DNA of 64,000 nucleotides from Felis catus (lineage: Eukaryota). Where the stretch lies: positions 11,842,001 through 11,906,000 of the forward strand of contig NC_058369.1 in the NCBI RefSeq assembly GCF_018350175.1, read 5' to 3'. Under the pieces are notes generated by a model. That model was not told the DNA's origin and did no database searches. It worked only from the letters and a program-made list of their open reading frames with translations. Numbering within the stretch: position 1 is the first letter of the stretch; every line of letters begins with the position of its first letter. The translations under genes and the position numbers were made by a program. Shown here piece after piece: positions 1-64,000 of the stretch.

Positions 1-410
1 AATATTACTCAACCATAAAAAAGGCTGAAATCTTTCCATCTCCAACATGGATGGACCTAGAGGGTATTATACGAAGTGAATAAGCCAGTCAGAGAAAAAC
101 AAATAGCATATGATTTCACTCATACGTGGAATTTAAGAAACAAAAAAAATTGCGAAGTGGAAGAGGGAGAGAGACAGAGAGAGAGAGGCAAACCAAGGAA
201 GAGACTCTTAACTATAGACAACCAACTGATGGTGAACAGAGGACATGGAGTGGGGGGCTGGGTGAATTAGGTGATGGGGATGAAGGAGTGCACTTGCTGT
301 GATGAGCACCGGGTGATGTACAGAAGTGCTGAATCACTGTATTGTACACCTGAAACTAATATTACATGTATGTTAACTTAATGGGAATTTAAATAAAAAC
401 TTCAAAAAAA
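1..410 (+). mobile_element. L1 (carnivore type) 3' end
   Basis: ORF2 end/3'UTR motifs (atggatggacctagagggtatt, gatgagcaccgggtgatgta, cctgaaactaat) and an A-rich tail. Confidence 0.85.
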
Positions 411-1394
411 GATGAAATGTATGTATGCATTCTATATAAATAAATAAATAAATTACACACACACACACAAAGGAGTATTTGAATTTCATCAGCATATCTT
501 CTATGAGTGCTGACGCCATTCTCATTAAATATATTTTAACTATTGGAAAAAGAAACAGACATGAAAACTTCCACAAAGGTTTTGTTCAAGAAAGGATATC
601 CAAGATACATGAACAGGCAGATGGAAAATTGGGAAAAGAGCCTTTGCATTTTCCAAAATTGATGAGGGAATACTGTCTAGAGTAAATAAGAAACCAGCAC
701 ATTAAGAAGTAGAGACTCCATACAGAAACGAGTCCAGGACATGAGCAGAGAACCCACAGAAGGGGTTACACAGGCAAGTGAACAGATGGTTTCAAGACAA
801 GGAAAGGGAAGGGGAAAACGACCCTGAGATTTCCCTGTACACCTATTCATTTCCCCAGATTAGGAAGTGCCCGGTGCCCACAGCTATACGGGGAGGGATC
901 AATCCCGCGGCCTGCGGGTGAGAACCGAGAATGGAGAAGTGCAACCTTCACGTGCACCTGAACCTCTATCTCGATGGCGCACACCTACCTGGACGGAGCC
1001 TGTGGGATGAAGCCCCGCTTGTAGTGCGGGAATGGACAAGCCTGCTTGGGAACCGTAACTGGGAAGGGGGCAGGTCCCACGGGCCAGATGCAAACCCTGG
1101 AGCCCCAGCCAGGAGTTCCATGCACACACAGCAGCATAAATGAAGCCGTAAAATGACACCGAGTGAATGAGGCAAAAGGCAGCTCAACTCTCCAGCATAA
1201 TTGCATTTGGGCGCATTAAAAACAGAGCACCTGACACTATTCTGTGGGATGCTGGAACGCTGTATACATGCCACTATCCACTGCTCCAAACCCACAGGCT
1301 GCAACACAGACAGTGAGCCCTAGTGTAAATGTGGGCGGAGTTACTATAACGTGTCCTGATTGGTTCACCAGTGGAACAAACGCCCCACACTACT

Positions 1395-1550
1395 ACCAGA
1401 TTGTACAACGTTTAGCAGCATCCCTGGCCTCAGCCCTCCAGATCCCGGTAGCATCCCTCCCTCCCCATGAGCTGTGACAACAAAAGGGCCTCCGGGCATG
1501 TGCAAATATTTCAGGGGGACAGGATCAGTCCCAATCAACAATAGTGACCT
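1395..1550 (+). mobile_element. MER20-like hAT-Charlie remnant (paralogs ~20760-20910 -, ~55745-55895 +)
   Basis: tttagcagcatccctggcctc...gtgacaacaaaa resembles MER20 and the fuller copy at 40845-41066. Confidence 0.6.
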
Positions 1551-1720
1551 AAAAGCTGCAAAGGTCACTAGGCTGAGTGAGGAACCCAGGACCCAGCAGG
1601 GGCAACCCGAGAAAAGTCCCACCAGCTCCCAAGGCTAAGAGCCTGTCTTACCACCTTTCTCCCCAGTCCTGTTCCCACCCCCAACCGGGGCTTGCTCCCC
1701 ACAACTGCCTAAATATTGCC

Positions 1721-2240
1721 ACCTACCCTGTCCCTGCTGGTCCCTCTCGTGCTAGGCTGCCTCTTCCAGGAAGCAGCCAGCAGGGGAGGACAGAAGACGC
1801 TCTCTTGGGTTATTCTGTCAGCAGCACACAGGGGCAGGTGTGGGGCCAGACCTCTGGGCTCCTGGAACTGATGTGTGTGCTTTATCCCTGCTGCAGCTTC
1901 CCAGCAGGCTGATCCCCAGGGCCTCCTCAGGGTCTGGAGTGGCCAAGAGGATCATCAGAGGATCTCTGGGGATGTGCAGCCCCTACTCCTTCCTCCAACT
2001 CCCCAACACAACCAAGACTCCCTGCTGTCTCTGTCTGCCCTGAGAGCCCCAGTCCCTGCTGAGGACTAGGAGCTCCCAGTCTTGGGGGAAACAGGGCTCG
2101 AGTAGATGCCCTCAGTCCCTTAGGGTCAAGGAAGAGTCAGAGGGAAGGCAGGAGCTGGTGCAGCCCACAGTGGGAATCCAGAGCTCTGCTCTGGGGTCAG
2201 GGCAGCTGGAGGGTTTCCCAGAATAAGGGTAATTTAGAGC
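1721..2240 (-). promoter_or_regulatory. Putative OR10H promoter + non-coding exon 1 (copy 1; target gene predicted left of the window)
   Basis: TAAT site 2230-2235, O/E-like TCCCCAGGG ~1913, GATAAA 1886-1881, donor AGG|GTAGGT at 1726-1721; function inferred from the position of paralogous copies. Confidence 0.55.
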
Positions 2241-2384
2241 TGGGTCTTGGGGACTGATTTCCTTTGGTCAATAGAAGTTTTCAGTGTCTCCTGGTCACAC
2301 TGGATAGCCCCACCTCCCCCCACTGGTCAAGTTCTACCCTATCCCTGTTGTCCTGGTGATCCAAGCCAGAACATCTCCATTAGT

Positions 2385-3110
2385 ATGTGCATCCTTGGCC
2401 TATAATAACACATTTGGTCTTTGTCCACTTCATGACACACAGCTCCTAAAGCCCTTGTCTCAGGAGTGATGATACTGGATTTTGCATGCTAAGGAGATGC
2501 GTGGTGGTTGGGGGCTCCTGGATAGTCTAGGAAGGAGGCTGCTCCCCTGATCGGCCAAGGCGAGATCAGAGAGCTGGGACTTCCAGGTGGGGAGAGGGGC
2601 TATGGGTTGATATTCAATCTCCAAGGACCAATGATTTAATCAATCATGTCTGTGTAATCAAACCTCCACAAAAACTCCCTAAGCAATGGGAATCAGAGAC
2701 CTTCCCATTTGTCAACACGTGGAGGTGCTAGGAGGGTGGTGTGTCCGGAGAGGGCATGGAAGGTCCTCGGTCCTTCCTCCACACCTTGCTTGATGCACTT
2801 GTTTCACCTGGCTGTTCCTGACTCGTGTCTTTTATAGTAAACTGGGAAGAGTAAGTGTTGCATTTTCCTGATTTCTGTGAGTCATTCCAGCAAAGTATCC
2901 AAAATGAAAGGGGGGAATTTAGAAACCCCAACTGTGAAGTCCCATCACACAAAAGTGCAGGTACCCTGAATACTGAAAACTTGTCACTGGCATCTCCAGG
3001 TAGTTCGTGTCAGAAGTGAACTGAATTATGGGACTGCAAGTTGGTGTCTGGGAAGCTGAAGAATTGTTCATTGTTGTGGGAAGAACTCACCCATTCGGTC
3101 TTAAGTGTTA
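2385..3110 (+). mobile_element. MER21-like solo LTR
   Basis: ccaatgatttaatcaatcatg and gtggaggtgctaggagggtgg...ggagagggcatggaag are typical of MER21. Confidence 0.75.
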
Positions 3111-3850
3111 GGCATAGAAACAGCTCACTTCCTGTGTCCCTCTGTCCAATCAGCAACACAGTCCATTCTGCCTCTGAAATCAACCTCCAGTCTGCCACTC
3201 GACCCAGTCCAGGATGCCCACGCGCACCTCTGCCCATCTCTTCCTGCGTCTTCCCACCCCGCCGGCCCTCAGCAGCCTGCTTCCCTCACAGCAGCCAGAG
3301 GGGCTCCCTACAAACAGGAAACTGACCATGGTGTGTGGGCTTAAAATGTACCACTTGAATGCCACCTCACACCTGTCAGAATGCCTAGAATTAACAACTC
3401 AGGAAATAACAGATGTTTGTGAGGATGCAGAGAAAGGAGAACACTTTTGCGTTGTTGGCGGGAATGCAAACTGGGGCAGCCACTGTGGAAAACAGTATGG
3501 AGGCTCCTCAAAAAATTAAACATAGAACTGCCCTATGACCCAGCAATTGCACTAGTAGGTATTTATCCAAAGGATACAAAAATGTGGATTCGAAGGGGTA
3601 TATGCACCCCAAATTTATAGCAGCACTATCAGCCTTAGTCAAACTACAGAAAGAGTCCAAATGCCCATAGACTGATGAGTGGATAAAGAAGATTTGTATA
3701 TATATACATTGGAATAATAGCGATGAAAAAGAATGAAATCTTACCATTTGCAACAATGTGGATGGAACTAGAGTGCACAGTAAAACTTTTGACTATGAGT
3801 GCCTTGTTCTGCAAGTGCTCTATAAGGCGAGCAAACATTTCTAATAAATT

Positions 3851-4055
3851 AAAAAATTATCATGTTTATTTTTGAGAGAGACAGGCCAGCATGAATGGGA
3901 GAGGAGCAGAGAAAGAGAAGACACAGAATTCAAAGCAGGCTCCAGGCTCTGAGCCATAAGTACAGAGCCCAATGTGGGGCTTGAACTCATGAACCATGAG
4001 ATTATGACCCGAGCCGAAGTTGGATGCTTAACTGACTGAGCCACCCAGGCACCCC
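3851..4055 (-). mobile_element. SINEC (Can-SINE)
   Basis: tRNA-like head, CT-rich stretch, A tail; TSD tctaataaatt. Confidence 0.9.
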
Positions 4056-4649
4056 TCTAATAAATTGCAACTTGATAAATGAGCAATGTCTTGCAATACG
4101 GGTGGGATGTGACTCCAGATGTCACATGATCACAACTGAGCCAATGGTTCCTCTCTCTCTCCTGCTGTAGGATTGTGGGTGATCATCTCCCATGCTCGGT
4201 CTCAGGCTGTAGTATTTGGCAGAAATCAGTGATTTTTCAGAATGTTTGAAGATGCCCACAATGGGCACTGGTGTATTTTTTGTCACTTCAAAGCACCTGT
4301 GGACAGTCCTTTGCTTCTCCATACAAGAGGAAGCTCAGGAATGCTTTGCTTCATTCTAGGTCAGGCTGCCTGCAGATTGAGGCCCTTTCCTTTGCTGCCT
4401 TATTGTCAGTTTACATTAAATACAATATATGACAAGAGTTTATTAATACTGTGCTGTAGTCAACCTCCATGCAAGTGTATACAATTGCCTCCATGCAGGA
4501 AAAGATTCCACTGAGCCAATAGATAGCAGTGATTCCATTAGTGATCGTGAAAGTCGTCCAACACAATAACCCTCCTCTCTCTTGTCTCCTTCACACCAGC
4601 CATGAAGGTTTTCAAAGGTAAGTGCAGGTTAGTTTGTTTATTTTTCTTT

Positions 4650-4872
4650 TTTTTTTTTAAATTTTTTTTAACGTTTATTTATTTTTGAGACAGAGAGAGA
4701 CAGAGCATGAACGGGGGAGAGGCAGAGAGAGAGGGAGACACAGAATCGGAAGCAGGCTCCAGGCTCTGAGCCATCAGCCCAGAGCCCGACGCGGGGCTCG
4801 AACTCACGGACCGCGAGATCGTGATCTGAGCTGAAGTCGGATGCTTAACCGACTGAGCCACCCAGGTGCCCC
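4650..4872 (-). mobile_element. SINEC_Fc-like, young
   Basis: CpG-intact felid SINE; TSD tatttttcttt. Confidence 0.9.
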
Positions 4873-6164
4873 TATTTTTCTTTATATTTTATATTTCTTT
4901 TATTATTTTGTATTATATTACAGTATTGTAATCATTTTTATATAAATATTTTGGGGTTGCAGAACAAATCATCTGAGTTTCCATTATTTCTTATAGGGAA
5001 ATTTTCTTTGATAGACAAGTGCTTTGGATTACAAGCACGTTTCCAGAACGAATTATGCTCGCAATCCAAGGTTTACTGTATTATGCTAAGTGAAATAAGT
5101 CAGAGAAAAAGAAATATCATATGATTTCACTTATATGCGGAATTTAAGAAACAAAACAGATGAACATAGGGGAAGGAAAGGAAAAATAAGATAAAAACAG
5201 GGAGGGAGGCAAACCATAAGAGACCTAAATGCAGAGAACAAACTGAAGGATGCTGGAGGGGAGGTGGGTGGGCAGATGGGCACTTGCTGGGATGAGTGCT
5301 GGGTGTTGTATGTAAGTAACGAATCACTAAATTCTACTCCTGAATCCAAAACACTATAGGTTAACTAACTTGAATTTGATTAAAAATTTTTCTGCTTGGT
5401 ACAACCACTTTGGTAAACTTTTGTCAACATCTATTCAACCTGAACATAGTATCCCCTATGACTTGGCCTTTACACTTCTAGCTACAGACTCAAAACAACA
5501 CATAAATGTTAATCCACTAAAGGACATGTAGTAGATGTCATAAGAACACCATTTGTAGGATCCCCAAATGGAAATGTCTATGCATATGTTCACATAATGG
5601 AATACCACACAGCTCTTTTGTGTATGTATTTTAAGAGTATTTAGAGTTCCCCATTGCCCTTGGAACAAACTCCCTAAGTGGACACCATGGTCTCACATGC
5701 TCTTGCCCTACCCACATATCTACATCTCATTCCAGCACCCTCTTAGTGACTTCCAACTCTCCCTGGTGAACTGAACATACCAATGTCCCCAAATGCACCA
5801 TAGATAAGGACATCTTGACGGGGAGAGGTGGCATTAGTTAGTAAACCAATAATGAGTAAAATGATGAAAGGAATCCCAAAATTGCCATAGACGGTTTTTC
5901 CAAGCTCTCGTCAGTATTCATGAGCAAAAGTGTCTCATGAACTCCTCTGGAGTCCGTGTTTCCCTCTGGCTGTGTGAAAGGGGTGTGTGCCTAGGGCTGC
6001 ACCTGCCCTCTTTCCCTGAAAGGGTTCTCTTCCTTCTAATGACCGCCTTCTCCTCCCAGTCATGACCTCACTTCTCTCTGTAGACACCTGAGAGAGGTGG
6101 GTTCCTATTCACCAACTGCACACACGTGCACATTGTAATCGATTCCTGCTTCCCCCCTCCAAGG

Positions 6165-6345
6165 TGGTGTGACCCAGGACAAATTATCTATCAGATTTGC
6201 ATTTTCTGTGTTTCAAAGTTGTGAATAATAATAGAAGTGGGTCATATCTAAATGCGGAGAAATAATGATTTATTTTGAGACTTAGAAGAGTGAATGCATA
6301 GGAAACCCTTTCCACAACGTTTGGCAAATGGCAGGCACTCATATG
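6165..6345 (+). mobile_element. MIR remnant (paralogs ~28050-28230 -, ~34735-34915 +)
   Basis: gtgtgacccaggacaaattat...atgcataggaaaccctt...ggcactcatat resembles the MIR core and 3' end. Confidence 0.5.
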
Positions 6346-7032
6346 CAACAGCCCTCCCTTGGTTTATTATTATAAAACACCTTCTGCCTGCAGCTCAAAT
6401 ATCTGGCCACAGCTTAAGTAAGAAATTTACATTAACAGAAGACCCCCTTCTGGATGCTCAGACATATGATTTCCCAAACCCTATCATGGAAGTTAGACCT
6501 AAAGTTGCATGTGACCCCTTCCTTCACATATTGTGTGACCTTCACCAACATTTCTTATCTGCCTAAAGGGGTACCCACACCCTTGACCTTTCTTTGTGCC
6601 ATCTTGAGATAACACTGTGTCCTCCAACAGAGCCCGCAGATAGATGTAAGTACACAGGAATGAGAAATTGATGTTTTATTGGAAGTAATGTGGGGAAAAA
6701 TAGAAAAGGATTTCCATAAGCAACACCCTTTAAACATTCCGTATGTTCTTATCCAAGCACTGAACCGTCTCCTCCCCTCACTCTCTTCCCCTCCCTTCCT
6801 CCCACCCTCCCTCTCTCCCTCTTTCCCTTCACTTCTCATTCTGACATCCTTCACTCAACACTGATCAAGGTAGAAAAACTCCCTTAGGGTCTATCCTCTG
6901 CTACCCAGAAGGAACTATATACACTGTCAATCAACTTCTTGGAGAGAAAGACTTTATTTACTTTTTGTACATTTTTATATTAAAGGGTATATAACACACT
7001 GGACCCAGTGTCTGAAAGAAAAGCTGATGGCA

Positions 7033-7038
7033 TTTATT
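7033..7038 (-). terminator. Candidate polyadenylation signal of gene A
   Basis: AATAAA ~400 nt after the stop; position shared with genes B and D. Confidence 0.4.
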
Positions 7039-7434
7039 ATTATGCATACTTTTGTTCAGCCGTATGGTGACGAAGGGAAAGTCTTTCCTTCCTTCTCCAT
7101 TTGAGAAGAACCATGGGCATCAGTGCCCAGACACGTCCATGTGATGCCCCCCCCTACTCATCCACAGGTACATAACACATTTGTAGACAGAAATAATGGG
7201 ATGGAGTTCATCACATGGGGTCTTGAACAGGAGATCATGATCTCTAGATCCTATGCAAGAGGGAGGCACACAAATTGGAGAAAAACGAATACCTAGCAGG
7301 TATCCAACACCTATAGATGCACTCAACAATACTTACTCAGTATTTTCTTACATTGAATCCCTACAACAGGCTTATGGAGATGGACTTTATCATCCCCAAC
7401 CCTACTGTCATTTTTCTCACCGCCAAACTGTCCG

Positions 7435-8385
7435 TCAGGAGCTTAGGGGACTGAATTTTCTCTGGAAGCTTTTCTTTATGGCGTTCTTGAGCTCCTTATT
7501 CCTGAGGCTGAAAATGATCGGGCTGAGAAAGGGAGTGAAGACTGTATAGGTGGTGGCCATCAGGGTGTTACTGTCCATAGAATGGGGGCCCTTGGGCTTG
7601 AGGTAGATAATGGAAGCAAAGCTGTAGTGCACAATGACCACCGTGAGGTGGGACACACACGTGGAGAAGGTCTTGTGCCTGCCCTCAGCAGAGGGGATCC
7701 GCAATATGGCGGCCACGATGAAGACATAGGAGAGGACAATGAGGAATAAACAGCCCATCAGAGCTGAGACACACACCAGGATCACACCCAAGGTGACAGA
7801 GGAATTCTCATTCCCACAGGCCAATTTCAAAAGGGAAAACACATGGCATAGAAAATGGTGGATCACATTAGACCCACAGAAGGTGAGGTGAAAAACTATC
7901 AGGGTCACCATCATCCCCATGACTGAGCCACCAGCCCAGGTCCAGGACACCAGACGGGCACAGCTACGGTTGCTCATGAGCACATTGTAGCGCAGGGGGT
8001 GGCAGATGGCCACATAGCGGTCGTAGCCCATGATCATAAGCAGGAAGGAGTGGGTGAAGCCAAACGTGAAGGAGAAAAACATCTGGCTGGCACAGGCCGC
8101 CCAGGTGATGGTGCGGCGGGTGGAGAGCATGTCAACCAGCATGCGAGGGGTGACGGCAACGGTGAACAGAATCTCGGAGGTGGACAGGGCGCACAGGAAG
8201 AGGTACATGGGCGTGTGCAGGCTGCGCTCGCTCCAGACTGTGGTCATGATGAGCAGGTTCCCCAGCAGCGTGAACAGGTACATGAGCAGGTACAGCAGGA
8301 AGAAGGTGGGCAGGAGATGCTGTGGGAAGTTAGAGAATCCCACGAGGATGAACTCAGTCACCATGCTATAGTTCTGACCAGGCAT
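7435..8385 (-). CDS. OR10H4-like: Olfactory receptor, class II, OR10H3/OR10H4-like, 316 aa, intact (gene A)
   Basis: ORF with MPGQNYS (N-glycosylation site), LHTPMYLFL, MGYDRYVAICHPLRY, KTFSTCVSHL and PIIFSLRNKELK. Start set at ATG 8385; the longer ORF-track start (8457) lies upstream of a splice acceptor (AG at 8398-8397). Confidence 0.95.
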   Translation of the reverse strand: MPGQNYSMVTEFILVGFSNFPQHLLPTFFLLYLLMYLFTLLGNLLIMTTVWSERSLHTPMYLFLCALSTSEILFTVAVTPRMLVDMLSTRRTITWAACASQMFFSFTFGFTHSFLLMIMGYDRYVAICHPLRYNVLMSNRSCARLVSWTWAGGSVMGMMVTLIVFHLTFCGSNVIHHFLCHVFSLLKLACGNENSSVTLGVILVCVSALMGCLFLIVLSYVFIVAAILRIPSAEGRHKTFSTCVSHLTVVIVHYSFASIIYLKPKGPHSMDSNTLMATTYTVFTPFLSPIIFSLRNKELKNAIKKSFQRKFSPLSS

Positions 8386-8479
8386 GGGTGCTGCATCTGG
8401 TGAGATCAGAAGAGGAATGAAGGTGACCATCATGACAATCATGAGTGTATACAACAATATATGAAATGGGGAGACTATA

Positions 8480-9265
8480 GACGCAGTATGTTAGGATTGG
8501 GAAAGTGACCCGGATACTCACTGGTTCTGCTGTTCTTTAGCACGGAACTGAAAGTCATGAGCGGTGCTATAAATAAGAACAAGAAAGAAGGTATGTACGG
8601 ATGGGAAGGAAAGAGACATGCTCCTTCACCCAGAAAAAGTAAAGAATGAAAACATAAGGTACCACAGCAATAGAGAGCACAGTCTGCAGAAGACAAGATC
8701 GGCTCGCAACACTCAGTATTTCTCACAGAATTACTCCAGCAGTAATCATTCAAAGTATAAGCTTTAAGCAAAACTAAGATAACATTCCCAGCGGTGACAC
8801 AAACTGTAAAGACATGGCTCGCCAACATTGTGGTCTGGTGATTTCTTAACACTCAAGAAAATGTGAGACTCTGATGGGTTCCTGTTTGGGTGCAGTACAA
8901 CTCTCCGTTTTCACCATATTAGAAGTTAACACTGAGATTGTCTGAAAATATGTAGTATGGATACATTCAAAAGAATAGTCACCTGCTCAATGTCAATACA
9001 AGTAACATGTTTTTAGAAAGTAACTACATTTACAAAATTAACATTTGGTGAGAAGAGTTGCTGTTTTTTGTTTGTTTGTTTGCTTTTACATTTTAACAAA
9101 CTTGGATGGGAAACAAATTGATGCTCATACCTGCCTCTTCATTCAGCCTGTGGCAACATGTTGTTTTAGTTGAAGCATATGATGAAAAATGGAAAAGTAA
9201 GGAACTGATGTTCCCCCAGAAAGGGTCTCCAGGACCCCAGGGTCCTCATATCACACTTTGAAAAC
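8480..9265 (+). mobile_element. Charlie1-like hAT remnant (paralogs ~37270-38345, ~23460-24200 -, ~52150-52870)
   Basis: gtgagaagagt...ttcattcagcctgtggcaacatgttgttttagttgaagcatatg...ggtctccaggaccccaggg...cacactttgaaaac. Confidence 0.6.
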
Positions 9266-9532
9266 TTTTGCTATAAAATATCTAGGAATTAATGAAACAC
9301 ATGCAATACATCCAAATTCAGAAATGGTAACCATTAGTAAAAATGTAGGAGGTGATCTGAATATATGGAGGGCAATCTACACTCGTGGATGGATGAGTGA
9401 ATATGGTAATGATTACATCATCAACACACCTACATTATGTCTATAGTGAGTCTACTGTACATTTGATAAAAGTTTCCTTAAGTTCCTTTTGAAAAATAAA
9501 GTCAGTGCAAAACCATACCAATCTTGCAAAAA

Positions 9533-11422
9533 TCAGCCCTGACCAGGTACAAAAAGATTAAGATCATACCATGCATATTTTCAGATCACAATGCTAGGAA
9601 CTTGAAATCAACCACAAGAAAAAATTTGGAAAGCCCTCAGATATATGGAGGTTAAAGAACATCCTTCTAAGGAATGAAAGGGTTAACCAGGAAATTAAAG
9701 AAGAAATTTAAAAACACATGGAAGCAGGGGAACCTGGGTGGCTCAGTTGGTTAAACATCGGACTTCGGCTCAGGTCATGATCTTGCAGTTCATGAGTTCA
9801 AGCCCTGCGTCAAGCTCTGTACTGACAGCTCAGAGCCTGGAGTCTGCTTCGGATTCTGTGTCTCCCTCTCTCTCTGCCCCTCCTCTGCTCACGCTCTGTC
9901 TCTCCCTCTTTCTCAAAAATAAATAAACATCAAAAAACTAAAAAATAATACATGGAAGCAAATGAAAATGAAAACACAACAGTCCAAGCCCTTTGGGATG
10001 CAGCAAAGACAGTCCTAAGAGGAAAATACACTGGAATTCGGGCCTGTCTGAAGAAGCAAGAGAGGTCCCAAATACACAACTTAACCTTACACCTAAAGGA
10101 GCTAAAAAAGGAGCAGCAAATAAAGCCCAAAGCCAGGAGAAGAAGGGAAATAATAAAGATTAGAACAGAAATAAATGATATAGAATAAAAAAAAGAACCC
10201 AGTAGAACAGATCAATGAAACTAAGAGCTGATTTTTTGAAAGAATAAGCAAAACTGATAAACTCCTAATCAGACTTCTCAAAAAGAAAATAGAGAGGACC
10301 CAAATAGATAAAATCACAAATGAAAGAGGAGACATCACAACCAACACCACAGGAATGCAAACATATATGAGAATACTATGAAGAATTATATGCCAACAAG
10401 CTGGACAATCGGGAAGAAATGGACAGATTCTTAGAAACTCATGCACTACCAAAACTCAAGCAGGAAGAAACAGAAAATATGAACAGGCTCATAGCCAGGA
10501 AAGAAATGGAATCAGTAATCAAAAATCTCCCCAAAAATAAGAGTCCTGGGGCAGATGGCTTCCCAGGAGAATTCTACCAGACATTTAAAGCAGAGTTAAC
10601 ACCTATTATTCTCACACTGTTCCAAAAAATAGAAATGGAAGGAAAGCTTCCAAATTCATTCTGTGAATCCAGCATTACCTTGATTCCAAACCCAGACAAA
10701 GACCCTCCTAAAAAGGAGAATTACAGGCCAATATCCCTGATGAATCTGGATGCAAAAATTCTCAACAAGATACTAGCAAATCGAAGTCAACAGTACATTA
10801 AAAGAATTTTTCACCACAATCAAGTGGGATTTATTCCTGGGCTGCAGGCCTGGTTCAATATTCACAAATCAATCAATGTGATACACCACATTAATAAAAG
10901 AAAGGATAAGAACCCTAAGATCTTTTAAATAGATGCAGAAAAAGCATTTGACAAAATACAGCATTCTTTCTTGATAAAAACCCTCAAGAAAGCAGGAATA
11001 GAAGGAGCACCCCTTAACATCATAAAAGCCATATATGAAAAGCCCACTGTTAGTATCATCCTCAGTGGCGAAAAACTGAGAGCTTTCACCCTGAGATCAG
11101 GAACACAGCACAGGTGTCCACTCTCACCACTGTTGTTCAACATAATGTTGGAAGTTCTAGCCTCAGCAGTCAGGCAACAAAAGTAATAAAAGTCATCCAA
11201 ATTGGCAGGAAGAGGTCAAACTTTCACTCTTCACAGACGAATGGTGCTCCACAAGGAAAATCCAAAAGACGCCACCAAAAAACTGCTAGAGCTGATACGT
11301 GAATTCAGCAAAGTTGCAGGATATAAAATCAATGTACAAACATTGGCTGTGTTTTTGTTCACCAATCATGAAGCAGCAGAAAGAGATATCAAGGAATCAG
11401 TGCCATTTACAATTGCACCATT
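9533..11422 (+). mobile_element. Internal L1 ORF2 fragment (end of EN domain to RT domain), no 3'UTR or polyA
   Basis: Broken ORFs with [38 protein letters not shown] and QVGFIPG; absent from the paralog at ~38605. Confidence 0.92.
9727..9945 (+). mobile_element. SINEC nested in L1
   Basis: TSD acatggaagca. Confidence 0.9.
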
Positions 11423-11424
11423 AA

Positions 11425-13075
11425 AATGGATTAACTAGGAGAGAAATGCCCTGGCAGGGGAAGACACATTATAGACATTATACACATCATTGTCAATTTC
11501 AAGTGTGACCCTGGAACAGACACCAACACCGATCAAGCTGGCTGCACACCTCAGAAAGTGCCCCAGTGTGATGCAAAACTTGATATATGATAAAGGTGGG
11601 ACACAAATCAATGGGAAAAGATGGATTGTGTAAGAGTTTGTGGTGGGAAAATCTGTCCCATTTAGAAGCAAAGTAAATGTGAATTTCTGCCTATAAACAC
11701 ATGCATGGGTGGAATCCAATTGGGTTTCTGACATAAATATGAAACATGATGCTATGAAGTTAATAGAAGAAGGTGGAGGAGAATAATTTTCTTGAACTAG
11801 GAGTGGGGATCTTCTTTTGTTTTGTGTTTGTTTTTGGTTTTGAGAGAGAGAGAGAGAGTGAGCAGGGGAGAGGGGAAAAGCCAGAGACAGAGAATCTGAA
11901 GCAGGCTCCAAGCTCAGTGTGGAGCTTGGCCAGGTCTTGATCCAATGGCCCTGGGATCATGCCCTGAGCTAAAATCAAAAGTTAGACACTCAGTCGACTG
12001 AGCTACCCAGGCACCCCAAGTAGGACTTTTTTAACAAACTCCAGAAACACAAACCTTACATGATTTTGAAAGATACAACGACATCAACAAGAAGCGTTTT
12101 TGTCCAACAGAAAATATTCTGGATCCAGTTAATGGAGACAGAAAGGTGAGAAAAATCATGTTCATTGTGCAAAAAGGACCAAGGACTATGATCTGGAATA
12201 AACAAGAAACCTTTTACATCTACAACAAGCAAAACCTCCATACAGAAATAAGCAGAGGGAAAAGGAAGAAAAATGAGCAAAGGTTTGAGCAGAGAACTTA
12301 CAGAGGGTGTAGCACAGGCAAATAAAAACATGCTAATAAGAAAAAAGAGAGAGAGGGACAGAGAGAGACAAAGGAAGGAAAATGCAGTGGAAATTCAGTG
12401 TATATCTACTCAATGCCCCAAGTTAGAAAGTCCCCAGTGTTGATCAGTTTTGGAGAGATCGCAACCCTCGTGTACAGCCTGTGAGAGTGCAGAATAGTGG
12501 AAATGAGGAGTTCACGTGCTCTGTGCCCCAGCACATGTGCTCCTGAACATCTATCGCGATTGCTCAAAGGCATTTACAGGGGAGCATGTCAGAGGGTGTT
12601 TCTGTAGCATTGCTTTTAGTGGGAAACTGGAAAGCCTGCTTGTCCATTCTTTGGAAGGGGGCAGGACCCGTGGGCTGGATGCAAACCCTGCAGCCCCAGC
12701 CAGGAGTTCGATGCACGCACAGCAGCATAAATGAACCCATAAAATGTGTTGAATGAATGAAGCAAAAAGCAGACGAACACTCCAGCATAATAACCTTTCG
12801 GCATACTAAAAATAGAGCAGCTGACACTATTCTGTAGGATGCTGTAACGATGGATACATGCCATTATGCATCTGTCAGAATCCACAGAACCCACGACACA
12901 GACAGTGAACCCTAATGTATCCCGTGGGCTCTAGTTAGTAATAATGTAGCCATATTGGCTCACCAGGAACAAATACACTATTCCAAGAGGTAAAAGAGGA
13001 AACCGTGTGAGGGAGAGAGGAAGTATGTGTTTTCCTGCAAACTTATAATTTTTCTATAAAATCAAAAAGTAAAAA
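11425..13075 (+). mobile_element. Ancient L1M remnants (paralogs 38610-40100, 63110-64000 -, and GC-shifted copies ~560-1390, ~20915-21720 -, ~54750-55740)
   Basis: Degenerate ORF2 end/3'UTR motifs (gatatatgataaaggtgg, acagtgaaccctaatgta...gttagtaataatgta). Confidence 0.55.
11815..12017 (-). mobile_element. SINEC
   Basis: Head/CT/tail structure. Confidence 0.85.
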
Positions 13076-13829
13076 TTTTTCTATGAAATTTAAAAGGATA
13101 CAAATAATTCACAGCACATATATTCACAGAGAAGACAGGACGCATGTACAAGAGCACATGCAAATCAAAGCGCATACCTTTAGTATGGGAGAAGGGTTGT
13201 TGACACTGGAGGGAACAGGTGGTCGAAAGGGAACGTGAGCAAAATAAGAGAAGGACGTGATGAAAACCAATGCTTGTCAAGCGCAGCGACCCAGAAACGT
13301 CATTGACTCAAACCTCTGCACCTGACGTCCACCATAAAACAAAACAAAAATGTTTTTATGAATAACTTGAGCCTCGATGTCGCCCACAGCTCCTGAAACT
13401 CTCGGCTCTGGGGCAGAACCCAGCCATAATTGCACCCCCTGGTCTTACTGATGTGTTGTTCCGAAGGATCCCCCACAATAGGGGTCAGCCTGGAGCCTGG
13501 AGGACATGGAACCAGCAGGACAGGGAGGGACTTTCCCGGAGTGAGGAAGGCTGGGCTGGTGAGCTGGAAATAAAGCCTTCTGACCATGCAGCCTTCCCCC
13601 CTCCCCAGACCAGGAACCGAGACACCCGTGTCAGCCCCCTTCTGTGCCTCAACCCCCATCACTCAGCACCCTCTCCCCCTGCTAAATAGCTGTCTGTGTG
13701 CTCTCCTCCTATCCATCTGCATGGCTCCACCTCCCTCCCTGCACTGCTCAATGCCCCAGGCCCCTCCTCTGCTCCCACTGCACTCTGGCTTCCAGAGAGA
13801 ACTGTCTGAAACGCACCCCAGGTGTGCTG

Positions 13830-13990
13830 TCATCAGGGCCAGGGTTCAAGCCCCAGCTTTGGTATGTTTGTCTGAGGAAGAATGTTCTAGCCCTGAGCCT
13901 CCTCTCCCCAACTGAAAAATGGGAGTAAGCAGACAACTATCTTCAGAAGGTCCAGAGGATTCATGGAAAGGGCTCCATGTTTACCTAACA
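13830..13990 (+). mobile_element. MIR remnant (paralogs ~40200-40360, ~62185-62345 -)
   Basis: gggttcaagccccagct...ctgagcctc...ctgaaaaatggg MIR core. Confidence 0.6.
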
Positions 13991-14269
13991 TGGGGGGTTA
14001 TCCCTGATGCTGCTATCTTCCCTGTCCTCTGAGCTGCTTTCCTGTCATCAGTCTGTACCAGATGCACCAGTTGGTCACATTCCAAACTCACAGCCTCTGT
14101 AGTGCCATTTGCACTAGGCTGAGTGAAGAGCCCAGGACCCAGCATGGGCACCCTGAGAAGCCCCCCTGGCAGTTGTCCAGAGCTAAGAATCTGTCTTACA
14201 ACCGTTCAACCAGGCCCGGTTCCCATCCACTGTCTGAGTCTTGTTCCCAATAAATGTCCCATTATTGCC

Positions 14270-14780
14270 ACCTACCCTGTCCCTTCTGGTCCCCCTCGTG
14301 CTGGGCTGCCTCTTCCAGGAAGCAGCCAGCAGGGCAGGGAAGAAGACACTCTCCTGTGTTATTCTGTCAGCAGCACACAGGGGCAGGTGTGGGGCCAGAC
14401 CTCTGGGCTCCTGGAACTGATGCTGTGTGCTTTATCCCTGCTGCAGCTTCCCAGCAGGCTGTTCCCCAGGGCCTCCTCAGGGTCTGGAGTGGCCAAGAGG
14501 ATCATCAGAGGATCTCGGGGGATGTGCAGCCCCTACTCCTTCCTCCAACTCCCCAACACAACTAAGACTCCCTGCTGTCTCTGTCTACCCTGAGAGCCCC
14601 AGTCCCTGCTGAGGACTAGGAGCTCCCAGTCTTGGGGGAAACAGGGCTCGAGTAGATACCTTAAGGTCAGAGCACGGTCAGAGGGAAGGCAGGAGCTGGT
14701 GCGGCCCACAGTGGGAATCCAGAGCTCTGCTCTGGGGTCAGGGCAGCTGGAGGGTGTCCCAGAATAAGGGTAATTTAGAG
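14270..14780 (-). promoter_or_regulatory. Putative promoter + non-coding exon 1 of gene A
   Basis: TAAT 14771, O/E-like ~14463, GATAAA 14436-14431, donor 14275-14270; co-oriented, 5.9 kb upstream of acceptor 8397. Confidence 0.6.
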
Positions 14781-14924
14781 CTGGGTCTTGGGGACTGATT
14801 TCCTTTGGTCAATAGAAGTTTTCAGTGTCTCCTGGTCACACTGGATAGCCCCACCTCCCCCCACTGGTCAAGTTCTACCCTATCCCTGTTGTCCTGGTGA
14901 TCTGAGCCAGAACATCTCCATTAG

Positions 14925-15650
14925 TATGTGCATCCTTGGGCTATAATAACACATTTGGTCTTTGTCCACTTCATGACACACAGCTCCTAAAGCCCTTGTC
15001 TCAGGAGTGATGATACTGGATTTTGCATGCTAAGGAGATGCGTGGTGGTTGGGGGCTCCTGGATAGTCTAGGAAGGAGGCTGCTCCCCTGAACGGCCAAG
15101 GTGAGATCAGAGAGCTGGGACTTCCAGGTGGGGAGAGGGGCTATGGGTTGATATTCAATCTCCAAGGACCAATGATTTAACCAATCATGTCTGTGTAATC
15201 AAACCTCCACAAAAACTCCCTAAGCAATGGGAATCAGAGACCTTCCCATTTGTGAGCATGTGGAGGTGCTAGGAGGGTGGTGTGTCCGGAGAGGGCATGG
15301 AAGGTCCTCGGTCCTTCCTCCACACCTTGCCTGATGCACCTGTTTCACCTGGCTGTTCCTGACTCGTGTCTTTTATAGTAAACTGGGAAGAGTAAGTGTT
15401 GCATTTTCCTGATTTCTGTGAGTCATTCCAGCAAAGTATCCAAAATGAAAGGGGGGAATTTAGAAACCCCAACTGTGAAGTCCCATCACACAAAAGTGCA
15501 GGTACCCTGAACACTGAAAACTTGTCACTGGCATCTCCAGGTAGTTCGTGTCAGAAGTGAACTGAATTATGGGACTGCAAGTTGGTGTCTGGGAAGCTGA
15601 AGAATTGTTCATTGTTGTGGGAAGAACTCACCCATTCGGTCTTAAGTGTT
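14925..15650 (+). mobile_element. MER21-like solo LTR (segmental duplicate)
   Basis: Near-identical to 2385-3110. Confidence 0.75.
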
Positions 15651-16117
15651 AGGCGTAGAAACAGCTCACTTCCTGTGTCCCTCTGTCCAATCAGCAACAC
15701 AGTCCATTCTGCCTCTGAAATCAACCTCCAGTCTGCCACTCGACCCAGTCCAGGATGCCCACGCGCACCTCTGCCCATCTCTTCCTGCGTCTTCCCACCC
15801 TGCTGGCCCTCAGCAGCCTGCTTCCCTCACAGTAGCCAGGGGGACTCCCTACAAACAGGAATCTGACCATGGTTCATGGGCTTAAAATGTACCTCTTGGT
15901 ATAATTACTTTGGAAAGCCATTTGGCAGAATCTATTCAAGCTGAACATAGGTATCCCCTATGACTCAGCATTTACACTGCTAGCTTAGACCCAACACAAC
16001 ATGTAAGTATTAATCCATGAAGAAACATGTAGTAGACGTCATAGGAACCCCAAGTGGAAACATCTACAAATATGTTGACATACTCAATTACCATACACAT
16101 CTTTTCTGTGTATTTAA

Positions 16118-16335
16118 AATTTTTTTAAATGTTTATTCATTTTTGAGAGAGAGAGAATGGGAGACACAGAGTGTGAGTGTGAGGAGGGGCAGAGAGAGAG
16201 GGAGACACAGAATCCAAAGCAGGCACCAGGTTCTGAGTCGTCAGCACAAAGCCAGATTGCAGGGCTTAAACCCACGAACCATGAGATCATGACCTGAGCC
16301 AAAGTCAGATGCTTAACCAACTGAGCCATCCAGGC
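16118..16335 (-). mobile_element. SINEC
   Basis: TSD-like catcttttct(g/a)t(g/a)t. Confidence 0.88.
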
Positions 16336-16519
16336 TTTCCATCTTTTCTATATGTATTTTGAGAGTATTTAGAGTTCCTCACTTTCCTTGGAACAAACTC
16401 TTTAAGCGGACACCATGGTCTTGCATGATCTTGCCCTACCCACCTATCTGCCTTCGCATTCCAGAATTCCCCTAGCCACCTCCAACTCTCTGGGCTGTGC
16501 TAGACAATGATTGTCCCCA

Positions 16520-16892
16520 AATGCACCATGCCTCTGTCACTCTGAACCTTTGCACTTGCTATACTGTCAGGAAACCCATCTTCCACTTACCTGCCTTGCC
16601 TGAATCATACTTACACTCCCTCATGTCTCAATGTAGACATCACCAATTGCCAAAGTCTCTAAATCCCAGGTTGGATCTGTGACCCTCGCCAGCTTCTTCA
16701 GATCCCTAGGCTGCCTTCATCACATCTCTGACCATTCTGTGCTGTCATCTTTGGTTATATGACAGATTCTTTCACTGGACCATGAAAAGAGAGAGCAGAG
16801 ACCTAGTTCTTGGGTATAGCTGCATCCCATCACCTATAATATTTCCATATGAAATAAGTGTTGAATAACATTTCTTTACTATATGAATGAAT
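16520..16892 (+). mobile_element. L2 3' end remnant (paralogs ~47400-47920 -, ~58715-59065 -)
   Basis: cctttgcacttgct...tctcaatgtagacatcacc...tgttgaataa...atgaatgaat tail. Confidence 0.6.
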
Positions 16893-16926
16893 AATGAGGG
16901 CAAAGTGATGTGAGGACACAGAGCAG

Positions 16927-17527
16927 TCCTTTCTGTTCATGATCATGGGCTATGACTGCTACATGGTCATCTGCCACCACCTGCGCTACAATGTGCTCAT
17001 GAGCCCCCGTGGCTGTGCCCGCCTCGTGTCCTGGTCCTGGCCTGGTGGCTCGATCATGGGGATGATGGTGACCCTGATAGTTTTTCACCTCACCTTCTGT
17101 GGATCTAACATGATCCGCCATTTTTTCTGCCATGTGTTTTCCCTTCTAAAGTTGGCCTGTGGGAATGAGAATTCCTCCGTCACCTTGGCTGTGATCCTGG
17201 TGTGTGTCTCAGCTCTGATGGGCTGTTTATTCCTCATCGTCCTCTCCTATGTCTTCATCGTGGCCGCCATATTGAGGATCTACTCAGCTGAGACCTTCTA
17301 CATGTGTGTGTCACCTCACTATGGTCATTGTGCACTATGACTTTGCCTCCATTATTTACCTCAAGCCCAAGGGCCTCCATTCTATGGACAGTAACACCCT
17401 GAAGGCCACCACCTATATAGTCTTTACCTCCTTTCTTAGCCCAATAATTTTCAGCCTCAGGAATAAGGAGCTTAAGAATGCCATAAAGAAAAGCTTCCAG
17501 AGAAAATTCAGTCCCCTAAGCTCCTGA
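16927..17527 (+). pseudogene. 5'-truncated OR10H pseudogene (psi1), TM3 to C-terminus
   Basis: Begins at the SFLFMIMGYDCY equivalent. Has DRY>DCY, a 12-nt deletion of GRHK at ~17292 and a 2-nt frameshift at ~17311; ends KFSPLSS*. Confidence 0.92.
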
Positions 17528-17603
17528 TAGCCAGTTTGCTCATGAGGAAATATGGGAGAAGAGCTGGGGATAATAACTTCTATTTTCATAGGACTGAGGT
17601 AAG

Positions 17604-18592
17604 ATATCACTCATCATCAGGGAAATACAAATCAAAACCACAGTGAGATACCACCTCACACCGGTCAGAGTGGCTAAAATTAACCACTCAGGAAACAACA
17701 GATGCTGGTGAGGATGTGGAGAAAAGGGAACCCTCTTCACTGTTGGTGGGAATGCAAACTGGTGCAGCCTCTCTGCAAAGCAGTGTGGAGGTTCCTCAAA
17801 AAATTAAAAATAGAACTACCTTACCACCCAGCAATAGCACTACTAGAATTTACCCAAAGGATACAGGAGTGCTGATGCATAGGGGCACAGGTCCCCCAAG
17901 GTTTACGCCAGTGCTTTCAACAATAGCCAAATTATGGAAAGAGCCTAAAGGTCCATCAACTGATGAATGGATAAAGAAGATGTGGTTTATGTATACAATG
18001 GAATATTACTTGGCAATGAGAAAGAGTGAAATCCTGGGGCACCTGGGTGGCTCAGTTGGTTGAGCGTCTGACTTTGGCTCAGGTCATGATCTCATGGTTC
18101 GTGAGTTTGATCCCTGCATCGGGCTCTGTGCGGACAGCTCGGAGCCTAGAGACTGCTTCGGATTCTGTGTCTCCCTCTCTCTCTCTGCCCCTCCCCAGCT
18201 TGCACTCTGTCTCTCCCTCTCTCAAAAATAAATAAACATTAAAAAAAAAAAGAATGAGGGGCGCTTGGGTGGCGCAGTCGGTTAAGCGTCCGACTTCAGC
18301 CAGGTCACGATCTCGCGGTCCGTCCGTGAGTTCGAGCCCCGCGTCGGGCTCTGGGCTGATGGCTCGGAGCCTGGAGCCTGTTTCCGATTCTGTGTCTCCC
18401 TCTCTCTCTGACCCTCCCCCGTTCATCCTCTGTCTCTCTCTGTCCCAAAAATAAAATAAAAAACGTTGAAAAAATTTAAAAAAAAAAGAATGAAATCCTG
18501 CCATTTGCAGCAACCTGGATGGAACTGGATGGTATTATGCTAAGTGAAATAAGTCCGTCAGAGAAAGACAGATACCGTATGTTTTCACTCAT
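17604..18592 (+). mobile_element. L1 ORF2 3' fragment lacking 3'UTR and polyA, with two nested SINECs
   Basis: atcactcatcatcagggaaatacaaatc ... gtatgttttcactcat; flanked by aggtaa repeats; absent from paralogous flanks at ~44020 and ~58050. Confidence 0.88.
18036..18487 (+). mobile_element. Two tandem SINECs (18036-18250; young 18257-18487)
   Basis: The second is inserted in the tail/TSD of the first (aagaatga duplicated). Confidence 0.9.
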
Positions 18593-20014
18593 AGGTAAAA
18601 CTCAAATAAATGAAAATATACATATCGTTGGGTGTTGGATACATGCTGGGTATTTGTTTTTCCCCAATTTTTTACACCCCTCTTGCATGGGATCTAGTGA
18701 TCATGATCTCTTGTTCTTGACCCCATGTGATGAACTCCTTCCCATTACTCTGCCTAAGAATGTGTTATCTTCTTATGGGCAGGTGGGGGGCATCACATGG
18801 ATATGTCTGGGCAGTGACGCACAAGGTCTTCTTGAATGTTCATGCAAGGGAAGATTTTCCCCTCCTCCAACATAAGGATAAAGAAAATTAAGCAGAGTAA
18901 TTATATATGACTCAGCATTTCATCCAGCACTTTACCAATGGTTTATACTACTGTCTTTTAAATTATAACAAATGCACAAAAGAAATTAAACTTTTAGTCT
19001 CTAAGAAGATGATTTACTATGTATAATTTCTCGCTGCCTTGGAAGGGATAGATTCTAAGGGAGGTTTTCTATGTCAAATTGGGTTCAGAAGGTGACCTGG
19101 AGAGAGAGAGAGACAGAAAGAGATACAGAGAGATAAGTAGTGGCATAGGAATCCTTTAAATTGATCTGAACAGACACTTGAATAAAATTGGATATGGGGC
19201 CAAATCTGGGAAAGGAATGAAGAATGAGAAGGAAGTTGGTAGGAGGGTAATTTTCACATGAGGAAGGGAAAGGGAAGGGAGAGTGAGAGAGGAAGAGAGG
19301 GGGAGAGGAATAGGGAGGAAAAGAGAGAGAAAGGGGAGGGGGATCAGTGCTTAGATAAGAACATAAGGCATGTTAAAAGGGTTTTGCTTTCTGACAGCTT
19401 ATTGAAAGTCTTTTCCCTTTTTCCCCACATTACTTTCCATAAGCATCAATTTCTCATTCCTGAGTTTGGAAGAATCTATTTGGGGGATTTGTTGTAGACA
19501 CAGTGCTATCTCAAGATGCACAAAGAGAGGTCAAGGGTATGGGTACCCCCTTTATGCAGATGAGAACAGTTGGTGGAGGTCACACAACGTGTGAAGGAAA
19601 GGGTCACATGGAGATTGAGGTCTGTCTGACTCCCATGCTGGGGATTGGGAAACCATAGGTCTGAGGATCCAGGAAGGGGGCTTTCTGTGGATCTAAACTA
19701 CTACTCAAAGGTGAGGCCAGATGTTTGAGTTGGAGGCAGAAGATGTGATATAATGTTAAACCCACAGCTACCAGTCACCTCGTGAGCATACAAGACTCTC
19801 CTCAGTGGTCAATAAACAAGGACAACACAGGAGACCAAATATTTGCTTGATTATATCACAGAGAGGCTTATGTTGATGTGGACTCTCAGGCTTGGATCAC
19901 CAGGATGACAAGGAAAGGGTAGAACTTGACCATGAGGTGAGGTGGGGTGATCCAGAGTGTCCAGGAGACAGTGAACAATTCTATTGACAAGGAGAAATCG
20001 CTCCCTATGACCCA

Positions 20015-20581
20015 GCTCTAAATTACCCTTATTGTGGGAAGCCCTCCAGCTGCCTTGACCCCAGCGCAGAGCCCTGGATTCCCACTGGATTCCCAGTGGA
20101 TTTCCACTCTGGGCTGCTCCAGCTCCTGCCTTCCTCCTGTCCCTGCCCTGACACTAAGGGATTGAGGGCATCTACTCCAGCCCTGTTTCCCCCAAGACTG
20201 GGAGCTCCTAGTCCTCAGTAGGGACTGGAGCTTAGGGCAGACAGAGACAGCAGGGAGTCTTGGTTGTGTTGGGGATTTGGAGGAAGGAGTAGAGGTTGCA
20301 GGTCCCCAGAGGCCCTCTGATGATCCTCTTGGCCTCTCCAGACCCTGAGGACAGCCTTCCAGATTGGTGTCCCAAGGAGGCCCTGGGGAGCAGCAGGATG
20401 GGAAGTTGCAACAGGGATAAAGCACACAGCATCAGTTCCAGGAGCCCAGAGGTCTGGCCCCACACCTGCCCCTGTGTGCTGCTGACAGAATAACCCAAGA
20501 GAGCGTCTTCTGTCTTCCCCTGCTGGCTGCTTCCTGGAAGAGGCAGCCCAGCACGAGGGGACCAGGAGGGACAGGGTAGGT
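20015..20581 (+). promoter_or_regulatory. Putative promoter + non-coding exon 1 of gene B
   Basis: AAATTA 20020-20025, O/E-like TCCCAAGGA/CCCTGGGGA 20370-20389, GATAAA 20416-20421, donor GTAGGT 20576-20581; 5.5 kb upstream of acceptor 26068. Confidence 0.6.
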
Positions 20582-22043
20582 GGCAATATTTAGGCAGTTG
20601 TGGGGAGCAAGCCCCGGTTGGGGGTGGGAACAGGACTGGGGAGAAAGGTGGTAAGACAGGCTCTTAGCCTTGGGAGCTGGTGGGACTTTTCTCGGGTAGC
20701 CCCTGCTGGGTCCTGGGTTCCTCACTCAGCCTAGTGACCTTTGCAGCTTCTAGGTCACTATTGTTGATTGGGACTGATTCTGTCCCCCTGAAATATTTGC
20801 ACATGCCCGGAGGCCCTTTTGTTGTCACAGCTCATGGGGAGGGAGGGATGCTACGGGCATCTGGAGGGCTGAGGCCAGGGATGCTGCTAAACGTTGTACA
20901 ATCTGGTAGTAGTGTGGGGCGTTTGTTCCACTGGTGAACCAATCAGGACACGTTATAGTAACTCCGCCCACATTTACACTAGGGCTCACTGTCTGTGTTG
21001 CAGCCTGTGGGTTTGGAGCAGTGGATAGTGGCATGTATACAGCATTCCAGCATCCCACAGAATAGTGTCAGGTGCTCTGTTTTTAATGCGCCCAAATGCA
21101 ATTATGCTGGAGAGTTGAGCTGCCTTTTGCCTCATTCACTCGGTGTCATTTTACGGCTTCATTTATGCTGCTGTGTGTGCATGGAACTCCTGGCTGGGGC
21201 TCCAGGGTTTGCATCTGGCCCGTGGGACCTGCCCCCTTCCCAGTTACGGTTCCCAGGCAGGCTTGTCCATTCCGGCACTACAAGCGGGGCTTCATCCCAC
21301 AGGCTCCATCCAGGTAGGTGTGCGCCATCGAGATAGAGGTTCAGGTGCACGTGAAGGTTGCACTTCTCCATTCTCGGTTCTCACCCGCAGGCCGCGGGAT
21401 TGCTCCCTCCCCGTATAGCTGTGGGCATTGGGCACTTCCTAATCTGGGGAAATGAATAGGTGTACAGGGAAATCTCAGGGTCGTTTTCCCCTTCCCTTTC
21501 CTTGTCTTGAAACCATCTGTTCACTTGCCTGTGTAACCCCTTCTGTGGGTTCTCTGCTCATGTCCTGGACTCGTTTCTGTATGGAGTCTCTACTTCTTAA
21601 TGTGCTGGTTTCTTATTTACTCTAGTCAGTATTCCCTGGTCAATTTTAGTCAATGCACCGGCTCCTTTCCCAAATTTCCATCTGCCTGTTCATGTATCCT
21701 GGATATTCCAGGGTGTCCTGGAAGTTTTCATGTGTGTTTCTTTCTCTAAGCAGTTAAATGAATTTAATGAAATGGCGTCAGCACTCACAGAACATATGCT
21801 TCTGAAATTCAAATGCTGCTTTACCGATTAAGCATACCATAGACACATTTCATGTCTTTTTAAAATCACCTCAACATCTGTGCTTTTGATGTTTGGTTAG
21901 ACTCCTCCTTCACTTATAGATCACAAAGTCATTCTCCTGAATCCTTTTCCTACTGACTTTATACTTCATTCTACATGTGAAATCCATTTGGATTCCACCT
22001 TTGTGTGGAATCTCAGGCAGGAATTCAGATTTATACTGCTTCC

Positions 22044-22260
22044 GGGGCACCTGGGTGGCTCAGTTGGTTGGGTGTCCGACTTCACCTCAGGTCATGATCT
22101 CACGGTTTGTGAGTTTGAGCCCACGTCGGGCTCTGTGCTGAGGTCTGGGAGCCTGCAACCTGCTTCGGATTCTGTCTCTGACTCTCGCTGCTCCTCCCCC
22201 GCTTGTACTCTGTCTCTCCGTCTCTAAAAGAAATAAACATCAAAACAAACATTTTAAAAA
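22044..22260 (+). mobile_element. SINEC
   Basis: TSD agatttatac(t/g)gcttc. Confidence 0.88.
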
Positions 22261-22461
22261 GATTTATACGGCTTCATAGAATGACCAGTTTCTCACCACA
22301 AACCAGTAAACAATCCATTATTTCCATTTGATTTGTGCTCCCACCTTTATCACATATTGGGTTTGGAATGATGCAGGATGTTTCGTGAGATATCCAATCA
22401 GCACGACACAGGTGTCACACATATCATCTATCATCCATGTCTTCTCCAGGGTCGCATTAAA

Positions 22462-22674
22462 AAATTTTTTTAACATTAATTTATTTCTGAGAGACAGAGG
22501 AGGCAGAGCATGAGCAGGGGAGGGGGAGAGAGAGACACAGAATCTGAAGCAGGCTCCAGGCTCTGAGCTGTTTGTCAGCACAGAGCCCAATGCAGGGCTC
22601 GAACACACAAACTGCGAGACCACGATCTGAGCCGAAGTCGGATGCTCAACCGACTGAGCCACCCAGGGACCCCC
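22462..22674 (-). mobile_element. SINEC
   Basis: TSD agggtcgcatt. Confidence 0.9.
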
Positions 22675-22999
22675 AGGGTCGCATTTATAAAAATGATTCT
22701 GATTTGGTAGGGAGTCTCAACTCTGGGAGAGACATCTCTCTGTCTCTCTTGTGTGCTCCATTTTAAGAAGACCTGTATAGTTTTTTTACTAGCTTTATTT
22801 TTCAGAAGTAGGTTTAGCATAGTTATTAAATTTAACTTCTTCAGTTGTAAATGCAGCTGCACTGAGTATAATTTGGGGAGGAACCAACATGACTGCTATA
22901 TTGGTTCATCCCATCTGAGAGTACATATTGATTTCCAGTTTTCCACATAGCCAGACCATCTTCTGTCCTTGGAGGTGTGTTTGGTTAATTCCTAGATAT

Positions 23000-23439
23000 T
23001 TTTTTTAATGTTTCTCAATGTTTATTCACTTTCAAGGGAGAGACAGAGAGCGAGTGGAGGAGAAACAGAGAGAGAGGGAGACACAGAATCTGAAGCAGGC
23101 TCCAGGCCCTAAGCTGTCAGCACAGAGCCTGACACGGTGCTGGAACCCACGAACTGTGAGATCATGACCTGAGCTGACGTTGGATGCCCAGCTGACTGAG
23201 CCACCCAGGCGCCCAATTCCTAGATATTTTAATTTTTTTTCAACATTTTATTTATTTTTGGGACAGAGAGAGAGCATGAACGGGGGAGGGGCAGAGAGGA
23301 GGGAGACACAGAATCGGAAACAGGCTCTAGGCTCTGAGCCATCAGCCCAGAGCCCGACGTGGGGCTTGAACTCACAGACCGCGAGATCATGACCTGGCTG
23401 AAGTCAGATGCTTAACTGACTGCGCCACCCAGGCGCCCC
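23000..23439 (-). mobile_element. Two tandem SINECs (23000-23213, 23232-23439)
   Basis: ctagatatttt occurs three times as nested TSDs. Confidence 0.9.
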
Positions 23440-23837
23440 TCTAGATATTTTAAAACAAAGGATATCAAAGAGTAATCTGAGGACACTGGGGTCCCAGAGA
23501 CCCCTTCTGGGGGACCAATAGGTCCTCACTTCTCTAGTGAACACGAGGATGTGTTTTCGTCATGTGCTTCAACTAAAACAACATGTTGCCACAGGCGGGA
23601 CAAAAAAACAGATACCAGCATCATCGTGTATGCCATCCGGCCAGCACTGGAAAATTTTGCTAAAATGTAAAAGAACGCCACAAGTCTCACTAAGTGAGTT
23701 TTTAAAATGTGGTTACTTTTCTAAAAAGTTAGTTACATTAACATGATACCGATTGTTCCTTTAGGTTGGATCAAAGATTGATCATTGTTCTTTTAAATGT
23801 GTAAGGAACTCAATATTTTTCAAAAGTCTTAGGATTG

Positions 23838-24057
23838 GGGAACCTTGGTAACTCAGTTGGTTAGCGTCTGACTTCGGCTCAGGTCATGATCTCACAGTTT
23901 GTGGGTTCAAACCCTGAGCTGGTTTCTGTGTTGACAGCTCAGAGCCTGGAGCCTGCTTCGGATTCTGTGTCTCCCTTTCTCTCTGCCCCTCCCCTGCTCT
24001 CTCTGTTTCTCTCTCTCTGATAAACATTAAAAAAATTAAAAAATAAAAATAAAAAAA
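23838..24057 (+). mobile_element. SINEC
   Basis: TSD-like aaa(g/a)tcttag. Confidence 0.88.
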
Positions 24058-24240
24058 TCTTAGTTTTAATTACAAATACTGTAAGAATGGAGAGTTCTAA
24101 CTCAGTTAAAGAAAAACCCTCTAGGGGACTCAATAGTTATTTAGCGTAAACAGATCCTGCGACCAAAACATTTGAGAGCTGTCTCCTTATAGTTTGTGTC
24201 ACTATTGGTGATGTTATCTTACTTTTTCCACGAATTCTAT

Positions 24241-25446
24241 CTTTTATTTTATTTTATTTTATTTTATTTTATTTTATTTTATTTATTATTTTAAGAGAGA
24301 GTGAGCACGAGTGGGGAAAGGGCAGAGAGAGAGGGAGAGAGAACCCCAAGCAGGTTCTATGCTGTCAGCCCTGGGGCTCGAACCCATGAACCATGAGATC
24401 ATTATCTGATCTGGCTTCAGAAGTAGAATTCAAAGATCCATCACTTACATACAACACACAGTGCTCATCACAGCAAGTGCCCTCCTTAATCCTCATCACC
24501 CATCTAGCCCATCTCCCACTTCCCTCCCTCCGTCAACCCTCAGTTTGTTCTTTATGGTTATGAATCTCTTGGGGCACCAGGGTGCCTGGGTGGCTCAGTC
24601 AGTTGAGTGTCTGACTTTGGCTCAGGTCATGATCTCACAGTCTGTGAATTTGAGCCCCCACATTGGGCTCTGTGCTGACAGCTCAGAGCCTGGAGCCTGC
24701 TTCAGATTCTGTGTCTCCCTCTCTCTCCGCCCCTCCCCTACTCATGCTCTGTCTCTCTCTCACTCTCTGTCAAAAATAAATAAACATTACAAAAATTAAA
24801 AAAAGAAAGAATCTCTTGGGGCGCCTGGGTGGCTCAGTTGGTTAAGCATCTGACTTTTGCTCGGGTCATGATCTCACAGTTCATGAATTTGAGCCCCACA
24901 TCAGGCTCTATGCTGATAGCCCGGAGCCTGCTTCGGATTCTGTGTCTCCCTCTCTCTCTGTCCCTCTCCCACTCACACTCTGTCTCTCTCTCTCAAAAAT
25001 AAGTAAACATTAAAAAAAAATCTCTTGTGGTTTGTTTCCCTTTCTTTTCTTCCCCCCTTCCCATATGTTCATCTGTTTTGTTTCTGAAATTCCACATACA
25101 AGTGAAATTCATATGACATTTGTCTTTCTCTGATTGACTTATTTCACTTAGCATAATACACTTTAGCTCCATCCATGTCATTGCAAATGGCAAGGTTTCA
25201 TTCTTTTTGATCGTTGAGTGTTATTCCAGTGTGTGTGTATATGTACATATATACATACACACAATACCACATCTTCTTTATCCATCCATCAATCGATGGA
25301 CATTTGGGCTCTCTCCGTAGCTTAGCTATTGTTGATAATGCTGCATGTGCCCCTTCAAATCTGTACTTTTGTATCCATTGGATAATACCTAGTAGTGCAG
25401 TTGCTGGAATGTAGGGTAGTACTATGTTTAGGTTTTGGAGGATTTG
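24241..25446 (-). mobile_element. Carnivore L1 3' end with SINECs (24242-24410 -, 24580-24810 +, 24818-25020 +)
   Basis: Reverse-strand L1 3'UTR/ORF2 end; (TTTTA)n tail 24242-24290; aatctcttg TSDs; absent from the paralog at ~52410. Confidence 0.85.
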
Positions 25447-26079
25447 CATGATTATTACGGGTATAATTCTACAGGAAATACTGAATTTGGGAAGTTGACC
25501 TCATCTTCTGCATCTTGTTCTAATATAGTTGTCTTCATTCCTTTACCTTTCTAGGTAGATGATCGCGTCTATTCCCTTCCAATCCTGACATTCCTTCTTT
25601 ACTTTTTCTCAAGCATCACCGCCAGCTTCACTTCCCATCTAATGAACAGCAGAGGCAGTGAGTAGCCTTGGCTTCTTCCTGATGCTAAAATAATACATCT
25701 ATTTCTCCCACTTCGTGTACTATTTGCTAGTTTTGTGCTGTATATTCCCAGTAAGCTAAGAAAGTCCCCGTTGACTTCATGTTGAGAAGAAGCTTTTAAA
25801 AAGATTTTTAAGGTATATACATCTATTACCATTATGCTGTATATCTAAAATGGTGCAATACTTTATGACAATTATGTATTAATTTTTAAACCATAAATAG
25901 TAATGGAACTTTAGCAATCCAGGATTGCAGCTTGAATTCATATAATTATATGATATTTATTTTAGTTTATTCCTGTGACTGATCACATGATAGGTTTTCT
26001 GATGCTGAATCAACCTTGTTATTCATGGGATAAATTACTAACCTTCATTCCCTTTCTGATCTCACCAGATGCAGCACCC

Positions 26080-27030
26080 ATGGCTGGTCAGAACTATAGC
26101 ATGATGACTGAGTTCATCCTCGTGGGCTTCTCCACCTTCCCACAGCATCTCCTGCCCGCCTTCTTCCTGCTGTACCTGCTCATGTACCTGTTCACGTTGC
26201 TGGGGAACCTGCTCATCATGACCACAGTCTGGAGCGAGCGCAGCCTGCACACGCCCATGTACCTCTTCCTGTGCGCCCTGTCCACCTCCGAGATTCTGTT
26301 CACCGTTGCTGTCACCCCTCGCATGCTGGTTGACATGCTCTTCACCCACCGCACCATCACCTGGGCGGCCTGTGCCAGCCAGATGTTTTTCTCCTTCACG
26401 TTTGGCTTCACACACTCCTTCCTGCTCATGATCATGGGCTACGACCGCTACGTGGCCATCTGCCACCCCCTGCGCTACCATGTGCTCATGAGCAACCATG
26501 GCTGTGCCTGCCTTGTGTCCTGGACCTGGGCTGGTGGCTCAGTCATGGGGATGATGGTGACCCTGATAGTTTTTCACCTCACCTTCTGTGGATCTAACAT
26601 GATCCGCCATTTTTTCTGCCATGTGTTTTCCCTTCTAAAGTTGGCCTGTGGGAATGAGAATTCCTCCGTCACCTTGGCTGTGATCCTGGTGTGTGTCTCA
26701 GCTCTGATGGGCTGTTTATTCCTCATCGTCCTCTCCTATGTCTTCATCGTGGCCGCCATATTGCGGATCCCCTCTGCTGAAGGCAGGCACAAGACTTTCT
26801 CCACATGTGTGTCCCACCTCACTGTGGTCATTGTGCACTACGGCTTTGCCTCCATTATCTACCTCAAGCCCAAGGGCCCCCATTCTATGGACAGTAACAC
26901 CCTGATGGCCACCACCTATACAGTCTTCACTCCCTTTCTCAGTCCGATCATTTTCAGTCTCAGGAATAAGGAGCTCAAGAATGCTATAAAGAAAAGCATC
27001 CAGAGAAAACTCATTCCTCTAAGCTCCTGA
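26080..27030 (+). CDS. OR10H4-like: Olfactory receptor OR10H3/OR10H4-like, 316 aa, intact (gene B)
   Basis: MAGQNYS...RKLIPLSS* with all OR motifs; 951 bp; acceptor ttcattccctttctgatctcaccag ends at 26068. Confidence 0.95.
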   Translation: MAGQNYSMMTEFILVGFSTFPQHLLPAFFLLYLLMYLFTLLGNLLIMTTVWSERSLHTPMYLFLCALSTSEILFTVAVTPRMLVDMLFTHRTITWAACASQMFFSFTFGFTHSFLLMIMGYDRYVAICHPLRYHVLMSNHGCACLVSWTWAGGSVMGMMVTLIVFHLTFCGSNMIRHFFCHVFSLLKLACGNENSSVTLAVILVCVSALMGCLFLIVLSYVFIVAAILRIPSAEGRHKTFSTCVSHLTVVIVHYGFASIIYLKPKGPHSMDSNTLMATTYTVFTPFLSPIIFSLRNKELKNAIKKSIQRKLIPLSS

Positions 27031-27400
27031 TGGCCAGTTGGGTGGTGAGGAATGTGATTGAAGGGCTGGGAATAATGATTGTCTCCAGGGGACAGTTGTA
27101 GGAATTCAGTATATGGAAATACTTATTAGGTATTGTTGGATGCATACGGTTTTGGAGCAGGATAGGTATTAGTTTTTCCCAATTTTTTTTTACCTCCCTC
27201 GTGCATAGGCCCTAGTGATCAGTGTCTCTTCTTCTTGATCCCATGCAATGAACTCCTTCCCATTACCTCTGTCTAAGAATGTGTTAGCTCTCTTTGGGCC
27301 AGTGGAGAACATCACACGGATGTGTCTTGGCACTGATGCACAGGGTTCTTCTCGAATAGACAAGCAAGGGAGGACTTTCTCAAACTTCCTTCACCATAGG

Positions 27401-27428
27401 AATAAACAAAAGTAAGCAAAATAATAAA
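27401..27428 (+). terminator. Candidate polyadenylation signals of gene B (AATAAA x2)
   Basis: AATAAA at 27401 and 27423; the second aligns with minus-strand AATAAA in genes A (7038-7033) and D (50178-50173). Confidence 0.45.
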
Positions 27429-30400
27429 TGCCACCAGCACTGGGGTTTTAGTTATCAGGCACTGTGTCCAGTGTTGTGTAAGTACTATCTTTTAATTATA
27501 GCAAATGCACAAAAGAGCATTCACTATTTTATTCTAAGGAGATGGTTCCATGCTTATAGTTCCCGCCTTCTTTGGAGGTGATAGACCCTAAATGATTCCT
27601 AATGTTGAGATGAGTTGAGTGAAGGATGTCAGAATGCAAAGTGGAGAAAGAGAGTTTGAGAGCCAGAGTGACAGAGAGAGAAAGCGGAGAAGATTCAGTG
27701 CTTGAGGAAGAACATACAGATTGTTAAAAAGGTGTTGCTCTCTGACATCTTAAGGAAATCTTTTTCCCTTTTTTCCCATATTACTTGCAATAAAACATAA
27801 ATTTCTTATTTCTGTGTTTACTTGAATCTATCTGTGGGATGTGCTAGAGGGCACAGTGCTATCTCAGGATGGGACAAAGAGAGGTCAAGGGTGTGAGCAC
27901 CCCCTTTATGCCAAGGGTTTGGGAAACCATGTGTCTGAGCACCCAGGAGGGGGTCTTCCATTGGTATAAATTCTTACTCAAAGCTGTGGCCAGATATTGG
28001 AGTGGCAGGCAGAAGGTGTTTTAAAATAATAAACCTATGATGGCTGTCACATATGAATGCCTGCTGTCTGCCAAATGCTGTGGGAAGGGTTTCCTATGCG
28101 TTTACTCTTCTAAGTCTCAAAATGAATTATTCTTTCTCTGCATTTAGATATGACCCACATCTATTACTATTCACATTTTTGAAATGCATAAAATGCAAAT
28201 GTGATAGATAATTTGTCCTGGGTCACACCACCTTGAAGGCGGGAAGCAGGAATCGATTACAACGTGCATGTGTGTGCAACTGGTGAACAGGAACCCGCCT
28301 CTCTCAGGTGTCTACAGAGAGAAGTGAGGTCATGACTGGGAGGAGAAGGCTGTCATTAGAGGGAAGAGACCCCTTTCAGGGAAGGAGGGCAGGTGCAGCC
28401 CTAGGCACACACCCGTTTCACACAGCCAGAGGGAAACACGGACTCCAGAGGAGTTCATGAGACACTTTGTCTCATGAACACTGACAACGAGAGCTTGGCA
28501 AAACTGGCTACGGCAGTTTTGGGGTTCCATCCATTATTTTGCTCATTATTGGTGTTACTGACGGATGCCCCCACCATTCGTAAGATGTGCTTCTCCAGAG
28601 TCTGCGGCTGTGTTCCCTGACCCATCAAGAGAGGGTGTTCAGATGAGGAGGAGGGTGTTGTAGTTTCAGGGCAGAAGATTTATATGCTTTGTTACAGCAG
28701 CCCCAGAAACTGACTCCTGAAATGGTATCCTGACATTAAATGTTTTGGGGTTTTCATTACAAAATCAGCTGAGTTGCAGGGGGTGAAATGACAGATTAAG
28801 TACTTACACAAAGGGGAAACCACCAGGAATTGATTGGTAGATCTCAAACTCATCTCTTTAGACAGAAAGGTGACACTTTTACCAGGCCTGTTTTTCTTTT
28901 TTAAGGTTTTTTTTTTTGTATTATTCAGGATTCCCCAGAGAAACAGAACCACTAGGATGGATGTGTATACAAAGAGATGTGTATATGTACATAGGTGTAT
29001 ATAACATATATAACACATATAACATGTAATAATGTTAGTGTATGTTTTAAATTCATGCTTTGAATAACTGCTTGCTATTTTTTTAATGTACCATCTCATC
29101 ACATATATGACATTTTCCCTTGGCCCTGGAACAGTAGTCTTTCAGCTACTAAGCTAATTAAATGCAAGATGTATAATTTAGTTCACAAATTATAATGCCT
29201 TTCCTTTGAGGCACTGATTTTTAAAACCGAACAAAAAGCTTTGAAATCAGTATCAAAAGGAAAAGCCCATTTGGCACATAGTACAAGTTTATTAAATATT
29301 TGTTATTTGACTACAACACTCAACTTACTGAATAAATATTGTTCTGGTGCAACCACAGTATATTATATATTATAGTATGTCATAATTGTGTTGTTCCATT
29401 TTATAAAATGTGATATGTCTGCATCCAGCTCTTCCTGTCCCCACACTGAGGGCTTTTTTAGTGCCAGGTTACATCAGTGTTATTTTCAGGTCCCGAGATT
29501 CAGAGTGGGTCCCTTAGCTAGAGATCAGAGTGGATGTGATGAATGGATGAAGGAAGTAGAGAGGATGAGAGAAGGGAGGAATGACTAGAGGGGAAGAAGA
29601 GAGGGAGTGGGAGGGAGGGAGGGAGGGAGGAAGAGAGAGAGAAAGGAAGGGCATTCCCAGGGCCTCAGCCACCATCTTTGGACATGGAGGAGTTCGCATC
29701 CAGCTTCCAGTGCTCTGGGGCCAGGTCCCCGGATCTGCCTCAGGGGAGGGCGCCCTCAGAGGTAACACTCTTGCCCCGCTCACTTCTGGCCCCTGTGCAG
29801 CAGCAACCAGGGTATCCAAGGCAGACATTGCGAGAGAGAGAAAGGGGTGGGCTCCCCAAGGGGGTGGGGATAGGAGGTGGGTAGGAGGCACTCGCCTGCA
29901 GAGCAGAGATTGCCCTGGACCCCGGGTTGGCATGACTCCACAAGGTGTGTCTGTGTCAGGAGCTGGAGTCTGGCAGCCAGAGGAGGGTGGAGTCGACAGG
30001 GGAGGTCAGCGGGCACAGTGCACCAGCAGATGGGGCGTGAGGCCAGAGCCAGGGCTAGACCACGGCACACAGAGGCTGGCCGTGGGGGCCAGAGATGGTG
30101 GCTGAGGGATGAGGTCCAGGAGGAGCTGAGTCTGGTGCCCTGGGATTGCTGGGCCGCCCCAGGCCCCTGCTGCCCCCAAATGCTTCTTTCCTGCATGAGA
30201 GAGAGACCCCATCCTGACACCCAGCCCAATCATCCACTTTCCAGGTGGGGTTCTGGGTCCTCCAAGCATTGGCTGACTTGGCTCTGAGATAACGCTTGGT
30301 GACAACCTTCTGGGGGCTGGGTGAGGGGGCAGAAGCAGTGTTGTGATATGGGGGTGAGCCCTGCCCCAAGGTAAGTATTTGAAGCCTTGTCATCAAATCT

Positions 30401-30944
30401 CAGTGATATAGGTAAATGACAGATTGTGTATCATGGATATATTAGTATGTATCATCGAGATGCATGTGTCAGTGATGCAGATATAAATACGCATACCTGT
30501 GTGTACCTCTTTCCCAATTTTTCACCAGAGCTGCGGCTTCAGAGCCATCCCCTGTGCTCTGTGGCTGTCAGGTTTGTTTTTTCTATATGCCGCGTAGAGC
30601 TTCGTGGCTCACGCCCACCCCATGTTACTTGGCCCTGCCCCCAGGTGAGGGTGGAGGTGTCTCTGACTGCCCCTGACTGTCTGCCATCACAGACAAGGCT
30701 GCCATGAATGGCTTGACCACGTCCCCTCGCTGAGCTGAGTTTCAGATGGAGATCTGGAAGTGTTTGCGGGACCTTGGGTAAGTGTCCCCTTAATCTGGCC
30801 ATGAACCACCAAGTGAGGACGTCTTCAGTCTACTCATCTCACATCTGGGCCAACACAGGGCGGATCCAGATTTCTAAGTCTTGCCGCTCTAGCAAGCAGA
30901 TGGGAGGCCTGCACCCACTGTGTTCACAGATTGCTGCTGTTTTA

Positions 30945-31153
30945 TTATTTTTTTTAATGTTTATTCATTTATTGAGAGAGAGACAGACAGACAGAGAGAG
31001 CGAGCATGAGCAGGGGAGGGGCAGAGAATCCCAAACAGGCTCCACCCCATCAGAGCAGAGCCCAATGCGGGGCTCGAACTCACGGACCATGAGATCACGA
31101 CCTGAACTGAAACCAAGACAAGGACGCTTACCCTACTGAGCCACCCAGGCGTC
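30945..31153 (-). mobile_element. SINEC
   Basis: TSD ttgctg(c)tgt. Confidence 0.85.
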
Positions 31154-31159
31154 CTGAGT

Positions 31160-31532
31160 GTTGCTGTGGTAAACCGAATTCCTCTCCTTGCTAATGAGCT
31201 GCTCATGTCCTTGTTTGCTGCTGGCCTAGTGCGTTTCCTCAGCTGCAGATCACCTGTGGCCCCCTCTTGCCCACTTTCTATCATGATGCCTGTCCTTTTC
31301 CTCATTGGTTTCCTCATTTCTCTTTTTTCTCACTGTAGATTCTAGATATTACTCTCTTGTCAATGGGTTCTTTTCAGCTTGATCGAGGTATACATAATAT
31401 ACAAAGAGCTGCGTATATTTATTTAACGTGTACATTTTGATGACTTTGGACATACGCCTACAATTGTGATACCATCCGCACAACCAAGGTAATAAATGTT
31501 ATGTACCGCCTCCAAAGATTCCTCATGTCCCC

Positions 31533-31574
<42 letters not shown>

Positions 31575-33260
31575 GTAACTTTAAAGGACATCTACCCTCT
31601 TAACAAGTTCTTTTTTATTGAAATATAGTTGACAAATAAACTTGTGTGAATTTAAGGTGTACCGTGTGTTGAGTTGGTATGTTTATTCATTATAATGCGA
31701 TCGCCATTGCGCTAATAGCTAGTATGTCTATCAGGTCACGTGATCATCATGTCTGTTTTAGTGTTGGGGATAAATAAGATCTCGTCTCTTAGCGAGTTTG
31801 ATGATGAGAATACAATATTGGCGTCTATGTTCTTAACAAGTGTTTAATTGTGCACTATCGTCTTGTTAACTCTAGCTTGTAGGTTGAACGGCAGAGCTCA
31901 GGAACTTATGCAGCAAGTAGCTCTCTGTTCTCTGTCATCTGTAACCTTTATCCATGATGCTCTTTGTTAAAAGGATTCAGAATTTCCATGTAAAAGAATG
32001 GATCTTTTTTACTGAAGGTTTGCGCTCTTTTTTCTTTTTAAGGAACGTGTTTCCTGTTCTTGGAGCACAAAGATCCTATTACACTTGCTGTCATTAGCTA
32101 TGTTTTTATCTTTCACAATTACGTTTTCAATCTATCTTGATTCTCTTTTTGGTGGGGTATTGGGAGTCTAGTTGTGGTTTTTGTTTGTAGAGAGAGATAC
32201 TTTCCTCAACAGCATCCCCTAAACAATTCACCTTTTTTCCAAATGATTTGTGCTGTGACCTTAACCATACATGAATGGCTCTGTCTCCGAGCTCTGATTC
32301 CAGAACCACTGGTCACTGTCTCTCCTTGCACTGATCCCACACTGCTTTGTTTCCAAGATGCTGTCGCGTGTCTACAGAGTGCAGTCTCCCCCCACCTCCT
32401 GTCATTCTTCATTTCCAGATGGACTCAGTTATTCATGGGTCCTTATTTTTGACAAACATTTTGCAATATGTTTATCCTCTTTCTCAAGAGTCCAACTGGA
32501 TGTTTTTGAGGGCATTACATTGAATGTATAGATTAAATTTGGGGAAGAATGAACATCTTTCTGATATTGTCTTTTGCTTTCATCCATTTTGTTAGGTCAT
32601 CTGTCATGTTTCCTGTCTGTTAGAGGTCTCATAGTTCTCCATGAAGCTCCTGTGTGTACTTGCTTAAAGTAATTCCTAGACTGTTGTCAGGTTTTGTGCA
32701 ACTTTGAATGATACCTTATTTTGTAATGTTTTATTATTAACTAATTTTAAACTTATGAGAAAGCTGCAAAAAGCATACAGAAAACTCTCATCCTCCCCCC
32801 ACCAACCCCTTTGAATGCCAGGATCTTCCAGAACCAGGACAATGATGAGACCCAGGGCACGAACGCTGGTATATAACATTATATAGCACTATATAGCAAA
32901 CAACAGCTCTTACTAGAATTCTTTCGACTCTCCACTAATATCCTATTTCTATTCCAGGACACAATCCATTTCATGTAGTTGTTATTTCAAGTTTGCATTA
33001 TCATTCACTTCTAAGTATCTCTTAATTTCCCTTTCAGCCAGATGATTAACGACTAATATGTTACTTTGGCATTGTCAAATGGTTCACCCAATATTTACAT
33101 TCTAAATACATGGGAATTTTGAGGGGTCCTTTTCTTATTAAAGTCCAGTAGTATTGCCAAATGATCAGATATTTGGGGCTTTGTGTATTGGTACTTGGGA
33201 ATGTACCTGTATTTCCTTTATGACCTGACAGTGTGTGATGTTTTTCTCTTTTTCTTTCAT
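31160..33260 (-). mobile_element. Ancient L1M fragments
   Basis: Degenerate antisense ORF2/3'UTR motifs (cattgaatgtatagattaaatttgggga, ttttattgaaatatagttgaca). Confidence 0.55.
31536..31571. repeat. (TG)n microsatellite
   Basis: About 18 TG units. Confidence 0.95.
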
Positions 33261-33344
33261 TTTGTGTTGGTGTAGTGAATAGGAGCATATGTGTGTTTGT
33301 GTGTATTTGTACAGGATAAATAAACATATATAAGTATATATTAC

Positions 33345-33495
33345 CTTTTGTATATATATACATGTATGTACATGAATGTATATAGAATACATAGAATATA
33401 CACGAGCTATGTATATATATGTATATATATATATACATATACGAGCTATGTATATATATATGTATATATATATATACACATATATATATATACAT
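33345..33495. repeat. (TA)-rich compound microsatellite
   Basis: tatatata runs with a duplicated acgagctatgtatata unit. Confidence 0.9.
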
Positions 33496-33939
33496 AGCTC
33501 AAGTATTAAATAATGTGACAGAATTAAGTCTTAAAACACCAGTAATTAAAATTATAATGCAGGGGCCCCAATACACAGGAGGGTGAGCATCCCTCCTGAG
33601 TCACACGGTCCACGTCGAGCATGGAGACCGTTCCTACTGTCCTCCAGCTCCTGCTCCGATAGTGTCGGTTGAGGGCACACCGCACCCCAGGCCCTGTGCT
33701 GGGGCCCCTGCAGCTACACGGTCAGGTGAGTCCTCAAAACACACCCCAATGAGCAAACCCTGCAGCTGGGCTACCGGGACTCCTTCACCTTTGTTGACCG
33801 AATTCCAAGGACACTCAGCACTTCTCGAGAGCCATCTCAACGCCCCAGGTCTTCTCCACAAAGAAGAATGACCTAAGAATCTGGCTTGAAACTAATTGTA
33901 AAGTGAAACCCAATAACATTTAACGTCAGGATGCCATTT

Positions 33940-34375
33940 CATGAGTCAGTTCCTGGGGCCGCTGTATCAAAGCATATAAATCTCGTGCCCTGACTCCACA
34001 CACATCTATCCTCTTCTATGCTGGAGGCCAGAAGCCGAATCAGGGTCACCAGGTGTGAGTCCAGGTGTGAGCAGGGCTGCGTCCTTCGGGGGATCCGGGG
34101 AGGGATGTGTCTCCTGCTTTCCCAGCTTCGAGGGCACCACGCATCCCCTGGCTCATGGTTCCTGCCTCAGCTACTCCAATTCCTCCTTCCGGTGTCACAT
34201 CCCCTACTGCTCCCTGTCTCTGGCCCCTCCTGCCCCCTTGTATAAGGACACTTGCAATTATAGCAGCCCATCTGGGTGATGAGGGCAATCCCCCTGTCTC
34301 AGATCTTAACTGCATCTCATCTGCACACTCTCTCTTGCTGGGTAAGGGAACGCAGCCACAAGCTCTGGAGAAGCA
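33940..34375. mobile_element. MLT1-type MaLR solo LTR (duplicate ~49365-49800; deleted remnant ~28595-28715)
   Basis: gctgtatcaaagcat...ctggaggccagaag...gcagggctg...tataaggacacttg...tctcagatcttaact. Confidence 0.75.
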
Positions 34376-35175
34376 CATCTTAGGAATGGTGGGGGCATCA
34401 GTCAGTAACACCAATAATGAGCAAAATAATGAATGGAACCCCAAAACTGCCATAGCCAGTTTTGCCAAGCTCTCGTTGTCAGTGTTCATGAGACAAAGTG
34501 TCTCATGAACTCCTCTGGAGTCCGTGTTTCCCTCTGGCTGTGTGAAAGGGGTGTGTGCCTAGGGCTGCACCTGCCCTCCTTCCCTGAAAGGGGTCTCTTC
34601 CTTCTAATGACAGCCTTCTCCTCCCAGTCATGACCTCACTTCTCTCTGTAGACACCTGAGAGAGGGGGGCTCCTGGTCACCAATTGCACACACATGCACA
34701 TTGTATTCGATTCCTGCTCCCTGCCTTCATGGCACTGTGGCCTGGGACAAATTATCTATCACATTTGCATTTTCCACATTTCAAAAATGTTATTAGTTAT
34801 ATGTGTGGGTCATATCTAAATGTGGAGAAAGGATAATTTATTTTGAGGCTTAGAAGAGTGAATGCATAGGAAACCCTTCCCACAGCATTTGGCAAACAAC
34901 AGGTCCTCATATGTGACAGACATCCTTAGGTTTATTATTGTAAAACATCTTCTGACTGCAACTCAAATATCTGACCACAATTTAACTAAGAATTTACACC
35001 AATGGAAGCCCCCCCCCTCCCCCAGATGCTCAGACATATGGTTTCCCAACCCCAGCATTGGAGTCAGACAGACCTAAAGTTGCATGTGACCCCTTCCTTC
35101 AAGTGTTGTGTGCCTTCTACCAACAATTCTTTTCTGCATAAAGGGGTACCTACACCCTTGAGCTCTCTTTGTTCT

Positions 35176-35401
35176 TTTTTTTCTTTTCAACGTTTTTTTT
35201 TTTATTATTTATTTTTGGGACAGAGAGAGACAGAGCATGAACGGGGGAGGGGCAGAGAGAGAGGGAGACACAGAATCGGAAACAGGCTCCAGGCTCCGAG
35301 CCATCAGCCCAGAGCCCGACGCGGGGCTCTAACTCCCGGACCGCGAGATCGTGACCTGGCTGAAGTCGGACGCTTAACCGACTGCGCCACCCAGGCGCCC
35401 C
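35176..35401 (-). mobile_element. SINEC_Fc-like, young
   Basis: 17-bp TSD tgagctctctttgttct; CpG-intact. Confidence 0.93.
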
Positions 35402-36230
35402 TGAGCTCTCTTTGTTCTATCTTCAGATAGCACTATGCCTTCCAACAAATACCCCAGATAGATTCAAGTACCACAACAATAAGAACTTGATGTTTATGGA
35501 AAGTAATGTGGGGAAAAAGGAAGAAGACTTTCCATAAGCTGTCAGAAAGCAACTTCCTGTAAACACACTTTACGTTATTACCCAAACACTGAACCCTTTC
35601 CTCCACCCACTCTCTACCCCTCCCTCCCTCTCTCACTTCACTTTGGACTCTGATATTCTTCACTCTACTCAGATCAACATAGTAACCTCCTTAGGATCTA
35701 TTCCTTCCAAAGACAGTGAAGAACCATTAACGTTCAACCATTCCCTTAGAGACAAACAGTTAATGTTATTTTGTGCATTTGTTATAATTAAAAGATAATA
35801 TATACAATACTGGACATAGTTCCTGCTTAGAAAAGCCCCAATTCTGGCAGCACTAGTTTTTCCTATTTTTGTTTATCCTTATGTTGGTGAAGGAGAAATT
35901 CCTTTCTTGCATGTGCATTCAATAAGAACCATGGGCATCAGTGCCCAGACACATCCATGTGATGCTCCCCACTAGCCCAAGGGTAGAGAACACAACATAG
36001 ATAGAACATAGGAAGGAGTTCATCACATGCGGTCAAGAGCAAGAGGTGATGATCACTACCGACTATGGAAGACACAGTCAAACAAATTGGAGAAAAACAA
36101 ATACCCAGCAGGTATCCATAATCTATCAATGTGTGTCTTTTCACATACATGAATCCTTACAAAAGCTCTATGGAGACAGACCTCAATATCCCCAGGCATG
36201 CTACCATATTTCCTCACCACCAACTGGCTT

Positions 36231-37181
36231 TCAGGAGCTTAAAGGACTGAATTTTCTCTGGAAGCTTTTCTTTATGGCGTTCTTGAGCTCCTTATTCCTG
36301 AGACTGAAAATGATCGGGCTGAGAAAGGGGGTGAAGACTGTATAGGTGGTGGCCATCAGGGTGTTACTGTCCATAGAATGGGGGCCCTTGGGCTTGAGGT
36401 AGATAATGGAGGCAAAGCCGTAGTGCACAATGACCACTGTGAGGTGGGACACACACGTGGAGAAGGTCTTGTGCCTGCCCTCAGCAGAGGGGATCCGCAA
36501 TATGGCAGCCACAATGAAGACATAGGAGAGGACGATGAGGAATAAACAGCCCATCAGAGCTGAGACACACACCAGGATCACACCCAAGGTGACAGAGGAA
36601 TTCTCATTCCCACAGGCCAACTTTAGAAGGGAAAGCACGTGGCAGACAAAATGGTGGATCACATTAGACCCACAGAAGGTGAGGTGAAAAACTATCAGGG
36701 TCAACATCATTCCCATGACTGAGCCACCGGCCCAGGACAAGGACACAAAGCGGGCACAGCCACGGGGGCTCATGAGCACATTGTAGCGCAGGGGGTGGCA
36801 GATGGCCACGTAGCGGTCATAGCCCATGATCATGAGCAGGAAGGAGTGTGTGAAGCCAAACGTGAAGGAGAAAAACATCTGGCTGGCACAGGCCGTCCAG
36901 GTGATGGTGCGGTGGGTGGAGAGCATGTCAACCAGCATGCGAGGGGTGACAGCAACGGTGAACAGAATCTCGGAGGTGGACAGGGCGCACAGGAAGAGGT
37001 ACATGGGCGTGTGCAGGCTGCGTTCGCTCCAGACTGTGGTCATGATGAGCAGGTTCCCCAGCAGCGTGAACAGGTACATGAGCAGGTACAGCAAGAAGAA
37101 GGTGGGCAGAAGATGCCTTGGGAAGTTAGAGAATCCCACAAGGATGAACTCAGTCACCATGCTATAGTTCTGACCAGCCAT
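36231..37181 (-). CDS. OR10H4-like: Olfactory receptor OR10H3/OR10H4-like, 316 aa, intact (gene C)
   Basis: MAGQNYS...RKFSPLSS*; 951 bp; all OR motifs; same acceptor 11 nt upstream of the ATG. Confidence 0.95.
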   Translation of the reverse strand: MAGQNYSMVTEFILVGFSNFPRHLLPTFFLLYLLMYLFTLLGNLLIMTTVWSERSLHTPMYLFLCALSTSEILFTVAVTPRMLVDMLSTHRTITWTACASQMFFSFTFGFTHSFLLMIMGYDRYVAICHPLRYNVLMSPRGCARFVSLSWAGGSVMGMMLTLIVFHLTFCGSNVIHHFVCHVLSLLKLACGNENSSVTLGVILVCVSALMGCLFLIVLSYVFIVAAILRIPSAEGRHKTFSTCVSHLTVVIVHYGFASIIYLKPKGPHSMDSNTLMATTYTVFTPFLSPIIFSLRNKELKNAIKKSFQRKFSPLSS

Positions 37182-37766
37182 GGGTGCTACATCTGGTGAG
37201 ATCAGAAGGGGAATGAAGGTGATCAGCATGACAATCATGAGTCTATACAACAATATATGAAATGGGGAGACTACAGACGCAGTATGTTAGGATTGGGAAA
37301 GTGACCCGGATACTCACTGGTTCTGCTGTTCTTTAGCATGGAACTGAAAGTCATGAGCGGTGCTATAAATAAGAACAAGAAAGAAGGTATGTACAGATGG
37401 GAAGGAAAGAGACATGATCTTTCACCCAGAAAAAGTAAAGAATGAAGACATAAGTTACCACAGCAATAGAGAGCACAGTCTGCAGAAGACAAGATCGGCT
37501 CGCGACACTCAGTATTTCTCACAGAATTACTCCAGCAGTAATCATTCAAAGTATAAGCTTTAAGCAAAACTAAGATAACATTCCCAGTGGTGACACAAAC
37601 TGTAAAGACACGGCTCGCCAACATTGTGGTCTGGTGATTTCTTAACACTCAAGAAAATGTGAGACTCTGATGGGTTCCTGTTTGGGTGCAGTACAACTCT
37701 CCGTTTTCACCATATTAGAAGTTAACACTGAGAGTGTCTGAAAATATGTAGTATGGATACATTCAT

Positions 37767-38035
37767 GGGACACCTGAAGGCTCAGTTGGTTAATGGTCTG
37801 ACCCTTGATTTCTGCCCAGGTCATGATCTCACAGTCGTGAGATCAAGCCCCATGTTGGCATCAATACTGAGCATTGAGTCTGCTTACGATATCCTCTCTC
37901 TCTCTCTACCCACCCCGCACTTGCACATGTTCTCTCTCTTCTCCCTAGAAAAAAAGAAGGAAGGAAGAAAGGAAAGAGGGAAGGAAGAAGGAAGGGCGGT
38001 AGGGAGGGAAGGTGGGAGAGAGGAAAGAAAGAAAG
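37767..38035 (+). mobile_element. Older SINEC with GA-rich expanded tail
   Basis: Head at 37767; absent from the paralog at ~8968. Confidence 0.8.
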
Positions 38036-39301
38036 GTCAACCTGTTCAAACTGTAATATAAGTCAAACTGTCAATATAAGTAACATGTTTTTAGGAAAGT
38101 AAGTACATTTACAAAATTAACATTTAGTGAGAAGAGTGGCTTTAAAAAACATTTTAACAAATTTGGATTGGAGACAAATTGATGCTCATTCTGCTTCTTC
38201 ATTCAGCCTGTGGCAACATGTTGTTTTAGTCAAGCATATGATGAAAATACATCCTCACCTTCATTGGAAAAGTAAGCACCTGATGGTCCCCCAGAAACGG
38301 TCTCCGGGACCCCAGGGTCCTCATATCACACTTTGACAACTTCTGTTATACGATATCTAGGAACTAATCAAACACAAGCAATACCTCCAGATTCAGAAAC
38401 GTTAACCATTAGTAAAAATGTCGATGGCTATCTGAATACACGAAGGACAATCCACTCTCTCGGGTGGATGAGCGAATATGGTAATGATTACATCGTCAGT
38501 ATACCTGCGTGTTCGGCTACAGTGAATCAAACGTACATTTGATAAAAGTTTCCTTAAGTTCCTTCTGGAAAATAAAGTCAGTGCAAAACCATACCAGTCT
38601 TTCAAAAAAATGGGTTAACTAGGAGAGAAATGCCCTGGCAGGTGTGGAGACCCATGATAGACCTCATACACATCGTTGTCATTTTCAAGTGTGACCCTGG
38701 AGCAGCCACAGACACCGATCAAGTTGGCTACATACCTCAGAAAGTACCCCAGTGTGATTCAAAACTTGATACAGGTGGGAGCACAAATCCAAGAGAAAAG
38801 ATGGATGGTTTAGGAGTCCGTGGTGGGAAAACTGGTCCTTTTATGAAGCAAAGCAAATCTGAATTTCTGCCTAAGGTCATACACACAGGTGGAATCCAGG
38901 TGGATTCAAGACTTAAATATGAAACACAATGCCTTGAAGGTAATAGGAGAAGGTGTCAGCAAATACTTCTGTTGATGTAGGAGTGGAGAAGGACTTCTTA
39001 AACAAACTTCAGAAGCACAAACATGAGGTGGTTTTGAAAGACATGAAAACATCAACATGATGTGTTTCTGTTCAACAAGATATACTGGATCCAGTTAACG
39101 GGAGATGGAAAGGTGAGAAAAAACCATTTTCATTGTACAAAAAAGGACCAGGGAATATAATCTAGATTTAACAAGAGACCGATTACGTGTACAAGAGCAG
39201 AAAACTTGATACAGAAATGAGCAAGGGATAAAACAGAATTTAGCAAAGGTATGAGGAGATAGGTCACAGAGGGTGTAGTAAGAGCCAATAAAAACATGCT
39301 A

Positions 39302-39528
39302 GGGGCGCCTGGGTGGCGCAGTCGGTTAAGCGTCCGACTTCAGCCAGGTCACGATCTCGCGGTCTGTGAGTTCGAGCCCCGCGTCAGGCTCTGGGCTGAT
39401 GGCTCGGAGCCTGGAGCCTGTTTCCGATTCTGTGTCTCCCTCTCTCTCTGCCCCTCCCCCGTTCATGCTCTGTCTCTCTCTCTCTCCCAAAAAAATAAAT
39501 AAATGTTGAAAAAAAAATTAAAAAAAAA
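39302..39528 (+). mobile_element. SINEC_Fc-like, young
   Basis: TSD aaaaacatgcta; empty sites at ~12333 and ~63838. Confidence 0.93.
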
Positions 39529-40844
39529 ACATGCTAATAAAAAAGAGAGAGAGGGACAGAGAGACAAAGGAAGGGAAATAAAATGGAAATTCAGTGTATA
39601 TCTATTCAGTGCCCCAAGTTAGAAACTCCCTGGTGTTGATCAGTTTTGGGGAGAATGCAACCCTCGTGCACAGCCTGTGAGAGCACAGAATAGTGGAAAT
39701 GAGGAGTGCACGTGCTCTGTGCCCCAGCACATGTGCTCCTGAACATCTATCGCGATTGCTCAAAGGCATTTACAGGGGAGCATGTCAGAGGGTGTTTCTG
39801 TAGCATTGCTTTTAGTGGGGAACTGGAAAGCCTGCTTGTCCATTCTTTGGAAGGGGGCAGGACCCGTGGGCTGGATGCAAACCCTGCAGCCCCAGCCAGG
39901 AGTTCGATGCACACACAGCAGCATAAATGAACCCATAAAATGTGTTGAATGAATGAAGCAAAAAGCAGACAAACACTCCAGCATAATAACCTTTCGGCAT
40001 ATTAAAAATAAAGCAGCTGACACTATTCTGTAGGATGCTGTAACGGTGGATACATGCCGTTATAAATCAGAACGTGCAACACAGTGAACCCTAATGTATC
40101 CTCCACCTATACCCCTCACTGCTCCAGGCTACTCCTCTGTTCCCACTCCATTCTGACTTCCAGAGACAATTGTCTGAAATACACCCAAGGTGTGCAGACA
40201 TCAGAGCCAGGGTTCAAGCCCCGGTTTTTGCTGTGTGTATCTGAGAAAGAACTTTCCAGTTCGGAGCCTCCTCTCCCCAGTTGAAATATGGGAGTAAGCA
40301 GAGAACTATCTTTAGAAGAACCATGAAGATTCACTGAAAGGGCTCTATGTTTACCTAATATGGGTGGTTATCCCTGACGCTGATGTCTTCTCTGTTCTCC
40401 AAACTGCTTTCCTGTCATCAGTCTGTACCAGATGCACCAGTTGGTCCCATTCCAAACTCATAGTTTCTGACCTCAGTGGGGTCTTTAGGACCTCTGGTAA
40501 ATTGACAACACAGTTTGACAAGTGGCTTGTCCAACCTCTGCCTCCTCGCCTGGTCCCTGCCTCACCCTACAGTCTGCCTTCCCACCTGCCACTTGGTGGA
40601 GTGGCTGCAGTTCCCCGGGCTGGGCTCCCCCATCTCCTCTGACAGGTGCAGGAGAGAGTTCGTCTACTTTTGTCTCACAGAGGTTGGCTCACCCACAGGT
40701 GCTGAGCTCATGTCACACACCTGCATCCAGGAGTGAATCCAGCTCAACCTCTCTGCCTCCCCTCAAGGATCACCTCCAGGTTAGCAAAGGCCACCTGCAG
40801 CTAACCCAGGATACAACAGCCAAGGCAAGACACATACCTGACGC

Positions 40845-41066
40845 AAGGTTTCTGAACTTCAGTACGTGTGGGATTTGGGACCAGGATCATTCTCTGGGGT
40901 GGTGGCTCTCCTGTGCATTATATAACATTTAACAGGATCTCTGGTCTCAACCCATCAGATGTCAGTAGCATCCCCACCAATCATGAGTCACAACAATAAA
41001 AAAATGTCTCCAGACATGCCCACATGTCTCCTGTGGGGCCCAACTACCCTGGGCTGAGGACCACTG
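40845..41066 (+). mobile_element. MER20 hAT-Charlie element
   Basis: caaggtttctgaac...aaaatgtctccagacat...gaggaccactg. Confidence 0.75.
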
Positions 41067-41230
41067 GCCTAGAAGCTTCTAGGGCCCTGGGCTGGGTAAG
41101 AACCCAGGACCCATAACAGCACCTGAGAAGACCACAGGCAAGGGTAAGAGCCTGTCTTATGACCCGTCTACCAGGCCCTGCTCCCATACCCTGTCTGGGT
41201 CTTGCTCCCGACAACTGTTTGAACATTGCC

Positions 41231-41775
41231 ACCTACCCTGTCCCTCCTGGACCCCCTTGTGCTGGGCTGCCTCTTCCAGGAAGTAGCCAGCAGGGCAGGG
41301 AAGAAGATGCTCTCCTGTGTTGTTATTCTATCAGCAGCACACAGGGGCAGGTGTGGGGCCAGACCTCTGGGCTCCTGGAACTGATGCTGTGTGCTTTATC
41401 CCTGCTGCAGCTTCCCAGCACGCTGCTCCCTAGAGCATCCCTGGAACACCAATCTGGAGTGCTGTCCTCAGGGTCTGGAGAGGTCAGAAGGATCATCAGA
41501 GGGCCTCTGGGACCTGCAGCCTCTACTCCTTCCTCCAACTCTCCAACACAACTCCCTGCTGTCTCTGTCTGCCCAGAGAGTCCCAGTCCCTGCTGAGGAC
41601 TAGGAGCTCCCAGTCTTGGGGGAGACAGGACTGGAGTAAATGCCTTCATCCCCTTAGGGTCGGGGCAGAGTCAGAGGGGAGGAAGTAGCTGGAGCAGCCC
41701 AGAATGGGAATCCAGGGCTCTGCCCTGGGGTCAAGGCAGCTGGAGGGCTTCCCACAATAAGGGTAATTTAGAGCT
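41231..41775 (-). promoter_or_regulatory. Putative promoter + non-coding exon 1 of gene C
   Basis: TAAT 41764, degenerate O/E-like sites ~41427-41448, GATAAA 41400-41395, donor 41236-41231; 4 kb upstream of the CDS. Confidence 0.6.
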
Positions 41776-42410
41776 GGGTCATAGGGAGCGATTTTTCCTT
41801 GTCAGTAGAAATGTTCACTGTCTCCTGGACACACTGGATTGCCCCACTTCGCCTCATGGTCAAGTTCGACCCTATCCCTGTCGTCCTGGTGATCTGAGCC
41901 TGAGGGTCCACATCAAAATAAGCCTCTCTATGATATAACCAAGCAAATATTTGGTCTCCTGTGTTGTCCTTGTTTATTGACCACCGAGGAGAGTCTTGTA
42001 TGCTCACGAGGTGACTGGTAGCTGTGGGTTTAACATTATATCACATCTTCTGCCTCCAACTCAAACATCTGGCCTCACCTTTGAGTAGTAGTTTAGATCC
42101 ACAGAAAGCCCCCTTCCTGGATCCTCAGACCTATGGTTTCCCAATCCCCAGCATGGGAGTCAGACAGACCTCAATCTCCATGTGACCCTTTCCTTCACAC
42201 GTTGTGTGACCTCCACCAACTGTTCTCATCTGCATAAAGGGGGTACCCATACCCTTGACCTCTCTTTGTGCATCTTGAGATAGCACTGTGCCTACAACAA
42301 ATCCCCAAATAGATTTCTTCCAGACTCAGGAATGAGAAATTGATGCTTATGGAAAGTAATGTGGGGAAAAAGGGAAAAGACTTTCCATAACCTGTCAGAA
42401 AGCAACACCC

Positions 42411-42972
42411 TTTTTTTTTTTTGCTAGTGGTTATCATTTATTTGTGGCTTTTCAGCTAACAGCACAGAAATGTACATATGCAAACTAACCTGTTATATAA
42501 AGACATATCTGTGATTATGTTCTTTTTTTTATGAAATTTATTGTCAAATTGGTTTCCATACAACACCCAGTGCTCATCCCAACAGGTGCCCTCCTCAATG
42601 CCCCTCACCCACCCTCCTCTCCCTCCCACCTTCCCATCGACCCTCAGTTCATTCTCAGTTTTTTAGTCTCTTATGATTTGGCTCCCTCCCTCTCTAACTT
42701 TTTTTTCCCTTCTCCTCCCCCATGGTCTTCTGTTAAGTTTCTCAGGATCCACATAAGAGTGAAAACATATGGAATCTGTCCTTCTCTGTATGACTTATTT
42801 CACGTAGCATAACACTCTCCAGTTCCATCTATGTTGCTACAAAATGCCATATTTCATTCTTTCTCATTGCCACGTAGTATTCCATTGTGTATATAAACTA
42901 CAATTTCTTTATCCATTCATCAGTTGATGGACATTTAGGCTCTTTCCATAATTTAGCTATTGTTGAGAGTGC
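42411..42972 (-). mobile_element. 5'-truncated felid L1 with 100-bp 3' transduction
   Basis: TSD aaagcaacaccctttt at 42399 and 42973; two polyA tracts flank unique sequence 42423-42522. Confidence 0.88.
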
Positions 42973-43299
42973 AAAGCAACACCCTTTTAACATGCTTTAT
43001 GTTCTTATCCAAGCACTGATCCCCCTCCCCTGTCTCTCTCTCTTTCCCTCCCTATTCCTCTCCCCTTCTCCTTCTCTCTCACTCTCCCTTCCCTTTCCCT
43101 TCCTCATGTGAAAATTGTGCTGTTACCAACTTCCTTCTCATTTTCATGCCTTTTCCAGATTTTGCCCCATATGCACTTTCATCCAACTTCTTGTTCAGAT
43201 CATTTTCAGGACTCCTATCCCACTACTTATCTTTCTTTCTCTCTCTCTTCCGGTGTCTCTCCCTTCCCCTCTCTGCTTCACCCTCTGAACCCTATTTTT

Positions 43300-43328
43300 T
43301 TAAATTTTTTTTAAGTTTTATTTTTCAT

Positions 43329-43367
<39 letters not shown>

Positions 43368-43522
43368 GGGGAGGGGCAGAGTGATGGAGACAGAATCTGA
43401 AGCAGGCTCCAGGCTCTGAGCTGTCAGCACAGAGCCCGACACGGAGCTCGAACTCACAAGCAGTGAGACCATGACCTGAACTGAAGTCGGACGCCTAACC
43501 AACTGAGCCACTCAGGCATCCC
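43300..43522 (-). mobile_element. SINEC with (GA)n
   Basis: TSD ctgaaccctat. Confidence 0.88.
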
Positions 43523-44097
43523 TGAACCCTATATTATGCAGAAATCCTCCCTTAAGGTCTATCCCTTCCAAGGTAGTGAGGAATTGTAAACAATAAATCA
43601 TCTTCTTAGAGACTAATAGTTTAATTTTTTTGTGCATTTGTCATACTCTAAAAGACAATACTATAAACCACTGGATGAATAGCTTGATATGAAAAGGGTC
43701 AATTCTGGGGTCAGATATTATTACTCTGCTTAATTTTCTTTATCCTTATGTTGGAGGAGGGGAAAACCTTCCCTTGCATGAACATTCAAGAAGATCTTGT
43801 GTGTTATTGCCCAGACACATCCCTGTGATACTCCCCACTGGTCCATAGAGAGACAACACATCCTTAGACAGAGTAATGGGAAGGAGTTCATCACATGGGG
43901 TCAAGAACAAGAGATCATGGCCACTAGATCCCATGCAAGAGGGGTGTAAAAAATTGGGGAAAAACAAATACCCAGCATGCATCCAACATCTACGGATATG
44001 TGTATTTTCATAGACTGAAACTCTACAACATTCCTGTGGAGATAGATGTTATTGTCCTCAGGCCTCCTACCATATTTCTTCATCACTAAACTGGCCA

Positions 44098-44140
44098 ACA
44101 GTAGCTTAAGGGACTGAATTTTCTCTGGAAGCTTTTCTTT
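44098..44140 (-). pseudogene. Displaced 3' end (KSFQRKFSPLS) of psi2
   Basis: gcttaagggactgaattttctctggaagcttttc matches the OR C-terminal codons (cf. 50581-50615); OR-type 3' flank continues at 43520-44097. Confidence 0.85.
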
Positions 44141-44706
44141 TTTTTAATTTAATTTTTATTTATTAATATGCAGTGCGATATTGGTTTCAGGAGTAGAACT
44201 CAGTGATTCGTCACTTGCCTACAACATCCAGTGCTTATCACAAGTGCCCTGCTAGTGCCCATCACCCATCTATCTATCTCCCACCCACCTCCTTCCATCA
44301 ACCTTCAGTCTGTTCTCTATCATTAACAGTCTCTTATGGTTTGTTTCTCCCCCTTCTCTTCCCTCCCTTCCTATGTGTTCATCTGTTTTGTTTCTTTAAA
44401 AAAAATTTTTAATCTTTATTTATTTTTTAGACAGAGAGAGACAGAGCGTGAGTGGGGGAGGGGCAGAGAGAGAGAGAGGAAGACACGGAATCCAAAGCAG
44501 GCTCCAGGCTCTGCACTGTCAGGACGGAGCCTGATGCAGGGCTCAAACTCATAAAGTGTGAGATCATGACCTGATCTGAAGTCGGATGACCAACTAACTA
44601 AGCCACCCAGGCACCCCTGTTTTGTTTTCTAAATTCCACATATGAGTGAAATCATATGATATTTGTCTTTCTCTCATTGACTTATTTCACTTAGCATAAT
44701 ACACTC

Positions 44707-44840
44707 NNNNNNNNNNNNNNNNNNNNNNNNNNNNNNNNNNNNNNNNNNNNNNNNNNNNNNNNNNNNNNNNNNNNNNNNNNNNNNNNNNNNNNNNNNNNNN
44801 NNNNNNNNNNNNNNNNNNNNNNNNNNNNNNNNNNNNNNNN
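44707..44840. other. Assembly gap (134 N)
   Basis: N run. Confidence 1.
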
Positions 44841-45088
44841 NTTGACTATTGTTAATACTGCTGCTATGAACATTGGGGTGCATGTACCCCTTCAAATTTG
44901 TATTTTTGTGTCCTTTGGGTAATAGGGCAATTGCTGGGTTGTAGGGTAGTTGTATTTTTCAATTTTGGAGGAGCATCCATACTATTCTCCAGAGTGGTTG
45001 CACCAGTTTGCATTGCCACCAACAGTGCAAGTGGACTCCCTTTTCTCTGCATCCTTGCCAACACCTGTTGTCTCTTGTGTTGTTCGTT

Positions 45089-45222
45089 NNNNNNNNNNNN
45101 NNNNNNNNNNNNNNNNNNNNNNNNNNNNNNNNNNNNNNNNNNNNNNNNNNNNNNNNNNNNNNNNNNNNNNNNNNNNNNNNNNNNNNNNNNNNNNNNNNNN
45201 NNNNNNNNNNNNNNNNNNNNNN
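45089..45222. other. Assembly gap (134 N)
   Basis: N run. Confidence 1.
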
Positions 45223-46308
45223 TCAGAAAAAGAAATCAAGGAATCAATCCCATTTACAATTGCACTAAAACAATAAGATGCCTAGGAATAATCCTAATAA
45301 AGAAGTAAAAGGTCTGTACTCTGAAAACTATAGAAGACTTATGAAGGATATTTAAAGACACAAAGAAATGGAAAACCATTGCATGCTTTTGGATTGGAAG
45401 AACAAACAATGTTAAAGTGTGTGTACTACCCAAGCCATCTACACATTTAATGCAATCCCTAGGAAAATATATCACCAGGATTCTTCTCAGAGCTAGAATA
45501 GAGAATCCTAAAATTTGTATGGAACGACAAAAGACTGCAAATAGCCAAAGCAATCCTGAAAAAGAAAAAAACTGGAGGCATCACAATTCCAGATTTCAAG
45601 TTATATTACAAACCCTTAGTCATCAAGACAATATGACTAGCAGGAAAACAGACACATATCAATGGAACAGAATAGAAAACCCAGAAATGGACCCACAACT
45701 CTATGGCCAACTCATCTTCGATAAAGCAGTAAAGAATATCCAATGGAAAAAAGACAGTCTCTTCAACAAATGGTGTTGAGAAAACTGGATGGCAACATGC
45801 AGGGGAATGAAACTGTACCACTTTCTTACACCAGACACAAAAATAAATTCAAAATGGATGAAAGACCTACATGTGAGATGAGAAACCATCAAAACCCTGG
45901 AGGACACAGACAGCAACTTCTTTGACCTTGACCATAGCAACTTCTTACTAGATACGTGGCTGAAGACAAGGGAAACAAAAACAAACTTGAGCCATTGGGA
46001 CTTCATCAAGATAAAAACTTCTTCACAGAGAAGGAAACAATCAACAAAATCAAAAGGCAGTCTATGGAATGAGAGAAGATGTTTGCAAATAACATATCTC
46101 ATAAAGGAATCATATCCAAAATCCATAAAGAACTTATCGAACTCAGAGCGCCTGGCTGGCTCAGTTGGTTAAGCATCTGACTTCAACTCAGATCATGATC
46201 TCATGGTTCATGAGTTCAAGTCCTGCATCAGGCTCTGTGCTGATGGCTCAGAGCCTGGAGCCTGCTTTGGATTCTGTGTCTCCCTCTCTCTCTGCCCCTC
46301 CCTGCTCA

Positions 46309-46355
<47 letters not shown>

Positions 46356-46500
46356 AAAAATAAATAAACATTACAAAAAATTTAAAAACTTCTCAATCTC
46401 AACACCCAAAACACAACAACCTAGTTAAGAAATGGGTAGAAGACATGAGAAGAAACTTTTCTGAAGAAGACACCAGATGACTAACATACACATGAAAACA

Positions 46501-47372
46501 TGGAAGCTTCTCATTATGGCATTCTTGAGCTCCTTATTCCTGAGGCTGAAATGATCAGGCTGAGAAAGGGGTGAAGACTATATAGGTGGTGGCCATCAGG
46601 GTGTTACTGTCCATAGAATGGGGGCCCTTGGACTTGAGGTAGATAATGGAGGCAAAGCCGTAGTGCACAATGACCACAGTGAGGTGGGACACACACGTGG
46701 AGAAAGTCTTGTGCCTGCCTTCAGCAGAAGGGATCCGCAATATGGCGGCCACGATGAAGACATAGGAGAGGATGATGAGGAATAAACAGCCCATCAGAGC
46801 TGAGACACACACCAGGATCACAGCCAAGGTGACGGAGGCTGTTTCTTTCCCACAGGCCAATTTCAAAAGGGAAAACACATGGCATAGAAAATGGTGGATC
46901 ACATTAGACCCACAGAAGGTGAGGTGAAAAACTATCAGGGTCACCATCATCCCCATGATCGAGCCACCAGCCCAGGACCAGGACACGAGGCAGGCACAGC
47001 CACGGGGGCTCATGAGCACATTGTAGCGCAGGGGGTGGCAGATGGCCACGTAGCGGTCATAGCCCATGATCACGAGCAGGAAGGAGTGGGTGAAGCCAAA
47101 CGTGAAGGAGAAAAACATCTGGCTGGCACAGGCCGTCCAAGTGATGGTGCGGTGGGTGGAGAGCAGGTCGGCCAGCATGACAAAATGGTGGATCACACAA
47201 GACCTACAGAAAGTGAGATGAAAAGCCACTGGGGTCATTATCATTCCCAGCTGAGCCACCAGCCCAGCCCTGGGATGTAGGACAGCACAGCCACAGGGAC
47301 TCATGAGCATACTGTAGCACATGGGGTGGCAGATGGCCACGTAGCAGTCATAGCTTCTGATCATGAGCAGAC
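46501..47372 (-). pseudogene. Chimeric OR10H pseudogene (psi2): old TM3-EC2 fragment fused to a young TM2-TM7 copy; frameshifted and split by L1
   Basis: ORF 46555-47409 contains the DxYVAICHP...FHLTFC..VIHHF block twice; junction ~47180; 1-bp deletions near 46570 and 46550; last codons displaced to 44098-44140 by an L1. Confidence 0.9.
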
Positions 47373-47442
47373 AGGAATGCTCTTTGTTCTCACAATACTT
47401 TGTCTTCATTTAGCATGTGTATAGTCAAGAAATGTTCTTCCA

Positions 47443-47666
47443 GGGGCGCCTGGATGGCTCAGTCGGTTAAGCATCTGACTTCGGCTCAGGTCATGATCTC
47501 ACGGCTCATGAGTTCAAGCCCCATGTCAGGCTCTGTGCTGACAGCCCAGAGCCCAGGGCCTGTTTCGGATTCTGTGTCTCCTTCTCTCTCTGACCCTCCC
47601 CTGTTTGTGCTCTGTCTCTCTCTGTTTCAAAAATAAATAAATTTTAAAGAAAATTTAAAAAAAAAA
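47443..47666 (+). mobile_element. SINEC
   Basis: TSD aagaaatgttcttcca. Confidence 0.92.
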
Positions 47667-48242
47667 AGAAATGTTCTTCCAGGCTTATTTTGTATGGAAA
47701 TATTCTAGGTGCAGGATCTAGCAATGACCCAGGACTAGGTCTCTGCTCTCCCCTTTTCATGGTCCATTGAGAGAACCTTTCATATAACCAAACATGACAA
47801 TACACAGCGGTCAGAGGTGTGATGAGGGCAGCCTAGGGATCTGCAGAAGCTAAGGGTGAGTCACAGACCCAGCCTGCAATTTAGAGACTTTGGCAATTGG
47901 TAGTGTCTACATTGAGACATGATGCTTAATTGACTGAGCCACCAGGCACCTCTCACCTGAATTTTGAAGTGCTTTGTGGCACAGGTTAAGGAACTGACGA
48001 GTGGAGGTAGGGTCACACAAGGAGCAGGTGGCGAGCATGTCGCTGGGGTCGTTGTGATCATCCTCACTTGCTATGGCCACATGAAGATCCCCCCTGCCAT
48101 CTCCAGTTCTGGCTTCTGTCCCCAAGGTTGAGAGCAGGGGTAAGTCCATGGGCTGTTGTAGAAAATAATCTACTTTTTATTTTGGTACTGGTTTGCATAG
48201 CCACTTTTCTCTTCTGGGTGTGTATTTTAAGGACCTTAGTTT

Positions 48243-48471
48243 GGGGGCGCCTAGGTGGCTCAGTCAGTTAAGCATCCGACTTCAGCTCAGGTCATGATCT
48301 CACAGTTAGTGAGTTCGAGCCCCACATCAGGCTCTGTGCTGACAGCTTAGAGCCTGGAGCCTGCTTCAAATTCTGTGTCTCCCTCTCTCTCGGTTCCTCC
48401 CCTGCTCATGCTCTGTCTCTCTCTCTCCTTCAAAAATAAATAAAAATATTTTTTTAAATTTAAATAAAAAA
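48243..48471 (+). mobile_element. SINEC
   Basis: TSD gaccttagtttg. Confidence 0.9.
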
Positions 48472-49364
48472 AGACCTTAGTTTGTATTCTTTAAAAATTA
48501 GTATAAAAATTCGAAGTATTACACTTTGTAAACTAAATTATATATCTTGCATTTCATTAGCTTAGTAGTTGGAACCACTTAGTCTTCAGCCACAAGACTA
48601 CTTGTTAGAGTACCAAGGAAAAAATGTTATTTGTGCTTTGAGATTGGTCACGGAAAAGAAAATAGCAACAAGCAGTAAAAAGATGAATTTAAACATACTG
48701 TAACATTATTACATATATGTTATATACACTTAGGTATATATGTTCACATGGGTATATACACATTCATTCTAGTGGTTCTGCTTTTCTGGGGAACCCTGAC
48801 TAACACAAAAACCTTAAAAGAAAAAGAGGCCTTGTAAAAATGTCCCTCTTCCATCTAAAGAGATGAGACCCAGACCTCAGGATCCCTGGTGGTTTGTCCT
48901 GTGGGTAAGCATTTCCCCCAGTTCAGCCCCTGCAACTCAGCGTCTCTCTGAGGATGTGCGTGATGCTGTGTCTTTACTCTAACTCAGGGGCCCCATCACA
49001 CAGGAGGGTGAGCATCCCTCCTGAGTCACACAGTCCACGTCGAGCACGGAGACCGTTCCTGCTGTCCTCCAGCTCCTGCTCCGATAGTGTTGGTTGAGGG
49101 CACACCGCACCCCAGGCCCTGTGCTGGGGCCCCTGCAGCTACACGGTCAGGTGAGTCCTCAAAACACACCCCAATGAGCAAACCCTGCAGCTGGGCTACC
49201 GGGACTCCTTCACCTTTGTTGACCGAATTCCAAGGACACTCAGCACTTCTCGAGAGCCATCTCAACGCCCCAGGTCTTCTCCACAAAGAAGAATGGTCTA
49301 AGAATCTGGCTTGAAACTAATTGTAAAGTGAAACCTAATAACATTTAATGTCAAGATGCTATTT

Positions 49365-49800
49365 CACGAGTCAGTTCCTGGGGCCGCTGTAACAAAGCAT
49401 ATAAACCTTGTGCCCTGAAACCACACACATCTATCCTCTTCTATGCTGGAGGCCAGAAGCCGAATCAGGGTCACCAGGTGTGAGTCCAGGTGTGAGCAGG
49501 GCTGCATCCTTCAGGGGATCCTGGGAGGGATGAGTCTCCTGCTTTCCCAGCTTCAAGGGCACCATGCATCCCCTGGCTCGGCTCATGGTTCCTGCCTCAG
49601 CTACTCCAATTCCTCCTTCCGGTGTCACATCCCCTACTGCTCCCTGTCTCTGGCCCCTCCTGCCCCCTTGTATAAGGACACTTGCAATTATAGCAGCCCA
49701 TCTGGGTGACGAGGGTAATCCCCCTGTCTCAGATCTTAACTGCATCTCATCTGCACACTCTCTCTTGCTGGGTAAGGGAACGCAGCCACAGGCTCTGGAG
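49365..49800. mobile_element. MLT1-type MaLR solo LTR (duplicate)
   Basis: Near-identical to 33940-34375. Confidence 0.75.
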
Positions 49801-50172
49801 AAGCACATCCTGTGTGTGTGTGTGGCGGGAGGGGGGGGGGTGTGGGGGCATCTGTCAGTAACACCGATAATGAGTAAATGATGAATGGAACCCCCAAACT
49901 GCCTTAGCCGGTTTTGCCAAGCTCTCGTTGTCAGTGTTCATGAGATGTCTCATGAACTCCTCTGGAGTCCGTGTTTCCCTCTGGCTGTGTGAAACGGGTG
50001 TGTGCCTAGGACTGCACCTGCCCTCCTTCCCTGAAAGGGTTCTCTTCCTTCTAATGACAGCCTTCTTGGACAGAAATAATGTATTTTCTTTTCTGCACTT
50101 GGCGTAATTAAAACATATGCTTATACAACACTGGGCACAGACCCTGATAGGAAAAGTCCGATGATGATGGCA

Positions 50173-50178
50173 TTTATT
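50173..50178 (-). terminator. Candidate polyadenylation signal of gene D
   Basis: AATAAA ~400 nt after the stop; position shared with genes A and B. Confidence 0.4.
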
Positions 50179-50574
50179 ATTATGCTTATTGTTGTTTTTC
50201 CTTATAGAGGAAGACGGGAAAATCCTCCTTTGCTTGTCCATTCAAGAACCATTGGCATCAGTGCCCAGATACATCCATGTGATGCCCCCCACTGGCCCAT
50301 AGGTAGATAACACATTCTTAGACAGAAGTAATGGGATAGAGTTGATCACATGGGGTCTTAAACAAGAGATCATGATCCCTAGAGCCTATGCAAGAGGGGA
50401 GCACACAAATTGGGGAAAAACAAATACCTAGCAGGTATCCAACACCTATGGGTGCATCCAACAATATCTTTTCAGTATTTACATATATTGAATCCCTACA
50501 ATAGTCCTATGGAGACAATGTTATTATTTTCAGCCCTTCTGTCATATTTCCTCACCACCATGTCTCTTCCAGTG

Positions 50575-51525
50575 TCAGGAGCTTAAGGGACTGAATTTTC
50601 TCTGGAAGCTTTTCTTTATGGCATTCTTGAGCTCCTTATTCCTGAGGCTGAAAATGATCGGACTGAGAAAGGGGGTGAAGACTATATAGGTGGTAGCCAT
50701 CAGGGTGTTACTGTCCATAGAATGGGGGCCCTTGGGCTTGAGGTAGATAATGGAGGCAAAGCCATAGTGCACAATGACCACAGTGAGGTGGGACACACAC
50801 GTGGAGAAAGTCTTGTGCCTGCCTTCAGCAGAAGGGATCCGCAATATGGCGGCCACGATGAAGACATAGGAGAGGACGATGAGGAATAAGCAGCCCATCA
50901 GAGCTGAGACACACACCAGGATCACACCCAAGGTGACAGAGGATGTCTCCTTCCCACAGGCCAACTTTAGAAGGGAAAGCACGTGGCAGGCAAAATGGTG
51001 GATCACATTAGACCCACAGAAGGTGAGGTGAAAAACTATCAGGGTCACCATCATCCCCATGATCGAGCCACCAGCCCAGGACCAGGACACGAGGCAGGCA
51101 CAGCCACGGGGGCTCATGAGCACATTGTAGCGCAGGGGGTGGCAGATGGCCACGTAGCGGTCGTAGCCCATGATCATGAGCAGGAAGGAGTGTGTGAAGC
51201 CAAACGTGAAGGAGAAAAACATCTGGCTGGCACAGGCCGCCCAGGTGATGGTGCGGTGGGTGGAGAGCATGTCAACCAGCATGCGAGGGGTGATGGCAAC
51301 GGTGAACAGAATCTCGGAGGTGGACAAGGCGCACAGGAAGAGGTACATGGGCGTGTGCAGGCTGCGCTCGCTCCAGACTGTGGTCATGATGAGCAGGTTC
51401 CCCAGCAGCGTGAACAGGTACATGAGCAGGTACAGCAGGAAGAAAGCGGGCAGGAGATGCCGTGGGAAGTTAGAGAATCCCACGAGGATGAACTCAGTCA
51501 CCATGCTATAGTTCTGACCAGGCAC
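50575..51525 (-). CDS. OR10H4-like: Olfactory receptor OR10H3/OR10H4-like (gene D); open frame but codon 1 is GTG; first in-frame ATG at 51504 gives 309 aa
   Basis: Full 7TM frame without stops; minus strand reads cagtactcGTGcctggtcag where paralogs read cagcacccATGcct/gct. Confidence 0.85.
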   Translation of the reverse strand: MPGQNYSMVTEFILVGFSNFPRHLLPAFFLLYLLMYLFTLLGNLLIMTTVWSERSLHTPMYLFLCALSTSEILFTVAITPRMLVDMLSTHRTITWAACASQMFFSFTFGFTHSFLLMIMGYDRYVAICHPLRYNVLMSPRGCACLVSWSWAGGSIMGMMVTLIVFHLTFCGSNVIHHFACHVLSLLKLACGKETSSVTLGVILVCVSALMGCLFLIVLSYVFIVAAILRIPSAEGRHKTFSTCVSHLTVVIVHYGFASIIYLKPKGPHSMDSNTLMATTYIVFTPFLSPIIFSLRNKELKNAIKKSFQRKFSPLSS

Positions 51526-51914
51526 GAGTACTGCATCTGGTGAGATCAGAAAGGGAATGAGGGTGTGTAATTTATCCCATGAATGACAAGGATGATTCAG
51601 AATAAACCTATCATATAGTTAGTTGCATGAATAAGTTAAAAAGGAAATGTCATATAATTATATCAATCTAGAAAGCTATCCTGGATTGCTAAAGTTCAAT
51701 TCCTATATGGTTTTTAAAATTGATTTATAACTGACATACATTATATTATTTTAATACACAGCATAATGATGATATGTTTATATATCTTGAAGATTTTTTT
51801 TAAAGCTTTGTCAACATCAAATCAACTGAGACTTTCTTAGTTAACTAAGAATACATGCCACAAACTAGGAAATAGTACAAGAAGTGGGAGACAGATAGAT
51901 GCATTATTTTATAA

Positions 51915-52140
51915 AATTTTTTTAACGTTTGTTCATTTTTTGAAAGATAGAGAGAGACAGAGTGCGAGCAGGGAAGGGGCAGAGAGAGAGAGAGAGAGAT
52001 GGAGATACAGAATCTGAAGCAGGCTCCAGGCTCTGAGCTGTCAGCACAGAGCCAGATACAGGGCTGGAACTCACGGAACTGTGAGATCATGACCTAAGCT
52101 GAAGTTGGACGCTTAACTGACTGAGCCACCCGGGCACCCC
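51915..52140 (-). mobile_element. SINEC
   Basis: Head/CT/tail structure. Confidence 0.88.
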
Positions 52141-52507
52141 TAAATAGACTATTTTAAAATCAGAAACAAGCCAAGGTTACTCACTGTCTCGGCTGTTCAT
52201 TAGCAGGGGACTGAAAGCCAGGAGAGGTGCTTGAGGATTGTTAAAGAAAGAAGGAATACCAGGATTGGAAGCAAAGAGACGTGATCATCTACCTAGAAAG
52301 GTGCAAGAACGAAGGCAGAAAATCTTTGAGCAAAGACAGAACACATGCTGTGGAAGACAGATCAACTTCCCAAACTCATAGCATCTCCCATAGAATTGCA
52401 CTCATAGTAATCATGTGAAAGAATTCAAGGAAAAAGCAAGGTAACATTCCCAATAGTGACACAAACTATAAGGAGACAGTTGTCAAACATGTTGGTTGCA
52501 GTATTTC

Positions 52508-52716
52508 TTTTCTTTTTTTAAGTTTCATTTATTTTTGAAAGACAGAGTGTGCCCAGGGGGAAGGGGCAGAGAGAGAGAGGGAGACAGAGGATCCACAGTG
52601 GGCTCTGTGCTGACAGCATAGAGCCAGATGTGAGGCTTGAACTCAGGGACCAAACCATGAGATCACGACCTGAGCCAAAGTCAGACCCTTAGCCAACTGA
52701 GCCACCCAGGTGCCCC
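52508..52716 (-). mobile_element. SINEC
   Basis: TSD ttggttgcagtatttcttt. Confidence 0.9.
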
Positions 52717-52882
52717 CATTTGGTTGCAGTATTTCTTTATGTTAAAAAAAAACTATTGAGTCCCCTTGAAAGCTCTTGCTTGAGTGAGTTAGAACTCTCC
52801 ATTCTTACTATATTAGTAATTTAAACTGAGATTCTTTGAAAATATTGAATTCTTAACCCATTTAAAAGTGCAATAATCAACC

Positions 52883-53210
52883 CGGGCGCCTGGGTGGCTC
52901 AGTCAGTTGAGCGTCCGACTTTAGCTCAGGTCATGATCTCACGGTTCGTGGGTTCGAGCCCCACGTCGGGCTCTGTGCTGAGCGTGGAGCTGACTTAGGA
53001 CTCTCTCCTGGGGCACCCGGGTGGCTCAGTTGGTTAAACGTCCGACTTCAGCTCAGGTCATGATCTCATGGCTTGTGAGTTCAAGCCCCATGTTGGGCTC
53101 TGTGCTGGAAGCTCAGAGCCTGGAGCCTGTTTCGGATTCTGTGTCTCCCTCTCTCTCTGCCCCTCCCTCACTCACACTCTGTCTCTCTCAAAAATAAACA
53201 TCAAAAAAAT
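52883..53210 (+). mobile_element. Two SINECs (3'-truncated 52883-53008 followed by 53009-53210)
   Basis: Two tRNA-like heads, one tail. Confidence 0.85.
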
Positions 53211-53596
53211 TTTTTTTACTATCTAGAAATTAACCAAACACATGCAATACTTCCAAGGACAGAAACTGTAACCATGGATAGATATGTAGACGATGGTCTG
53301 CCTACATGGAAAGCTATAAATCCATGTGTACTCTTAGATGGGATGAGCTAATATAGCACTTATGTCGGTTCCTCCCCAAATTATGCTCAGTGCAGCTGCA
53401 TTTACAATTAGAGAAGTTAAATTTAAGAAGTATCATAAGCCTACTTCTGAAAAATAAAGTCAGTGAAAAACTGTACAGGTCTTCTAAAAACGAAGCACAC
53501 AAGAGAGACAGAGAGATGTCCCTCATGGCGTTGAGACTCACTACCAAATCAGAATCATTTGTTTTTTTATTTTATTTTTTCCAACTAGCCATTCTT

Positions 53597-53795
53597 CTTT
53601 TTTTTTTATGTTTATGTATTTTTGAGAGACAGAGTGCAAGCAGGGGAGGGGCAGAGAGAGAGAGGGAGACACAGAGTCCGTAGCAGGCTCTAGGTTCTGA
53701 GCTGTCACATAGGGCAGGGCTCAAACTCACAAATCATGAAATCATGACCTGAGCCGAAGTCAGATGCTTAACCGACTGAGCCACCCAGGTGCCCC
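53597..53795 (-). mobile_element. SINEC
   Basis: TSD-like ca(a/g)cta(g/t)ccattcttct. Confidence 0.88.
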
Positions 53796-54157
53796 ACAGC
53801 TATCCATTCTTCTATTGATACAGCATCATTTTTTAAAGTGAGACCCTGGGGCAGACAGAGGTGATGTGTGTGATGCCCAGATTGGATACCTAAGAAAATA
53901 TCCCTGCATGATTCAAAACTGGGAGCACAAACCAAATGAAAAAAGGGAAGGATGGTTTACTGATTTGTGGTGGGAAAACTGGTCATTTTAGGAAGCAGTG
54001 TAAATCTGAATTCTTGCCTAAGGCCCCATGCAATCTAGATGGATTTCACACATAAAATGAAATATAACATTAATAGAAGGATTCAGGAGAATAACTTTGC
54101 TATGTAAGAGTGAAGAAGGACTTCTCAACCAAATCTCAAACACAAATGTTAAAGTGA

Positions 54158-54486
54158 AGTGGAGAAAAGGCAACCCTCTTGCCCTTTGCTGGGAATGCAA
54201 ACTGGGTAGCTCTCTGGAAAACAGTGTGGACATTCCTCAAAAAGTTAAAAATAGATCTACCCTATATCCAGCATTTTCACTACTAGGTATTTACCCAAAG
54301 AACATTAAAATACCAGTTAAAATGGAAATAGGCACCCCAATGTTAATAGCAGCATTACCTACAGTATCTAAATTATAGAAGCAGTCCAATTGCTTGATAA
54401 AGAAGATGTGGTTCATATGTACAATGGAATATTGCTCAACCATAAAAATGACTGAAATCTTGCCATTTACAAAACATGGATGGACT
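54158..54486 (+). mobile_element. L1 ORF2 3' fragment (likely paralog of the L1 at 1-410)
   Basis: gtggagaaaagg...aatattgctcaaccataaaaa...catggatggac matches positions 1-56. Confidence 0.8.
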
Positions 54487-54701
54487 GGGGCACCTGGGTG
54501 GCTCAGTCGGTTATGCTTCTGACTGCGGCTCAGGTCATGATCTCGCGGTTTGTGAGTTTGAGCCCCATGTCGGGCTCTGGGCTGACAGAAGCAATCTCTG
54601 TGCTGACAGCAGGAGCCCAATATAGGGCTCAAACTCATGAACTGTGAGACCATGACCTGAGCCAAAGTTGTACACTGACCCAACTGAGGCACCCAGGTAC
54701 C
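54487..54701. mobile_element. Two SINEC 5' halves in inverted orientation (fold-back)
   Basis: + head 54487-54590 abuts a - head 54595-54701; both tails missing. Confidence 0.85.
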
Positions 54702-54983
54702 ACAAATTCCATTCTTAGTACAAAATGTTAACTCCTTGGGAAAAAATAGACATAAAAACTTCCCCAAGGATTTTGTTCAACAAAGGATATCCAGGATACG
54801 TGAACAGGCAGGTGGAAATTTGGGAAAGGAGCCGATGCATTGACTAAAATTGACCAGGGAATACTGTCTAGAGTAAATAAGAAACGAGTCACATTAAGAA
54901 GTAGACTCCATACAGAAACAAGTCCAGGACATGAGCAGAGACCCCACAGAAGGGGTTACACAGGCAAGTGAACAGATGGCTCT

Positions 54984-55129
54984 TTTTTTTCACAGAAATT
55001 TTTATTTTTATTTTTTTAATATATGAAATTTATTACCACACAACACCCAGTGCTCATCCCAAAAGATGCCCTCTTCAATACCCACCACCCACCATCCCCT
55101 CCCTCCCACACCCCATCAGCCCTCAGTTT
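54984..55129 (-). mobile_element. Very short felid L1 3' end insertion
   Basis: TSD tgaacagat(g/a)g; empty sites at 779-798 and ~21515. Confidence 0.85.
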
Positions 55130-56067
55130 TGAACAGATAGTTTCAAGACAAGGAAAGGGAAGGGGAAAACGACCCTGAGATTTCCCTGTACACCTATTCA
55201 TTTCCCCAGATTAGGAAGTGCCCGGTGCCCACAGCTATACGGGGAGGGATCAATCCCGCGGCCTGCGGGTGAGAACCGAGAATGGAGAAGTGCAACCTTC
55301 ACGTGCACCTGAACCTCTATCTCCATGGCGCACACCTACCTGGACGGACCCTGTGGGATGAAGCCCCGCTTGTAGTGCGGGAACGGACAAGCCTGCTTGG
55401 GAACCGTAACTGGGAAGGGGGCAGGTCCCACGGGCCAGATGCAAACCCTGGAGCCCCAGCCAGGAGTTCCATGCACACACAGCAGCATAAATGAAGCCGT
55501 AAAATGACACCGAGTGAATGAGGCAAAAGGCAGCTCAACTCTCCAGCATAATTGCATTTGGGCGTATTAAAAACAGAGCACCTGACACTATTCTGTGGGA
55601 TGCTGGAACGCTGTATACATGCCACTATCCACTGCTCCAAACCCACAGGCTGCAACACAGTGAGCCCTAGTGTAAATGTGGGTGGAGTTACTATAACGTG
55701 TCCTGATTGGTTCACCAGTGGAACAAATGCCCCACACTACTACCAGATTGTACAACGTTTAGCAGCATCCCTGGCCTCAGCCCTCCAGATCCCGGTAGCA
55801 TCCCTCCCTCCCCATGAGCTGTGACAACAAAAGGGCCTCCGGGCATGTGCAAGTATTTCAGGGGGACAGGATCAGTCCCAATCAACAATAGTGACCTAGA
55901 AGCTGCAAAGGTCACTAGGCTGAGTGAGGAACCCAGGACCCAGCAGGGGCAACCCGAGAAAAGTCCCACCAGCTCCCAAGGCTAAGAGCCTGTCTTACCA
56001 CCTTTCTCCCCAGTCCTGTTCCCACCCCCAACCGGGGCTTGCTCCCCACAACTGCCTAAATATTGCC

Positions 56068-56636
56068 ACCTACCCTGTCCCTCCTGGTCCCCTCGTGCTG
56101 GGCTGCCTCTTCCAGGAAGTAGCCAGCAGGGGAAGACAGAAGATGCTCTCTTGGGTTATTCTGTCAGCAGCACACAGGGGCAGGTGTGGGGCCAGACCTC
56201 TGGGCTCCTGGAACTGATGCTGTGTGCTTTATCCCTGTTGCAACTTCCCATCCTGCTGCTCCCCAGGGCCTCCCTGGGACACCAATCTGGAAGGCTGTCC
56301 TCAGGGTCTGGAGAGGCCAAGAGGATCATCAGAGGGCCTCTGGGGACCTGCAACCTCTACTCCTTCCTCCAACTCCCCAACACAACCAAGACTCCCTGCT
56401 GTCTCTGGTGCCCAGAGAGCCCCAGTCCCTACTGAGGACTAGGAGCTCCCAGTCTTGGGGGAAACAGGGCTGGAGTAGATGCCCTCAATCCCTTAGGGTC
56501 AGGGCAGGGACAGGAGGAAGGCAGGAGCTGGAGCAGCCCAGAGTGGAAATCCACTGGGAATCCAGTGGGAATCCAGGGCTCTGCCCTGGGGTCAAGGCAG
56601 CTGGAGGGCTTCCCACAATAAGGGTAATTTAGAGCT
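56068..56636 (-). promoter_or_regulatory. Putative promoter + non-coding exon 1 of gene D
   Basis: TAAT 56625, tandem O/E-like TCCCCAGGG and TCCCTGGGA 56260-56279, GATAAA 56233-56228, donor 56073-56068; 4.5 kb upstream of the CDS. Confidence 0.6.
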
Positions 56637-57500
56637 GGGTCATAGGGAGCGATTTCTCCTTGTCAATAGAAATGTTCACTGTCTCCTGGACACACTGGAT
56701 TGCCCCACTTCGCCTCATGGTCAAGTTCGACCCTATCCCTGTCGTCCTGGTGATCTGAGCCTGAGGGTCCACATCAACATAAGCCTTTCTGTGATACAAT
56801 CAAGCAAATATTTGGTCTCCTATGTTGTCCATGTTCATTGACCACCGAGGAGAGTCTTGTATGCTCACGAGGTGACTGGTAGCTGTGGGTTTAACATTAT
56901 ATCACATCTTCTGCCTCCAACTCAAACATCTGGCCTCACCTTTGAGTAGTAGTTTAGATCCACAGAAAGCCCCCTTCCTGGATCCTCAGACCTATGGTTT
57001 CCCAATCCCCAGCATGGGAGTCAGACAGACCTCAATCTCCATGTGACCCTTTCCTTCACACGTTGTGTGACCTCCACCAACTGTTCTCATCTGCATAAAG
57101 GGGGTACCCATACCCTTTACCTCTCTTTGTGCATCTTGAGATAGCACTGTGCCTGCAACAAATCCCCCAAATAGATTCTTCCAAACTCAGGAATGAGAAA
57201 TTGATGCTTATGGAAAGTAATGTGGGGAAAAAGGGAAAAGACTTTCCATAAGCTGTCAGAAAGCAAAACCCTTTTAACATGCCTTATGTTCTTATCTAAG
57301 CACTGATCCCCCTCCCCTTTCTCTCTCTTTTCCTCCCTATTCCTCTCCCCCTCTCTTCCTCTCTCACTCTCCCTTCCCTTTCCCTTCCTCTTATGAAAAG
57401 TGCCTGTTACCAACCTCCTTCTCATTCTTTATACCTTTCCCAGATTTTGCCCTGTATGCACTTTATCCAACTTCCTGTTCAGATCCCACTAATCTGTCTG

Positions 57501-57538
<38 letters not shown>

Positions 57539-58125
57539 CCCCTTCACCTTCTGAACCAGCTTAGCATAGAAAATCACCATTAGGGTCTATTACTTCAAGG
57601 CAGTGAGGAATAATAAATAGGAACCATTATCTTGAAAACAAATGATTTGTTTTCTTTTGTGCATTTCTTATAATTAATAAAAACAATACTATCAAACACT
57701 GGATACAGTGCTTGATAAGACAAGGCCCAATGTTGGTGGCACTTATTATTGTTCTTATTTTTGTTTAACCACCTGATGGATGAGGTGAAAGTCTTCCTTT
57801 CCTTGTCCAGTCAAGAAGAACCATGTGCACCAATGCCCAGACACATCCATGTGGTGCCCCCCACCTGCCCATAAGAAGATAACACACTCTTAGATAGAAC
57901 TGATGGGATGGAGTTCATCACACAGGGTCAAGAACAAAAGATCATGACCACTAGAATCTATGCAAGAAGGAGGCAAACAAATTGGGGAAAAACAAATACC
58001 CAGCATGCGTCCAACAGCTATGGTTGTGTGTATTTTCATATAATGAATCCTTACAACAGTCCAATAGAGACAGATGTTATTATCCCCAGCCCTTCTGTCA
58101 TATTTCTTCACCACCAAACTGGTTG

Positions 58126-58320
58126 TCAGGAGGTTAGGGAAATGAATTTTCTTTGGAAGTTCCTCCTTATGGTGTTCTTGAGTTCCTTATTCCAGAGGCC
58201 ACCAGTCCAGAAACAAGACACAAGATGGGCACAGCCACAGGGACTCATGTGCACATTGTAGCACATGGGATGGCGGGTGGCCAGGTGGTGATCATAGCCC
58301 ATGATGATGAGCGAAAAGAG
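58126..58320 (-). pseudogene. Degenerate OR10H pseudogene (psi3), 5'-truncated with internal TM4-TM7 deletion
   Basis: 58200-58320 resembles LIIMGYD..AICHP..MSPCGCA..VSW; it joins directly at ~58198 to an LxNKELKN...FISLTS* terminus. Confidence 0.85.
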
Positions 58321-58334
58321 TATCCTATGTGTTC

Positions 58335-58520
58335 NNNNNNNNNNNNNNNNNNNNNNNNNNNNNNNNNNNNNNNNNNNNNNNNNNNNNNNNNNNNNNNNNN
58401 NNNNNNNNNNNNNNNNNNNNNNNNNNNNNNNNNNNNNNNNNNNNNNNNNNNNNNNNNNNNNNNNNNNNNNNNNNNNNNNNNNNNNNNNNNNNNNNNNNNN
58501 NNNNNNNNNNNNNNNNNNNN
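58335..58520. other. Assembly gap (186 N)
   Basis: N run. Confidence 1.
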
Positions 58521-58718
58521 TGGCTCAGTCAGTTAAGCATCTGACTTGGTTTAGGTTCAGGTCATGATCTCATGGTTCATGAGATGGAGTCCCACATCAG
58601 GCACCGTGGCTGACAGCTCAGAACCTGCTTGAGATTCTCTCTCTGCCTGTCTTTCTGCCCCTCCCCTGCTCACACACTCTCCTTATCAAAATAAATAAAT
58701 AAATAAATAATTTAAAAA
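58521..58718 (+). mobile_element. SINEC (head partly in gap)
   Basis: tggctcagtcagttaagc...(AAAT)n tail. Confidence 0.85.
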
Positions 58719-59691
58719 ATGTCATTCAAGGCTTATTTTACATGGAAATCTTATAGGTGCTAGGATCCAGCATTGACCCAGGACTAGGTCTCTGCTCTCT
58801 CCTATTCATGGTCTACTGAAGGAAGCTGTCATATAATGAAAGATGACTGCACAGAGTGATCAGAGGTGTAATGAGGGCACCCTAGGGATCTGCAGAAGTC
58901 AAGCGTGGGTCAGAAGCCCAGCCTGCAATTTAGAGACTTGGGCGATACGTGGTGGCTACATTGAGACCTGAAGGGAGAGTAGGTATGATTCAGATGACAC
59001 AGCAGGTGGAAGACGGGCTTCCAGCAAGAGCAAAGGCTCAGGGTGACAGAGGCATGGTGCATTTGGGGACGATGGCTGTCCAGTGCACCCTGGAGAGTTG
59101 GAGGTGGCTCTGGGGATTCTGAATTGTGAAGGCAGACGGGTGGGTAGGGCAAGATCATGCAAAACCATGGCGTCCACTTAAGGAGTTTGTTCCAAGGACA
59201 ATGGGGGTACTCTAAATACGTTTAAAATACATACAGAAAAGACCTGTATGGTATTCTATTATGTAAATATATTCACAGATGTTTCCACTTGGGGGTCCTA
59301 TGACATCTACTACATGTTCCTTCGTGGATTAATACTTACATGTTGTGTTGGGTCTGAAGCTAGCAGTGTAAATGCTGAGTCATAGGGGATACCTATGTTC
59401 AGCTTGAATAGATTCTGCCAAATGGCTTTCCAAAGTAATTATACCAATAGGTACATTTTAAGCCCATGCACCATGGTCAGATTCCTGTTTGTAGGGAGTC
59501 CCCCTGGCTACTGTGAGGGAAGCAGGCTGCTGAGGGCCAGCAGGGTGGGAAGACGCAGGAAGAGATGGGCAGAGGTGCGCGTGGGCATCCTGGACTGGGT
59601 CGAGTGGCAGACTGGAGGTTGATTTCAGAGGCAGAATGGACTGTGTTGCTGATTGGACAGAGGGACACAGGAAGTGAGCTGTTTCTACGCC

Positions 59692-60418
59692 TAACACTTA
59701 AGACCGAATGGGTGAGTTCTTCCCACAACAATGAACAATTCTTCAGCTTCCCAGACACCAACCTGCAGTCCCATAATTCAGTTCACTTCTGACACGAACT
59801 ATCTGGAGATGCCAGTGACAAGTTTTCAGTGTTCAGGGTACCTGCACTTTTGTGTGATGGGACTTCACAGTTGGGGTTTCTAAATTCCCCCCTTTCATTT
59901 TGGATACTTTGCTGGAATGACTCACAGAAATCAGGAAAATGCAACACTTACTCTTCCCAGTTTACTATAAAAGACACAAGTCAGGAACAGCCAGGTGAAA
60001 CAGGTGCATCAGGCAAGGTGTGGAGAAAGGACCGAGGACCTTCCATGCCCTCTCCAGACACACCACCCTCCTAGCACCTCCACATGCTCACAAATGGGAA
60101 GGTCTCTGATTCCCATTGCTTAGGGAGTTTTTGTGGAGGTTTGATTACACAGACATGATTGGTTAAATCATTGGTCCTTGGAGATTGAATATCAATCCAT
60201 AGCCCCTCTCCCCACCTGGAAGTCCCAGCTCTCTGATCTCACCTTGGCCGTTCAGGGGAGCAGCCTCCTTCCTAGACTATCCAGGAGCCCCCAACCACCA
60301 CGCATCTCCTTAGCATGCAAAATCCAGTATCATCACTCCTGAGACAAGGGCTTTAGGAGCTGTGTGTCATGAAGTGGACAAAGACCAAATGTGTTATTAT
60401 AGGCCAAGGATGCACATA
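59692..60418 (-). mobile_element. MER21-like solo LTR (inverted duplicate)
   Basis: Reverse complement near-identical to 14925-15650. Confidence 0.75.
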
Positions 60419-60559
60419 CTAATGGAGATGTTCTGGCTTGGATCACCAGGACAACAGGGATAGGGTAGAACTTGACCAGTGGGGGGAGGTGGGGCTATCC
60501 AGTGTGACCAGGAGACACTGAAAACTTCTATTGACCAAAGGAAATCAGTCCCCAAGACC

Positions 60560-61305
60560 CAGCTCTAACTTACCCTTATTCTGGGACACCCTCCAGCTGC
60601 CCTGACCCCAGAGCAGAGCTCTGGATTCCCACTGTGGGCCGCACCAGCTCCTGCCTTCCCTCTGACCCTTCTCTGACCTTAAGGTATCTACTCGAGCCCT
60701 GTTTCCCCCAAGACTGGGAGCTCCTAGTCCTCAGCAGGGACTGGGGCTTTCAGGGCAGACAGAGACAGCAGGGAGTCTTGGTTGTGTTGGGGAGTCCAGG
60801 ATGCCCACGTGTACTTCTGCCCATCTCTTTCTGTGTCTGCCCACCCCGCCAGCCCTCAGCAGCCTGCTTCCCTCACAGCAGCCAGAGGGGCTCCCTACAA
60901 ACAGGAATCTGACCATGTTTCTTGGGCTTAAGACGTGCCTGTTGGTATAATCACTTTGGAAAACATTTGGCAGAATCTATTCAAGATGAACATAGGTACT
61001 CCCTATGATTTGGCATTTACACTGCTAAATAGAGGCTAAATAGAGGAGTAGAGGCTGCAAGTCCCCAGAGGCCCTCTGATGATTCTCTTGGCCGCTCCAG
61101 ACCCTGAGGGCAGCCCTTCCCAGTTGGCATCCTGGGGAGCCCTGGGGAGCAGCGTGCTGGGAAGCTACAGCAGGGATAAAGCACAGAGAATCAGTTCCAG
61201 GAGCCCAGAAGTCTGGCCCCACACCTGCCCTTGTGTGCTGCTGATAGAATAAGCAGCCCTGCTGGCTGCTTCCTGGAAGAGGGAGACAGGAGGGACAGGG
61301 TAGGT
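60560..61305 (+). promoter_or_regulatory. Putative OR10H promoter + exon 1 (copy 6, rearranged; target gene predicted right of the window)
   Basis: Two CCTGGGGAG sites 61131-61150, GATAAA 61175-61180, donor 61300-61305; homeodomain site mutated (AACTTA 60567); interrupted by an inverted insert at 60793-61025. Confidence 0.5.
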
Positions 61306-61480
61306 GGCAATAGTGGGACACTTGTTGGGAGCAAGGTCCAGACAAGGGATGGGGACAGGTCCTGGGAGAAGGGTGGTAAGACAGGCTCTTACCCTTGGAC
61401 AGCTGCTGAAAGTCTTCTCAGGTACCTGTTATGGGTCCTGGGTTATTTACCCAGCCTAGTGCCTTTTGTAGCTTCTAGGT

Positions 61481-61703
61481 CAGTGGTCCTTAGCCCAGGG
61501 TAATTCTACCCCACAGGAGACATGTGGGCATGTCTGGAGACATTTTTTTATTGTCATGACTCATGATTGGTGGGGATGCTACTGAAATCTGATGGGTTGA
61601 GACTAGAGATTCTGTTAAATGTTATATAATGCACAGGACAGCCGCCACCCCAGAGAATGATCCTGGTCCCAAATCCCACACGTACTGAGGTTCAGAAACC
61701 TTG
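61481..61703 (-). mobile_element. MER20 (inverted duplicate)
   Basis: Reverse complement of 40845-41066. Confidence 0.75.
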
Positions 61704-64000
61704 CGTCAGGTATGTGTCTTGCCTTGGCCATTGTATCCTGGGTTGGCTGAAGGTGGCCTTTGCTAACCTGGAGGTGATCCTTGAGGGGAGGCAGAGAGGT
61801 TGAGCTGGATTCACTCCTGGATGCAGGTGTGTGACATGAGCTCAGCACCTGTGGGTGAGCCAACCTCTGTGAGACCAGAGTAGATGAACTCTCTCCTGCA
61901 CCTGTCGGAGGAGATGGGGGAGCCCAGCCCGGCGAACTGCAGCCACTCCACCAAGTGGCAGGTGGGAAGGCAGACTGTAGGGTGAGGCAGGGGCCAGGCG
62001 AGGGGGTGGAGGTTGGACAAGACCCTAATGGAGCTGTGTTTTCAGGTCAACAGAGATCCTAAGGGCCCCAGTGGGGAGACCATGAGTTTATAATGTGACC
62101 AACTGGTGCATCTGGTACAGACTGATGACAAGAAAGCAGCTCAGAGGACAAGGAAAGATATCAGCATCAGGGATAACCCCCCATGTTAGGTAAACATGGA
62201 GCCCTTTCCATGAATCCTCTGGACCTTCTGAAGATAGTTGTCTGCTTACTCCCATTTTTCAGTTGGGGAGAGGAGGCTCTGGGCTAGAACGTTCTTTCTC
62301 AGACAAACATACCAAAGCTGGGGCTTGAACCCTGGCCCTGATGACTGCACACCTGGGGTGCGTTTCAGACAGTTCTCTCTGGAAGCCAGAGTGCAGTGGG
62401 AGCAGAGGAGGGGCCTGGGGCAGTGAGCAGTGCAGGGAGGGAGGTGGAGCCATGCAGATGGATAGGAGCAGAGCACACAGACAGCTATTTAGCAGGGGGA
62501 GAGGGTGCTGAGTGATGGGGGTTGAGGCACAGAAGGGGGCTGACACGGGTGTCTCGGTTCCTGGTCTGGGGAGGGGGGAAGGCTGCATGGTCAGAAGGCT
62601 TTATTTCCAGCTCACCAGCCCAGCCTTCCTCACTCCGGGAAAGTCCCTCCCTGTCCTGCTGGTTCCATGTCCTCTAGGCTCCAGGCTGACCCCTATTGTG
62701 GGGGATCCTTCGGAACAACACATCAGTAAGACCAGGGGGTGCAATTATGGCTGGGTTCTGCCCCAGAGCCGAGAGTTTCAGGAGCTGTGGGCGACATCGA
62801 GGCTCAAGTTATTCATAAAAACATTTTTGTTTTGTTTTATGGTGGACGTCAGGTGCAGAAGTTTGAGTCAATGACGTTTCTGGGTCGCTGCGCTTGACAA
62901 GCATTGGTTTTCATCACGTCCTTCTCTTATTTTGCTCACGTTCCCTTTCGACCACCTGTTCCCTCCAGTGTCAACAACCCTTCTCCCATACTAAAGGTAT
63001 GCACTTTGATTTGCATGTGCTCTTGTACATGCGTACTGTCTTCTCTGTGAATATATGTGCTGTGAATTATTTGTATCCTTTTAAATTTCATAGAAAAATT
63101 TTTACTTTTTGATTTTATAGAAAAATTATAAGTTTGCAGGAAAACACATACTTCCTCTCTCCCTCACACGGTTTCCTCTTTTACCTCTTGGAATAGTGTA
63201 TTTGTTCCTGTTGGTGAGCCAATATGGCTACATTATTACTAACTAGAGCCCACGGGATACATTAGGGTTCACTGTCTGTGTCGTGGGTTCTGTGGATTCT
63301 GACAGATGCATAATGGCATGTATCCACCGTTACAGCATCCTACAGAATAGTGTCAGCTGCTTTATTTTTAATATGCCGAAAGGTTATTATGCTGGAGTGT
63401 TCGTCTGCTTTTTGCTTCATTCATTCAACACATTTTATGGGTTCATTTATGCTGCTGTGCGTGCATCAAACTCCTGTCTGGGGCGGCAGGGTTTGCATCC
63501 AGCCCACAGGTTCTGCCCCCTTCCAAAGAATGGACAAGCAGGCTTTCCAGTTCCCCACTAAAAGCAATGCTACAGAAACACCCTCTGACATGCTCGCCTG
63601 TAAATGCCTTTGAGCAATCGCGATAGATGTTCAGGAGCACATGTGCTGGGGCACAGAGTGCGTGCACTCCTCATTTCCACTAATCTGCGCTCTCACAGGC
63701 TGTACACGAGGGTTGTGTTCTCCCCAAAACTGATCAACACCAGGGAGTTTCTAACTTGGGGCACTGAATAGATATACACTGAATTTCCATTTTATTTCCC
63801 TTCCTTTGTCTCTCTGTCCCTCTCTCTTTTTTTATTAGCATGTTTTTATTGGCTCTTACTACACCCTCTGTGACCTATCTCCTCATACCTTTGCTACATT
63901 CTGTTTTATCCCTTGCTCATTTCTGTATCAAGCTTTCTGCTTCTTGTACACGTAACCGGTCTCTTGTTAATTCTAGATCATATTCCCCAGTCCTTTTTTG

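Follow-up and report, generated by a model that had tools for sequence, protein, structure and literature searches.

A six-copy module upstream of the cat OR10H3/4-like genes as a probable promoter and non-coding first exon

The 64,000-nt stretch of Felis catus DNA analysed here (the window) contains four intact olfactory receptor (OR) genes, flanked by five CYP4F genes and further ORs. A first-pass annotation of the window reported a GC-rich module in front of each intact receptor and proposed it as their hidden promoter and non-coding first exon. Is it indeed that, or rather an internal exon, a passenger of gene duplication, or a promoter for expression outside the nose? We compared the window together with 200 kb on each side (464 kb). 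A correct-frame search of this region found six OR10H3/4-type genes, one left of the window (A), four inside (B-E), and one right of it (F), as well as three genes of the OR10H1/2/5 type. The protein cluster members matching the window's receptors, from cats and other carnivores, are named olfactory receptor 10H3-like or 10H4-like. The six genes share 93-96% of their coding sequence (CDS), and their introns form two lineages that are 67-81% alike. Five near-identical CYP4F genes stand in tandem, ~26-29 kb apart, left of the cluster.

We consider it fairly probable that the module is an OR10H3/4-like promoter plus non-coding first exon, followed by a conserved middle exon. We favor this reading because of the position of the module at all six genes, its non-repeat core, the identity break after its donor, the lack of a strong acceptor inside it, and a CDS acceptor matched in human genes. 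Such a layout is ordinary smell-receptor anatomy, and the understanding of OR regulation is left unchanged. If right, the reading would supply 5' gene models that can be tested for a carnivore OR expansion whose genes are usually annotated with a single exon, would make an apparently N-terminally broken gene (A) intact once the middle exon is counted, and would add an OR promoter rich in GC to the subfamily that includes the classic M4 transgene.

Copies of the module and the genes they accompany

All six copies reported earlier lie at the places and on the strands given for them. The reported length of ~550 bp falls short, as the common unit measures ~850 bp (19886-20736). The copies, the coding exons, and the pseudogene remains are as follows:

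1562..2370, - strand: module copy 1; gene A lies just left of the window
14112..14911, - strand: module copy 2, upstream of gene B
19886..20736, + strand: module copy 3 (the shared unit), upstream of OR gene C
41065..41909, - strand: module copy 4, upstream of gene D; without the -34 O/E-like site
55909..56770, - strand: module copy 5, upstream of gene E
60432..61461, + strand: module copy 6, chimeric, with gene F just beyond the right edge of the window
7435..8396, - strand: CDS exon of gene B
26069..27030, + strand: CDS exon of gene C, OR10H3/H4-like; acceptor at 26069, ATG at 26080
36231..37192, - strand: CDS exon of gene D
50575..51536, - strand: CDS exon of gene E
16921..17524, + strand: 5'-truncated OR pseudogene fragment, with relatives at 46564-47379 and 58198-58317 on the - strand

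Each intact OR10H3/4-type gene has one copy upstream in the same orientation, as had been noted for the four in the window, and the pairing extends to six of six once genes A and F are included. At all six, the module precedes an intact same-strand CDS with a compatible donor and acceptor, 3767-5879 nt apart. None of the three OR10H1/2/5-type genes of the 464-kb region is accompanied by a copy.

A genome-wide DNA search with the module matched the six cluster loci only, and the core (20240-20736) has no dispersed copies outside the cluster, unlike a transposable element. As a control, the same search recovered dispersed repeats of 70-78% identity in the module flanks, i.e., 1028 candidates for the old repeat upstream of copy 1, 10 dispersed matches in block 20922-21285, and a further 34 where copy 6 ends on the right. 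The genome holds 11 other matches to the 16-letter GATAAA pattern, none of them with module homology and none at an OR. Metagenome scans found no OR relative (15 pattern matches, the best at 6 bits, none accepted as a homologue), and an Rfam search with the module gave a single chance match (E 0.92). Our literature search found no paper on the cat module and none on cat olfactory transcripts; supplementary data for mouse Olfr63 may be relevant to exon 1, and the accessible portion of the PMC3247230 supplements contained no match.

The module had also been called non-transposon, which holds for the core and probably fails for its 5' third:

20005..20235, + strand: 5' third of the module, probably what is left of an old L2 3' end; limits approximate

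A two-part motif from 20195-20225 has 19 matches outside the cluster, against none for its reversed control, and many flanks of these dispersed matches end in what we take to be the L2 3' terminus. Profiles built from the dispersed copies only, using rounds 1-2 alone because later rounds drifted, align over ~200 nt of the 5' part of the module. With the anchor fixed, the real sequence scored above 193-200 of 200 shuffles for each of the six copies and with two profiles; without the anchor the result was not significant. The stretch resembles an L2 LINE 3' end in its 28-31 nt motif and ~200 nt of colinear upstream match to a family dispersed in the cat genome, and differs in that the match is weak (7-15 bits), lacks the terminal tail, and covers the 5' third of the module only. 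A homeodomain-like TAATTT motif at 20016-20028, lost in copy 6, is probably part of this remnant. We rejected a CYP4F-derived promoter, since the match of the module profile (E 5e-5) is weak, lies antisense in a CYP4F intron, and involves the 5' part, all of which fits the old-repeat reading.

The idea that the module is a 3' element of the OR upstream of it was rejected as well, because copies 1, 2, and 6 have an unrelated upstream flank. Relic OR 3' flanks, 72-80% identical to those of intact genes, lie directly 5' of copies 3, 4, and 5 (18631-19762, 42027-44140, and 56888-58199) and are traces of an older tandem array. At ~2577-2930, 15120-15470, and 59870-60225 there is an old dispersed repeat of 330 bp (70% identity, >1000 candidates).

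That none of the pseudogenes carries a module had been offered as further evidence. The absence is real, yet it says little, because the pseudogenes share a single 5'-truncated origin. Their fragments begin at about residue 111-114 and have a common upstream flank that is 74-83% identical, which points to one truncation that was then copied rather than three independent losses. The pseudogene at 46564-47379 is a composite: after an old part with 56% protein identity comes a recent stretch, 91% identical, of residues 82-286.

Promoter-like signals and base composition

Within copy 3, the signals that define the proposed promoter and exon are:

20381..20388, + strand: O/E-like CCCTGGGG, in five of six copies, ~65 nt before the predicted start
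20416..20421, + strand: GATAAA, TATA-like; the start would lie at ~20445
20445..20575, + strand: putative non-coding exon 1, without ATG, ending at donor CAGG/GTAGGT

Most of the conservation described in the first pass is borne out. All six copies keep CAGGGATAAAGCACA and the donor CAGG/GTAGGTGGC, five keep GGGTAATTTAGAG, and the acceptor CTGATCTCACCAG precedes all four intact CDSs of the window as well as those of the two genes just outside it. The distance from GATAAA to the donor is 160-164 nt, and 125 nt in copy 6. Two details need correction. The acceptor 11 nt before codon 1 is present throughout, but in gene E that codon is GTG, not ATG; and the CCC-N2-GGG motif said to precede GATAAA in all six copies is found, as the -34 site, in five.

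Under the preferred reading, EBF (O/E) would bind ~65 nt upstream of the start, and GATAAA would act as a weak TATA box from which transcription begins at ~20445. The candidate binding site, CCCTGGGG, occupies a fixed spot 34 nt 5' of GATAAA in five of six copies, judged by what we take to be the O/E (EBF) consensus. Its occurrence is at chance level (shuffle P = 0.59), as is that of the one TAATT found in five of six copies, ~420 nt from the predicted start (P = 0.10), and of the one GATAA per 560 nt (P = 0.15); over 1000 dinucleotide shuffles of copy 3, no motif was enriched (P 0.10-0.59).

Mouse promoters provide the closest comparison. In the accessible part of PMC3247239, 78% of mouse OR promoters have a conserved O/E site within 200 bp and 39% have a TATA match at -60..-10, data that contest the earlier statement that OR promoters are usually TATA-less. 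The module resembles mouse class II OR promoters, as far as these are described in the available text of Young et al. 2011 (PMC3247239) and of PMC12547500, in its O/E-like site at <200 bp, its TATA-like box at -60..-10, its low repeat content, the raised conservation at the start, and its recent duplication with the gene. It differs in that its homeodomain-like site lies ~420 nt off the predicted start, in the probable L2 remnant, and in its GC content of 59%, compared with 36.4% for the 4 kb around mouse OR starts; it is not AT-rich. By its sequence, the module would work like known OR promoters, yet outside the AT-rich class.

The GC content had been described as unusual. This is true when set against OR promoters (36.4%) but not against the surroundings, where the module is not exceptional: the window has 46% GC, the 464-kb region 49%, and the surrounding 1-kb bins 44-57%, and 16% of all 560-bp bins in the region reach at least 58%. 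Nor is the module a CpG island, as its CpG observed/expected ratio is 0.06 (an island requires >0.6).

From the GATAAA motif and the base composition it had further been proposed that the promoter permits non-olfactory expression. In its strongest form, this would make the module a GATA-driven promoter active outside the nose, which we regard as very improbable. GATAAA is indeed kept in six of six copies and GC stands at 59%, but a single GATAA in 560 nt gives P = 0.15 by shuffle, and the CpG depletion and the 16% of regional bins with such GC levels count against it. Human expression speaks against it too. In the accessible part of table S7 of PMC4982115, OR10H4 is above floor in two of four olfactory samples and at floor in all 17 other tissues, and OR10H3 is above floor in two of four olfactory samples and in one of 17 other tissues. 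The human counterparts are thus almost nose-only, and the proposal finds no support. A set of 14 RNA or RNA-guessed contig runs with 0.21-0.88 of the words of 20300-20600 was set aside, as it may represent DNA carry-over.

A further parallel is the mouse receptor Olfr63, which in the available text is M4 (MOR267-1) and for which a 6.7-kb upstream region was enough to drive expression in an olfactory zone (Qasba and Reed 1998, as cited in PMC12547500). M4 belongs to the same receptor subfamily, and the matches include a rodent protein called 'olfactory receptor 63-like'. The 6.7-kb span of M4 would cover the module equivalent.

The putative middle exon and the start codons

In the human curated models for OR10H3, OR10H5, and OR10H1 (the accessible GTF rows of PMC7055050), an RNA-supported acceptor lies 11 nt before the ATG, which confirms the cat acceptor at -11. 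Human OR10H4 has three exons in the same rows, namely a partial one of 80 nt, a 1203-nt intron, a second exon of 114 nt with 22 coding nt, and a further 3367 nt to the CDS; it is listed as a split OR in the accessible part of Barnes et al. 2020 (PMC7055050). A homologue of human OR10H4 exon 2 occurs in six of six cat genes, with a length of 103-108 nt and an intact GTGAGT donor, 123-704 nt 5' of the CDS acceptor:

8522..8629, - strand: middle exon of gene B; the AG of its upstream acceptor is lost, and a second acceptor precedes the donor by 45 nt
25555..25657, + strand: middle exon of gene C, with in-frame ATG and donor GTGAGT
37318..37425, - strand: middle exon of gene D, homologous to exon 2 of human OR10H4
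52185..52292, - strand: middle exon of gene E, with an ATG that would bring back the N-terminus and its NYS sequon; the canonical start is GTG

The upstream acceptor of the middle exon is kept in A, C, and E. In B, D, and F it reads CTGG, and these genes have a pyrimidine-rich TAG 45 nt 5' of the middle-exon donor. Exon 1, ending at 20575, would accordingly be spliced to a middle exon of 103-108 nt (or 45 nt), which then joins the acceptor 11 nt before the CDS; skipping of the middle exon would give an alternative isoform. The junctions predicted earlier (20575>26069 and its equivalents) hold for their acceptor, as used in human OR10H3, OR10H5, and OR10H1, and omit the conserved middle exon.

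In silico splicing through the middle exon yields an in-frame ATG and 325-332 aa in six of six genes, i.e., a full-length frame across two exons as in the split ORs of Barnes 2020. The ATG of the middle exon also precedes the out-of-frame ATG that opens the CDS exon. With a direct junction the out-of-frame ATG comes first, gene E would start from residue 8 without the NYS sequon, and gene A would encode 282 aa with a start 34 residues late. Three primate proteins of 305 aa start with MLKNSR, and this peptide maps to the middle exon in all six cat genes. MLKNSR-type N-termini are also found in canid, camel, yak, lemur, and monkey records, which may be predictions, and several of the non-human proteins may be projections of the human model; the position of the ATG shifts among the cat copies. 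A leopard-cat record, which may likewise be a prediction, begins with MNSRDNAAPVPGQNYS, i.e., the same join. Of these junctions, the human one alone is marked as RNA-supported. It is likely that each gene has a small, overlooked middle exon that supplies its start codon.

A fuller scenario can be put forward only tentatively. The six genes would be split receptors whose middle-exon start has turned over by compensation, the MLKNSR ATG having been lost in A, C, and E with AAG->ATG two codons on, and B using an ATG five codons up. The middle exon would rescue gene A, whose CDS exon offers no usable ATG, and bypass the out-of-frame ATG at the acceptor, all under a GC-rich promoter with an L2-derived homeodomain site. 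We rejected the idea that the human exon-2 ATG derives from an ACG in the module exon, because the primate isoform begins with MLKNSR. The CDS exon itself (26069-26104 and paralogues) opens with an out-of-frame ATG that starts an 11-12 codon uORF overlapping the main start (ATG-TAG in D), and a second YAG 6 nt downstream is kept in six of six genes.

The agreement with the human genes is incomplete. As far as the accessible models of PMC7055050 go, human OR10H4 and OR10H3 share the 5' exons 3-5 kb upstream and the CYP4F neighbourhood, and OR10H4 the 114-nt exon whose donor follows an in-frame ATG by 22 nt. On the other hand, the human split isoform is spliced 55 nt into the ORF, intron 2 measures 3.3 kb in human versus 123-704 nt in cat, and intron 1 is 1.2 kb versus 3.0-5.6 kb. 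In detail, the distance between cat donor and middle exon is 2955-5646 nt, or 1882-4395 nt with locally repeated DNA masked. Homology between human exon 1 and the module is unproven, as no more than 1.2 kb separates exons 1 and 2 in human; sequence may have been lost in human, or human exon 1 may be something other than the module.

The human spacing of 1203 nt lends some weight to a different view, in which the module's exon, with its end at 20575, serves as an internal or minor exon of the 5'UTR and the main promoter lies further upstream or in the intron. We hold this to be rather unlikely. Candidates for such a promoter are an intronic site ~1.2 kb before the middle exon and an upstream segment of A, B, and F with a donor GG/GTGAGT ~1360 nt before the module donor:

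2979..3071, - strand: upstream segment (also at 15520-15612 and 59731-59823), similar to the exon that encodes the N-terminus in two canid gene models

The strong-looking GG/GTGAGT is found just 5' of this segment. Both canid models (P0012 and P0015) map here and take their first 31 residues from the segment, which in A, B, and F precedes the module donor by ~1250 nt; they skip both exons. A conserved YAG at -87 (CTGACAG/CTGATAG, six of six) and, in A, C, and E, the CCAAT/GC-box block and its strong +738 donor can be cited for the same view. Yet the segment is missing from C, D, and E, its canid-equivalent donor is weak in cat (GTTTTC), the +738 donor is not found in B, D, and F, and the intron blocks are only 67-81% identical between lineages. 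Other canid models draw on still other upstream pieces, which suggests prediction noise. Lastly, the 330 nt 5' of the module donor contain no strong acceptor, the best acceptor-like site being only 0.72 pyrimidine, and a first exon is therefore favored over an internal one. Two features of this neighbourhood are recorded for completeness. The block just mentioned (20922-21313), common to the six genes and 75-81% identical between lineages, has motifs resembling CCAAT and GC boxes, and a dispersed repeat matches the 100 nt in its middle. In A, B, and F, the old 330-bp repeat sits directly between the canid-matched segment and the module.

Identity profile and probable gene conversion

Identity among the copies is highest at the GATAAA core and drops 10 nt beyond the donor. 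From -175 to -88 relative to the donor, 80/88 to 88/88 positions are identical in all 15 pairs, and the ten positions from +1 to +10 are identical in all 15 as well; at +11..+185 of the intron, identity is 67-79% in the 12 pairs outside A/C/E. The core and exon are more alike than the intron in seven of seven pairs tested (p below 5e-4), and the core exceeds the 115 nt upstream at p<0.05 in only four of these seven. A matching break occurs ~29 nt 5' of the CDS acceptor. Two unrelated upstream flanks (A/B/F and C/D/E) both retain the same 640-690 nt 5' of the donor.

As these breaks fall at splice signals, the profile suggests selection, with gene conversion keeping the constrained parts alike. 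The module would have been duplicated with each gene, promoter core and CDS being held together by selection plus gene conversion while the introns diverged. Such conversion would make the copies non-independent. Copy 1 is a mosaic (left part of A/B/F type, right part of C/E type), and copy 6 is interrupted by an inverted 235-240 nt copy (60793-61027) of upstream DNA. The notion of a natural mutagenesis series, put forward in the first pass, is confounded by this homogenisation, the copies being conversion mosaics and not independent mutants.

The same mosaics, the chance-level motifs, and the probable old repeat in the 5' third could mean that the module has no function at all and is a passenger of whole-gene tandem duplication, homogenised by gene conversion, which alone can produce such an identity profile. 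We judge this unlikely. In three or more intron lineages the break comes precisely at donor +10, and likewise ~29 nt before the CDS acceptor, and a neutral tract has no reason to stop there; furthermore, the unit survives every rearrangement.

The insert at 60793-61027 in copy 6 is an inverted copy (88-94%) of 59361-59596, ~1.2-1.4 kb upstream. It sits where the A/B-type left half meets the divergent right half of the copy and looks like a template-switch breakpoint. Elsewhere in the window, a 1.1-kb duplicate of 93% identity lies 3' of genes D and E (33560-34619 and 48985-50066), with a related piece 3' of C.
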